The notes beneath the pieces are model-generated. The model saw nothing but the letters and a program-made list of their open reading frames with translations. It was not told where the DNA came from and made no database searches. The position numbers were made by a program, and so were the translations under genes. A stretch of 52,456 nt of DNA, the filler included, from Jimgerdemannia flammicorona (Eukaryota), in the NCBI GenBank assembly GCA_003990765.1. It is 2 parts of 2 records of this genome, joined end to end, with 100 filler letters (N's around TTAATTAATTAA, not from the genome) between each part and the next. Parts side by side here need not be neighbours in the genome. Positions count along the whole stretch, not along the records: positions 26,286 to 52,456 come from RBNJ01000753.1; 1 more part is not named here. One strand, given 5' to 3'. This document shows, piece after piece, positions 1 to 52,456 of the stretch (position 1 is the stretch's first letter; the number at the start of each line of letters is the position of its first letter).

Positions 1-42
<42 letters not shown>
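1..42. repeat. poly(A) homopolymer at the start of the window/contig
   Basis: 42 consecutive A, read directly. Confidence 0.95.
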
Positions 43-45
<3 letters not shown>

Positions 46-1691
46 GACCCAATGACACATTTTTTCCGCCTCTCATAGCTGTATTATCATAGATAGCCTT
101 GTTTTCCTTCCGAACTTTGCGCCTCTGTCACAACGAACAGCCATCACCGCGACCCATGACTCCGGCAAAGTTCCATTAACAACCGTCCCGCCAATGCCAG
201 ACCGCCGGCCTCCGGTCCCCCTTTCCACAAGGGACAAACCATCAGAGTCCAACACGCACGACAAGTCCCTCCAATGGCTGCACGGCCTCGTTGTATTTCA
301 TTCGGGGGTATTATCCGAACGATGCGCTACGTAATCCGCCATCCTCTGGACCACTAACGAGCTTCCGAGAAACGTATCACTTTCCTCGGCTCATTCCATT
401 CGCAGTCTGGCGCTACAAATACTGCCTTGTCCTTTTTTTTAGCATTCTTGTTTATCCCTCGCCGCCTTCGGCTCATTTTCCCGAGTTCCGAACATCACAA
501 CGGCACGAGACCATGGCCAGCCTTGCCACGTGCTCACGACATCAAAATATGCACTCTGTGTGTAAAGTGCCTCGATGTACCTTCCCCCTCTCCTCTCCAG
601 TCCACTCCACTATGTAATTTTCATCAACGTCCTGACACAGAGCCTCACTACCAAAGGTAATTTAACTCGGCTCTGGTTCTGGCGACAGTAATCCGCATGA
701 TGAGAGTAGAGTCTTGTCGCATGGCGCTTGAGTTAATTTCGGAATGAAATACATGCATGATCGGGTTTGTGTCAAAGCACGCACCCACGGGAATCTTACG
801 TTGTAGTAGTCCACCAAAAGGTATAAAGTTCCTTTCCTTCTCGGACCCACCCTCTCCAGTTCTTCCTACACCACGACAAACAAAGCTCTTCATTGCCCAC
901 CCAAAACCTAAACAAAAAAGGATGAAATAGTTCTCTCCTATCCTCTTCCGTCACTCCTGCCCCTCCCCATCCTTATCCACTAGCCACCAAGTCATGTTCG
1001 TCACAGCCAAAGTGGGCGATTGAATACAACAACCATAAAATGGCGAGTTTCCTTATATCTTCTCTCCTAATCTTCTCTCCTATACGATGAACCGGTATAT
1101 TTGCATATACCATACCAACTGTATTCATTTGTGAGTACTTGATTAATTGTAATGCCAATAATCTGTTTACAGATTGCCGGCAAATGGGCCTATCTCATGC
1201 TAGGAGACGTATATGCATTTGTCTGCTATAAAATAGGCCAACGTCCATGCCACCTACCAGCCTTGTCATCGGCGATCAACCTACCGTGTCATGTCATCAT
1301 CTTTATCATACCCGCGGAGGACGTTTCCTTCCAACCACGCAGCTCTGATCGCGACGGTGTCTGGCGGCTTACTTAGAGTTTGAATAAAATGTGGCAAAAG
1401 TTAGCAACATTTTCTTTGGACGTTGCGCCAGCTCACCAACCTATCTGATGAGGATGTGTCGCCAGTTCTGCTCTGCGTTGCCAAGCGTAATGGACAATTC
1501 TCGACAAAATCTGAGGGCTTGTTTTACAATCTTGCATACGGCTTTGGGATGCCCTTGGAATCCAGGTGGTTTTTTATTCTGATCGGGAGCTTTGGAAACT
1601 CAGATTCCCCAGTTGTCCTTTATAAGACGGCCTACAGGTGAACCAGAGACCTACTTGCCTTTACGCTGGCCTTGGGAGCATAAACCCAGTA

Positions 1692-1729
<38 letters not shown>

Positions 1730-2329
1730 CCGCCTCTTCTGGACGCCGCAGGATCACATGGAGGCCGAACGTGCCTGCATCGAATCCATCACGCCGCCAC
1801 ATATGAACGCTAATCTGTCTCGTCTGCTACAACACTGCTACGAAATAGTAACAAGTATCAGTAAGACAGCAGTGAAGATGATGGTCTATTAGCTCATGCA
1901 TTCCAGCTTGAAGGCGAATCAAAATTTCGGCGCGGTGATGGCGGCGCCGGTGGAGAGATGGTCTGTTGAATCCGGTTAAGGTATTAGTTAACGTCACCGA
2001 TAAAGTAGACAGCCAAATCCAGCCGGTTTCGAAGTCGACTCACCGCAAGCAATCATGGCCCTGCTTCCCAAAAGCATTCGAGGTATCGGAATTCCGTCGT
2101 CAACAACTTCAGTCTCGCGTATCAATTCAAGCCAAAATACCGTTAAGCGGTTGATGCAACTTGTATCTCAAGACGCACAACTACGCTAGGCGAGGATGGA
2201 CCTCAACTGCGGAAGGGGATAAGGGCCTCCCAAGAATAGACGCGGGCGCGAACATGGACGCGGGAGATGTAGGCTGGCAGTTTGCAACCAGTTTACACAG
2301 CCTCATCACGTATGACGTTTGGATACGTC

Positions 2330-3265
2330 GGGTCAACTTATCCATTCCAACACACTACGACGCTATCCCTGTAATGTTTTACGTTCCGACAAGGGAGAGT
2401 GCTTGGCGGCGGCGTTTGATGCAACCTAACATACGTTTTGCGTCCTATTCTCATCTCCACGGAATCACTGACGGATTGAACGTAGGGATGATGCCAGTTT
2501 GCGGAACTTCATGCAGGGGATACCGTTGGTTGATGGAGTCGAAGATGGAATACTGCTACAAGGCAACGTATTCTTTAGTTTTTGAGATGAGGTTGTTAAC
2601 ACCGTGACGGGTTACGACGGCATCTCTGCTACGGCGACGTCTCAGGCTCCAAAAAGAAATGGATCGCCTCCCAACAGCGCATATTGGAACATATCGCGCC
2701 GCTCGCCGAAGTCTCAGTCTCGCTCTCCGAAGTCCAACAGACGTCGGAGCCGCTCGACATACTCATTTTCGCAGCTCACAATAGCCAAGAGCACGCGGGT
2801 CTCCCGATCTACACGAGCAATGCGCTTCAAGGTTGCGGGTTATCCGATGTGCTACCTTCATAATATGGTCGCGACATATCAACTATGACGCCCCTGGTAC
2901 GCGGAAAACAGACCAGTCTATTCCCGTGGCGACGGCTGCCACAACCTGTCTCTCCGACGACAACATTGCTCCCCTGGCACACGGAGAACAGACCGGTCTA
3001 TGCCCGATGTGACGGCCGCTATAACGCGTCCTCCGACGACGGCAACTCAATTTAGCAATACAGAAGATGTTGAAGCATTTAAAAGCCAACGGACTAGATG
3101 AAGATGAAGAAAGTAGAAAAATGCTCTCCACGCGAAGAACAGACCAGTCTATTCCCGATGTGACGGCCCGCAACAATGTGTCCCTCCCGACACACTTCTA
3201 CGACAACATTACCCCTGTAATGTTTTACGTTCCGGTGAGGGAGGGGCCGGCCTGGCAGCTTTTCG
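2330..3265 (+). repeat. Cluster of short diverged direct repeats, probably a decayed repetitive coding region
   Basis: The ~38-nt motif 'gaa(a/g)acagacc(a/g)gtctat(t/g)cccg..g(c/t)gacggc' occurs three times (~2900, ~2982, ~3132). The segment 'ctacgac...ccctgtaatgttttacgttccg' occurs at ~2355 and ~3198, encoding THYDAIPVMFYVP vs THFYDNITPVMFYVP. Confidence 0.6.
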
Positions 3266-4759
3266 GCGAGGTGTAATATAACCTCACATGGGTTTGAGGT
3301 CCCTTTCTCATCCAACACGGCAACGCTCGTCTGCCCCCAGGATCTCCACGGCACTACTGTCTTCGAGGGAGGTGTGAATACTTTCTCATGACTAAGCCAG
3401 TCCGGGTCATCCAAAGATGCCGCTAGAAAAACCGGCAATTCCGGGTCATCATCCGTCGACAGGAACTCAAAAAGAGAGGTGACCGATTGCACGTCTCCTA
3501 GCTGCGCGCGATAGTTTCAGCGAGCCTAATCGAATACTACCGAATACGCCCCTCCTTAGGGAATTCCTGGAGCACTACATGTAATAATATATGTACCGTT
3601 CTCGATGGATTTGATACCGAGTAGTTCAATCGTCGCATCGATTATGCATGGGATGAGGCTAAGAAGATGACACAGGTGGAAAGCTATTTTCCTCCAGAGG
3701 ATTCAGCTGCTCCTTCGGAACAACGCTGCCTAGCCAACCAGTAGAGCTGGTCTCTTTGAAACGTAGCCGTCGGCGAGTAGGGCTTAAGGACAGGATTCCG
3801 GTGGAACTTTCCTTCGGAAAACCTCCATGCGTGAGACTGCAGATCAAATACGTAGCGCGTTACAGGATACTCTTTACTAGAGGCATCAAAAGCCTTCTCA
3901 AATCCACATGAACGGTTGTAATTTGTTGGCCCTCAGCGAGGGGAAATCAATCACAGCAGAGAGAAATAGATGAGCACCGTAAACGATTCCGCGCTCCGCC
4001 CTCGTTGCCGTCAAGAACAATTAACACTACGTTGGTGCGCTGGATGTGTGGTGACGATGGAGTTCCTCGTGACGAGGACTCGTCCAATCCTCCATCATAT
4101 GCTCCAACGCTATGAGCACCAATCGTCCCCTCGTGCTGCAGACTATGATATGAATGAGCTGGAGCATTTAGGGGACATGGAGGTGGATCCTACCAAATAT
4201 AAGACAAGGATGGACAACCATCCTAGCTTGCACTAGAGGGGGTCATCTTCGAGCACCACACAAGTGGTGGTGAACAAGCACGAGGCTCCGTTCAGCAGTG
4301 CAGCAGGATCAATCTACATTATGAGAGGAATCGAGTGGCATGGAGTTAATGGGTGTCTCGGAGTGCTCGATATTCTATACGGCAACTACACCAGTGATGT
4401 AAACGACCCGGAGAGAGTTCTGATGAACAGTCAAAATTCACGTATTGTGATCAAAACACAGAGAATGGTTCTAGGACGCGTTGAAAGATTACCTCCACCC
4501 ATTCCGGGAGTGGAGAGGAAAACACAGCGGATATTCCGAAGTGATCCCCGACGCAGTTTGGAGCTTGCTTCGCTGGTTCAGCACCATCTCAAACTGACAG
4601 TTCGCGCCCTTGTCTGTGGCTGTGTTGGCATAGGCCCGCACCTGGATACGTTGGGCGCAGCGGCTCCTTTCCCACCAACGACCGCAGCGTCTCCTTGCCG
4701 ACCGACGACAGCAGCGTCTCCTTGCCCACGACCATCTATCTCCTAGCGTCTGTCACTCT

Positions 4760-5765
4760 GTCTGAGTGGAATTCAGGCAAACTTACCTCGCGTGGCTTGT
4801 CGGGTATGTGGCAGAGCATAATCGACCATGTTGTGTCCAACAATGGTACGAAAGAGAACAATGTCGGACCGGATATCCGTGAAAACTCTGCTTTCACCCG
4901 AAGAATCCGTTTGGGGCTTGAATTCAACTTCACCATCTCGTCCAGCATGTCAATGCCTGTCAAATTCTCTACCGAGTTCCTCCCAGTCGGCATCCTAGAA
5001 GATGCGCAAAACGGTGTCATAATTGACGAAAGCGGTAAAGTAGCTGCAATTGTGGTGCATATTGTTTATGGCGAGGATGAAGAAGCAGCGTGCCCGCAAA
5101 GGACGGGAGGAGAGGCTTTTGAAGCAGTTGGACAAGCTGAGAAAGAAGCAGGCTCGCAAAGGAGTCCGGCGACGAGGTTTGGTGGAAGGGGAAACAAGGG
5201 CAAGAAAGAAAATGGTAGAAATATGGCGGACCTCAATATCGGAGAAGGCAGCAAGAACGTCGTCGAATCTCCCGAACCCGGCCAAGCTCCCGACCAGGTT
5301 CCCGACTCAGGAGTTCATTGACGTCAGAACCGACCGTTTTCTCCACTAAATATGTGCCAGCAGCATCTTCGAAGAGGACCAGAACTTTGTCATTATCGAC
5401 GTTTATGTCAGAGCCCACCATTTTCTCCGCTAAATATTTTCCAGCCGGCATCTTCGAAGAGGACCAGAACTTTGTCATTATCAACGTTTGTGCAGGAGAG
5501 ACATTTCGTGTACGAAATGAAATTCGTAGAAATAAATTCTTGGAAAAAAGAGATTTCGCACCCGTTTATAACCAAACAAGGTAGCAAATACCGTAGACAA
5601 TGTGAGGCCCTCGCAAAGTTGTCGTTTGGAAATTTTATTATTTGGGGAACGTGTCGACAGATGGAGGGGGTGCAGCAAACACCCTGGGCCATCAAGGCGA
5701 CGCAATCAAACCCTATAAATCCAATCGCGCAGACGCCCCTGAATAGAGAGAGATATGGAACTGAA
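4760..5765 (+). repeat. Dispersed duplicated segment, copy A (pseudogene-like)
   Basis: Co-linear similarity to 11620-12462, including 'gtggcagagcataat', 'tacgaaagagaacaa.gtcgga.cggatatccgtgaaa' and 'cgaatctcccgaacccgg'. Contains an internal 85-nt tandem duplication (~5320-5490). Frames shift between short ORFs. Confidence 0.8.
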
Positions 5766-6119
5766 GGCGCCAAACTACATCTACGAAATGTCAATAAAGA
5801 ATGGCCATTTTCAAATCCAAGATGGCGATGGTCTGCAGTTTTGCTCTGGAAGCATTTATTCTTGTTTTTGTTTTCGGGGTATTTTTCCTAGATCGACATT
5901 GCCGTTCAGACCCCGCTTTGAAAATGTTTGGATGGGTGCTGTAGTGCTGGTATTCTTGGCGACCAAATAGCCGTATGCGCCCGATGCGCGGATGGGGTGA
6001 TGCCGGTCTCCAGGCGTCAAACCATGGTCTACGGGGTTACTCGCTGTACGCCTCGTGATCTCGATCTATGCTCGGTGATCTTGAGAACACCGCGCCAGTA
6101 AATGGCCTTGTATATCTAA

Positions 6120-6920
6120 TTATAAAAGTAATGCCTCAAAAGCTTGATTATCAACCGTAACATTTTTGGCATGTGAGAGGCCGATCAGTTTAGTCACTTG
6201 TTCTAAAATCTCGTAGTGGTAGTGCCACATCATAGGTTTATACCTAAATCGATTTATAACCAAGATCCCGTAAAATTCACTGCAAAGAGAAACAGGGAAA
6301 CAGAATTCAGTTCCCGCGCAGTGAGCTATAAGCCCTTTCGAATTTAACTGCGCAAGAACGTCATACAAAGTCGAGTCGATACCGGCTATCGCCAAAACGT
6401 CAAGCAAGCAAACGCCACCGCACAAGCACGCAGTCCGGACCGAGGCGTTTGGCACACCTGCTACGTCATCCCAGTTAGGAATCTTGATCTACTTTCCGCA
6501 GAACTTCCTTCTCCCTCCTTATCTCTCCCTCTTCGGCATCTCGCACGCGGACGCCTCGGCCTCCGGGTTCCTCTCTTTCCCCTCCTGTCTTTCCCTCCTC
6601 GGCATCTCTCACACGGGCGCCTCAGCCTCCGGGTCCCTCTCCTCGCGCTCGGCGACCACGCGCTCGATCTCCTCGTCGACGAGCCGACTGACCTCCAGGT
6701 CTTTGCGTTGGTCGCTCAGGTCCCGGCAGGCGCGCAGAACGTCGTCCAGAGGGGCGGAGTCGCCAAAGACCTGTTCGCGGTATTCATAGGATGGGTCGGC
6801 GTCGCCCGGGTGCATGATTAACATCCCCCCGAGGTAGCGACCATCGCCTTTGAAGTTGCCGGCGACGCCCTGTGGGTATGGATTGGAGGGTATGGATTGG
6901 AGAGTATGGATTGGAGGCAA
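6120..6920 (-). pseudogene. Possible decayed gene of unknown function
   Basis: GC-rich, coding-like ORF 6609-6920. It ends at a TGA inside one copy of a ~63-nt tandem duplication, where the sister copy reads TGC (PEAEAPV*EMP vs PEAEASACEMP). No recognisable domain. Confidence 0.3.
6876..6917. repeat. 14-nt tandem repeat x3 (gtatggattggag(g/a))
   Basis: Read directly. Confidence 0.9.
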
Positions 6921-7934
6921 AAGTTAGTTGGATGGTATCTACGTAAATGTTATGAGTATCACAAAATATATTGACCACATGAGCGAAGATCGGAAAGTTG
7001 GATATTGGTTACCCTTTTCTTATTCCTAGCGTAATTAATCCACATGGATGGCTTCAAGAAAGTCGTCAGGCAGCCCATGCGGAAACGACCTCCACTGTTC
7101 GAAGAAGAAGAAAAGAAAATCGAACGTCGTGTGAATATCCGATCACGCATCGCTATTGACCACGGTCAACACTCCTTTACTCCCTCCTCCCAAGGGCTGA
7201 AGGCTTTTCGGCCTCAAGGCCTTTCTTATTCAGGGCATCAACCACTTTGAAACCTTCTCATCCATCGTCGTGTAAAGAAAGCCAGGAGTGGCGAAATCAT
7301 TTATGAACTCCAGAATAGTTGCGGTGACGGTGACGTCAAAACACAATTTGCGGGTTTATCTGCTCGGAATTTTATCCCACCCCGAGCCCTTGTACGCCTG
7401 AGACGAAGAGAAAGATGCGCCCGAGAGGATGGAGGTGAGTGAGAAGCCCAAATATGCGAGCACTGCGTCAGAATGCAATATATAAATGGCCTCTTGGAAT
7501 GCGTTTCTGGTGCGATAATCTCACACAATGCTCGTTCAGCAACAAGTGAGGAGCATAGCGTATAACTAAGCGAAAATAATATCTCACGTCCATGTAGCTA
7601 TATTGGACGACAGTAATTCCCATTTGAGGACTTTGGGTCGAGGATTGCTACACTTTACACCATTATTTAGTACCTAATCAGAATTTATTGCTATTAAAAT
7701 AAATAGCAAGAGATTCCCATGATCTCTGTGCAAACCTTCCGTTGTTACACAAGCGGATAATCTCCGCCCCTCAGCGTTTCCGACAAAAAGAGGTGACCTC
7801 AGAAATTAGGACTGCCCTTTTTTTAACCTATAAAACGAACACGAGTCTACGACTGCAACCTCGTCAACAAATATCATACCTTTCCTGCACTTGACCCTTA
7901 TCAAAACCCCTCCCCAATCCTCTGCACCAGTCTG

Positions 7935-9551
7935 ATGAATCCAGCTTTTTTTGGCTGTAAAGAGGCCCTCCATGCCCAACTCGAATCGCAACCGGAGTAC
8001 CATGCTAGCGATGCAACTCATATCCAGCAAGGTCAATCCGACTTCGAGCACACTGTCGAAGAGGACCTCGACACATACTTTGACTACGACAATTTCAGCA
8101 AAGATAAAATCGACATACCCGGTGACAGCATCTCTGACCCTCTCCAAGTTAACCTTGACTCCGATTTCAACATCGACCACGGAGATCTCCGCACCCTGGA
8201 TGGTGAAATTTATGGCATCCTCGATACCATGTCCTTCGACTTTGACAACTCGCATTTCGACATACCCGGTGACAACATCGCTGAACCTCTCCAAGTTTAC
8301 CTTGACTCCGATTCCAACATCAACCACGGAGATCCCAGCATCCTGGATGGTGAAATCTATGCCATCCTCAATGATAACAGCACGAACGATTTCGACAACT
8401 CGCATTTCGATATACCCGGTGACAACACCGCTGAATCTCTCCAAGTTAACCTCGACTCTGATCCCAACATCGACTACTCACTAAACGCACTCGGTGAGGA
8501 ATTCAACAAATGCCGCCAAGAAGATCCAAATTTCATCCAATTACTCGCCGAAGGCTTTCACATGGACGTCGACAAAGATAAACTTGACTCCCGTTTCGAC
8601 ATACCTGGTGACAGCATCGTTGAACCTCTCCAAGTTAACCCCGACTCCGATCCCAACATCGATTTCTCACCAAGCGCACTCGGTGAGGAATTCAACCCAT
8701 GGCACCACGGAGGTCACAATTTATTCCAATTATTCAGCGAAGGTGAACTCGACTTCCGTTTCAACATACCCAGTGACAGCATCACTCTCAGTGAAATTGA
8801 TATGGAGGGATTCAATCAACACAACCACGGAGATATCAATTTCAGCAACACAACCGTAGAGAATGATTTCCAATTATTCGACTCCAACACATCTAACGAA
8901 GCAATCATGGATGATGATCTCAGCGAAGACCCTACTACGTCTTGGATGGCATATCAAGTCGACAAAGTTACACAAAGTCCATCACCAACTATCACAACCG
9001 AAAATGCTCCCTCGGTACCTTCCCTTGATATTGATGCGACGCAAGAATCGATTACGCCATTCATCGCAACGCTGCCTAAATACAATCAATGTCCGGACTG
9101 TTCGCGTAGGAAGAAGCGCTGTTCTCGCCACGTCTCTTCGAAGGGAGTGGAAAGAGTTGGGCCAGGGAAGGCGTGCAGTTGGTGCAAGATGAAATCCAAG
9201 CGATGTCTTGGGGGCGTCCCGTGTGCTCGTTGCAAAAACAATGACAGGGCTTGTTTCGGAGACAATACCTATCCTACCATCATCGACGGTTTGTGCAATA
9301 ATCTGTCCGACGCAGATGAGGAGATCTCAAGGAAGGCTCTCAAGCAGCTTTATTACATTGTCGAGGACGGAAGGCGCTATGGAGTCGAGCGCTATCTGCA
9401 ATATCTAAAGGAGCACGGTGGAATATATGATATCAATCGTCCAAAACAATGGCCTTCCTCAATATATTATGACAGACTCATCTCATCTTGCGGGACTACA
9501 ACAACACCAACCTTAACACCAACCTTGACTCCAATATCGATACAGAACTAA
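7935..9551 (+). CDS. Zn(II)2Cys6 binuclear-cluster protein (putative fungal transcription factor) with acidic N-terminal repeats, 538 aa
   Basis: Intact intronless ORF. Canonical C-x2-C-x6-C-x5-C-x2-C-x6-C motif (CSWCKMKSKRCLGGVPCARCKNNDRAC) at 9174-9254. An extra C-x2-C-x6-C-x2-H motif lies at 9090-9131. Five (F/I)(D/N)IP(G/S)D-centred acidic repeats occupy ~8080-8800. TATAAAA lies at ~7830. Confidence 0.8.
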   Translation: MNPAFFGCKEALHAQLESQPEYHASDATHIQQGQSDFEHTVEEDLDTYFDYDNFSKDKIDIPGDSISDPLQVNLDSDFNIDHGDLRTLDGEIYGILDTMSFDFDNSHFDIPGDNIAEPLQVYLDSDSNINHGDPSILDGEIYAILNDNSTNDFDNSHFDIPGDNTAESLQVNLDSDPNIDYSLNALGEEFNKCRQEDPNFIQLLAEGFHMDVDKDKLDSRFDIPGDSIVEPLQVNPDSDPNIDFSPSALGEEFNPWHHGGHNLFQLFSEGELDFRFNIPSDSITLSEIDMEGFNQHNHGDINFSNTTVENDFQLFDSNTSNEAIMDDDLSEDPTTSWMAYQVDKVTQSPSPTITTENAPSVPSLDIDATQESITPFIATLPKYNQCPDCSRRKKRCSRHVSSKGVERVGPGKACSWCKMKSKRCLGGVPCARCKNNDRACFGDNTYPTIIDGLCNNLSDADEEISRKALKQLYYIVEDGRRYGVERYLQYLKEHGGIYDINRPKQWPSSIYYDRLISSCGTTTTPTLTPTLTPISIQN

Positions 9552-10037
9552 GCGATATCAGTCACCTGCAAGATCCCATCGAAGGACATGCTCACCACAT
9601 TCCAACCGACAACCAAGGAAATGCGGCGCCACGTCGTAATACATTTTTGCAACAATTGCAATTGCTGTTACGGGCCATTGCAACTGCTATTACGGGGCAT
9701 TAAAACAGCATTGCAGAGATCATGGGAAGCGGTATAACGGCATAAGCGCTGACGCGGCCATCACCAATGTATATACTGCAGATTAACCAGTTTAAAATTC
9801 TTATTATATATATATACCTTCTGATACATATAATTTCGCCTCATTCATTCATTGAGCTGACCTTATGCTCGAGCTAAATGCAATTATTTAAATATCACTC
9901 ACGAAACGCGCGCCTACACGCATATAGTCGATTTTTGTCTCCTTATTTCTTCTCGAACTCCGGCTTATATGTATGCTGCGTCCATCTCTATGCTGTATGC
10001 TACATATACTTATGCTATCGGTCGCCGTAACGATCAC

Positions 10038-10325
10038 CCCTTTATGCCAAAAAAAAAAAAAAAAAATTGTCAACAAGCCTTAGATGTTACGGTTGCATTA
10101 CTATTAAATGTTTTAGCAGTTTGAAGATCTACGTCAACTTGACTATGAAATGGATTGCATCGAGAATACTGCTCAAGCAGCGTAGTTATATTTGCGCTTC
10201 ATTGCCATATGTTCGAACACGTGGCTAGAGGCTTTTTGGGGAACCCAGGGACCTCGTCAGTGGCTAGGTGTAAACCTTTGATAGAAAGAAACTGGACTCG
10301 GTCAGCTACGTTACGTTACTGTACT
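10038..10325 (+). repeat. Diverged non-coding duplication, copy A (copy B at ~11087-11357)
   Basis: Shared ordered blocks 'cctttatg..A-tract', 'caacaagc.tta.atgt.acggttg', 'atgaaatggattgcatcgag', 'tatgttcga', 'gctttttggg' and 'gttac.ttactgta'. Confidence 0.7.
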
Positions 10326-11086
10326 CGGAGTGAGGCCTACATTAGATAACAATCATGTAATTCCGAAGCACGTTTTGATTGACTTGTCGTACGTGACATA
10401 ATTAATAGGTCTCACACAATATCAAAATGACGACGGCTTGGAAAATCATATCTTTTTTTAATTTCGGCACTACATTCTGCATTTGTGCCCCACCATAATA
10501 GCGAATCATTCGCTTGGAAGCCTTGCGCATATGAGGTCGAGGTAATTAAAAAACCACAAACAAATATCCATATTTCAATGCAGATCTGGTCATTTAATGG
10601 TTTATTGCGCAAAATATTGAGACACTACGTACGGTACAAATAACCGTAAAACCTAAAAACTCACTGACATTTGCTTATATGGCATCCACCCCAAGCTCCA
10701 CGACCAACACTTGCCACATGCTCGCCTATTTCGCTAAACTGCAAGCTGCAATTTAACTCATGAAAATTATAGCCCATATTCCATGAACCCCCACCTCCCG
10801 GACATTACCATCATGCAAACATTTTGCGTCATCATGACCTTCCATCAGAACACCGATTCTAGCTTCCTGGTTCACGAACAGCTACATATTTGGAACGATC
10901 CAATCACGTCGCTCACCTTGGACAGCCTAGCGTGGCCTGGGGATAGGTGATCCGCTGCTGCCCTTCTAGTACAAGTACCGCATTTAAATTTCGAAGCCCT
11001 AATACATTGCGGCGCGTTCTGCATTTTCGGTACGAGGATTGAAGACTCTAAGAAACGGTTGGCTTATGGACTGGCCTACGATGATG

Positions 11087-11357
11087 CCTTTATGTAAAAA
11101 AAATTATGCCAACAAGCTTTATATGTAACGGTTGTGTTACTATCAGACGTTCGGCAATTTAAGCTTTGTTTCTCCCAAAGATTATTTCTAACTTACCGTA
11201 AAAGCGAATTGCCCTTGATGAAATGGATTGCATCGAGGTGTATGTTGCGTTTTTGTTATCGTATGTTCGAGAAAACCCACGCTTTTTGGGTTTCATGGAA
11301 TCTATATAGGGCTTCATTACACAGAGGCTAATCTTCAGACCAGTTACATTACTGTAG
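11087..11357 (+). repeat. Diverged non-coding duplication, copy B
   Basis: See 10038-10325. Confidence 0.7.
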
Positions 11358-11619
11358 CTGCAAAATCCATTCTGTCATATCAATTATTGACCTCCAAATA
11401 AGCGACTCCCGCCTTCACCGGGAGCTCCCGTTCGCACTCGGCACGCCCGACGCGCCCACGGTGGCAGGACAGTTCGTCACGGTGACAGATTTTTATTACG
11501 GCCTTGTCATGCTCAAGTACTTGTAAATGGGGTCGTTCGACTACTGCCCAAGGTCGAGGCTGTCGACTTCCAGTATAGCGTGCAAAGATGGAGTACGCTA
11601 TACTCCCCCTATCCATCTC

Positions 11620-12200
11620 CTGAGTGGGATTCAGGCTGACATATCTCGCCTGGTTTGTCAAGTATCTTGGGTTTCTTGGATGGTGGTGGCAGAGCATAAT
11701 TGGGCTTGTGTCCAACAAGGATACGAAAGAGAACAACGTCGGATCGGATATCCGTGAAAGCTTCGCTTTCACGAAGAACACATTTGGGATTGAATTCAAC
11801 TCCACCGTCTCGCCCAGAAAGAAACAGCGTGCCCATCAAAGACGGGAGGAGAAGCTTCTGAAGCAGCTGGACAAGCTGAAAAAGAAGAATCAAGCTCTCA
11901 AAGGAATCCGAGGAGTAAAGCGACGAGGTTTGATGAAGGGGAACAAGGGCCAGAAGAATAAAGAAGAAAATGGTAAAAATATAGTGGACCTCAATATCGG
12001 AGAAAGCAGTCGAATCTCCCGAACCCGGCAAGCTCCCGACCAGGTTCCCGGCCAGGAGTTCATTTATGTCAGAGCCGACCGCTTTCTCCACTAAATATTT
12101 TTCAGCTGGCATCTTCGAAGAGGACTAGAGCTTTGTCATTATCGGAATTTATGCAGGAGAGAAATTTCGTGCAAGAAATGAAATTCGTGGAAATGAATTC

Positions 12201-12235
<35 letters not shown>

Positions 12236-12462
12236 AAAAGAAATTTCGCATGCATTTATAACTAAACAAAGGAGTAAATGCCAGGCATTGTGAGGTCCTC
12301 GCAAAGTTGTCGTTTGTAAATTTTATTGTTTGAGAAACATGTCGACAGATGGAGGGGTGCATCAAACACCTAAACCATCAAGGCGACGCAATCAAACCCT
12401 ATTAGCCAAATCGCGCTGGCACTCTTGAATAGAGAAGCCTTTCCAATGAGAGACGGAACTGA
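11620..12462 (+). repeat. Dispersed duplicated segment, copy B (pseudogene-like)
   Basis: Co-linear with 4760-5765. It lacks the block ~4946-5080, has only one copy of the 85-nt unit, and carries an expanded A-tract at 12203-12232. Confidence 0.8.
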
Positions 12463-12612
12463 CTACTGTGACGAGTGAACATTATAATATAGCCAGATGA
12501 CAAACAGAACAGTTAGCATAGTGACCCAGCATAGTAACCCAGCATAGTTACCCCTTGCACCACCCCACCACATAAATAACCTGACATACTAAATTAGGAT
12601 AGACACCGTTTC

Positions 12613-12707
12613 CACTCTGGAACACTGTTCATACTCTGGAATATCATTCACACTCTGGAACACTATTCACACTCTAGAACATCATTCCCACTCTGGAATG
12701 CTGTTCA
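12613..12707. repeat. 19-nt tandem repeat x5 (cactctggaacactgttca consensus, alternating variants)
   Basis: Read directly. Units start at 12613, 12632, 12651, 12670 and 12689, with no spacers. Confidence 0.9.
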
Positions 12708-12843
12708 CACTTGTGAACAGCAGGTCATACCTCCTAAATTAGTATTACTGTACATTCTATAATTAATCAGATAGCAACTAGGTAGTAACCATACTTATAT
12801 AAAATACTCCAATAATAAGAGTGAATAAACCTTAGTCCAAAAA

Positions 12844-14041
12844 CATAGCAGCTCCTTTCTCCGCTACCTTACCAGTCACAAGGTTTGGTAGGCAACCTTC
12901 CGAGTCCCCTTTCCCCTAATATTACCCCCTCTACCTCGGGTTGGTTTGCTGTGCCTGCAGGGGCATGGTGGGAGGAGGGCAATGGTGATGAGTTGCCCCT
13001 TTATCGGTGTCGGATCGGTGCTTCCTCCACTTTTTCGCAGATTCTGGTGCCTTCAGCTGCGTCTGGGGTATACCCGTTTTAGTGTGGCACCTTCTTCCTT
13101 TTGCCGTCGCCAACAAGGAGTTGTCTCGGTGTGTCTCGGGCTACATAGGGAGTCGGCCGACCTTGGGCGTCAAGTGCTCAGTGTAGGTTACCTGCAGGTC
13201 CTCGGTGCCTGTGGTGGGGCCCTCTGGCTTTGGCGAGCTTCCCGGCGAGCATGGTTCTGGTGTAGGTGACTGTTTTTCAGGTGTTGTCGGGATGGGAGGG
13301 GAGATGGCCATCACAGATAGGCGGAAGGGCGATTACAGTGAACCAGTAGGGTGCCAGGCTGGGGGCGGTCGTTGGGGCTGGGGCAGGTGCTGCTTCAGTG
13401 GGGCCTTTTGATTGGTGCAGCGCGGTTAGGTGGTAGGTGTCACTCTCAGCTTCTTTTGGTGGGTAGCGGGGTGAGGCCCCAGTCGTCAGGGGGGATCGGG
13501 GGGCCTGAGGCTACCCATTTCAGGCATCTTGGCTACACTCAACTGGAACCGGGAGCTGATATGGCAATGTGATCGAGGCCCGCAGGCTTGAGTAGTGGGG
13601 TATTGGGGGTTTCCTCCCACCTCACATGTAAGTCCTTTACTCACCTCGACTGAGAGAACTAGGCCCTACCCACCGTGTTGTACTTTGATGAGGGTTTTTT
13701 CTTTACCTGTCATTCTCTTTGGGGTGGCAGGGGCTATTCTATTTGGCTCGGGCGTGGCCTTATATATACATTGGGTTCTCAGGCATGTGCTTTCAGTCGT
13801 TGGCATATGGTTGGGTTTCCCCTGGTGGTAGGGAGAGCATGGTGTGCAGAATGAGGTGCGGGCTTATCAGCCCTGCTGCGCCTGGCATGGTCGAGCTACT
13901 GGACAATAGCTAGCCTAGATTAGTGGGGGGGTAGTGCTTGGTGGGTGGTGGGGGAGGGTTTTGGCCTATATAGTCTAGGTTCCCTTCCAATAAAAATCCA
14001 TGGGACATGAGTCCATAAAACAAAAAAAAAAAAAAAAAAAA
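12844..14041 (+). mobile_element. 1.2-kb polyadenylated, apparently non-coding retroposon (non-autonomous/SINE-like or LINE 3' region)
   Basis: Target-site duplication aaaccttagtccaaaaa at 12827-12843 and 14042-14058. AATAAA at 13989 and poly(A) at 14022-14041. GC-rich relative to its host. A second copy of its 3' end lies at 31982-32320 (minus strand). Confidence 0.85.
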
Positions 14042-15432
14042 AAACCTTAGTCCAAAAATCTGAATTCAAAAGCAAAAGACAAGTCTGCTTAATATACTTT
14101 GAGAGATATATCTACCAAGAGCTACTTAATTCAGAAAGAATTACAATACTTAAGAGAAATATCTACTCTAAAGCTACTATTTAGAAGATTGTAAGCTTTA
14201 TTCCAATTCATACTCCAGTCTACTTTCTAATATAAAGAAGTCTGACAATTTGGGTATACTTGCAAGACTAAGCCTGAAGATCTGATTTTGGTATACATAT
14301 CAGATAAAGCCTGAAGAATTGTTATTATCTTTAGAAATCTATTGAATTTGCTATATATATTATATAGAATCCACACTATTTATAAAAGTCTGCTAAATCT
14401 GTGCTTAATTAGAAAACTACCAAAATCATCCATATTATACAAATAGAACTTATATCTATTTTTGAGAAAACTCTGAACATTTTATTACTTTTTGACAAAG
14501 TATCTGAGGGCTCAAGCCAATCTGCATAGCTGTCTCAATCTTATAATTTATCTCTATTAAGCTGGGCATATTATATCTGAGAGCTCAACTGGAAAGATTT
14601 TCAAAATATATATAACTTTTTAGCTCACAAGAACCCAATAGTTAAACTAGATACATATATTTGATATAGCATCAATCTCTGCTATTATAGAAGAATGAAT
14701 TATTAGTAATATTTAGACAGAAAGAGAAATAATTATCTCAAGACTTGCCAACTATCTACTATTAGAAGAATTTCAACCAGAAGTTAGTTTAGTATAGAAT
14801 CCTTAATTAGCACTAGCCTAATTATTAAGAATATAACTTATAAATACTTCAGAAGTATCAGCAGACTTACTACTGAGAGATCTGATTTAGCTAAATCAAT
14901 CAGATAATACAGAAAACCCTACTCAAAATTTTGACAAACTTATATAATAACTTGAAGATTATATTATCTAATTTTAATTTTCTCTAGAAGTATTACCAAT
15001 CTCACTACTATCAGGACTAGTATGTATACTCTCTAAGCTTAGTATATTTGAGGATACCAAGAAGTATTCCAGTACTCCAAAAACCAAGTATATACTCTTC
15101 AACTCTCAGCAGTTCAATCAGACTTAGTATATCTACAAGTAAAACAAACTTAAGAACTAAGGAAGAACTAGAAGACAGTAATGATGAAATAGAAGTACTA
15201 TTATCTATATTTACAGATTATCTAGAAGAGGATCTAAGAGAATTTTTAGATACTCTTGAAGAAATTACAGCTCTGAAAGACCTTACTTCTAAGAGATAAA
15301 TTATTATTTTCAAAATATAGTTGAGAGAACTAACTAAAGAAATCTTCACCAGAGCATTAAATGATCCAAACTCTGATCTTGAACAAGCTATAGCTATTGT
15401 AAACTATTATATAGACTAGTATGAAGTTATAT

Positions 15433-17677
15433 TTTTTTTATAGTCACTTGGACTCCGCCTTTATTACCAGTCTATGAATAAGTATACATCAACACCACCC
15501 ACTACCCAATCCCCATAGGGGGGCCCCTCCCCACCTCATGAATAAAAATCACCCTTTCACCAACTACTCCAACTCTCCCCCCACTCTGCCCACAAATTTT
15601 CTCCACTAAATGGCACCTCTGACCACCCTGTAGCCCCCAACCAAGCCACCAGCCTGTTAAGGTGTCTTCCATAAGCCTATGCCACCGCAGCAACTGGTCT
15701 CCCAAGCCCTGTCTCCTCTCATCCTCAAAAACAAATAGCCAATGACTGGCCAGCCCCACCCAAATAGCCAAAGCCCAACCCAAAGTAAGCCACTCCTTCT
15801 CTATCCCCTCTACCAATCAATCCCTCAAGTCCTCCCACCTCCCCTGTGCTTCATCTCCCCTACGCCGTACCCCCAAACATTCCCCAATTGTCCACCAAAA
15901 ATCCCCCAACACCTCACACTCTCCTAGTCAATGTTCAGGTGTCTGTACATAACCCCCCTCCTGCCCTACATTATGGCACTCCTCACAGTTGAAGCCACCC
16001 CCTATGACAAGGTGCCCCAAGTGAAAGTTGAGCATAACATTCCTCTATAGCATGCGCCACCAGACCACCCAGTACTTTGGCGGCATCCACTTTCTCACTG
16101 CAGCACTTCAGGTCCAGATACCATACCAATTCTACTCTTCGCCAATTCCAACTCCTTGCCAACCACTAGGCCACAGATCCTGGCCTGGTCCCCTTTGGCA
16201 TTCCATGCCATCCCCAATGTCGAACTTAATTAAAGGAGTGCCACCCAACAGTATACGATCCCATCTCCACATAGCCAGGTCCCAGTTCTCCTCTCCTTCA
16301 TTCCCCCACCAATGAATACTAATGTAGTGCACCCCTTCCGCAATCCCCCACCAAAATTCTTTATATCACAGTTGTTCAGTGTTCCGAAGTCCAACCAATG
16401 AGAGGAGATCACCAGTTGAGCCCCTTGGCAATGACTGCCTCTCCCAGATCTTCTGTAGCAGAGGAATCCAACCACCTCCTCTCAATTCCACTGCCCTCTT
16501 TAGCCACCATGCTCTCAAGCAGTGTAACCATTTTGGAAAGTCAACCAGCCCAAGACCACCTCTTGCCACTGGTAGGGACAAGGTCTCCCAACCAATCTGA
16601 CTCTGCCTGCCAGCCCAAATCCATCCCTTCACTGACTTCATCAATCTCTTCACCACCCAGGCTAGAAAGTTCAGATGATATACCAGGTACCACAACTTCA
16701 GCAGCCAGTAGATATTCAAGATCAAGACCTGCCCTGCCAGAGAAAATTGTCTTCCCCCCCAACTCCGCAAGGCCTCCTCCCAGATTCCAATCCTCTGCTC
16801 CCACCAAAGCCTGGGCAGAACTGACCCATAGACTGACAAGTAGATGCCTAAGTATTGCACCGCTTCACCAGTGGGGATGATTGTTCCTATAACTTCCCCT
16901 CCCACCAGACCATTGCTGAGCACCATCGTTTCACACTTATGCCAATCAGCTTAGCTCCAGAGTTCTCCTCATACCACTCTACAGTCTTCTTAAGCTCTTC
17001 AACATCAGCAATCGAACCCAAACCCACCACCATGTCATCTGCAAAGGCCCCAACTTTCTATCCTATGCCAAAGACAGAGAGCCCCACTATCCTTCTCTGA
17101 ATTCTGTCCATAAGGGGTTCCAGGGAAAGAGCATACAAAATGGGGGACAGTGGGTCCCCCTGGGGCACCCCCCTACCCAAGGGGAAAGCCACCCCTCTAT
17201 GTCTATTACACATAAGTGCAGCCCTACTCCCTTCCAGTAAGCTGACCATTGCTGACCAGAATTGGTGCAGAACCCCCATTCTATCCAAAACTTTCGCCAG
17301 CCAGACTCTTCGCACCCAGTCATATGCCTTCTCCTGGTCCAAGAAGACTAGATGCCCATCCAGTCCACAGGTCCTTGCCCCTTCGATAATGCCATGTACC
17401 CAGGCAGTGCCATCCCTGATGAGCCAACCACCCACAAATCCCCTCTGCTCAACACCCACAACTTGCTGGACCACCTTCTGTAGTCTTGCTACCACCACCT
17501 TAGTCACCAACTTTCTGTCCATATCTAGCAACATTATCAGCCACCAGTTCTTCCAATCCTCCCACCTTCCTTTGTTTTTACAAAGCAGTGTCACTAGCCC
17601 AAGGTCCTGCTCCCCCACCCATCTCTCTGTCTGTAGAATCAGGTCACACAATGCTGTCATCTCTCCCATTACCCCTG
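15433..17677 (-). mobile_element. 5'-truncated L1/Tx1-like LINE (RT pseudogene)
   Basis: TSD gactagtatgaagttatat at 15414-15432 and 17678-17696, with a short T-tract at the left end. RT motifs LLDMDRKLVTK, EQRGFV, FLDQEKAYD, GVPQGDPLSP, GAFADDMVV and YLGIYL. Several stops and frameshifts. Confidence 0.92.
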
Positions 17678-20600
17678 GACTAGTATGAAGTTATATCTCA
17701 CTAGCTTATTAAAAGTATACTAAAACTGAAACTTACTATAAAGTCAAAAAATCTATCATAAATATAAAGATAAATCTTAGAGAATCTCTACAAATATTCC
17801 TTATAAGAATTTAGAAGAGAATATATATTACTGAATTCAATGCTATCAACCAAGACATTATTGGTTCAATAATCTTTATGAATGAGATTTCTCTCAATAT
17901 TGTCCAGCATGTCTGCACTCTTAATATCAAGAGATCTGATGAATAAGTAGATATAGCTCAAGAATATTTCAATACCAAACAAGACACTACTTAGAATGAT
18001 AATAAAAGAGAAGATAAAGAAGACTACTTAGTCAAAACTCTCTTTCTCTAAAAAAAACTCAAGAGAAAAAGAATCTATAAAGAAATAAAAGAAGGATAAG
18101 AATTAAATTTAAGAGCTTAGCTCTAAACTAAACTGATTAGTTAGAAAAATTGAAAACCTCACTATATGCTAAAATCAGAGCTATCTATAAGACAGTAAGA
18201 GTTATACCCTATAAAGAAATTAAGATTACTCACTCAGAGATAATAAGAGCTATCAGATATAAGAAGAAAGAAAGTATTTACTCAGAGATAAAGTTCAATA
18301 TTTTTACAATAGATAGTTTAGATACTATATTATAAAATATAATAACAGAAGAAGTAATTGAAGAGACTTAGAACTATCAAATTAAAAGAAACTTAGTATA
18401 AGAAGACTAAAGCCCACTCTATAGAAGACTTTGAAAAAAGTAATTATGAAAGCTATAGTAATCTAGACCTATATCTGATCAAGGTTATCTCTAAGAAAAT
18501 GGTCTACTCTGTCAAAAAAGATCAATAGAAAGACTATCTAGAAGAGTAGATAAAAGTACTATTCAGAAGAAAGATAAAGAAAATAAGAAAAAACAGATTA
18601 CAGAAAACTATTTATCTGAAGATAAAGAAATAGAGTAAGAAGAACAAAAGCCCACTATCTAAAATCTAAAAAGAAGTATATCTCAAAGAATATATTCTGA
18701 GATATCTATAATAAAGCCTGAAAAAAAATTCAAAAAGTCAAAATAGAAGTCTCTTTTCTATAATTCTTATAATTGATATATATCTGCTAGAGTTTAAAAT
18801 AAATTATTAAGAACCATCAGATCTAGTACTGGCTGAGTTCTAATCCTATAATAAGAATCTGCACCAGTTACTATCCAGGCTACTGAAAGATATATCAATA
18901 TATATCTATAAGAAATATTAAATAACAGAAGGCAAAAATTCTTATTGATATAGAAGTAGCTGTCTATATTATTGTTAAAAAATTTTAGATACTCTTTAGT
19001 GGTCCATTGATAGACCATTTAATCTCAATATCATAGTAGTAGATAGAGTTCAAACTCAACTCCTAGGAGAAGTATAAAACATTACTATCTCTTAGATACA
19101 TCTAGTTCTTTATTCTAAAAGCTATTATTATCAAAGCTATTACTTATAATATAATCCTTAGTACTAACTGGATGAAGGAAATAAATATAATTATTGATAT
19201 TAGTCAACAGATGCTCAAATTTGACTATAGAGAAAAAAATTATCAAATTAAGATGACTAGCTATAAGTAATCTAAAAAGAAGAATAGCTAGTAGTAAAGA
19301 ATCTACTATAGAGAAAGAGAAAGAATCTGAAGATAAAAATAACTCTAGGCTATACTTATAAATCAATCTAGTAGATAATAGATTAGAAGATAATATATAA
19401 GTATAAGATACTATCTCTATTACAATTAAGTTATTATAGGATAAGTTTTTTTATTTTTTATTTTTTATTTTTATTTTTATTATTAAATAAGTAGACAATA
19501 GAGGAGGAGTTTTTAGCAAGATGTGATACTGATATAGTAGATATGAAGGTCAGTGGTAAAAGTTAAATAGTAAGAAATGATCAGTTTATGTAAATTTTCA
19601 CAATAGAATAGAAAGGCAAAATAAAGTGTTTTCTGAAGCAAGGTGTAATTGATCTGCAACCTGCCCACAGTACCACAATATGTGATAGTCTTTATTCAAA
19701 ATTGAAAACAAAGTTCAAGTATAAGAGATATGGATCTAATTCTGGAATTCCAGAATTAGAATGGTATATAAGTACTCAGACCTTGTCTCAATTTAAACAA
19801 AAGTCTGAATTAAGCATCATCAATCTATATATATGATAGGCCATTAAAAACCTGATATAGAAATGATTCAAAAAAGGTACTGGTCATGTAATAAAATGTT
19901 ATACATATATAAACAAATGCTAAAAATGGGACTAGACTAATAGTGATCACATATCATTATGTGATTATTACTTATAAGTTTAAAACCCTAAAAATTGTCA
20001 GCATCCAAAGGTACAGATATCAGGCCTAGAGTCTTATGACTGGAGTAGAGTAGAGCCTTGGTACTGGAGTGAGCAAAGTAAGTAGAGATAGACAGATATC
20101 ATAGAGTATAGATATATAGGCATTAGACCTAGAGCCTTATACTGAAAATTGTCTAGTGATTTTTTGTATTTTTAAATATTATATGACATGTATAGGCAGT
20201 GTAGTCTCAAGGAGAACTTAGAGTGAAACTGGTATTTGAGATGGTATTAAGAATGGTAAAACCATTCTTCTAGATGATAATTAGTTATCAGACAGTTGTA
20301 GGGAAACCAAAATGAAGCAAAGCAGTATATAGAGTCTTATCAGGCTGTTGATATAGCCATTGGGCCATGTCATATTAAATAACAAGCAGTAGGGAAGTAA
20401 AAGTAGAGTGAGGAATGGGAGAGTAGGAATAAAGGAGAGGAGTTAAAAGAGAAGTTCAAACCTTAAGCCAATCAATCAAACTCAATTGAGTGGTCACAAT
20501 ATCAACAGAGTAACCTTTTCTGTAAACTAGAAATTTGGCCAAAGACTAACACTCATCAAGCCAATTATGGCAAAATGAGCAGAGTAATAATAAGCAGTAA

Positions 20601-20713
20601 GTCTCATTCACAATATATAGATATAGTATCTTTCTAGGATGATTACTCAACCAGTCAATAAACTATATACTATATAGAAATTTGGCAAAGTGGTCTATGC
20701 AGAACAGTGCAAC

Positions 20714-21180
20714 TCAGATTTCCAAGTCCAAGTAATAGTATAGTCTAGTGGATAAGACTTCCCATTCAATACAATAGTATAGAGGGTACATGGTACTAAA
20801 GATCAAGGCCAAGTCCATAATTACAGGTATAAAGATAATTAGATTATCAATAAAGTAGTAGAACTTAATCTTGACAGTGATGGCTCTGCTGAGCAAATAA
20901 TCAGGTACTTACAAGACATATAATTTATGAGCAAAACTAATAAGATTGGCAAGATCCAGAGTACAATTAGTGTCCATAGCTATGCCAGTCACTGAGTAAA
21001 AGGAACCAATGGCAGATATAAATATTATATGAGTTATAACTATACAGACAAGGTCTAGAACAGCTTTGAGCAGCAAAGAGCCAGAGGGAAAGGTCACAGT
21101 TGACAAAAAGGTGAGGTAGTTAATGTACTTATCTAATGTGATTCTGGTATAAAAAGTAGTAAAATCTTCAGTGGTAACAT
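20714..21180 (-). mobile_element. Penelope-like (PLE-type) reverse transcriptase remnant; the element may span ~19447-22830
   Basis: Three motifs in one reading frame: TTEDFTTFYTRI (motif A-like), GIAMDTNCTLDLANL (PLE-type GxxMGTNCAPxxANL with transitions) and YYFIDNLI (xIDD with D>N). One in-frame stop at ~20910. A (T)nA-rich tract lies at 19447-19485. Confidence 0.6.
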
Positions 21181-22767
21181 ATATAGTAGCAATTTGATAT
21201 GTCTAAGTAATCTAATTGAACTAATTATAATAGTTCTAATATATCACATAGAGGCAAATATTACAAATAACCCACATTATGGTATAGATGGACTGACTAC
21301 AGATAGAGAAAGTGAGATAGAAAATATAAAATCTCAGTCATGGGAGAGTTAAATGTCCCAACAATAGGGTGTCATACTATATGAGTCTCTTTGTATATCT
21401 TGGATAGTATATGAAACATGGGTAGCTTATATTTATTAGGCTCTATGAGGTGTTCTCAAATTGGCATATAACTTGAATTGCTGATACAGAACTCCAATAG
21501 ATCTAGTAGGTCTAACCTCACTGATTCTTTTATGTTATCAATTGTAGAGGGATCATTCATATATACAGGATCATGAAGGAGAGACTGAAGACCATCGAGA
21601 TATAGAGTATATAGAATTACAGTAAACTCTAGATTTTTATTAGTAAGACAGACTATGAAGTTATCATAAGTATAGATATTTTTGAGAAGATGTCAGAACT
21701 TCTTCAGTACAAGCACACTGAATACATTCATTGTGGATTAGATAGCTTGATTTAATATAGTACTTATATGAAGTATAATTTGTATATTTTTTATATAGTA
21801 TAGTGGTCTATTTTGATTGTACCTAGGTGGAGATCTCTAGAACATCATCAGGATTATCCATAGAGGTCCAGAAAGGTGGCAAGGTCAAGATGCCATTGGA
21901 ATGATGACAATGAAATCAGATTGATGGTACTGTTCATTGATGTCGATCTGGAGAGAATAAACTTAGAGCTAAAGTTCAACATATATGTGAGCTCAGAGGT
22001 AAGCCAAGGTAGAGATATATTAGTAATAAAGTTCTCTTCAGTAAATATCTGAAACTGAGGAATGAAAAACTGACTTAAGTAGGAACCAGAAAGAGTAGAC
22101 ACAAAGACAAAATCCTGAATTGGTATTGAAGTCACTACTCTATATAGAATGGAGACATCAGGGCCAAACTATGCTACCAGGAAATCATATAAGACTTCCA
22201 GACTAGGGACCTCTAGTTTTTTGATACTAGAGGACAGACATCATTAGCATTATACCAGATGATATAATGTTTGGCAGCAGTATACTTGTTGTACTATAAC
22301 ATAAAAGCTCTGGCAGTACTTTTAGATGAGCAGCTTGAAGTCAATGAGTAGCTCATACTAGTAGAAGTGGAAGAAACAGATAGGGAAGGTGAAGCCTTAT
22401 ATGCTTACTTGACCCCTTTTACAGAACCCTCTGACAAAGCAGAGAATAGAGGGCAAGGACCCTGATGGGCCTTTGTAGATATACCAAGATGTCCAGAACA
22501 GTTGCAGTAATTCAGTACAGCAGAGGCTGAAGTCATGCTCACCCCCTTGACCTTTTCTGTGGTCCCCATAAGTACAATAATAGAGGATCAGAGAGTGGGG
22601 ACACTCTTTTTTGGCTAGGTGGAACTAGCAGTAGTAGAAGCAAACATGCATTTAGTACCCAGAGTAATGATCTTGGGGTACTTCCTAAGTTCTTTAACTA
22701 CAACTTTGCAAGTGATAATGGTAATCCCTTCTTGAAGGGATGAGGATATAATGACTGTTAGGTAGAC

Positions 22768-22817
22768 TGCAGCAGCAGCAGCAGCAGCAGCAGCTTTAGC
22801 AGTAGCAGTAGCAGCAA
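22768..22817. repeat. (GCA)n/(GTA GCA) microsatellite
   Basis: Read directly. Confidence 0.85.
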
Positions 22818-22869
22818 GATGGTGAAATTGATACACAATAATGTCAAAACCACAGAGCAGAAACAAGTT

Positions 22870-25800
22870 TATCTTGGCTCAGTCAGTGGCAGCAAGGGTG
22901 GCAATATTCTTACCAGCCCCTTGGGTTGTAAGCATACAACCTTTAAGCTACTGGAATCACATGTCACCTTCCAAACAAGCCACTGGAATCACACACAACC
23001 TCTGAACAAAATCTGGAAATCACCTGCACAATCATGAAGCTGAGTCAAACCGAAGTTACAGTGCACAAAGCTGAGTCAATACAAAGTCACAGAACACAAG
23101 ATTTATACAAACAGAATCTTACCAATCAGGACCAAATGCATATATACTGAGCACCAAGACATGTTGAAACAGAGAACCAAAACAAACAATAAGTACAACT
23201 TCTGAACATACATAAATATGACCACCGAGATCTATAACCACATCTGCACTGATATTTGAAATGCCATTATCAACTGAGCCACACCCCCTCTGCCCCTCAT
23301 GAATATCCACAGTCTAGCACCCCTCTACTTTGTGAAAGCCTGATGGAATGCCCTGAATATGCTTAGTGAGGCCTACTGAATCAGACAAATCTCAAGCTAC
23401 TATCAGATCAGCTACCTCCTAGAAGATATGGTTGAACACCACCATGACACAGATATTACCCAGATGTCTCAACACTAGAAACTCATTGCCCACAAACACC
23501 AAGAACTCTTTTATAAGTATAGCACCATTATTCCCCATTTCCGAGTTACTATCAGCAAAATGATTGCTACTCTGTCTTATGGCCAAATTGATGACATGAT
23601 ACAAGAACTCAACTACAAGTATCTTGAGTACATTCAGACTATAGACAGAACCTTCCCACACCTCAATGACCATATCCTGCAAATGCCTCAAGTTGGATAT
23701 GCTATAAAAGATATCTATGATATAATCTGATTTGACAAAGATGAAGTAGAAGACAATGATCCTGCTGACACTGATATGATCTCAAGCCAAGAATCCCTGC
23801 CAACTCTGATTACTCTGCCAACCTTACTGATGAACTTGCAACAGTTCATAACCATCTATGAGACCTATTGGAACAATGACTACTGGTACAATTACCAACC
23901 TGTGTTTACTCTTGATTACTTCAACTATAATGAAGAGACCAGAGAACACAACCTGTATCTTCAGACAACTCTTGAGATTGAATCAACAACTCTACCACCT
24001 GAGTATGAGCAATATGAACCACAGCCATTAGCTTACTACAACCCCACAACTCATAGTGCTATAACCTATAGAAGATATGTAGACAGCAAATCTGATGAAA
24101 GTGAAGATGATGCACCACTCCTTTGCCCACCAACTCCATATCCAGCATATGAAACAGATGATGCTATCCTGTGGGATGGTGATGAAGTCCCAATATATTA
24201 CTACCTCAGTGAATAGGGAGAATTAGTCTATGAATAACTCTTCCTAGACAACTACTTCATCAGAGATGATATTATTGATAGTAATATCATCTAAGACTAC
24301 CCAGACAGTATCTAAATCTATAAATAGCTTAGCAGTTATAGCATAGTTAGATTAGTCTTATATGACATGACTGTGAACTGACTCAGCAGTTAGATGATCT
24401 CTTGATATATCAGATCACACTTATACTATATGACTGCATTCTGACTCAGCAAGGCACTAAGTACTATATCCATATTCAGTATAGTCTAGATAGCCCCTCA
24501 CTAGTATAAATACCCCCTCCCCCAGACCTCAGAATCTCAGACTCGAATACATAAGAACATTCCTAAACACTTCCCCACAATATTCCTTTACACAACTACT
24601 CCTAGTATAGTAATATCATGAATAGCAAATAAATTTATTTAATAACCCACAAACCACTCTTAAATAAATCTGCTCCCTGTTAGGTCCCACTCCTAAACCC
24701 ATCACGAAATTTCCTAATTGGGTATTGTCTGCAGTGATATGCCAATTCAACTAAGCTGGCCTTAGTTTCTTGAACTTCCTAAAATATGAAAAATCCTGAA
24801 TATCCAGAACTAGTCTGGAAAAGGACTTTGGTTGAGACATCAATCTGATCTTGAAATCAATAAGCATAGAGGACATACTCTATATGAAATTGATCTTGAC
24901 CTTAAGAAAACAGTCTTCCAGAATATCCAGAACTTCTAGAAAACTCTTCCAGAACTACATAACAGTTATCCTAACAAGAAACCCTCTTACAACTTGTTAG
25001 CAGTAATTTACAATCCAATTCCACTTCAAGATGCTTCCTCACCCCACTACAAACCCTTCTGAAAATTTCTACAAGTTGGTATAAAGCCCAACCTCTGAAC
25101 TGGAATTTATCCTGAACCATCTGATAATCTGGAGAGAATTGAACCTGATGTACAAGGACAATTTGACCTCCATATCTGCAACAAGTGGGACAAACTTTAT
25201 TCAAAGAAAGAAATACTCCAGTTAAACCAGCAGATAGGTGAATTTCTATATACTGAACTTCTTGTACTATACCCAGCAAGTCAAGATGAAAAAGGTCTTA
25301 TAGAAGTCTTCTTTACTCTACTCAATAAGAGTTTTGTCAGCTCTACAAATCCAAGTGATCTGGGACAACCATCAGCAGTCTTTCTAATCTTAGTCCCTCA
25401 TGAAGCCCAAGTCTCCATAGCCAAGTGGCTCAACTCCACTGATTTTCACCACACCAGAACTAAGACTGCATTATACTACTGATTTCAGAACAGCAAGACC
25501 CACCATATTCTTAAGGAAGAAGCAAGAGAAATCCTTCATCAACAATCTGACTCCAAACCAGAAGTAGGTCCAGCTACAGCCCTACCTGAACCCAAAACCA
25601 ATATCAAACCAGAACTTGACTTTGAATTAAGTCCTTCTGAAATCAGATATATAACTGATTCTATCTACTTTGATGCTGAGCAAACCCAACTACATGGAGA
25701 TCAAACCAAAGAGAAGAAGAAGTATCTCAGTGAATTCAATCCCAGATACACTACTGAAGGAGACACACCTCCATCAGGACAGAACACACCTATACAGCAA

Positions 25801-26160
25801 CAAACAGCTATTTATTGAGCCCTTACTCCAGACCCACAATTACTGCTCCAGCAACTTACACAGACCCAAAGAACTCCATCACACTCTGCACCAGTACCTC
25901 AAGTAGTACCAGTAACACTACTACCAGCAGTCCAACTATCTCCAGTAAACAATATGGTGAACCAACAGATTCTAGACCTCACAGCCCAGGTAGTGATAAT
26001 GGTAGCAACTATTACTGCCTTAGCTGAACAGACCCAACATACCAAAAATCTGAGCCTATCTACTTTCAATGGTACTGCACAAGAAGTCCAAATTAGTATA
26101 GTTGATATTAACTTTGAAGCCAATCAATGGACAAATGAGCAAGTTGCTGACCACCTTCTT
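22870..26160 (+). mobile_element. CpG-depleted repeat remnant, possibly LTR/gag-derived
   Basis: Almost no CpG, and fragmented coding-like frames. TATAAATA with an LTR-like context at ~24505. Weak gag-like peptide (LSLSTFNGT) at ~26050. No diagnostic domain. Confidence 0.25.
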
Positions 26161-26185
26161 TTTTTTTTTTTTTTTTTTTTTTTTT

Positions 26186-26285
26186 NNNNNNNNNNNNNNN
26201 NNNNNNNNNNNNNNNNNNNNNNNNNNNNNTTAATTAATTAANNNNNNNNNNNNNNNNNNNNNNNNNNNNNNNNNNNNNNNNNNNN
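26186..26285. other. Artificial contig-joining spacer (N44-TTAATTAATTAA-N44)
   Basis: Exactly 100 nt, symmetric, with a palindromic 12-mer that gives stop codons in all six frames. Confidence 0.97.
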
Positions 26286-29200
26286 TTTCGTCGACACCCC
26301 AGCCAGTCTTGTAAAGCAATACGATCTCGCTTTGTGCTTGTTTGTGTCCGGCCTCGGCGGCCTTTAGGAGCAACTCAAACGCCTTGCCAAAATCTTGTTC
26401 AACTCCGCACCCCCCTTGATAACATGCAGAAAGTGCAAACTGCGCCTCCAAATGTCCGTTGTTCGCAGCCTTAGTGCACCACTTAATTTGCTTTGCTAGA
26501 TCATTTGCAACACCAAATCCTACTCCGTAGCACAGTGCAGTGTAAAATTGAATTTCTGCATCGTTGGGTAGAGTAGCCTCAACGTTATCAAACCGGTGGT
26601 TGAGGAAGTCGTGTAGGCGTGGATGCAGGCTATAAAACTCGGTTTCATTCGAGATAACGTTGGGGCGCCAGTCACCGAGCATTGGGTTGACCTCGTATTT
26701 TCGTCGGTTTAGCCAGCTTCTTTGCCAAAGTTTGTGCAAATTGGTTGCCACAGGCGATGTAGCAGGGTCATGGTTCAAAGTCCTGATGACGAGGGTTGAT
26801 GTAAATGGAACATTCCATTCCCTCAACTGACCCAGGAACATTTGAAGTGCATCGTCCAAATAATCGAAGCTGTACTTGATGCAAGCGTCTATCGTTTCGT
26901 GACGCTCACAAATGAATTCCTCATTCGCAGCAGCGCTAAGTCGTTCACGGACCTTGTTGACAAATTGTTCGATGGGTTCTTTGCTGTTGTCGAACATACC
27001 TCCAAGAAGCCGAAGCGACAATGGGTGACCCTCAGTTACACGACTAAGATCAATTCCATTTTGGTCATTTGTATCTCCCACTTCTGAGCGCTGAGGAATC
27101 CACTGTTGAAAAAGTAGCATGCCTTCGCGTGGCTCTAACCCAGCCAGATCGAACAAACGTTCTTTTGGCCAACCTAACGCGACTCTCGAGGTTGCGAGAA
27201 TTTTAACATTGGCTGATAATCCCTTGAAAAAATTTATCAATGTCCTTGCTTCCTCTTTCACACCAGGTTCCCTACTTTCCATTCCTACTTTGACATCTTC
27301 CATGTTGTCGAGATAGAGCAAAATTTTCTCTTCACGTTCCAAATTTTGACGGACTTGAGATTGCTGGTCTTGATCGGTTAGGTCCTTGGTGTTGATAGCG
27401 AGAAACTCTGCAATCTTCAGGATCACTTGGCTGGATCTTGGAGCCCCAGCAAGAGAGAGCGCAAGAGCACTGCCAGAGTTGTATTGATTGAAAGCCTGAA
27501 GTGCCAATGATGTTTTGCCTATCCCGCCGAATCCTTTGATGGTGATATAGCGTTCAGGGCCTTCAAGAAGTTTCATCAAATTTTTGAGTTCGCTTGTGCG
27601 CCCAATGAAAGATCCTTCCATGCCAACATTGTCATTACGTTTACGATAAGCCATCACAAATTTGCTCCCAAGGTTATTATTTTCATTTGATGCTGTAGGT
27701 GGATTGAAAGCAGCTAGGTCAGTCAGAAAGTACGATTGATCGCATCTGTTCACTATTTAAAACAGAAAATTTCCTTCACCTGAGTTCACATTCGGGTGCA
27801 CAATCCCTATCAGAATAGTATATATATTGGATAATTATTTGGATCGGGAAAACAACAATAAAATGTATTTTTTATGCAATGGCAGGTTATGAAATTTTAA
27901 ACCTACCACAAGGAGCCTCTGTTCTAATTATCCAGTGCGACTTCTCCAGACTAGTTCGAAGGATTTCCGCGGCTTTCTTCGTCGGAACTGAAGCAGCCCT
28001 TGATCGTTCAACAAACTTGTCATCGGTATGGTTCAAGCAAAGAATAAAAGCCATTCGTTTCTCTTGAACAAGTGGTATAATTTGCTCTTTGCAAAATCGA
28101 ACGAGGCTGTCATGGCCGCATTCAGAGATGTTGTATATGAACACCACCAACCGACTATATAATGCATCTTCCCGTGGTACGACTTTGGCTAGGCTGTCAC
28201 CGTCGATACTGTCATCGTCGGTACTGTCACCGTCGATACTGTCATCGTCGATACTGTCATCGTCGATACGGTCCCCGTCGATACTGTCATCGTCGAAACT
28301 TTCACCGTCGATGCTGTCGCTGGCCATGCCATCAATTTTGAAAATTCGAAGTCCTTCATTTCCGATGGAGTAGTAGTGTATGCCAAAACCCCTGGTCTTC
28401 AGTACCCTATGAGCGTTGGCTTGAATTCTTCGGAGTTGCCATCCCAACACCATGGAATTCACTGTGATGATGGACAATAGATTTAGAACAAGTGGATAGG
28501 AGACAAACGAATGATCTTGCTCCAGTATATTACTCACCATGTTGAGATGGTCCGACCACACCAATTACAAATGTGTCATTAATCAAACCTGGGATAGGCA
28601 AGTGCAGGCGGAATTTCCACAGGGAGTTACAGAGCCTGGCGCCTTCCCTAAGTGCGAATTGCATACTGTATTCCTCATTTCGATTGGACAGTAACCCGCG
28701 ACGGTAAAGTTGTTGAAGGTTCTTCGTGATCGTCGCTCTAGAATCGATCCCATTTTTGGATCCATCGACGCACTCAACAAAATGACGAACAAATTCTAGC
28801 ACTTCTTCTGTGATTGGTCCGATGAAGAGAGAACACATAAATATAAATTGGCACTCCAAAGGTAGAAGTGTTTCGATCGTTGATCGGAAATGACTGCCGA
28901 GTTTTGTACTCAAAACCGAGTCATTCGCCAGCATTATACTGTAGTGTTCTTGGATGAGTTCCTGAAGCGACGTATCAGAATGTTGTGGTAGGCAAACCGT
29001 TCGGGCAAGGGATTTCAGAGACAGCGGATGTCCGTCTAGGAGCCTGATGAGGTCGCGCAATAACTGAGCTGTATTTTCCTCCTTCTCCATCCTCCTCCTT
29101 ACTTCAGAGTCGAGATTTCGAATAAACATCTCGGCGCCACTCTCAATATCAAAATCAGTTAAACCGTTGAGATGCATCACTTCCTCCTGTGCTGTCCAGT

Positions 29201-30873
29201 TCAAACGTTGATTCGACGTTGCAAGAATTCTTACTGCAAGATCAGGTACCGATACTACCTTCCGAAGCCAGTTCACCAAGGCCACAGCGTCGCCATCGCC
29301 CATGGCTTGTGCATGCTTCAATATATCAGCTTGATCGAGAATAAGCAAACTCGTCGGACGGGACTCGAATTTCTTGATAAGGACCCGCTCCAACATGTTC
29401 AAGTCACCAGTCAGGGCTTCCTGGAATATGACCTGACCCAGGTGCTGCAAATAGTCAATAACCGATATTGGGTGCAAAGGATCGAAACGCCAAACAAAAA
29501 TTCCACCAGGGAAGAGATGCGCCGTCCGTCTGACCACCTTCTCAGCCAACGCCGTCTTTCCCTGGCCGACGATGCCTTCAATGGTACATATTTGATGAGA
29601 CTGCTTGCTATGATGCACCATACGTCGTAGAATAGAGTGCAATTCGACAAGCTCTTTTTTGCGTCCACAAAAAGTGGAAGTTGTGGGGATTGCATCGAAG
29701 TTGTGGAGGGGCATATGGAGTTCCACCGTTGGCGAACCTTCCTCACATTTGAATGCGCCGTAATATTCACAAGACATAGACGAATAAAGAACCATGGCAC
29801 CGGGGAGATAGTATTTTTGTCGGATGTCTTTGTGATCATGCAGAAATTCACGCGCCCTCCACATCGCCATCTCTACTGTGAAACCACCGGCGAGGAACTT
29901 GTAGAAATTGGATTCGAACTTGCGGGCAAGGTCGTCTGGTATGGTACAATGTGAGCCAATGCTGTATGGAACACCATACTGGACCAAGACACGTGCGATG
30001 TCGCGGGTTTTGCAAGCCGACAGGAACGCAATTCGCAAGTTTTTGGATACACAAGTGAGGAGAGATGTGTCAACGAATTCGTGTTCGCCAGTCTCCGTTT
30101 CGAATATTAGGCATCTTGCACCCCGCTTCGATGACCCGCAATGTCCCATGAAATGAAGCACTGTGGCTGTTTTGGACTCGTTCAAGAGCAATGCGTTCAT
30201 ACGATCGACAGTAGGCGGATACACGCGCTCCAATAATACTTTTTTGGTGTTGGTGTGAAATTCGTTAACAAAGTTCTGGAACTGCTCACTCAAATGCAAA
30301 GCTGGAAGGTTTGTATTGGGATCATCAGGCAGGATGATGGGGTCTGGTACAACGGCCACAATGCGGAGCGGAAGTTTGTCCATCTGAGGCGATTCCTCCT
30401 TGCTCGTGCGCATGAACTTGCGTGTAAATGGGCGCTCGTGGACAAGGTATTTGTCACCAGAAGACACATATGCATATTCCCAGGGGATGTCGTCAAGGTC
30501 TTTGTTTTCGTTGAGCTCGAGCTGGACTGCGCACGGCGGTGGTTTCCGAATTAGCCGCTCGGCGGGAGAATCGTTTTGGAAGAGGGCGTTGAACAATCTG
30601 AGTCGTTATTTTGATAGGAATTCAAAAGTATAAGTTAGGCTGGCATTTGCCATATTTTTCGAAGTGGTTGTATTTTTCAACTTACTTTATGCCATATCTC
30701 AAGAGCAGGTTGCGCTTAGGTTCCGTGTCAAAGACCTCTATGGCAACATCTTTGCCCTCAACATCTTCTAAGAAGAAGGAATGGCTGTATTCGAGTTTTG
30801 AATTGTTTTGAAAAGAAACTAGGACCCAGACTTCACCAGTGTTATCGGTATCTTTCAACAATGATACTCGCAT
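26286..30873 (-). CDS. Multi-exon NLR-like STAND protein: CHAT (caspase-like) protease - NB-ARC - wHTH - degenerate Ras-like GTPase - NB-ARC - Sel1 repeats; 3'-incomplete, at least ~1,400 aa
   Basis: Predicted exons 30873-30686, 30597-28538, 28461-27907, (27806-27780) and 27692-<26286. Introns of 88, 76, 100 and 87 nt have donors GTAAGT, GTGAGT, GTAGGT and GTGAAG and CAG/TAG acceptors, and all preserve frame. CHAT: IPWEY, HFMGHCG, FLSACKT. NB-ARC1: FCGRKKEL, GIVGQGKT, LLILDQAD, ILATS, GHPLSL. NB-ARC2: FIGRTSEL, GFGGIGKT, LLYLDNME, ILATSR, GHPLSL. At least 2.5 Sel1 repeats (AQFALSACYQGGCGVEQDFGKAFELLLKAAEAGH). The join across 27906-27693 is less certain than the first two introns. Confidence 0.8.
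28193..28320 (-). repeat. Coding 15-nt tandem repeat (~8 copies, DSID(G/D))
   Basis: Read directly; in frame within the GTPase-like domain. Confidence 0.9.
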
Positions 30874-31829
30874 GTTTCGTTGTAGTCAATCTTTGTTGAT
30901 TGTCGTCAAGCAAAGACATCACGTGCGAATATATGAATTTGATGACCGACCAACACGAAACCACAACGTCCCTCCCAGACGATCTCTTCGTCCCCTCCTA
31001 CCATATATTCCCTAGTCCTGCCAATCCAATCACCGGCCGTCCCATGTTCGCATGTCAAGATCGTCTTGCCTCAACCCTACTCCAGGCTAGCTGCCAGATA
31101 CCACTGCTCCCACCATTGTCTTCCTTTCGAGTCGGCTTTCATATAATTTACACGTTGTGCCCCAATAACAAACAGCACAACTTTTCCAGCCCGCATAAAG
31201 ACTCGTTCTCACACACACACCTCCCTGCATCCAGCGACACCATTCCTTCAGCAGCCGGCTGCTTGGCGTCATCCAGTCCAGATGGACATTCGACCTCAGA
31301 CGCGCCGGCGACCTTGCATCATCGCCGAGTTCTTTTCGATAATTGACACACTGGAATCGGGAGGGGAGAGAGAGACAATGGTTTGCGCTGGCGAAATGTG
31401 CATCCAGTTTTTTGAAGCCCGAAAGAACGTTTTGTGGGAACCCGAACTTCGTGTGAGCCAGCGAAGGAGAGAGAGGGGGTGGAGGTGGTTGAGGTGGTGG
31501 GGGGAGGAAGGCAGAGAGGAAGGACAAGAAATAGTGGTATATATTGTGAGCATATAGTATTTTGCTATGTGTTGCAGAACGCGACCTTATATCTATTATA
31601 TTCTCATCAATACTCCTGACTGTATACGGCAACGACACAATTTGGAAGTTGAGACTTCATGGTTTTTTTCATGACAGTAGATTGTACGATTTTAGTTCAT
31701 GTGAGACTCAGTATTTTTTTGGCCCCCCTCTTTCTTCTGAATGACCATACAACTAAGGAGTTTTTTTAATAAGAATAAAGCTATACATAGTTTTTTTTTT
31801 TAATCTAACAAATATTAGTTATAAAACTC

Positions 31830-32759
<930 letters not shown>

Positions 32760-32760
<1 letters not shown>

Positions 32761-33420
32761 AACAAATTTTATTATTCTATATATAATAATATTTTAATAT
32801 ATTATTATTTTTAATTTTATTATAATATTTTATAAAAAATAAGATCAATAAAATTAATTTATTTTATAACTTATAAGTTTAATAATATAACTTTTTTAAC
32901 TACTATAAGTATAAAAGTCAATTTTATTTAATTATTTAAAATTTTAATAATATTTAAATATATTATAAAATATAATTCAAATTAAAGAATATATATTTTA
33001 TCTCTAAAGTATAAATTTAACTTTTAATATATATAATATAATATTATATTATAGTTGAAAGTTATTAATTAAAATTATTTATAATTTTAAATTTTATAAT
33101 TTTAAGATAAATAACAAATAACTATTATTAAAATTAAATTAAAATGTTAAAATAATATAAAAAAAAATTATTACTATAATATAGATACTATATATTAAGA
33201 ATAAGTTATATAATTTCTATAGAATATAAAATTAACTTAAGAATAACTTAGATAAGTTTAAATAGATTATTAAAGATTAATTTAACATTAATATAAATAG
33301 GGTTAAAATAATATAATTAATATATTTAAATTTAAATAATTAACTAAAACAATAGTTTAAAATATATTTATTAAAATATTACTCTTTTTCTCTATAATAA
33401 TATAATAGATATATATATAC
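32760..33420. repeat. Extremely AT-rich low-complexity tract (end-stage decayed repeat)
   Basis: Very few G/C; it grades out of the mutated LINE remnant on its left. Confidence 0.7.
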
Positions 33421-34999
33421 TAATAAAAGTATGATAGATTTCATGATCTTAAATACTTAATCTTCTTTAACTTTTTGGAGTCAGTATCTTTCTCTAAGAT
33501 AATTTATATTATATAAATATCTTTCAATACTTTTGATATAATTTTTAGAGAAAAAGTATTAGTAATATAATAATACATAAGAGTTCTGATAGATATGCTT
33601 GATCTGATAGACCTAGGGCCTTTGGTTGACAATATATTAGAAAGAACTATAATATAGAAATGGGTTTTTTTAGTAATAAGAGTAGATAGATTAGATGTAG
33701 TAGAAGTTAGCTACTAAGTATAAATAGTAGAGAGCTGAGACTATTGAGCTTTACTAATAAGATATAAGTAGAGCATTGGTCTGAGAGTACTCAGAATAGT
33801 AAGTCAGAGAAGAGAGAAAAGATAAGTACTAAGAGGACTAAAGAATTAATATCTAATAAAATAGATATAGAGACTAGTAGAGCTATTAGTATGAGTGAGA
33901 ATATGACTAATAATAGTATAAAAGAAATCTGAGAAGTAATGGTGAGTATAAAACTAAGAAGACAGAATATACTAGGAAAAGAAATCTAATAAATAGTATA
34001 ATGAGGCTAGTAGTAACTTTATTACTTAAGAAATTAATCTCTGAATTTATTATTAATTTATACTTCTGAGAGCTAACTATAATAGTCAAGATAGTTTGGA
34101 AACTAAATATAAGCCAGATAGCTAGAGTAGTCTCAGTAAATTTCTATAAGAGAGAATTAAGATAAAGGTTAATTAGAGAAGTAGTAATATTAATAGCTCA
34201 TATCTGAGATGAGATCTGAGAATATGTAGTTTAGTTCTTGTAAAATAAATATCTATAGTAATGGCTATTGAGATAAAGTAGAAAGTAATAGAGACTATAT
34301 TAAAGTATAATAATAGTAAATATTAGATTTTAGGTCTGAGAGAAGATCTCATCAAGATAGAAAATATATACAGATATTCAGTTTTAGCTTATTGAGAGAG
34401 TAACTATTGAGAAGACTAGAGACTAGTCTTTAGTTTTGATATAAGATACTTTAGTAATAAGATAATAAGAATAAAAAGAAGTAAGAAGAAGAAGAAGGAT
34501 CTATTAAAGATCCTAAGTATAGCAGTAATAGTATATATATGTATATGTATAATATTAATATACAAAGAGATAGTAAATAGTAAATAGATTTATATAAATA
34601 AAATAATATAAGAGAAGGTCTAGAAGAAGAATAAACAGAGAGATCTATTGATAGATATGAAGAAAATATCTACAACTAGAGCTAAAGAGGGCTTAAAAGA
34701 AGTAAAGATAAATATTTGAGCTAGAAATAGAGTAGAGGAATAGAGAGAGTATGTAGTGGAATGCAGAAAATTATGGAGCCAGCAGCTCTATAACAATTGT
34801 ATACTTGTGATCTAAAAAGAGAAGAAGAAGAGATAAGAGCTGAGCTCAGGACAAAAAGATTATAGAGAATTTAAAGATAGGAGATATGTACAAAGTCCTG
34901 TTTAGAGTATCAGATATAGCAAAAGAAGAATAGATAGTCAAAATAGAAGAGAATGAGCTCATCACCTTTCTCAGCTACTATTCAGATTATATACACTTT

Positions 35000-37900
35000 C
35001 ACAACATACTTCCAATATATTAATTAGAGAAAGATACTAAGGTTAGAGTAACTAATAAGCAAGCTGATATATGTACCAGATTAGGTAGACCTGGAGCCTT
35101 CAACTGGCAAACTATTGGATGAGAGTATAGATAAGAGATAGGGTCCTTTAGTGGTCTGAGTGGGTAAGGCAGTTTGGGCAACAGTAGCAGTACTAGAGAA
35201 GAGACAGGAGAGTAGAGAGAGAGGAACTTTGCTGATATACTAAAGGCTGAGAGATGGCCTGTGGGATCTCATAGCAGGTATGCAGAGAGGAAGGGAAAAG
35301 CAGAGAGAAGGAGAAGCAAAAGATATAGCATCTCAGCCAGGAGGAGAAAGGGCTGGTGATCTAGTAGTTAAGAGTAGAGAGGGGATTGCTGATGGTAGTA
35401 TAACTGAGAATCTGGCAAAAATCCAGATGTAGTTGCTGATGAGAGAGCTGGATTAATAGAACCAAAAAGGAAGAAAGATCTGCTAATGGTGTAATAGGGC
35501 TGGTGGTGGAACCATTACTCAAGAAGTTGATCTTGGAGTTTATGGCAACCTTGTGCTTCTGGAGCTTAGTAGTAATGGTGAGAATGGTTTTGGAGATTAT
35601 CTCAAAGTAGGTAGCTGGAGCTACCTCAGTAAAGTTTCTGAAGAGATTGTAGGAGGTTGAAGTATGGTTTGAGAAGACAGACCCATTAGAGGAAGTATTG
35701 AAATCTGGAGTAGCTGTTAGAGAGGTAGTAGTCCCTTATAGTATAGTTTTTGAGAAAGGACCCCAGAGTAGTTCAGTTACTAGTAAAGGTGATATCTATA
35801 GTAATAAAGATTGAGACAAAGAGGAGGGTAGAGGAGGTGATGGCAGAGTAGAGCAATATAGTTGATATCAGTTTCCAGATATAAAAGGGGACTACTTTCA
35901 GGATAAGAGATATAGATGTCAAGATTAGACTGACTGAGAGAGAGGCCACAGAGAAGACAAGTTACTAGCTTTTGCAAATGATGTAGTGGGCTTTTATCTG
36001 TAAGGTGTCAAGGATGAAAGAGAGTGAAGAGGAGGAGGAGGACTTGTTGGAGGCTTTGGAGCAGATAAGTAGAGTAGTAGAGCAGAGGGCAAAGGCCTGA
36101 AAGTTGTATGTAGAGTTGATACATTTAGAGAATATGGATGGAAAGCTTATTCACACTAATAAGAGGTAGTAAGAGAGAGCTCAAGAATATAAGAAGTAGA
36201 GAAAGTTACTTACAAGTATAGAAGGAGGTATAAAGAAGAATACTAGAGGTACTGAGAAGTCTAGAGATATAAAGATGAGTATCTGGCCTAGTAAGAGAGA
36301 AGAGGATACAGAGGAGGATCTGGATGGGACTGGGAAGGTGCCATATAAGGACTCATTTGCAGATAGTATGTTTGAAGTCTGGGAACCAGTCTTAGAAGAT
36401 ACCCCCTCTCTGGTCCTGCTGTGAGGGACCAGGTGGCAGAGGATGAGTTAATGTAGAGTGCTCAGCAAGTATACTTTGGAGTTCCTAATATAGCAAAAGG
36501 AAGACAGATAGTAGTGGTTAGCAAGGATGAGCTGATGGATATCCCAGAGGAGAGATGGGATGAGACTACAAGTATAGGAGCAAATACCATAATACTGGAT
36601 TTAAGAAGACCAGAGACACTAAGAGGAAAGGATATGGGAAATCTACTATGAATGAGCCAGATGGTGAATAACTTTATAGCTGAAGAGTTGGGAGAAGTAG
36701 ACCTGAGAGTGATGAGTGAGAAGTATTGTGTACAGATCCTATGTAGAGATGGGGTAGTGGAGGCACTGAAGGCAGAGGTACTTGCAATTTTCCTAGAAGA
36801 GGAGGGATATAAGATTGATAAGGAGAGAGAGGCTGAGCTGGCAGTTGTTGCTGGTGAGCAGGCTGCCTACTATTGGGCAGAATATCATGGTTTGCAACTC
36901 TGGTAAGAGGTATACCTGAAGTATTATAAGAACTTTGAGAAAAAAGAGGATGGGGAGATAGCTGAGCTTCTGGTTGGACTGGAGACAAAGTTGGCTGAAG
37001 AGGAGAAATTGGTTGCTGAATATAACTTAAACTTGATACAGAAGGAGATGAATGTAGATTTATATAGGATGAGCTTGATAATTAATATTATTTCTTATAA
37101 ACAGTATAACTAATATTTTCTCTCTGAATGTGAATGAGTTATGTGGAGATCTGAGCAGTATAAGAACATTTTTACTTGGCTTAAGAGATTGGATGCTGAT
37201 CTCTTTCTACTATAGGATATATAGTATGAAGATAAAGAGGATTAGATAGAGTTGACTAGACAATATAGAGGACTATAACTTGAATTAGCAAAGTGGCAAT
37301 TCTGATACAGAGGGGTAAAGGATATTTAGGTGGAATCAGGAGCTGTGGTAACCATTTGATATGGAGAGAATGACATTGACCTGGGTAGGAGCCAGTGAGA
37401 GATAGCTCTTACTACTACTTTATAGCTAGGGGTGAGTAGATTTTGTAGATTGGGGATCTTTTGGAGGAGAGTATTCTCTTGTAGGAGAGAGTAGATGTTC
37501 TGGGAAGTAACTTTAATATAGTGCAGAATCTTCAGTGAGATAGAACAGATGGAGAGAGGGGTACAGATGGGAGAAGTAGTGATCTAGATACATGAGAGAA
37601 GATAGAGAACCTTAGCTCTTTAGGGGATATAGGCAGAATATGGAGGAGAGAAAAAGGATCTATATATACTGGATGAATAGAAGAGGTATGAGGATTGACT
37701 GGATTCTGACAGCTGAATGCTGGAGTGTGGATATTTAGAAGACTCTAGAGGTAAAGTGGTGCCTGTGGTCAGATTACTGGGGACTATTAGTGTAGGAGTA
37801 GTTTGGGGAGAGTGAAGATTGACCCAGACATTAGTACCTTAATACCTCTCTGCTGACTGAGAAGATATTGTTGGATCTATGAGTAGAGGATATCCAAGTG

Positions 37901-39054
37901 AAGATTACTAGCTGAATACATAAGGGATCACTAGTGAGTGTCTGTTGAATATAGTTAAAAGAGACTATAAGGGTTTACTGAGAGGAGCTGGTAGGGATAC
38001 TAGGAGACAGAGAAGAAAAAGAGTAAGATACATATGGTTCAAATTAGTTATTAGATTATAGATAGAATAGGTAGATTTGATAACTTCTGAAGAGGTGGAT
38101 GATTGGAGGTTAGAGTGAGCAAAATTAGAGATGGTGGAGCTACAACAGATACTAAAAGATGAGGAAAAGATACATATGAAAGAAATGGCAGCCAAGCTGA
38201 GGTAGCAGAGGATTGAGGAGGGGGAGAGGCCAACTAGGTACTTATCAAGGCTCCTCTAGGCCAAAAGGGTGTGACATCAATGGCAAGAGATCCTTGATGT
38301 AAAGGGAGAAATAGTGTATGGAATATAACAGATCTTAGAGATATTGAAGAGGAGATGGATGGAGGAGTTTGTAGAGTAAGAAAGAAGAGAGTGCTGATGA
38401 AGAGGTGATTGGAGACATATTGGACAATTTGGAACTGCTGCAAGGAGAGAGTCTTAGAGACTTGATCCTACCAGTCCAAGAGGAGGAGATCTAGAGAGTT
38501 CTTGTGACAACTAAGCTTGAGACAGCACTAGGAGAGAATGGGTTATCTTGAGATATTTGAAAGAAGATAGTGAAGGTCTCTAGAGTATTAGGAGAGATGG
38601 CAGCCCTCTGTGACCTTATTCTTCTGATGGTGAGTAGGTATGAGAGCAGAACTTAGGGCTGGTGGTTTTGTTGTCAAAGATAAGGAGAAGAGGAAGAACT
38701 AGAAGAACTGGAGACCAATCATACTTCTGGATATAGATAGAAAGATGGTGATTAAGATTATTTTCATAAGACTACAGAAGATTACCTAACAGGTGCTAGA
38801 TAAGGAGCAGTAGAGCTTTGTGAGAGACAGGCTTATTAGATATAGGACAGACTGGATTTATAGTATTGTTGGAGAGGTATAGAATTGTGGATTGGATGGA
38901 AGACTGGTCTTTTTGGACCAGGAGAAGACCTATGATCATGTTTAGCAGATATGGCTGGGTAAGGTGCTGGATTGAATTAATATTCTCTCATAATTTCAAG
39001 CTTCTATATTGAATCTGTTGTAGGACAGTAGGGTGGTACTGTTGTGTAATAGTC
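35000..39054 (+). mobile_element. Decayed L1/Tx1-like LINE (ORF1 region, APE, N-half of RT), cut off mid-RT
   Basis: APE remnants DADLFLL* (~37192) and VLGSNFNIV (~37497). RT remnants GEMAALCDLIL, NWRPIILLDIDRK and FLDQEKTYD are homologous to 17058-17669. The sequence stops before the QGDPLSP motif, at the first TTAGGG tract. The left boundary is approximate. Confidence 0.8.
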
Positions 39055-40435
39055 GCTAGGGTTAGGGTTAGGCTTCAAGTAAGGATTTATTCATTGTAGT
39101 GAAGAAAAGGTACATCAGAGCAATAAATAGCAAAGACTCCTGAGATAAGAAAAGCAAAACAAGGCCAGCAAAGTAAGCAACTAGCTAAGAAGTACAAACA
39201 AAGGCCAGAGAGGTGACCTCCCTATAGACAGGCTGGATAAAACCATTTTGTCAAGGCCATAAAGACAAAAAATGCAGAAAGCAAAGAAGAGAAATGAAAT
39301 AGAAATACACAATCACTCGGTGCCAACTACAAGGACCATATTGTCAACCAAATACCAAATGACTAACATGAGATGAATAACTCAATGCATTCTCAGCAAC
39401 AAGGGAACCAACTGAGACGAATGAGGGGAGAGGAAGGAATAAAGAAAATGTATGATCACTCGATCACTCAAGCATCTTCATAATCTCAGTCAGGTAAAAC
39501 CCAACTGCAAGGTGGTTACTGGAATTGCACACAGCATCAATAGCATGGTAGGCTGTCTCGTGAAGAGCATGAAGAGGGTAGACACAAAGTTCTTTCTGAT
39601 ATTCATCACTGGTAAATCAATCGAGTTGTTCATCTCAATTAGAAGTACCTTGGAATGTAGAATAGGAACCATCAAGAAGACTGCACCTGAGAAGATGGCC
39701 ATAATGAAACTTATCTCCACAGGGGCAGGGGCGGAGTTGACTAAAATAGCCATAATGCCAGACGAGAGCAGAGCACACAAGCCAGGGGGAGAAAGGAGAG
39801 GACACAATCGGCTCTCCATAACTGCAAGCGGTCTTTGGGGGTGATATACCAAACAAGAGCCTGAGAGAAAGAGGCCCATTCCTGCTGTAACTGATCATGA
39901 AGGAAGGACTGAAGGAAGAAGCAGAGCAAGCAAGTCTTGCAGACCTAGGGATGAAGGTCCCAGTACCAGTCAAGGAGGTCAAGCCAAGAGGTCCAATGCC
40001 TGAACTTGTCAATAATAGAACCCAGGGGATGTGTGACAAAGCACTCGGTAAGGGGGCTAATGGGATTGTTGCCAGACTTGCTATACTAATCTAGATGGGT
40101 TTGGAATATACAGCAGGGTCCAAAATATGATGAAGGAATGAAGGGAGGCTGAGAATCAAACTGCTAAGTAAGGGACAGTCGGAGAATCTGACTGCCCAAG
40201 TGATAGCATCATTAAAGACCTGCTTGGGATACTTCAACATCTGAAGCCCCATAGTAGTAGCCAGACAGGAGGCTTGTAAAAGAGGAAGGTCATACTCCAG
40301 CTAAGGTCTAATGAATGTCTATATAATAGCCAACTTGATTATCGGCAACCAGAGGGGACCACAGGCATGGCAGAACCCAAGAGTCCATTCCACCTTTGCC
40401 ACATTCTGTAATGTGAGGCTGACAAAGTCAAACCC
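39055..40435 (-). mobile_element. Telomere-repeat-tailed non-LTR element, unit 1 (5'-truncated, ~1.4 kb)
   Basis: Begins (+ strand) ctagggttagggttagg|cttcaagtaag. Co-linear with units 2-5 and ends at ...aagtcaaaccc. Confidence 0.9.
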
Positions 40436-40474
40436 AGGGTTAGGCATAGGGTTAGGGGTAGGGTTAGGGGTAGG
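40436..40474 (+). repeat. Longest interstitial telomere-like tract (TTAGGG and variants); others at 39056-39072, 42860-42870, 47946-47965, 51915-51928
   Basis: Read directly; every tract ends ...TAGG immediately before CTTCAAGTAAG. Confidence 0.9.
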
Positions 40475-42859
40475 CTTCAAGTAAGAATTTTTTCATTGTA
40501 GAGAAGACAAGGTACATTGAAGCAACAAAAGACAAAGACTCCTAAGATGAAAAAAGCAAAACAAGGCCAGCGAAGTAAATAACTAGCTAAGAAGAATAAA
40601 ACAAAGGCCAGAGAGGTGACCACCCTATGGACAGGCTAGATAAAATCATTTTATAATAGCCGTAAAGATAATAAATACAGAAAATAAAGAAAGGGAAGGC
40701 TAAGATATAATACACATTCACTCAGTGCCAGCTATATGAACTGGGTCAACAATCAAATACCAAATGACTGATATGAGATAAATAACTCAATATGCTCTCA
40801 ACAATGAGGGAACCAACCAAGGCAAATGAGAGGAAAGAAAGAAGTAAAGAAAATGTGCGACCGCTTGATCACCTAAGCATCTTCGTAATGTCGATCAGGC
40901 AGAACCCAACTGCAAGGTGGCCACCAGAATTACATATGGTATTGATAGTGTGATAGACCATCTCGTGAAGAGTATAAAGAGGGTAAGCATGAAGTTCTTC
41001 CTGCTATTCATCATTGGTAAACCAATCAAGCTATTCATCTCGATCAGAAGTACCTTGGAAAGTAGAATATGAACCATCGAGAAGACCACACCTAGGGAGA
41101 TGGCCATAATGAAACTGATCTCCACAGGGGCAGGGGCGGAGTTGGCCAAAATAGCCATAATGCCAGGCAAGGGCAGAACACACCAGCCAGGAGAGGAAGG
41201 AGAGGACACAGTCAGTGCCCCATGACCACAAGCGGCCTTTGGGGGTGATATACTGAACAAGAGCCTGGGAGGAGGAGGCCTATTCCTGCAGCAGTTGATC
41301 CCAAAGGAAGGACTAGAGGAAGGAGTGGAGTGAGCGAGTCTTGTAGACCTGAGGACAAAGGTCTCAGTACCAGTCAAGGAAGTCAAGCCAGGAGGTCCAA
41401 CATCAGAACTTGTCAATGATAGAACCTGGGGGATATGTGACAAAGTGCTCGTTAAGTGGGCTGATGGAGTTGTTGCCAGACTTGCTACACTAATCGAGGT
41501 GGGCTTGGAACATGCATCAGAGGTCGAACATATGACAGAGGAAGGAAGAGAGGTCGAGAATCGAACTGCTAAGCAAGGGATGGCCGGAAAATCCAACTGC
41601 CCAAGCAACAGCATCATCAAAGACTTGCTCAGGGCACTTCAACATCTGAAGCCCCATGGTAGTAGTCAGACAGGAGGCTTATAGAAGAGAAAGGCCATAC
41701 TCCAGCTGAGGCCTGATGAATGTTGGTACGATGGCCAACTTGACAGTTAGTGATTAGAGAGGACTACTGGTGCAGCAGAACCCAAGAGTTCATTCTGCCT
41801 TTGCTGTATTCCACAATGTGAGACTGATAAAGTCAAACCCTTTGTTGATATATGGCATGCCCAGGTACATATAGGAGGGGGGTCATGGGCAGGGTTCACA
41901 CCCAATCAGCACAGTACAGTTAGCAGGGCCAATATAATCACACTTCTTGAGGTTGAGCTCCATACCATTCATCCAAAGCTAGTCTTCGCAAAAGTCAACC
42001 ATCCTCTACCCTTGTGCGGTAGTGTGGGGGTGAGGGCGATATCATCAGCAAAGAAGAGCCTGAGGGGGAAGTTGTACTCCTTGAATTGTTCATCAAAGGA
42101 GGCAGCAAGGGGGTCGATAAAGACATCAAATAGCCAAGGAGAGAGAAGGGAGCACTGGAACAGACCATGCTCAGTGGAGATCGAAGGGGTGATGAGGTCA
42201 ATAACAACCACCTGATAGGAACAGTGATTGAACAGGCTTCAGATAATGCTAAGGAGGGCCACATTGGTACCTCACATCCGAAGTTGTAAAAGAATGAGAT
42301 TGAGGGAGACTCAGTCATATGCCTGCCAGAGGTCAAGAAAGACACAGTTGCCCCATCTCTTGGCCCACGTATCATGCAATAGCAAGACATGAGAGAGGGA
42401 TGAGAAGTGGGTTCAGAAGCCAACTTGGCAGTATGACATTTCTGTCAGGCTACTTTGGCTCTTGATATATCCTTCCAAACACCACTTGAAGAGTCTACGA
42501 AACATTTCAGTCATAGTAATAGGGTGAAATCCATCTATCATATGTGATTCCTCCTTTTTAGGAACTAGGATGATGATGGCAGAGTTCTAGCAGCAGGGAG
42601 TGAGCCCCCAAACCATGTATATTTGGAAGAAGAATGATAGGGCCTTCGACAGACTACAGGGGGCATTCTTCTCACCTACCATCACCTTAAGGATCCGGAC
42701 ATGCAAGGAGTTGGCTCCACATACCTTTGAGAGGGGGTAGCTGCCAATAGCCCTCTAAACCACAGGCTGGTTGAACTAATATGATAGTCCAAGAGCACCT
42801 ATGCCGAAAGAGAAGACATCCTCAGAGTCATCAAGATGGAGGGAGGCATTCGGTTGGCC
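40436..42859 (-). mobile_element. Telomere-repeat-tailed non-LTR element, unit 2 (5'-truncated, ~2.4 kb, includes RT core)
   Basis: Tract agggttaggcatagggttaggggtagggttaggggtagg|cttcaagtaag. RT motifs SLLSPWLFDVFIDPL and LFFADDIAL. Confidence 0.92.
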
Positions 42860-43264
42860 TTAGAGTTAGGCTTCAAGTAAGGATTTATTCATTATAAAGA
42901 AGATAAGGTACATCAAAGCAATAAAAGACAAGGACTCCTAAGATGAGAAAAGCAAAACAAGGCCAGTGAAGTAAACAACTAGCTAAGAGGAACAAACAAA
43001 GACCAGAGAGGTGACCACCCTATGGACAGGCTGGATAAAAACCATTTTGTCATGGCCATAAGGGTAATAAATGTGGAAAGCAAAGAAAAGGAAGGCTAAG
43101 ATATATTACACATTCACCTGGTGTCAATTACATGAACTGTATCAACAACCAAATACCAAATGACTGACATGAGATGAATAATTGAATGCACTCTCAACAA
43201 TGAGGAAACCAACCAAGGCAAACAAGGGGAAAGAAAGAAGTAAAGAAAATGTGCGATTGCTCGA

Positions 43265-46200
43265 TCACCTAAGCATCTTCATAATCTTGATCAGACAGAA
43301 CCCTAGCATGAGATAGCCACCAGAGTTACACATGGAGTTGATAGTGTGATAGGCTGTCTCGTGAAGAGCGTGAAGAGGGTAGACATGAAGTTCTTCCTGC
43401 CATTTGTCATTGGTAAACCAATTGAACTGTTCATCTCGATTGGATGAACCTCAGAAAGCAGAATACAAACCATCAAGAAGACCACACCTGAGGAGATGGC
43501 TGCAATGAAACTTATCTCTACAGGGGCAGGGGCGGGGTTGGCTAAAATAGCCATATCGCTAGGTGAGGGCAGAGTGCATAAGCCTGGGGGGAAGGAGAGG
43601 ACATGGTCAGTACCCTACAACTGCAAGTGGTCTTTGGGGGTGATATACCAAACAAGAGGCAGGGAGGATGAGGCACATTCCTGCAGCAGCTGATCCTGAA
43701 AGAAGGACTGGAGGAAGGAGCAGAGTGAGTGAGTCTTGCAGACCTAGGGATGGAGGTCCCAGTACTAGTTGAGGAAGTCAAGCCAGGAGGTCCAACACCA
43801 GAACTTATCAATGATAGAACCAGTGAGACATGTGATAAAGCACTTGCTAAGAGGGCCAATGAGGTTGTTGCCAGACTTACTACACCAATCTAGGTGGCTT
43901 GGAACATGTAGCAGAGGTCGGATGTACAATGGAGAAAGGAGGGGAGGCTAAGAATTGAACTGCCAAGCAAGGAACAGCCGGAAAATCTGACTGCCCAAGT
44001 GACAGCATTATCAAAGACCTGCTCGGGATGCTTCAATACCTGAAGCCCTGTGGTAGTAGCTAGACAGGAAGCTTGTAGAAGAGAGAGGCCATACTTCAGC
44101 TGAGGCCTGATGAATGTTCGAATGATGGCCAGCTTGACCATTGGTGACCAGAGAGAACCATGGGCATGGCAGAACCCAAGAGTTCATTCTGCCTTTGCCG
44201 CATTTTGCAATGTAAGGCCAACAAAGTCAAACCCTTTGTTGGTGTATGGTATGCCCAGGTATATATATGAGGGGGGTCACAGGCAGAGTTTGCCCCCAAT
44301 CAGTAGGGTACAGTCAACAGGGCCAACATAACTGCATTTCTTGGGATTGAGCTCTATGCCATTTACCTGAAGCCAGTCCTCGCAAAAGTCAACCATCCTC
44401 TGCCCTTCCACGGCAGTGCGGGGGGTGAGGGTGATGTCATTAGCAAAGAAGAGCCTGAGGGGGAAGTCATACTCCTTGAATTATTCATCAAAGGAGGTGG
44501 CGAGGGGGTCGATAAAGACAAGGGGAGAGGAGAGAGCCCTGGAAGAGGCCATGCTCAGTGGGGACCGAAGGGTTGACGAGGCCATTAACAACTACCTGAT
44601 AAGAACAGTGATTGAACAGGCTACAGATAATGCTAAGGAGGGCTGCATCGGCACCTCGTGCCTCAAGTCACGAAAGAATGAGCTTGGGGAGACTCCGTCA
44701 TATGCCTGTCAGAGGTCAAGAAAGACATGGTGGCCCCATCCTTTAGCTCACATCTCATGCGATAACAAGACGTGAGAGAGAGATGAGAAGCAGGTTCAGA
44801 AGCCACCTTGGTAGCATGACATTTCTGTCAGACCACTTTGGCTCTTGATATAACCTTCCAAACACCGCTCGAAGAGTCTACGAAATATTTCAGTTATAGC
44901 AATAGGGCGAAACCCATCAATCATACATGATTCCTTCTTCTTAGGGATCGAGGTGATGATGGCAGAGTTCCAGCAGCAGGGAGCGAACCCCCAAACCATG
45001 CACATTTGGGAAAAGTATAATAGGGCTTTCGATAGACTATAGGGGGCATTTTTCTTACCTGCCATCACCCAAAGGATCCAGACATGGAAGGAGTCGGCTC
45101 CACATGCCTTTGAGAGGGGGTAGCTGTGGATAGCCCTCCAAACTGCAGGTTCATCAAACCAAGACTGAGTCTAAGAGCACCCATACCAAGAGGGAAGAAA
45201 TCCTCAGAGTCATCAAGATGAAGGGAGGCATCCAGCTGGCCAAAGATAGTGGTGAAATGAGCAACCACATTGTCGAACACTAGGACATTGGGGGAGCGAG
45301 ATTGGAGGAGAGTGAGGGGGGTAGAGTGGTATGCTTGCTTGAAACCATGAATGGCATCGGAGACTGAAGATGCACTACAAAGAAGGTCCTGCCAAGGGAG
45401 CAGCACTGCCCTGATCTCTCTTACATTATACAAGCCAAGAATGTCCTCACAAAATGATTGTAGACCAGAGGTCAAAAGGACATCAAGAGAATTCACAAAC
45501 TGCTGATGATCTTCCACAGAGTGAAAGCTAGCAATATGGTCTCTGTTAGAGTAGATGGACCTAACAACAGTATTGTAAATGATATCTGCTGATTCCCGGA
45601 GGTGGGCTTGAATGACCAGATTGGTCAGGTATCTCACAGAGTAATGATGGATGCCAGCCAAGGTGGCAACTGGTGAGGGGGAGAAGGAAAAGGAGATAGT
45701 AAGGAGGGAGGGGTGGTCGGTAGCAATAGGAGGGGTGGAGCAAGTGAGAGATGCATAGAGGGATATGGTGGCAAATGCATGATCAACGTATATGGATCCA
45801 GCCACTATAGTCAGATGGTTCAATGACTATGTCATCAGGGAGGTGTCGACGACATCCATCTGGTTGCAGGGACCAGAGTTGATGTCACTAAGGTGAGCAC
45901 CGAAGCAGGTATTGATGTCACCAATCAAAAGGGCCTTATCTGAGAAGGGTCCTGATACCAGATCTCGGAAGCCACCAATGGGAAGAGAGGGGAGGGCATA
46001 AACCCCAACCAAAGCCAGGCCCTCGAACATGAGCCGAATATGGAAGGGGTCAGTGGAGGACTCAGAAATAAGTAGGGTGAAATGGTTTGACACGAGGACC
46101 ACAAGGCCACCATTCTGATGACCCACAATCCTGTTCGACACCAGGGGAGAAAACATGTGAATGAGCAGAGAGGGATGCAGCAGGATGTACCACATTTCAC

Positions 46201-46297
46201 ATATGAAAAGAATGTTGAGGGCAGGACCAATCAGCTGACTGAGCATATCAAACTTGTCCTGGGGTAGTCTGTGTACATTGAGGAACCCAACTCTCAT
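43265..46297 (-). pseudogene. ORF2 of unit 3: APE endonuclease + reverse transcriptase
   Basis: APE motifs MRVGFLNV, LFICEMW, LVGVYA, LLIGDIN, YVDHAF and TDHP. RT motifs ITSIPKK, GFRPIAITEIFRRLFE, QGGF and RTFIRPQLKYG. Broken by stops and frameshifts; the 3' boundary is approximate. Confidence 0.85.
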
Positions 46298-46309
46298 TGT
46301 AGGCTGGGC

Positions 46310-47536
46310 GCATTAGTGCCAACAGTGTGGGAAGCACCTGAGGAGGAAGCTTCAGCTTCCAAATCTATTGCCATATCTCCTATCATGGCTACAGTACCAC
46401 TTGCCTTCAAAGCAGGGCCAGCCGACAGGGGGGCAGAGGGGGGAGAGTGAGGCCAAGTTCCGCGGCCCAAGCTCTGTAGAAGGTCTGCACCTCAGGCCTC
46501 TTTACAGTGGCTTCGCCAGCCAACTGCCAGACCCGAGCATGGAAGGACTGGAGTACCCATGTCTTCATGGCCTCTATGGCATTCTTGTTGTTAGGAAGCA
46601 CAGGGCCCCAGGCCGACAGCACCGAGAACCCAAGCACCTTCATCCTCTTTTAGAACACTGTGATATAATCAGGATAGAATAGGAATTCAATGGTTAACAC
46701 CGAGACATACGACATATTGAGAACTTTTGACAACATTATATAGACATCATACAGGTTCTTCCAGATCTGCCCGATCTTGGATGGGCAAATCCGTCAACAT
46801 AAATGTGCTACAGCCTAGTGCCATTCTCAGTTGGTGACAAATGAGAGGTCAGCTTGTAGTTATGTATGAAAGATCGGTGGCAGCAGCTGCCCTTTCAGTC
46901 TCAGGGTAGACCTGGGTCCTATCTTTGATAGAGACCTTCTTGGCGATGGCGGCATATGATTTGAGGGGGGTAGGGGTCGAAGCAGGGGATGAAGACAGAC
47001 TGGCAGAGCTGGGTCTTACAGGTGTAACCCTAACCCACTGGCCTGGGGGCCTTGGCCTTGGCCTTTTTAGGGGGTGCAGCTTTAGCGGCTAGAGGCACAG
47101 CCGTGGGAGTTGCCTCCTTCAGTGGTGCATCAGACTGTGATGGGGTGGCTTTAGCAGCCTGCTTGTCTGCTCTCTTCTGAGCCTTCGACCATGTGTTTGT
47201 GACAGGTCCAGTAGGAGGGGGGGCCAAGGACTTGTGGGGGGCAGATGTGGAAGGGGTGGCAGGAGTATTTCTCGAAGGAGTACCAGATGATGAGGGGGTG
47301 GTGGGTGCAGACCATATAGCAATCTGCGCTAATAGCTGGGCATTGATCTTGACCAGTTCAGCTACTTGAGTCAGCAGATCTGAGATCTGCTTCCTCATCG
47401 TGGCCATCTCTATGACCAGATCAGGGTTGGGTGAGGGGCCCACATGACCAGCCATCAGGGCATAGAGAGTAGTGGGGGCACTGGGCATCATGGTCTGAAT
47501 CTGAAGAGATCGCAATCTCTTCGTCATCTTCTGCAT
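46310..47536 (-). pseudogene. ORF1 of unit 3 (coiled coil, P/T/A-rich linker, SYAAIAKK motif)
   Basis: ORF 47030-47536 with heptad-like EMATMRKQISDLLTQVAELVKINAQLLAQI. It continues after a stop. The C-terminal part is homologous to ORF 51344-51934 of unit 4. Confidence 0.7.
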
Positions 47537-47945
47537 CGTGTAGGGAAGATAAATATGCTGATATCAGTCATACATCCCCGCACGACCTACACATCTCTGT
47601 AAGGCTACCCTCGCCAAAGCCAAGAGAGAGAAGACCAATACTGTGACCCTCAGTACAGCAGAGAGAGGCGGCAAAGCATACAAAGAGACAGGTGGCATTG
47701 CTGTCATCACCGATGATGGAGGAGGTGGCCAACATTACTGAATTAAGCAGAGGTGTATTTGTTTGTATTTATGAAATTGTGAAATATGGGTCACATGACC
47801 TTTGTTTGTGCAACAAAAAAATAATAGTAAATGGTGGTATTTATACCCAATGAGAGGCTTAGCTAATCAAAGTGACTGCTTTCATAATTTGGAATAGCTT
47901 TGGGCCATAAAGCCGAGTCTAACCAAATGGTGAAATCATGTGAGT

Positions 47946-50900
47946 GGGATAGGGTTAGGCTTAGGCTTCAAGTAAGAATTTATTTATTGTAGAGAAGACA
48001 AGGTACATTAGAGCAATAAAAGGCAAAGACTCCTAAGATGAGAGAAGTAAAGCAAGGCCAGTAAAGTAAATAACTAGCTAAGAAGAACAAAACAGAGGCC
48101 AGAGAGGTGACCACCCAATGGACGGGCTGGATAAAACTATTTTGTCATGGCTGTAAAGATAATAAATGCGAAAAGTAAAGAAAAGGAAGGCTAAAATATA
48201 ATACACGTTCGCCTGGCACCAACTACATGATCATTGACAACTAAATACCAAATGACTGATATGAGATGAATAACTCAACGTACTCCCAACAATGAGAGAA
48301 CCAACCAAGGCGGATGAGGGAAAAGAAGAAAGTAAAGAAAATATATAATTGCTTGATCACCTAAGTATCTTCATAATCTCGGTCAGGCAGAACCCAACTA
48401 TGAGATGGCCACCAGAATTATAAATAGTATCAATAGTATGATAGGCCATCTCGTAAAGATCATGAAGAGGGTAGGCATGAAGTTCTTCCAGCCATTCATC
48501 ATTGGTAAACCAATCAAGCTATTTACCTCGATCAGAAGTACCTTGGAAAGCTGAATAAGAACCAACAAGAAGACTGCACCTAGGGAGATGGCTATAATGA
48601 AACTTATCTCCACAGGGGCAGGGGTGGGGTTGGCCAAAATAGCCATAATGCCAGGTGAGCACAGTGCGCACCAGCTAGAGGGGGATGGAGAGAATATGGT
48701 CAGTACCCCACAACTGCAAGTGGTCTTTGGGGGTGATATACCAAATGAGAGCCTGAGAGGAGGAGGCCCATTCCTGCAGCAGGTGATCCCGAAGGAAGGA
48801 CTGGAGGAAGAAGCAGAGTGAGCAAGTCTTGTGGACCAGAGGATGAAGATCCCAGTACTAGTCGAGGAAGTGAAGGTCCAACGCTGGAACTTGTCAATGA
48901 TAGAACCTGGGGAATGTGTGACAAAGCACTTGCTAAGGGGGCCGATGGGGTTGTTGCCTGACTTGCTACACCAATCCAGATGGGCTTGAAACATGTAGCA
49001 GAGGTCAGATATATGATGAAGGAAAGAGGGGAGGCCAAGAATCGAACTACCAAGCAAGGGACGGCCAGAAAACCCAACTGCCCAAGCAAAAGTGTCATCA
49101 AAGACCTGTTTAGGATACTTTAACATCTGAAGCCCCATAGTAGTAGCCGGATAGAAGGCTCGTAGAAGGGGGAGGCCATACTCCAGCTGAGGCCTGATGA
49201 ATGTTCATATGATGGCCAGCTTGACCATTGGCAACCAGAGAGGACCATGGGCATGACAGAACCCCAAAGTTCATTCCATCTTTACTATATTCTGTAATGC
49301 TAGACTGATAAAGTCAAACCCTTTATTAGTATTTAGTACACCCAGGTACACATAGGGGGGGGGTCATGGGCAGGGTTCACCCCCAATCAGTACAGTACAG
49401 TCAGCAGGGCCAATATAACCACACTTCTTAGAGTTGAGCTCTATACCATTTGCCCAAAGCCAGTCTTCACCGAAGTCGACCATCCTCTGTCCTTCTACAG
49501 CAGTGTGGGGGATGAGGGAGATATCATCAGTAAAGAAAAGCCTGAGGGGGAAGTCATACTCCTTGAACTGTTCATCAAAGGAGGCAGCAAGGGGGTCGAT
49601 AAAGACATCAAACAACCAAGGGGAGAGGAGGGAGCCCTGGAGGCTACACTTAGTGGGGACTGAAGGGGTGATGAGGCCATTAACAACCATCTAATAGGAA
49701 CAGTGGTTGAACAGGCTTTAGATAATGCTGAGGAGGGCCGCATTGGCACCTTGTACCTCAAGTCGGAAAAGAATGAGTTTGAGAGGGACTCAGTCATACA
49801 TCTGCTGGAGGTCAAGAAAGACATGGTGGCCCCATCTCTTAGCCCACATATCATGTGATAGCAAGACATGAGAGAGGGACAAGAAGTGGGTTCGGAGCTA
49901 CCTTGGCAGCACAACATTTCTGTTTGACTACTTCAGCTCTTAACGTAACTTTCCAAACACTGCTCGAAGAGTCTACGAAATATTTCAGTCAGAGCAATGG
50001 AGTGAAATCCATCAATTATGCGCAATTCCTCCTTCTTAGGGACCAGGGTGATAATGGCTAAGTTCCAGTGGTGGGGAGTAAGCCCCCAGACCATACATAT
50101 CTAGAAGAAGAATGATAGAGCCTTCGACAGGCTACAGGGGGCTTCCTTCTCACCTGCCATCACCTGAAGGATCCAGACATGTAAGGAGTTGGCTCTACAT
50201 GCCTTCTAGAGGAGGTAGCCGCTGATAGCCCTCCAAACCACAGGCTGGTCAAACCAAGACTGCAGTCCAAGAGCACCCACACCAAGAGAGAAGATATCCT
50301 CAGAGTCATTGAGATGGAGAGAGACATCTGGTTGGCCAAAGATAGTGGTGAAGTGAACAACCACATCATCGAACACCAGGATATTGGAGGAGTGAGATTT
50401 GAGGGGTGCAAGGAGAGTGGAGCGGTACACTCGCTTGAATTCACAAATGGTATCAGAGACCGAAGATGTACTACGAAGAAGGTCCTGCTGAGGGAGTGGC
50501 ACTACCCTGATCTCTCTTGTATCATACGAGCCAAGAATGTCCTCACAAACTGACTATAGACCAGAGGTCAAAAAGGCATCAAGAGAATCCACAAACTGTT
50601 GGCGATCTTCCATAGAGCAAAAGTCAGCAATATGGTCTCTGATAGAATAGATGGACCTGACAACAGTATCGTAAATAATATCTGCTGATTCCCAGAGGTG
50701 AGCTTGAATGACCAGATCAGTCAGATATCTCACAGAGTAATGACAGATACTAGCCAAGACAGTGACTGGCGAGGGGGAGAAGAGAAAGGAGACAGTGAGG
50801 AGGGAGGGGTGGTTGGAAGTGACAGGAGGGGTGGAGCAGATGAGGGACGCATGGAGGGACATAGTGGCAAATGCATGATCAACACATGTAGATCCAGCCA

Positions 50901-51914
50901 CTGAGGTCAGGTGGTTCAACAACCATATCATCAGGGAGGTGTCAATGATATCCATCTGGTCGCGGGAACTAGAGCCGACATCACTAAGGCAGGCACTGAA
51001 GTGGGTATTGGTGTCACCAATCAAAAGGGCCTTACCTGGGAAGGGTCCAGACACCAGATCATAGAAACCACCAATAGGAAGAGAGGAGAGGGCATAAACT
51101 GCAACCAAAGCCAGGTCCTGGAATATGAGCCAGATATAGAAGGGGTCAGTGGAGGACCCGGAAATAAGGTGGGCAAAACAGTTTGACATGAGGACTACAA
51201 GGCCACCATTCTGATGACCTATGATCCTGTATGATACCAGGGGGGGGGACATGTGAATGAGCAGAGAGGGATGTAGTGGGATGTGCCATGTTTTAAATAT
51301 AAAACGAGCGTCAAGGGCAGGACCAATTAACTGACTGAGCACATCAAACTTGTCCTAGGGTAGTCTGTGTGCATTGAGGAACCCAACTCTCATTGTGGGC
51401 CAGGCGCATTAGTGTCAACAGTGTGAAAAGTATCTGAGGAGGAAGCTTCAGCTTCCAAATCCATACAGTACCACCTGCCTTCGAAGCTGGGCTGGCTGAC
51501 GTGGGGGCAGAGGAGGGGCAGGTAAGGCCGAGTTCTGTGGCCCAAGCTCTGTAGAAGGTCTGTACCTCAGGCCTCTTTGCAGTGGCTTCACCAGCCAACT
51601 GCCGGACCCAAGCATGGAATGACTTGAGTACCCAGGGGAGCATGGGGTTCCAGGCCGAAAGCACTAAGAACCCGAGCATCTTCATCTTCATTTGGAATGC
51701 TGTCATATAATTAGGGTGGAGCAGGAATTTGATGGTCAATGCCAAAACATACGACATATTGAGAATCTTTGACAATATCACATAGATGTCATACAAGTTC
51801 TTCCAGATCTGCCTGATCTTAAGATGGACAAATCTGTTGATGTAAATGTGCTGCAGCCTAGCACCCTTCTCAGTCAGCAACAAATGAGAGTTCAGCTTGT
51901 GGGTCATGTATGAA
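47946..51914 (-). mobile_element. Telomere-repeat-tailed non-LTR element, unit 4 (5'-truncated within ORF1, ~4.0 kb)
   Basis: Tract gggatagggttaggcttagg|cttcaagtaag. RT motifs LQGSLLSPWLF and FFTDDISL; APE in 50554-51342. Ends at ...gtatgaaag, where unit 3 continues atcggtgg. Confidence 0.92.
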
Positions 51915-52311
51915 AGGTTAGGGCTAGGCTTCAAGTAAGAATTTATTTGTTATAGAGAAGACAAGGTACATCAGAGTAACAAAAGACAAAGACTCCTAAG
52001 ATGAGAAAAGCAAAACAAGGCCAGCGAAGTAAACAACTAGCTAAGAAGTACAAAACAAAGGCCAGAGAGGTGACCACTCTATGGACGGGCTGGATAAAAC
52101 CATTTTGTCCCAGCCGTAAAGATAATAAATGCAAAAGCAAGAAGAGAAAGGCTAAGATATAATACACATTCGCCTGGTGCCAACTACATGAACCGTATCA
52201 ACAACAAATCACCAAACGACTGACATGAGATGAATAACTCGATGCACTCTCAACAACGGAGGGAACCAACTGAGGTAAATGAGGGGAAAGAAGGGAGTAA
52301 AGATAATGTGG
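51915..52311 (-). mobile_element. Telomere-repeat-tailed non-LTR element, unit 5 (3' UTR only, then T-rich contig end)
   Basis: Tract aggttagggctagg|cttcaagtaag; co-linear with the 3' UTRs of the other units. Confidence 0.9.
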
Positions 52312-52456
52312 GTTTTTTTTTTTTTTTTGTTTTTTTTTTTTTTTTTTTTTTTTTTTGGTTTTTTGTTTTTTTTTTTTTTTCGGTTTTTTTGTTTTTTTGT
52401 AATTTTTTAGTTCGTTTTTTAATGTTTTTTGGGGTTTTCTTTTTTTTTTTTTTTTT
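52312..52456. repeat. T-rich low-complexity end of contig
   Basis: Long interrupted T-runs; likely a poly(A) tail on the minus strand or low-quality sequence. Confidence 0.8.

Follow-up and report, generated by a model that had tools for sequence, protein, structure and literature searches.

The minus strand of the analysed window (52,456 nucleotides of Jimgerdemannia flammicorona DNA, GCA_003990765.1, two parts joined by filler) probably encodes, in a single spliced gene, a protease-armed NLR-type receptor with two NTPase modules of the STAND/NB-ARC type, NOD1 and NOD2. The predicted domains follow one another in the order small N-terminal domain, CHAT protease, NOD1, alpha/beta domain, NOD2 and Sel1 repeats (Table 1). 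The NLR plan of an N-terminal effector, a central NOD and C-terminal superstructure-forming repeats is represented by CHAT, the NODs and Sel1, and the gene departs from it in having two NODs and an extra domain between them.

Table 1. Features of the predicted gene and its 3' border, in window coordinates
Feature	Position	Strand	Details
Exon 1	30686..30873	-	ATG 30873-30871; N-terminal 62 residues and two bases of the next codon
Intron 1	30598..30685	-	88 nt, GTAAGT..CAG, phase 2
Exon 2	28538..30597	-	Remaining N-terminal domain, CHAT, NOD1, first strand of the next domain
CHAT (caspase-like) protease domain	29829..30506	-	Pfam PF12770
NOD1, first STAND/NB-ARC-type NTPase module	28600..29672	-	Motifs, family profile, BLASTP
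Intron 2	28462..28537	-	76 nt, GTGAGT..CAG, phase 1
Exon 3	27907..28461	-	555 nt; alpha/beta domain, perhaps a degenerate GTPase-like fold
Acidic pentapeptide insert (SIDGD / SIDDD) in exon 3	28194..28318	-	15-nt tandem repeat, 8.3 copies
Intron 3a	27807..27906	-	100 nt, GTAGGT..TAG, phase 1; applies if the mini-exon is used
Optional mini-exon	27780..27806	-	27 nt; IVHPNVNS and split codons; both ends phase-compatible
Intron 3b	27693..27779	-	87 nt, GTGAAG..CAG, phase 1
Alternative single intron 3	27693..27906	-	214 nt, GTAGGT..CAG; without the mini-exon
Exon 4	26287..27692	-	NOD2 and Sel1 repeats; ends at 26286, assembly gap
NOD2, NB-ARC domain	26863..27579	-	Pfam PF00931
Sel1 repeats	26287..26556	-	At least 2 matched stretches; series ends at the gap
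Assembly join	26186..26285	.	44 N, TTAATTAATTAA, 44 N; DNA to the left is another contig

The gene model runs from 30873 to 26287 and comprises five exons joined by GT-AG introns of 76-100 nt each, giving an open frame of 1412 codons with an optional mini-exon and 1403 without it, with no stop either way. Homologs match the spliced frame at 42-52% identity over its full length, the best named relatives being from Endogone (Mucoromycota). A chance origin of the frame was considered and is implausible, as 4.2 kb are open over five exons and the homologs are alike throughout. The original prediction had joined four ORFs by short GT-AG introns, and these ORFs and junctions hold, except that the last ORF had been drawn as far as 26230 while the real sequence of the gene ends at 26286. 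The N-terminus encoded by exon 1, MRVSLLK, matches the starts of P0001, P0003, P0005 and P0020, and the exon 1/2 junction is bridged by single BLASTP alignments from residue 1 to P0003, P0005, P0019 and P0020. At the end of exon 2, the homologous ORFs P0001 and P0004 stop where the frame of the locus meets the GTGAGT donor and P0002 a few residues beyond. This second junction is bridged by single BLASTP alignments to P0148 and P0167, and intron 2 is absent exactly in contigs from two public runs (X1 and X2, RNA only by guess), in which 28460 is joined to 28538 with one letter between. The third junction is crossed by single BLASTP alignments to P0038 and P0142, continuous from the exon-3 domain into exon 4; these two, like P0148, come from the gene annotation of Endogone sp. 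FLAS-F59071 and are partial, predicted models.

As had been predicted, the donor at 27906 fits the acceptor at 27693 with or without the 27-nt mini-exon. Both forms stay open and both are mirrored in Endogone, where P0038 has a segment of like length and ending and P0142 has none. At intron 3a an X2 contig (depth 212) joins 27807 to 27912 with 4 letters between and an X1 contig joins 27805 to 27918 with 12 letters between, both being 100 nt shorter than the genome; the side of the X2 contig located in the mini-exon region measures 28 letters. The contigs bridging the junctions are read as paralogs or alleles, because they carry other letters at the joints.

If the exon-3 frame is left unspliced it closes at 27887, and an in-frame ATG follows at 27654, so that the locus could also be read as two adjacent genes forming a linked NLR pair, with an executor (CHAT, NOD1 and the exon-3 domain) ending at the stop 27889-27887 and a sensor (NOD2, Sel1 and ankyrin) starting from the ATG. 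Such a pair appears quite unlikely. It would leave just about 230 nt for a terminator and a promoter, the Endogone models P0038 and P0142 continue into the NB-ARC, and the X1 and X2 contigs are exactly 100 nt shorter at 27807-27906. Moreover, the donor after a conserved TE.P.G is common to most of the 33 ORFs homologous to exon 3, in which the frame ends a few residues later, as is expected of a shared donor site. The ORF calls P0033-P0035, which start near the NB-ARC and so would favour a separate sensor, say little because they were made on unspliced contigs. Also in favour of the pair are P0019 and P0020, in which CHAT-NOD1 stands with repeats of its own, and among the X1 and X2 contigs no transcript or contig from the exact locus across the junctions was seen. 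No single record among the homologs holds all the domains in one protein. Given the alignments over every junction, the Endogone models and the intron-lacking paralog contigs, the locus is much more likely one spliced gene, as first proposed, than a linked gene pair.

Profile positions 32-270 of 289 of CHAT (PF12770) are covered by the effector of the predicted receptor, whose 50.2 bits (E 3.3e-13) clear the cut-off of 24; among solved structures, the family profile finds the CHAT protein 8tl0_A at E 2.4e-6. The His/Cys dyad lies where it had been placed, with HFMGHCG at 30155-30135 (HFMGHC at 30155-30138) and FLSAC at 30026-30012. H152 (GH) and C195 (SAC; exon 2 numbering), which we take to be the catalytic pair by analogy with the caspase-like clan, occupy alignment columns with 90% conservation or more in 11 members of the family. 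Paralogs with an incomplete pair also occur, P0002 being without the catalytic His (GYC) and P0004 without the Cys (SAS).

The gene belongs to a large paralog family: contig pieces at least 85% alike number 435 in X1 and 272 in X2, and those at least 99% alike 36 and 25. A family of this size, paralogs with a broken dyad, reverse-transcriptase fragments within the window and the incompleteness of the gene in the assembly would all suit a gene in decay, or a non-functional one, within an expanded, fast-turnover family in a repeat-rich region, open by chance or lately inactivated. We consider decay very improbable, given 1412 codons without a stop, catalytic and P-loop motifs that are all intact, splice sites that are all canonical and a truncation that is an assembly join and no mutation.

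Tandem NB-ARC domains had been proposed for the centre of the protein, and two homologous STAND/NB-ARC-type modules are found there, both with the Walker A motif intact as foreseen, although only NOD2 passes the Pfam cut-off. NOD2 scores 36.8 bits against 23.5 with PF00931 (E 3.3e-9, profile positions 12-247 of 248) and carries, in order, GFGGIGKT at 27534-27511, LLYLD, ILATSR and GHPLSL, which we take to be Walker A, Walker B, sensor 1 (TSR) and a GxP-type motif. In the PDB it hits the NB-ARC of NRC1 (E 1.5e-4), and it shares 36.6% identity (134 bits) with bacterial P0012. NOD1 stays under every Pfam cut-off (AAA_22 25.4 against 27, NACHT 18.9 against 26.7, NB-ARC 16.9 against 23.5). Its motifs are Walker A GIVGQGKT at 29576-29553, LLILD, ILATS-N and GHPLSL, its family profile A1 matches the Apaf-1 NB-ARC at E 4.5e-4, and BLASTP aligns it to the NB-ARC of bacterial P0012, P0040 and P0041 with 73-74 bits (E about 1e-17). 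The two modules align with each other over 349 residues (23% identity, E 3e-6), the spliced protein contains two each of GxxxxGKT, GHPLSL and ILATS, and each NOD aligns to residues about 355-640, the single NB-ARC, of bacterial CHAT-NB-ARC proteins. Judged by these comparisons, both NODs evidently derive from one bacterial-type NB-ARC. The TSR arginine is present in 6/6 NOD2 and 5/5 bacterial sequences and is missing in 7/7 NOD1 sequences, which have N, H, F or Y instead. The paralogs P0019 and P0020 share the start, CHAT and NOD1 with the gene (45-46% identity over residues 1-728), but in them, within a single ORF, ankyrin repeats follow NOD1 immediately, with no exon-3 domain, NOD2 or Sel1. 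NOD1 can therefore be the sole NOD, which weakens a pure 'helper' role for it.

The domain between the NODs was originally called a pseudo-GTPase, towards which weak fold and language-model signals lean, while neither Pfam nor NCBIfam gave an HMM match for exon 3. Its family counts about 33 homologous exon-sized ORFs. The AlphaFold model (pLDDT 70.6) has alternating strands and helices in an order like that of a G domain, and its top VIA match is a Rag-like GTPase (LokiRag 9m28_A; Z 6.5, rmsd 3.1, 103 residues), which the model of a homolog also matches (Z 5.5, 99 residues); these Z scores must be taken with caution, as they lie below 8 and level with chitinases and AAA+ proteins. Foldseek returned nothing for the exon-3 models at E <= 0.001, the profile matched GPN-loop GTPase 1 best, and weakly, in the PDB (E 0.18), and 1 of 34 scanned family members touched RsgA_GTPase (E 0.033). 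The nearest Atlas clusters are MMR_HSR1 and dynamin GTPases (0.81-0.87, at the level of a lead only). The G1 P-loop pattern GxxxxGK[ST] was not found in exon 3; the spliced sequence reads GPSQHG-VNS, without the lysine, and paralogs have IPSEDG, IPLENG or IPHEDG at this position. Exon 3 may resemble Rag/Roc-type small GTPases embedded in large proteins (LokiRag 9m28_A, LRRK1 8fac_A) in its strand-helix order and differs from them in having neither an HMM match nor the P-loop lysine. The domain may be a dead GTPase. Over most of the acidic pentapeptide insert, 0 of 33 other aligned homologs have residues, and one X2 contig leaves out 105 nt at this tandem repeat.

The predicted Sel1 repeats were recovered with PF08238 (44.7 bits against 30.7, 2 matched stretches), and the best match among solved Sel1-repeat proteins reaches E 7.9e-35. 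Two runs of N (26242-26285 and 26186-26229) enclose a linker with stops in all frames, and the 3' end of the gene is thus artificial. Relatives carry on with further Sel1 and ankyrin repeats, and by analogy the missing tail would consist of the same, lost at the contig end; nothing else in the window matches the tails of P0033-P0035, made of Sel1 and ankyrin repeats. Both the cut by the assembly gap and the continuation of the relatives into ankyrin repeats had been missed before.

As an NLR-type receptor, the protein would use its C-terminal repeats to detect either a ligand or a self protein that has been modified. NOD2, which keeps the TSR, would open upon nucleotide, and oligomerisation with NOD1, in which the arginine is lost, would bring the N-terminal CHAT domains together to cut a target, and the outcome would be the death of the cell or some other response to conflict; together the NODs may amount to a sensor-plus-helper pair fused in one chain. 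We infer the immune or cell-death role by analogy. A real single gene could also encode a STAND-type signalling scaffold whose protease acts on a developmental or symbiosis-related substrate, and bacterial CHAT STAND NTPases do stand in largely uncharacterised roles. In a protease-gasdermin two-gene cluster, a gasdermin-like gene would lie within about 10 kb of the protease gene. Neither a gasdermin, the kind of substrate that the original prediction wanted looked for, nor another candidate substrate was found among the 90 window ORFs of at least 90 aa at E <= 0.001; spliced genes appear in this set only in pieces, and the contig stops on the 3' side of the gene. Yet an effector-NOD-repeat plan, an expanded family and C-terminal repeats that vary between ankyrin alone and Sel1 plus ankyrin are, by analogy with PMC10197012, marks of NLR repertoires, and a scaffold of this kind is unlikely.

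Among known receptors, those closest in plan to the proposed NLR-type protein are the fungal NLRs of Dikarya with a CHAT effector, some of them clustered with gasdermin genes, which according to the same source (PMC10197012) carry the N-terminal caspase-like CHAT on a NOD-plus-repeat receptor, with ankyrin as one sensor type. Their tripartite plan, as described there, has one central NOD, while the window gene has two and no gasdermin neighbour was found for it. To call a double-STAND receptor unusual, as had been done, was an overstatement, since NLRs with multiple NB domains are already in print, as wheat WTN1 in plants and as orthogroups in Sordariales fungi (PMC12258605). They likewise have more than one nucleotide-binding module per chain, a likeness drawn from their descriptions; as described there, they have other effectors (no CHAT) and other repeats (LRR in plants), and no domain is described between the NB modules. 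Should the NODs of the window gene share their work, as ligand-gated switch and protease scaffold, they would represent, in natural single-chain form, the sensor/helper NLR pairs known from plants and animals, and the activation of a caspase-like protease by a NOD could be studied in a compact system. The gene would also point to an NLR-like repertoire within a lineage of the Mucoromycota. Surveys reported no NLRs from Mucorales (PMC4986451) or from the Mucoromycotina proteomes that PMC7928374 covered.

Outside the fungi, bacterial CHAT-NB-ARC-TPR proteins of the Chloroflexota type (Ktedonobacter robiniae P0021; P0012, P0040, P0041) are collinear with the gene over the N-terminal domain, CHAT and NB-ARC, at 30-32% identity over 77-93% of exon 2, and share HFMGH, GHPLSL and (F/W)PGG with it. 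They differ in having one NOD and TPR repeats, and have no introns, exon-3 domain, Sel1 or ankyrin. This collinearity is of interest for the origin, by inheritance or by acquisition, of the cores of fungal NLRs. A broader reading, which we hold to be possible but doubtful, is that Endogone-related, plant-associated early-diverging fungi have an expanded CHAT-NB-ARC NLR-like repertoire with Chloroflexota-type bacterial proteins as nearest non-fungal kin, and that the NB-ARC was doubled in one gene to give a cis-fused sensor (NOD2, with sensor 1, gating on Sel1/ankyrin) and helper (NOD1, without sensor 1, a protease scaffold), with a dead GTPase-like cassette between them. As the introns flanking this cassette are of phase 1, it could be skipped or shuffled in frame.

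The gene is genuine and intact, though truncated by the assembly, and is a variant of the CHAT-NLR type in which the NOD is duplicated and a domain of uncertain fold is inserted, found in a lineage with sparse NLR documentation. The four open reading frames named in the original prediction are all present on the minus strand in the ORF listing, and their proposed in-frame joining at GT-AG introns was borne out, since the junctions read from the sequence leave the frame open in a script check (see the table). The two versions, comprising 1412 and 1403 codons, contain no stop in either case, and the mini-exon is optional, as had been suggested. If it is used, all four introns measure 76-100 nt; leaving it out gives one intron over twice the length of the rest. 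Because introns 2, 3a and 3b are in phase 1 and the lengths of exon 3 and the mini-exon are divisible by three, in-frame skipping of either exon is possible.

Features of the gene and its surroundings, in positions of the window
Feature	Position	Strand	Details	Basis
Exon 1	30873-30686	-		sequence + script
Intron 1	30685-30598	-	88 nt, GTAAGT..CAG	sequence + script
Exon 2	30597-28538	-		sequence + script
Intron 2	28537-28462	-	76 nt, GTGAGT..CAG	sequence + script
Exon 3	28461-27907	-	555 nt	sequence + script
Intron 3, single version	27906-27693	-	214 nt	sequence + script
Introns 3a + 3b, alternative		-	100 nt + 87 nt, around 27-nt exon 27806-27780	sequence + script
Exon 4	begins 27692	-		sequence + script
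Scaffold join	26186-26285	.	44 N (26186-26229) + TTAATTAATTAA + 44 N (26242-26285)	
RVT_1 fragment	17061-17690	-	58.7 bits	
RVT_1 fragment	49367-49690	-	32 bits	

Each junction is covered by single BLASTP alignments to homologous proteins: junction 1 by those to P0003, P0005, P0019 and P0020, junction 2 by those to P0148 and P0167, and junction 3 by those to P0038 and P0142; of these, P0038, P0142 and P0148 come from Endogone sp. FLAS-F59071, as annotated gene models that are partial. Unspliced homologous ORFs end where the frames of the window meet donor sites. P0001 and P0004 terminate in ..DGE and ..DGK at the place where the window reads ..HGE-stop, P0002 runs a few residues longer (..NGELYI), and in most of the 33 homologs of exon 3 the frame ends a few residues beyond a conserved TE.P.G. 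The Endogone models also mirror the two versions of the gene, as P0038 carries a segment of the mini-exon's length ending in ..PS-AS (..NS-AS in the window) and P0142 is without it. The BLAST scores do not favour either version (290 vs 288 bits for P0038, 147 vs 153 bits for P0142).

Further evidence comes from two public sequencing runs, X1 and X2, which were picked by shared words (shares of 0.19 and 0.15); neither is on record as RNA, and that they are RNA is a guess. They yielded 435 and 272 pieces matching the gene, mainly from paralogs, with only 36 and 25 being at least 99% alike, and among the pieces listed no single one covers the whole gene. In some contigs 28460 and 28538 are separated by a single letter, so that precisely intron 2 is missing. 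In an X2 contig 4 letters stand between 27807 and 27912, and in an X1 contig 12 stand between 27805 and 27918; relative to the genome each of the two lacks exactly 100 nt, in keeping with removal of intron 3a together with use of the mini-exon. Since other letters stand at the joints, these informative contigs derive from paralogs or alleles, and none from the gene's own locus. As for the fusion originally proposed, one spliced gene is very probable, and a linked pair of genes in its place appears quite unlikely.

The joints 27540-27906 and 27623-27912, where the letters in between are unknown, were not counted as splice evidence. A high-depth contig type in X1/X2 (records 2 and 9, depth 204 and 509) lies within 26701-27906 and consists of 26701-27068, 17 other letters and 27488-27540, followed by a jump to 27906. 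Its 27068-27488 joint was rejected as an intron for lack of GT-AG ends, and the contig looks like a differently built paralog without most of the NB-ARC core.

Pfam agrees with the original assignments for the CHAT domain (50.2 bits, cut-off 24) and, in exon 4, for the NB-ARC of NOD2 (36.8 bits, cut-off 23.5) and the Sel1 repeats (44.7 bits, cut-off 30.7), and PDB matches of exon 4 include NRC1 and Sel1-repeat proteins. The predicted His/Cys dyad of CHAT is likewise in place, with the His of GH (HFMGHC, 30155-30138) and the Cys of SAC (FLSAC, 30026-30012) falling in alignment columns with 90% or higher conservation across 11 members of the family. One catalytic residue is gone in each of two paralogs, P0002 reading GYC for GHC and P0004 SAS for SAC, so that the family, as judged from these substitutions, probably includes protease-dead members.

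The tandem NB-ARC arrangement holds at the Pfam level for NOD2, but every Pfam score of NOD1, the module in exon 2, is under its cut-off. By sequence comparison NOD1 is nevertheless NB-ARC-like: its family profile has a match to Apaf-1 (E 4.5e-4), and bacterial CHAT-NB-ARC proteins align with it through their NB-ARC at 73-74 bits. The two NODs align to each other over 349 residues (23% identity, E 3e-6) and to the same bacterial region (about residues 355-640), NOD2 scoring better (134 vs 73 bits). When 18 modules are aligned with MAFFT, each copy is seen to retain different ancestral marks, namely the (F/W)PGG motif beside the P-loop in NOD1 and TSR and GHPLSLRLLGG in NOD2. The TSR arginine, which we take to be sensor 1 of NB-ARC, is present in 6/6 NOD2 and 5/5 bacterial modules and substituted in 7/7 NOD1. 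The simplest reading would be that a single bacterial-type NB-ARC was duplicated internally and that NOD1 then diverged faster. In the paralogs P0019 and P0020 NOD1 leads directly into ankyrin repeats, which indicates that it can serve as sole NOD.

Exon 3, described earlier as a pseudo-GTPase, has no match in Pfam or NCBIfam. Of the 53 proteins that a full HMMER scan returned (E <= 0.001), about 33 are true exon-sized homologs; the remaining low-complexity matches, to an acidic repeat, were excluded by eye. An AlphaFold model with the homologs as alignment (pLDDT 70.6) shows helices alternating with strands, and a model of P0148 with the preceding strand included runs strand, helix, three strands, helix, strand, helix, strand. 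MAFFT found no place beside P0148 for the C-terminal end of exon 2, and that row had no effect on the second fold. Both models have one Rag-like GTPase in common as top structural match, with Z 6.5 (rmsd 3.1, 103 residues) for exon 3 and Z 5.5 for P0148, the added strand giving no sharper match; the two Z values are below 8 and level with those of chitinases and AAA+ proteins. Foldseek against the PDB returned nothing at E <= 0.001 for either model, and Atlas features pointed, at lead level only, to MMR_HSR1 and dynamin GTPase clusters (0.81-0.87). The best PDB match of the family profile is GPN-loop GTPase 1 (E 0.18), with LPFILCL-H-D aligned to LPFIVVMNKTD, but the P-loop position reads GPSQHG-VNS without a lysine, which counts against a GTPase. 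We lean somewhat towards exon 3 being a degenerate GTPase-like domain. Positions 28194-28318 carry a tandem repeat (unit 15 nt, 8.3 copies) that encodes its acidic insert (SIDGD/SIDDD), which occurs only in the window's copy within the family. With 105 nt (7 units) missing at this place, an X2 contig suggests that the repeat varies in copy number.

The 3' end of the gene is an artefact of the contig join, as the genomic sequence ends at 26286. P0033, P0034 and P0035, the proteins most closely related to exon 4 (42-52% identity), align as far as the gap and go on for about 230-310 residues beyond it with further Sel1 and ankyrin repeats. Neither a tail of this type, nor ankyrin-coding sequence, nor a second family member was found elsewhere in the window. 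The DNA on either side of the join is not necessarily adjacent in the genome, and a long poly(T) run (+ strand) lies to its left.

Outside the fungi, the family is closest to bacterial CHAT-NB-ARC-TPR proteins, including those of Ktedonobacter, Herpetosiphon and an Ardenticatenia MAG, which share 24-32% identity and are collinear with it from the N-terminus. A metagenome scan with A1, the family profile, gave 23 loci, which add nothing new on the fusion; the single fungal-type locus is L001 (1501 nt, 42% identity), the others being bacterial relatives (23-33% identity). Fungal NLRs with CHAT and CHAT-gasdermin clusters are already described (PMC10197012). The combination of CHAT with two NODs stands, but the claim that a double STAND is unusual is weakened by multi-NB NLRs in print for wheat WTN1 and other plants and for Sordariales, where a survey lists sequences with multiple NB domains in three orthogroups (PMC12258605). 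Dyrka et al. give Mucorales, chytrids and microsporidia as without NLR hits (PMC4986451), and Muszewska et al. no NLRs in six new genomes and 14 NCBI Mucoromycotina proteomes (PMC7928374). No description of Endogonales genes with an NB-ARC, NACHT or CHAT domain was found in the open-access literature.

By analogy with NLRs, a ligand would be sensed by the Sel1/ankyrin repeats, nucleotide exchange would switch NOD2, NOD1 and NOD2 together might drive oligomerisation, and the CHAT domains, once clustered, could cleave some target. No gasdermin match occurs among the 90 ORFs of the rest of the window, whose only matches are two reverse-transcriptase fragments, which are retroelement remnants in the surroundings. 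The longest other ORF, 7827-9548 (+), spans 574 aa stop to stop; Pfam gave nothing for it at E <= 0.001. The DNA immediately upstream of the gene (31860-34000) contains long tracts of poly(T) and poly(A) and 2 kb with a G+C content of 20%; beyond it, at 34000-38000, G strongly outweighs C on the + strand (skew 0.42-0.47).

What the first reader, a model, noticed from the sequence alone, without database searches (positions are those of the whole stretch)
39040..39090. Array starts at a break in the middle of an unrelated LINE RT: signature of chromosome healing
Seen: the plus-strand L1/Tx1-like element (35000-39054) stops between the DQEKxYD and QGDPLSP motifs, exactly where ctagggttagggttagg begins. 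The homologous copy at ~17210 continues normally and has no telomeric sequence there. The missing RT half does not reappear in the next 13 kb. Inference: a broken or eroded end received de novo telomeric repeats and then the first element, rather than the element inserting into a pre-existing long telomere tract.
Basis: partly seen in the sequence, partly recalled or inferred. Interest (0 to 1): 0.7.

Follow-up and report, generated by a model that had tools for sequence, protein, structure and literature searches.

The report
Healed chromosome end under retrotransposon array
An old LINE was cut off at a telomere-like six-base stretch, and a chain of telomere-targeting retrotransposons then grew outward from the cut; the same scar recurs at many chromosome ends of this genome.

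Summary
Largely right, with one correction. The plus-strand L1-like element is intact at its 5' end but stops 10 codons before QGD. Its missing 1.67 kb is not distal. Its homology runs to 39062, not 39054: 'CTAGGGT' is native L1 sequence (3 of 29 sisters read ACTAGGGT), a 6-7 nt telomere seed. Only 5 nt remain before TTAGGC, the end shared by almost all copies of the array element, so 'telomerase repeats first' is not shown here.

Terminal loss and outward growth are well supported genome-wide. 29 of 29 informative full-length 5' ends meet another copy or a telomere tract. Proximal copies are the most decayed in 24 of 26 arrays. Interrupted flanks resumed in 0 of 7 testable arrays.

First-step odds: element primed on a nearly bare end 0.45; telomerase, then endonuclease insertion 0.3; break-induced replication 0.17. 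This contig stops before any telomere.

The element is an APE+RT LINE, unlike MoTeR and FoTeR (REL endonuclease) and their clade-mate Cnl1. 5 of 9 distant metagenomic relatives carry the same telomeric tail. The scan already reported this lineage on another piece of this genome (e1-7552753).

The parts
33486..39062 (+). Decayed L1/Tx1-like LINE with its 5' end present, through ORF1, APE and the N-terminal half of RT; the 3' 1.67 kb is missing
   Evidence: 5' end aligns with the 5' region of a longer L1 on C1129; motifs; alignments to C336 and C1129 copies end at 39062; the C336 copy runs on for at least 1673 nt, its 3' piece mapping up to 1651
38916..38936 (+). RT motif DQEKTYD of the broken L1
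39055..39062 (+). GCTAGGGT: overlap between L1 codons (H-R-G in intact copies) and the telomere repeat; the seed of the junction
   Evidence: sisters read ACTGGGGT x5, ACTAGGGT x3, ACCAGGGT x3 and further variants, n=29; G at 39055 differs from the family's A
39063..39067 (+). TAGGG: the only bases that are neither L1-alignable nor the element's terminal hexamer
   Evidence: sequence
39068..40435 (-). Array copy 1, 5'-truncated (about 1.37 kb of the 3' end), ending ...CTTGAAGCCTAA
   Evidence: 14% of reference CpG kept
40436..40469 (+). Variant telomeric spacer (34 nt) between copies 1 and 2
   Evidence: no other locus with this junction among 40 scored of 514 candidates (the one cross-junction hit, C3961, is truncated elsewhere)
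40470..42859 (-). Array copy 2, 5'-truncated (about 2.4 kb)
42860..47949 (-). Array copy 3, full length (ORF1 + APE-RT-CCHC ORF2, decayed), with a one-unit spacer at its 3' end
47950..51915 (-). Array copy 4, 5'-truncated (about 4.0 kb), with a short spacer at its 3' end
51916..52310 (-). Array copy 5 (0.39 kb seen), the least decayed copy; cut by a poly-T run
   Evidence: transitions 0.081 against 0.143-0.150 for copies 1-4
52313..52456 (.). Poly-T run at the contig end, probably the poly(A) tail of another LINE inserted into copy 5 (inference); no telomere is reached
32250..32740 (-). Separate 3'-terminal piece (last ~450 nt) of an L1 of the same family; not the missing RT half
   Evidence: maps to nt 1212-1651 of the continuation; 32740-33486 does not align above shuffles
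26186..26285 (.). N spacer joining two unrelated contigs (C752 and C753)

Best explanation
A chromosome arm lost its tip, by breakage or erosion, inside an old L1 (shown: 5' end present, 3' 1.67 kb gone, no duplication of a target site). Loss stopped at TAGGGT, a telomere-like stretch made by decay of the L1's own codons (inferred from sister variants). A telomere-targeting APE+RT LINE whose RNA ends in about (UAACCC)1-3 paired with that G-rich 3' end, bare or carrying one or two telomerase repeats, and was reverse-transcribed outward (inferred). Later copies were added the same way, 3' end inward, so the oldest copy is innermost (gradient shown genome-wide), and telomerase caps the outermost copy (shown at other ends; not seen on this contig). 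Terminal loss with outward rebuilding, by any of the three routes, has about 0.9; this particular first step has about 0.45.
For: 29 of 29 informative full-length 5' ends (30 examined, 1 at a contig end) are followed by the next copy (19) or by TTAGGG to the contig end (10), never by other DNA. No opposite-strand hit in 28 element-bearing contig stretches. First copy more diverged than last in 24 of 26 arrays (transitions, p=1.5e-7), 23 of 26 (transversions), 57 of 68 adjacent pairs. Array starts cut many unrelated repeats in mid-body. The flank resumed in 0 of 7 arrays with other DNA further out. In 6 more (C9002, C1347, C1627, C2084, C1752, C3033) the array runs from the broken repeat to a telomere tract with no other DNA between. 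Spacers are short: 82 of 95 are 18 nt or less, against terminal tracts of 78-166 nt; 3 matches with 3.5 or more perfect repeats against 230 matches to the 3'-end pattern. Overlap of 2 nt or more at 7 of 16 scorable starts (null 8.5%, p=1.8e-4). C708 joins through native GTTGGGC onto the element's TTAGGC with no added repeat.
Against: The focal junction scored 0 under the strict rule (A-to-G at 39055; 2 of 49 conserved A differ this way in this copy), and 8 of 16 scorable starts show no overlap. Telomerase is present and apparently heals ends here: TERT motifs on C164, and 7 of 9 capped truncated ends overlap the repeat by 2 nt or more. The APE catalytic residues are intact, so cutting a tract is possible. 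Short spacers can result from purging of long ones (PMC7367193). Arrays also move by recombination here. The reference copy for the age test is itself a terminal copy, and a methylation gradient could add to the transition trend. This contig does not reach a telomere, and no reads were available.
Confidence: 0.45

Rival explanations
1. Telomerase healed the break at TAGGGT and built an ordinary telomere. The element's APE later nicked the G-strand near the inner edge of that tract (SART/TRAS or MoTeR style). Insertions that left long spacers broke off again, so only short spacers survive. This is.
For: TERT motifs present; capped truncated ends overlap the repeat by 2 nt or more in 7 of 9 against a 6.9% null; APE residues N12, E39, Y105, D132, N134, D199, H200 invariant in 25 relatives; stable MoTeR spacers are at most two repeats (PMC7367193); 7 of 95 spacers exceed 24 nt.
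Against: No base at this junction requires telomerase. C708 and the C412 junction at reference position 2845 have no added repeat. The 6-7 nt overlap here is longer than any at capped ends (maximum 4 exact).
Confidence: 0.3
2. Break-induced replication: the eroded L1 end invaded an element-element junction on another chromosome end and copied that array as a block.
For: The 19 nt GCTAGGGTTAGGGTTAGGC are identical to the junction after a full-length copy on C2084; GCTAGGG(TTAGGG)nTTAGGC occurs at 4 other junctions in the fetched set, 3 of them after full-length copies, which would explain the G at 39055. Copies 1-4 are equally decayed. C918 and C3254 share one array-start junction, and C412 holds a duplicated one. 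BIR is documented for MoTeR arrays (PMC7367193).
Against: No twin: the best matches of copies 1-4 among the fetched copies are 83-86%; junction 1/2 was not found elsewhere among 40 scored candidates; the L1-telomere junction pattern matches once in the genome. A read-through RNA would deliver the same G.
Confidence: 0.17
3. No terminal loss. Either the array inserted into the L1 with the rest lying beyond the contig end, or the L1 inserted next to an existing array by twin priming (5' part inverted), or an internal deletion joined two TAGGGT stretches.
For: The contig ends before the far side of the array. A minus-strand L1 3' piece lies 750 nt left of the L1's 5' end, the layout that twin priming (recalled, no call) gives.
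Against: 0 of 29 full-length 5' ends and 0 of 7 testable arrays show a resumed flank. A pattern for telomere repeat plus L1 continuation has 0 matches (incomplete assembly). The minus piece holds only the last ~450 nt, with 1.2 kb unaccounted for, unalignable filler, and no target-site duplication by inspection. This L1 is among the most decayed of its family (GC 0.40, sisters' median 0.47) and has 0 CpG, against GC 0.50 and 15 CpG for an L1 that sits inside an array copy of similar age on C336 (one comparator; 8 of 28 sisters also have 0 CpG).
Confidence: 0.05
4. Assembly chimera: the assembler jumped between two repeats at a shared TAGGGT.
For: Fragmented assembly (35,354 contigs), both sides are high-copy repeats, and no reads could be checked.
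Against: Both sides are 14-20% diverged from their nearest sisters, so they are effectively unique; an 8 nt overlap is far below an assembler's overlap length (general knowledge); about 30 other starts have the same anatomy.
Confidence: 0.03

Closest known systems
MoTeR1 (Pyricularia oryzae), FoTeR (Fusarium oxysporum), Cnl1 (Cryptococcus): fungal telomeric non-LTR elements
   Same: Tandem arrays at chromosome ends, 5' end outermost, short TTAGGG spacers, breakage followed by healing or BIR, other transposons inserting into the array (PMC7367193 passages and first part of Conclusions; PMC12857005 sections 18-19; bioRxiv 10.1101/2021.08.11.455996 passages).
   Different: MoTeR1 and FoTeR carry a restriction-like endonuclease and group with Cnl1, CRE and SLACS. 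This element has an N-terminal APE and two ORFs. The passages read report no age-ordered record and no array starts in mid-transposon.
SART/TRAS (R1 clade, Bombyx, Tribolium) and Tx1-1_ACar (anole)
   Same: APE-type LINEs inside telomeric repeats of telomerase-bearing hosts (PMC5537684 passages, PMC10088271 section 9).
   Different: Animal elements described as inserting within the tract by endonuclease specificity, with poly(A) tails (SART/TRAS) and both orientations. Here there is one polarity, a telomeric tail instead of poly(A), and very short spacers. Sequence relationship not tested.
HeT-A/TART/TAHRE (Drosophila, Jockey clade)
   Same: Head-to-tail end addition; attachment to broken ends; TART and TAHRE keep an APE although end addition is thought to need no nick (PMC5537684, PMC4700185 passages).
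   Different: Drosophila lacks telomerase and short repeats; this genome has TERT motifs and TTAGGG caps.
Athena/Coprina endonuclease-free Penelope-like elements
   Same: Attach to exposed G-rich overhangs with the help of reverse-complement telomeric repeats at their 3' end (PMC8557442 passages): the mechanism I favour for the first step.
   Different: They lack an endonuclease and have a telomerase-related RT; this is a LINE whose nearest solved relative is human L1 ORF2p (E 1.9e-47).

Membership tests
Healed chromosome end (terminal deletion with a new end) | Flank cut at an arbitrary internal position, continuation absent | tested here: met
   within this contig only
Healed chromosome end (terminal deletion with a new end) | Short overlap between the native sequence and the telomere repeat at the join | tested here: inconclusive
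   7 of 8 nt against 3 of 29 sisters and a rare seed, but 0 by the strict rule
Healed chromosome end (terminal deletion with a new end) | The structure runs on to a terminal telomere tract | not testable with these tools
   The contig ends in poly-T. 11 of 14 telomere-picked contigs have the element within 42 nt of the tract.
De novo telomere addition by telomerase at this junction | Repeats that only telomerase can have added | tested here: inconclusive
   Only 5 nt are unassigned, and the element's tail supplies them at most junctions
APE-type non-LTR retrotransposon (array element) | N-terminal APE with catalytic residues, RT, C-terminal zinc knuckle, upstream ORF1 | tested here: met
   P0001 (993 aa open stretch) and P0002 from a young copy on C52; RVT_1 E 2e-18, Exo_endo_phos weak at E 0.019, below its cut-off; invariant residues; profile matches L1 ORF2p over 3-722 and L1 endonuclease chains
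Telomere-specific retrotransposon | Single polarity, telomeric junctions, arrays ending at terminal tracts | tested here: met
   (28 contig stretches with copies; not all of the several hundred copies)
MoTeR/FoTeR/Cnl1 (CRE clade) | Restriction-like endonuclease, no APE | tested here: not met
   APE at the N-terminus; no such C-terminal family reported by Pfam
Athena/Coprina | No endonuclease, Penelope-type RT | tested here: not met
SART/TRAS (R1), Tx1 or any named LINE clade | RT phylogeny with reference elements | not testable with these tools
   No Repbase or Dfam reference set was available; the 557 relatives at E 1e-30 or better are unnamed
Twin-primed (5'-inverted) L1 insertion | Inverted 5' part abutting the 3' part, with a target-site duplication | tested here: not met

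The most novel reading that the evidence does not exclude
A deep, widespread clade of APE-type LINEs with telomeric 3' tails heals broken chromosome ends directly, in competition with an intact telomerase: the RNA tail pairs with telomere-like seeds in whatever DNA is exposed, without a nick. The age-ordered arrays then record repeated loss and regrowth of chromosome tips, and mutational decay of ordinary transposons supplies the seeds.
Probability: 0.3. Interest if true: 0.75.

Novelty: new variant of a known kind. Interest (0 to 1): 0.5.

Why it matters
Healed ends and telomeric retrotransposon arrays are both known, so one junction alone is modest. What this genome adds is a sample of about 30 array starts, 9 capped truncated ends and an age order along the arrays. 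With these, the open question of whether such elements cut telomeres or cap bare ends can be tested from sequence and by a marked assay. The fungal telomeric LINEs in the papers I read are CRE-clade; an APE-type one did not turn up in eight literature searches, but subscription journals and Repbase were not covered. Tip loss here stopped about 8 kb from an NLR-like gene, so the process can remove or spare subtelomeric genes.

Tried and rejected
Sequencing runs: none was listed for window 36500-40400, so no reads were laid; this is no evidence either way. Names and sources of the protein relatives could not be looked up, so their hosts remain unknown. CpG content as proof that the L1 predates the array: weak, since 8 of 28 sisters also have none in the same 1.5 kb; I rely on GC content and one comparator. 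G-rich flanks as a general healing signature: rejected, skew positive in only 17 of 31 starts. A recurrent hot spot at this L1 seed: one match only, the focal one. Overlap at truncated internal junctions: mixed, 5 of 13 cleanly placed (20 examined) have 2 nt or more. Twin priming: rejected. Plasmid tblastn: one 23% RT hit, uninformative. Earlier-findings search by sequence: nothing. Four start rows were dropped before the counts: three whose neighbour is an old copy of the element and one duplicate. 15 of 31 starts had no usable homologue in the fetched set. Supplements were not read; those of PMC7367193 and PMC12857005 hold junction tables that may bear on the comparison.

Full report
WHAT IS THERE. 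The window joins two unrelated contigs with an N spacer at 26186-26285. From 33486 to 39062 lies a decayed plus-strand L1/Tx1-like LINE (clade label from its motifs, recalled). Its 5' region aligns with a longer copy on C1129. It carries APE and RT motifs up to DQEKTYD at 38916-38936 and stops ten codons before QGD. From 39068 to 52310 lie five minus-strand, head-to-tail copies of a second element (about 1.4, 2.4, 5.1, 4.0 and 0.4 kb), each ending in ...CTTGAAGCCTAA plus a short telomeric spacer. A poly-T run then ends the contig. The missing part of the L1, about 1.67 kb, is not distal: 1 of 29 sister continuations hit there, only in the poly-T bin, and tblastn gave nothing.

THE JUNCTION, BASE BY BASE. 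In 29 sisters the next eight bases read ACTGGGGT (5), ACTAGGGT (3), ACCAGGGT (3), ACTGGAGT (3) and further variants; the window reads GCTAGGGT. BLAST alignments to three other copies run to 39062. The variants fit decay of H-R-G codons (CAC CGG GGT) by C-to-T changes on both strands (inference). So the first telomere-like unit can be L1 sequence. A match of 6 nt or more to a TTAGGG phase ends at 0.16-0.25% of L1 positions, so the break sits at a rare seed. After the seed come five bases, TAGGG, and then the element's terminal TTAGGC. The weak point is base 39055. It is G where 28 of 29 sisters have A, and my strict script therefore scored the overlap 0. A-to-G occurs at 2 of 49 conserved A in this copy. 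The same G is found where a new copy follows a full-length one (GAGTG-GCTAGGG), and the 19-mer is identical on C2084. A donor junction or a read-through RNA could thus have supplied it.

THE ELEMENT. A young copy at the end of C52 gives open stretches of 514 and 993 aa. ORF2 has an N-terminal APE with invariant N12, E39, Y105, D132, N134, D199 and H200 across 25 aligned relatives, RT (FADD) and a CxC...H...C knuckle. The nearest solved structure is human L1 ORF2p. The genome search returned 381 candidates for its 3' end and 189 for its 5' end, 40 scored each. ORF1 look-alike clusters are mostly Mucoromycota and Zoopagomycota (score 0.92, a lead only), so an early-diverging fungus is likely but not shown.

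THE ARRAYS ARE TERMINAL AND GROW OUTWARD. Of 30 full-length 5' ends, 19 meet the next copy, 10 meet TTAGGG to the contig end, and 1 is cut by the contig; none meets other DNA. In 29 contig stretches, 28 with copies, no hit is on the opposite strand. Of the first 14 contigs listed with eight perfect repeats (523 overlapping matches in all, roughly 70 tracts by my estimate), 11 have the element within 42 nt of the tract, 2 have other DNA between, and 1 has no element. Measured against a terminal copy, the first copy is more diverged than the last in 24 of 26 arrays for transitions and 23 of 26 for transversions, and in 57 of 68 neighbouring pairs. CpG observed/expected, which needs no reference, follows the same trend by inspection, often in sharp steps (0.06 to 0.70 on C3035). 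In this window copies 1-4 are alike (0.143-0.150) and copy 5 is younger (0.081, 393 nt only).

OTHER ARRAY STARTS. I collected 35 starts and dropped 4 (three next to an old copy of the element, one duplicate), leaving 31. Many cut another repeat in mid-body, including this L1 family at other positions (C1627, C52, C412, C708, C1129, L030). The flank resumed in 0 of 7 arrays that have other DNA further out. In six others the array runs from the broken repeat straight to a telomere tract. C1627 is the closest parallel: an L1 broken in RT, three copies, then a telomere. Overlap with the repeat is 2 nt or more at 7 of 16 scorable starts (null 8.5%, p=1.8e-4) and zero at 8. On C708 the L1's own GTTGGGC supplies the element's terminal hexamer with no repeat added, which telomerase cannot explain. 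Spacers have a median of 12 nt at starts, 10 after truncated copies and 11 after full copies; 82 of 95 are 18 nt or less. Genome-wide, 3 places have 3.5 or more perfect repeats before the 3' end, against 230 matches to the 3'-end pattern.

TELOMERASE AND RECOMBINATION ALSO ACT. The telomerase RNA-binding domain is found on C164 and C902, and C164 has motif A, B' and C sequences. Nine truncated copies capped by TTAGGG overlap the repeat by 0-4 nt, 7 of 9 by 2 nt or more against a 6.9% null, as telomerase healing would give. C918 and C3254 share one start junction, and C412 carries a duplicated one, so arrays are also copied between or within ends. No twin of this array was found, but only about 30 contig stretches were read.

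HOW IT MOST LIKELY AROSE. Loss of the tip inside the L1 and rebuilding outward has about 0.9. TPRT gives 5'-truncated copies, not 3'-truncated ones (established), and twin priming fails on missing sequence, filler, target-site duplication and relative decay. The first step cannot be read from five bases. I put priming of the element's RNA tail on the seed, bare or with a stub of repeats, at 0.45; telomerase first with APE insertion near the inner edge at 0.3; BIR at 0.17. The MoTeR work shows why short spacers do not decide this: tracts of three or more repeats break, stable ones are at most two, and the authors could not separate transposition from BIR (PMC7367193: passages and part 1 of 2 of the Conclusions).

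RELATIVES. The representative search found 557 unnamed proteins at E 1e-30 or better. Of 80 metagenome loci kept (231 confirmed), 9 match at E 1e-65 or better, at 26-35% identity. Five of the 9 have 12-28 nt of CCCTAA phase 150-980 nt downstream of the match on the sense strand, as here; shuffles gave 0-1 of 500. One of the other four holds only 115 nt downstream and one has 9 nt. None of the 71 weaker loci has two tandem repeats.

COMPARISON WITH PRINT. MoTeR1 and FoTeR have restriction-like endonucleases and group with Cnl1 and CRE (PMC12857005: abstract, sections 18 and 19). Cnl1 arrays are described in bioRxiv 10.1101/2021.08.11.455996 (passages). A 2023 list of telomeric elements names only MoTeR1 for fungi (PMC10088271: passages, section 9). 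SART/TRAS and TART/TAHRE have APE, and the Drosophila elements are thought to attach without a nick (PMC5537684, passages) and are found at broken ends (PMC4700185, passages). Athena and Coprina attach to G-rich overhangs (PMC8557442, passages). PMC8381367 was seen as passages. Endonuclease-independent L1 insertion at telomeres was seen only as a title in a reference list. Eight searches showed no APE-type telomeric LINE in a fungus in their listings; subscription papers, Repbase and supplements were not seen.

VERDICT. The feature is real as assembled and the healed-end reading holds. The breakpoint moves 8 nt into a native seed, and the telomerase-first step is unproven. It works like MoTeR, HeT-A and Coprina arrays but is not a member of those families. 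New variant of a known kind; interest 0.5.

Noticed in passing
window 26186-26285: N spacer joining two unrelated contigs; features on either side should not be read as neighbours.
   Followed up: yes
window 26286-30873: CHAT + NB-ARC + Sel1 gene about 8 kb inward of the healed junction.
   Followed up: partly
C918 (L101/L167) and C3254 (L186): Two contigs share the same array-start junction but differ in their first copy; the first copy on C3254 shares an internal deletion (about 1090 to 1230) with the first copy on C52: exchange between ends, or haplotypes.
   Followed up: partly
C412 (L144-L146), oriented 5563 and 16744: Duplicated block about 11 kb apart, 92% alike at the junction, with an L1 flank, an abortive 3' fragment of about 27 nt and then a longer copy.
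   Followed up: partly
C708 (L147), oriented 14662: Element joined to a broken L1 through native GTTGGGC with no telomeric repeat added.
   Followed up: yes
C2302, C708, C2090 ends: Telomere tract without the element (C2302) or separated from it by 2.5-3 kb of other repeats, so ends are also capped without it.
   Followed up: partly
L108:140-217 (C52): About 78 nt of unrelated sequence between two short telomere tracts at the very end of the contig.
   Followed up: no
C3035 oriented 9278 and L185:3471: Spacers share a variant motif GTGTGAGG before TTAGGG, suggesting a common donor or read-through.
   Followed up: no
C1347 oriented 6471; C1129 oriented 18495: New copies are preceded by short pieces resembling the element's own 5' end (8 nt and about 40 nt): read-through RNA, template switch or deletion.
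   Followed up: no
array starts on C753, C1627, C52, C412, C708, C1129, L030: The broken L1 flanks all have positive GC skew (0.29-0.56), consistent with the G-rich sense strand pointing to the end, although all flanks together show no such bias (17 of 31).
   Followed up: partly
L142 (C902): Second locus matching the telomerase RNA-binding domain, with stops inside one match; intron, paralogue or relic not examined.
   Followed up: no
L192: Metagenomic relative with a second APE start downstream on the same strand, possibly a tandem copy; L191 and L194 have satellite-like repeats with CCCTAA after the tail.
   Followed up: no
window 31982-32247: 120 nt poly-T plus about 150-230 nt of another element's 3' end nested in a minus-strand L1 3' piece.
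   Followed up: partly
plasmid hit H1: Unannotated 23% match to the RT region in a bacterial plasmid record.
   Followed up: no

Follow-up and report, generated by a model that had tools for sequence, protein, structure and literature searches.

The window, i.e., the whole stretch of 52,456 nt of DNA that was analyzed, carried on its minus strand (39074–52310) five copies of a single non-LTR retrotransposon (LINE), which were arranged head to tail in the same orientation and had one 3′ terminus in common. The 15-mer TAGGCTTCAAGTAAG was found exactly five times, always on the plus strand (39069, 40471, 42867, 47962, and 51925), compared to 0.15 occurrences expected by shuffling. A BLASTN search of the whole window with the longest copy as the query retrieved five collinear copies with 80–87% identity (39069–40435, 1.37 kb; 40471–42859, 2.39 kb; 42867–47960, 5.09 kb; 47962–51916, 3.95 kb; and 51925–52310, 0.39 kb) and no match beyond them.

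Unit 3 (42872–47948) was the longest copy (5.08 kb) and was judged to be approximately full length against an intact 5.15 kb relative (L002). It contained many stops and frameshifts, with remnants of ORF1 (approximately 47536–46330) and ORF2 (approximately 46297–43303), the latter comprising an APE domain (approximately 46297–45600), a reverse transcriptase (RT) domain (approximately 45158–43990), and a CCHC motif near 43528. Unit 1 (39074–40435) was 5′-truncated at the point corresponding to position 3715 of unit 3 and consisted of the ORF2 C-terminus with the CCHC motif and the 3′UTR. Unit 2 (40476–42859), truncated at position 2708, retained the RT, the C-terminal region, and the 3′UTR, with the ORF2 stop near 40895. 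Unit 4 (47967–51916), truncated at position 1077, retained the C-terminal domain of ORF1 (51871–51494) and ORF2 (51396 to approximately 48400), all of which were broken. Unit 5 (51930–52310) comprised the 3′-terminal 0.39 kb of the element, from position 4696 of unit 3, and is either a truncated or an interrupted copy. The sequence distal to unit 5 was not telomere repeats but a 144 nt T-rich tract (52313–52456, the window end), A-rich on the sense strand of the element, which may derive from the tail of a different retroelement or be a low-complexity stretch where the contig ends. No terminal (TTAGGG)n was visible in the window.

The 5′ end points differed among the five units, which speaks for independent retrotranspositions rather than the duplication of one unit. 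BLASTN detected no resumption of a truncated copy beyond its neighbor within the window, in agreement with the preliminary description of this DNA, which had read the units as separate 5′-truncated insertions and not as nested ones.

Telomere-like tracts at the junctions

When the junctions were read directly, each copy was preceded on the plus strand by 2–6.5 TTAGGG-like units. The first tract (CTAGGGTTAGGGTTAGGC, 39056–39073) formed the proximal boundary of the array before unit 1. It was followed by a tract of approximately 6.5 units with a 12 nt periodic variant, AGGGTTAGGGGT (40436–40475), and by the tracts TTAGAGTTAGGC (42860–42871), ATAGGGTTAGGCTTAGGC (47949–47966), and that of the GGTTAGGGCTAGGC region (51917–51929), all on the plus strand. 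For TTAGGGTTAGGG with at most two mismatches, all 11 plus-strand matches in the 52 kb window fell at the five junctions, and the only further match was on the minus strand at 900; with at most one mismatch, five matches were observed and 0.30 were expected.

The 3′ junction was identical in the five copies (TTAGG|CTTCAAG), which fixes both orientation and register, and at all five the G-rich strand ran directly into element cDNA, with neither poly(A) nor an A-run between the element and the repeats. The first unit beside the element was always the variant TTAGGC (GCCTAA on the sense strand), which was present twice in the fourth tract (47955–47966). The 5′ joints were in different repeat phases (T^AA, TAA^, and C^CC). 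The 15-mer, BLASTN, and junction reads thus bear out the earlier account of five same-orientation copies with a common 3′ terminus, TTAGGG-like joints, and no poly(A), as well as the stated polarity from the G-rich strand into the cDNA.

Element architecture and decay

The element was approximately 5.1 kb in length and had two ORFs. ORF1, homologous to that of L002 (E = 2e-10 and 5e-7), had a conserved C-terminal domain as well as a coiled coil. CCHC knuckles (CX2CX4HX4C) were found in none of the ORF1 sequences of 13 relatives and in no frame of units 1–4. ORF2 consisted of an N-terminal APE endonuclease, RT, and a CCHC motif. In tblastn, proteins of approximately 1000 aa carrying Exo_endo_phos and RVT_1 covered the APE and RT regions of units 3 and 4, from residue 3–7 to approximately 770–865 (joint E = 1e-24 to 1e-87). 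The window pieces themselves matched RVT_1 directly (E = 1.3e-7) and did not reach the Pfam Exo_endo_phos model. This coverage, together with the ORF1 homology to L002, confirmed the initial assignment to the APE-type two-ORF LINEs. The 3′ end of the element read ...AATAAA-TCCTTACTTGAAG-CCTAA(CCC) without poly(A), and the AATAAA started 19 nt upstream of the telomere-like tract.

None of the five copies is active any longer: RIP-like mutation, stops, and frameshifts have disabled them all. Pairwise identities (80–87%) formed a star-like set with a transition-to-transversion ratio of approximately 6:1, and the C>T rate was 0.50 at CpA, 0.61 at CpG, and 0.09 at CpT. This transition bias at CpA and CpG is RIP-like, and the carrier is probably a RIP-competent fungus. 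The RT region of unit 3 had eight in-frame stops in 426 codons, and the reading frame shifted within units 2, 3, and 4. As all copies are dead, the array locus has no current function.

Metagenome relatives and the opposite-orientation lineage

A family profile fetched 80 metagenome loci, of which 34 were examined. At least two tandem CCCTAA-type units followed the ORF2 3′UTR in 19 of the 34 loci, in metagenome contigs whose short-read assembly favors short repeat tracts and may collapse tandem copies. The tract was in the C-strand orientation at all 19, with G-strand repeats at none. These 19 loci had no poly(A) at the 3′ end and no CCCTAA-type tract inside the ORF bodies, and their AATAAA started 7–21 nt upstream of the tract (16–21 nt in 17). 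Among the 15 loci without a clear tract, some contigs ended early, some had one or two degenerate units, and three had A-rich 3′ ends. The relatives included intact elements of the same design, and those with unrelated 3′UTRs all terminated at CCCTAA-type repeats, with AATAAA in a constant register. A head-to-tail structure was also present in four relatives (L029, L016, L017, and L002). The named relatives were from Mucoromycota, Neocallimastigomycota, and Pucciniomycotina, and the family appears to be widespread and undescribed.

A tree was built from 93 RT sequences, among them three window units, and these nested within the clade spanned by the 19 telomere-abutting loci. FastTree SH-like support was modest for the deep nodes placing the window in this clade (0.60 and 0.71) and was 0.88–0.94 for larger enclosing clades. 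The family did not adjoin the zf-RVT-bearing L1-like proteins, on which the root was placed by choice.

The catalytic columns of the APE domain (N10, E36, D130, N132, and H176) were invariant in the relatives, and D175 was conserved in at least 90%; the nuclease is therefore under selection. An endonuclease-only profile built from 16 relatives matched L1 endonuclease (EN) chains (E = 4e-10 to 3e-9) and, at E up to 10, neither the TRAS1 nor the R1Bm EN chains. For the whole-ORF2 profile, the best match among solved structures was human L1 ORF2p (E = 1e-54, profile positions 4–697), and the TRAS1 and R1Bm ENs were absent at E up to 1. Judged by sequence likeness, the resemblance to L1 in both EN and RT would fit an affinity with the L1/Tx1 group.

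At three loci of a sister lineage (L043, L044, and L050), the sense strand carried (TTAGGG)n 10–33 nt after AATAAA. For insertion in this direction the C-strand must be nicked, and a free G-overhang cannot serve as the primer. As this lineage shares the 3′ design of the present family but lies in the opposite orientation, nicking is taken as the ancestral mode of the group.

Origin of the array and comparison with known telomeric elements

The array is probably the relic of a telomere-repeat-specific APE-type LINE, an explanation preferred because intact relatives share the design and a sister lineage lies in an orientation that free-end priming cannot produce. The transcript 3′ end is predicted to form within or beside the downstream telomeric unit, 19 nt past the AAUAAA start, so that the RNA would end in C-strand-like CCUAA. 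This end could pair with a G-strand 3′-OH ending in ...TTAGG, where reverse transcription would begin, and such pairing would account for the invariant TTAGG|CTTCAAG junction. The primer would most likely be generated by the endonuclease of the element, through a nick in the G-rich strand within a short run of telomeric repeats, as in TRAS1. Incomplete reverse transcription would leave the differing 5′ truncations, and successive insertions into repeats located between earlier copies, or distal to them, would build the head-to-tail array, with a few telomeric repeats remaining at each joint. The duplicated copies would later have been inactivated by RIP-like C-to-T mutation.

Some observations sit less easily with this reading, among them the missing telomere repeats distal to unit 5, the 15 examined loci that had no clear tract, and the modest support of the deep nodes in the RT tree. 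The orientation in which the G-strand runs into cDNA could also be primed by a free chromosome end, and tracts of 2–6.5 units would also fit attachment to an eroded end followed by brief re-capping by telomerase.

The preliminary description had proposed that the array extends a chromosome end as a mixed telomerase/LINE telomere, in cycles in which the 3′-OH of the G-overhang primes reverse transcription and telomerase then re-caps the end. We consider this unlikely. All five joints have the polarity it requires, the G-strand points to the window end, where the array sits, the tracts are uniformly short, and the varied repeat phases of the 5′ joints are as expected from de novo repeat addition. 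In the endonuclease-lacking Penelope-like elements Athena and Coprina, the RNA ends in a telomere-complementary unit (PMC4522978). The RNA of the present element probably ends likewise. However, the APE active site is invariant among the relatives, the sister lineage has an orientation that free ends cannot prime, all copies are dead, and the window lacks a terminal (TTAGGG)n. Thus, insertion as in TRAS/SART, mediated by an endonuclease and specific for telomeric repeats, is favored over attachment to free ends, and the claim of end extension is not supported for this locus. The short tracts do not require free ends, since two to three telomeric units suffice as a target for SART1 and TRAS1 (PMC7265360).

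It is highly improbable that a single insertion was multiplied into the array by tandem duplication or unequal crossing-over, or that the array is an assembly artefact of collapsed or concatenated repeats. The tandem copies are indeed similarly divergent in a star-like manner, and the window contains two N runs and ends in low-complexity T-rich sequence; however, the 5′ end point, tract length, and tract sequence differ for each unit without a shared 5′ break point, collapse does not produce 13–20% divergence with copy-specific mutations, and independent metagenome contigs show the same architecture. There is equally little to recommend ordinary nesting, in which a LINE without target specificity inserted into its own older copies and the telomere-like units are part of its 3′ tail: the TTAGGC variant always adjoins the element and is duplicated once, so at least one unit does travel with it, and unit 5 may be interrupted, but no interrupted copy resumes past its neighbor, the tracts differ in length (2–6.5 units) and have canonical TTAGGG units after the first, and relatives with unrelated 3′UTRs all share the CCCTAA-type end in one register relative to AATAAA.

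The closest parallels in mode of operation are, on our best reading, TRAS/SART and Tx1-1_ACar. TRAS1 and SART1 (R1 clade) of Bombyx mori and other insects are likewise described as APE-type two-ORF elements that insert into telomeric repeats, always in one orientation, and form subtelomeric arrays (PMC7265360). The orientation of TRAS, with C-strand repeats after the sense strand, is that of the present element, and SART is paralleled by the opposite-orientation sister lineage. Unlike TRAS/SART, the present element lacks poly(A) at the five junctions and in the 19 relatives, its family lacks the three CCHC zinc knuckles of ORF1, its target is TTAGGG, and its host is probably a fungus. Membership in the R1 clade was rejected, as the endonuclease matches L1 EN and not that of TRAS1 or R1Bm. 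The Tx1-1_ACar element was reportedly presented by Kojima and Jurka in Repbase Reports in 2013. Compared here by description only, it is, in the part of PMC10088271 that treats it, a telomere-specific APE-type LINE of the Tx1/L1 group in a vertebrate, the green anole, and inserts into (TTAGGG)n as the present element does. The earlier premise that APE-type elements are not known at TTAGGG telomeres was therefore too strong.

The fungal telomeric LINEs MoTeR (Pyricularia), FoTeR (Fusarium), Cnl1 (Cryptococcus), and those of Malassezia resemble the present element in being confined to telomere repeats, in their head-to-tail arrays of 5′-truncated copies with RIP decay, and in the 3–7 TAACCC units at a 3′ end without poly(A), according to the sections available (PMC12857005 and PMC10410736). 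They differ in belonging to the CRE clade and in their one ORF, in which a restriction-like endonuclease with the motif CCHC...RHD...E...RAD lies C-terminal to the RT (PMC12857005). As had been supposed at the outset, the fungal telomeric LINEs covered by these sections are all of the restriction-like endonuclease (CRE) type (PMC12857005 and PMC10410736). A MoTeR/Cnl1-type identity was rejected for the present element on the basis of its N-terminal APE and two ORFs. An Athena/Coprina identity (PLE RT, with a GIY-YIG endonuclease or none at all) was also rejected, given the LINE-type ORF2 with APE, RVT_1, and CCHC.

HeT-A, TART, and TAHRE (Jockey clade) of Drosophila attach to ends that lack telomerase repeats, carry oligo(A) at their joints, and live in a host without telomerase. 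They resemble the present array in layout, as they form head-to-tail arrays of 5′-truncated copies whose 3′ ends face the centromere (PMC10088271). The analogy drawn earlier to HeT-A/TART thus stands for polarity and fails for the joints, which carry telomerase-type repeats and no oligo(A). Direct joining of the HeT-A/TART type was rejected accordingly, with TTAGGG-type repeats at every joint and no A-run.

We tentatively suggest that the element belongs to an old, widespread, and undescribed super-clade of APE-type LINEs specialized on telomeric repeats, with members in both orientations as in TRAS and SART, unrelated to R1, and sharing an AAUAAA "address". In this design, the position of AAUAAA may cause the RNA to terminate within the first telomeric unit, without any poly(A) being copied. 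Such a super-clade would be a third target-specific lineage of APE-type elements besides Tx1 and R1, and its members could also contribute DNA to the ends of chromosomes with short telomeres. The repeats adjoining some relatives were of the CCTAA or CCCTAAA type; such elements would then have co-evolved with the telomere motif of their host.

Structure of the array

Five minus-strand copies of one APE-type LINE (units 1–5) lie at 39074–52310. Their 3′ terminus, TAGGCTTCAAGTAAG, occurred five times in the window, always on the plus strand, against 0.15 occurrences expected. When the longest copy (unit 3, 42872–47948, 5.08 kb) was used as the BLASTN query against the window, five collinear copies were returned (39069–40435, 40471–42859, 42867–47960, 47962–51916, and 51925–52310), with no other match. 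Direct reading of the sequence placed TTAGGG-like units before every copy on the plus strand (five of five joints), namely CTAGGGTTAGGGTTAGGC before unit 1, approximately 6.5 units at 40436–40475 before unit 2, and TTAGAGTTAGGC, ATAGGGTTAGGCTTAGGC, and GGTTAGGGCTAGGC before units 3, 4, and 5, respectively. As the element genes are on the minus strand, C-strand repeats come after the 3′ end of each element. All 11 plus-strand 12-mers with at most two mismatches from TTAGGGTTAGGG were located at array joints, and the sole further match of this kind in the 52 kb was on the minus strand at position 900.

The 5′ ends of the shorter copies corresponded to unit 3 positions 3715 (unit 1), 2708 (unit 2), 1077 (unit 4), and 4696 (unit 5), and they sat in differing phases of the telomeric repeat. 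BLASTN in the window found no resumption of any truncated copy behind its neighbour, and direct reading found no A- or T-run between repeat and element at the five joints. The head-to-tail array with a common 3′ terminus, the lack of poly(A), and the truncation of units 1, 2, and 4 at differing points, all reported in the preliminary description, are thus real. Its statement that each copy is preceded by telomere-like units held for all five proximal joints. Distally, unit 5, unlike the other units, meets an impure 144-nt T-rich tract (52313–52456) that follows it directly and reaches the window end. Another retroelement that inserted into unit 5 may have contributed this tract as its A-rich tail, or the tract may be low-complexity contig-end sequence. 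T tracts do occur in the assembly, as seen from a nearly pure 120-nt poly(T) at 31982–32101 in an intergenic AT-rich stretch.

The junction TTAGG/CTTCAAG was found in all five copies. The unit adjoining the element was always the transversion variant TTAGGC, which is present twice at 47955–47966. The longest joint (40436–40475) has a 12-nt period, AGGGTTAGGGGT, with 3.2 copies and 92% matches, consisting of alternating TTAGGG and GTAGGG-type units; as these unit changes are transversions, they are not explained by RIP.

Coding capacity and known families

Pfam searches of the ORF pieces from the window identified RVT_1 in two of 22 and an endonuclease family in none. Only RVT_1 was found because every frame is broken, and the APE assignment rests on homology to intact relatives. 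The translation of the RT region with stops read as X (P0001) was searched exhaustively against representative proteins (E up to 0.001) and matched 1789 proteins, the best of which were approximately 1000 aa long with 28–38% identity. In the clusters of the 10 top matches, Artemia was the sole organism name and a distant match; an atlas search with a further query, P0003, led to clusters containing APE and RT. RVT_1 was detected in all ten close relatives scanned except one 212-aa fragment, and five of the ten additionally carried Exo_endo_phos or Exo_endo_phos_2 at the N-terminus. In tblastn, six close relatives aligned to units 3 and 4 from residue 3–7 to approximately 770–865 (joint E 1e-24 to 1e-87), covering the endonuclease part (46297–45218 and 51396–49954). 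In an alignment of 25 proteins, the catalytic positions of APE were invariant or nearly so, and the FADD box was present together with a CCHC at the C-terminus; the CCHC is readable in units 1–4 (e.g., CPCGDKFHYGHLLRC).

An intact metagenome relative, L002, encodes ORF1 (556 aa) and ORF2 (1003 aa) overlapping at ATGA, and its body spans approximately 5.15 kb between telomere-like tracts, so that unit 3 is near full length. The C-terminal domain of its ORF1 matched unit 4 (E 2e-10) and unit 3 (E 5e-7), and the identification of the element as an APE-type LINE with ORF1 was therefore upheld. The AlphaFold model of L002 ORF1 had a mean pLDDT of 65.8, with confident blocks at 40–110, 197–231, and 379–500. 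In a Foldseek search of PDB, nothing matched at E up to 0.001 and L1 ORF1p was not among the matches; the weak rows (E 0.03–0.07), which include RRM and ACT-like ferredoxin folds, may hint at an RRM-like fold in the modelled protein.

The element works in a manner like that of TRAS. Membership of the R1 clade was ruled out by the lack of poly(A), an ORF1 without CCHC knuckles (0 of 13 relatives), and the endonuclease comparison, as the family profiles did not find the TRAS1 and R1Bm endonucleases even at E up to 10. The same profiles matched L1 ORF2p at 1e-54 and the L1 endonuclease at about 1e-9 to 1e-10. The MoTeR/FoTeR/Cnl1 type was also ruled out, since these elements, as described in two papers (PMC12857005; PMC10410736), have a single ORF with a C-terminal restriction-like endonuclease. 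The fungal telomeric LINEs in the searched literature (MoTeR, FoTeR, Cnl1, and the Malassezia elements) all use a restriction-like endonuclease. The window element differs from HeT-A/TART in having telomerase-type repeats at every joint. Hebe of bdelloid rotifers (jockey clade, with poly(A) and target-site duplications) and the 3.4 kb telomeric element of Zymoseptoria (Penelope-like according to its authors) were rejected.

According to PMC4640811, target-specific LINEs of the APE type are confined to two clades, Tx1 and R1. PMC10088271 cites a Tx1 element from the green anole that is specific for telomeres; APE LINEs at TTAGGG telomeres are thus already known. No APE-type telomere-specific LINE in fungi was described in the full-text literature searched, a scope that excluded Repbase Reports and subscription journals, and the clade of the window element seems undescribed.

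Telomere-repeat 3′ ends in relatives

A profile scan of metagenome contigs yielded 80 loci, of which 34 were inspected (L001–L030, L032–L034, and L042). Nine loci showed the strict pattern, (CCCTAA)2 or more or (CCTAA)3 directly after ORF2, and under a looser pattern at least two tandem C-strand units followed the 3′UTR in 19 of the 34, one of them degenerate (L014). None of these 19 loci had poly(A) at the 3′ end. The distance from the start of AATAAA to the tract was 7–21 nt in all 19 and 16–21 nt in 17; it was likewise 19 nt at the sense-strand end in the window (AATAAATCCTTACTTGAAGCCTAA), where the hexamer is retained in four of five copies. Some of the remaining 15 loci lie on contigs that end prematurely, and four or five others (L005, L007, L034, L018, and L003) have one or two degenerate units. 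A subclade grouping with an Orpinomyces protein (L004, L006, and L020) had, in place of telomere repeats, 3′ regions that were A-rich or resembled poly(A), within DNA of very high AT content. No telomeric tract was found inside the ORF bodies of the 19 loci with telomeric 3′ ends.

Head-to-tail arrangement was also seen outside the window. Bases 1–103 of L029 equal 2723–2825, L016 starts again at an internal position directly beyond its tract, and both L017 and L002 have the 3′ end of another copy plus a tract upstream. Among individual ends, L032:3244–3258 is (CCTAA)3, and L005 carries GCCTAAATAACCCTAAA approximately 220–250 nt after the ORF2 match. CCCTAAA-like ends occur in several relatives (L012, L016, and L026 are among the loci with non-CCCTAA types), and such repeat types hint that the family may track the host telomere motif.

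In the RT tree (FastTree, 93 sequences, 418 columns), window units 2–4 formed one group (support 1.0), nested in the clade of 48 tips that the 19 telomere-abutting loci together span. This clade had a support of 0.60, a 39-tip subclade 0.71, and the enclosing clades 0.88–0.94. The named relatives were fungal (Calcarisporiella thermophila, Sporobolomyces ruberrimus, and Orpinomyces).

Three loci of a sister lineage (L043, L044, and L050) have the opposite orientation, with AATAAA followed 10–33 nt later by (TTAGGG)n on the sense strand (L043:5795–5977, L044:3918–4030, and L050:8418–8586 and 2169–2186). The repeat extends to the contig end in L043 and L050, and L050 has a further short G-strand tract 6.3 kb upstream. 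The window family and this lineage, a further asset of the family, resemble the pair of TRAS and SART.

Among transposons that have found a 'safe harbour', telomere-specific LINEs are the textbook example, and an essential host task at telomeres was taken over by a transposon in Drosophila. Here, an APE-type family, in the window and in its metagenome relatives, has the telomeric lifestyle of the fungal restriction-like-endonuclease elements.

Priming and decay

The element RNA would terminate in ...GAAGCCUAA, its CCUAA end would pair with a G-strand 3′-OH ending in TTAGG, and cDNA synthesis would begin from that 3′-OH. The conserved AATAAA spacing suggests that 3′-end formation is placed so that the RNA ends within telomeric sequence, and hence a way of directing the RNA to its target. 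The primer could be a nick made by the element endonuclease in telomeric repeats, as in TRAS/SART, or a free chromosome end. The window locus itself gives no decision, and the differing repeat phases of the 5′ joints fit either. A nick is favoured because the APE catalytic residues did not vary among the 16 endonuclease domains of relatives and because the sister lineage, owing to its opposite orientation, needs a 3′-OH on the C-strand. TRAS1 and SART1 recognise just two to three telomeric units, as stated in PMC7265360, so the short tracts in the window are sufficient as targets. Intact members such as L002 would allow a direct test of whether a LINE endonuclease recognises TTAGGG.

The copies were pairwise 80–87% identical, with approximately six transitions per transversion. 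Relative to the column majority, the C>T rate was 0.50 at CpA, 0.61 at CpG, and 0.09 at CpT, and G>A mirrored this pattern at TpG and CpG. This spectrum is RIP-like, and the star-like distances among the copies are consistent with mutation acting on duplicates, not with age. The RT region of unit 3 has eight in-frame stops in 426 codons, and reading-frame shifts occur inside units 2, 3, and 4. The locus is a relic, and a case of RIP-like mutation disabling such arrays. The structure is best read as a dead array of an APE LINE that targets telomere repeats. The proposed retrotransposon-based system of chromosome-end extension was not sustained, as telomere maintenance was not demonstrated for this relic and no long terminal telomere repeat was found in the window; the array is a candidate mark of a former or present chromosome end.

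Elsewhere in the window, two AT-rich blocks, 18001–20000 (GC 0.26) and 32001–34000 (GC 0.20), stand amid GC 0.44–0.51 and look like RIP-degraded repeats by their composition. The proximal flank of the array (34001–39055) has a strong positive GC skew (0.29–0.47). At 33.5–39 kb, 11 ORF pieces and two others had no match to a Pfam family, and tblastn with the database proteins collected here gave no match. Rfam had no match in the window. A different LINE fragment outside the array (16528–17690, minus strand) contains RVT_1 (E 8.6e-16) and shares just 25–35% identity with the proteins collected here. NLR-like open frames lie at 26230–30605 on the minus strand, one with CHAT and AAA domains (691 aa) and one with NB-ARC and Sel1 (approximately 490 aa); two N runs of 44 N each (26186–26229 and 26242–26285) adjoin the second frame. 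Together with the RIP-like spectrum and the named fungal relatives of the LINE family, these frames point to a probable fungal host. The homologue search gave 27 matches, the closest homologues having 44–54% identity. A query of the atlas with the CHAT ORF yielded one cluster from an ascomycete besides mixed bacterial clusters.
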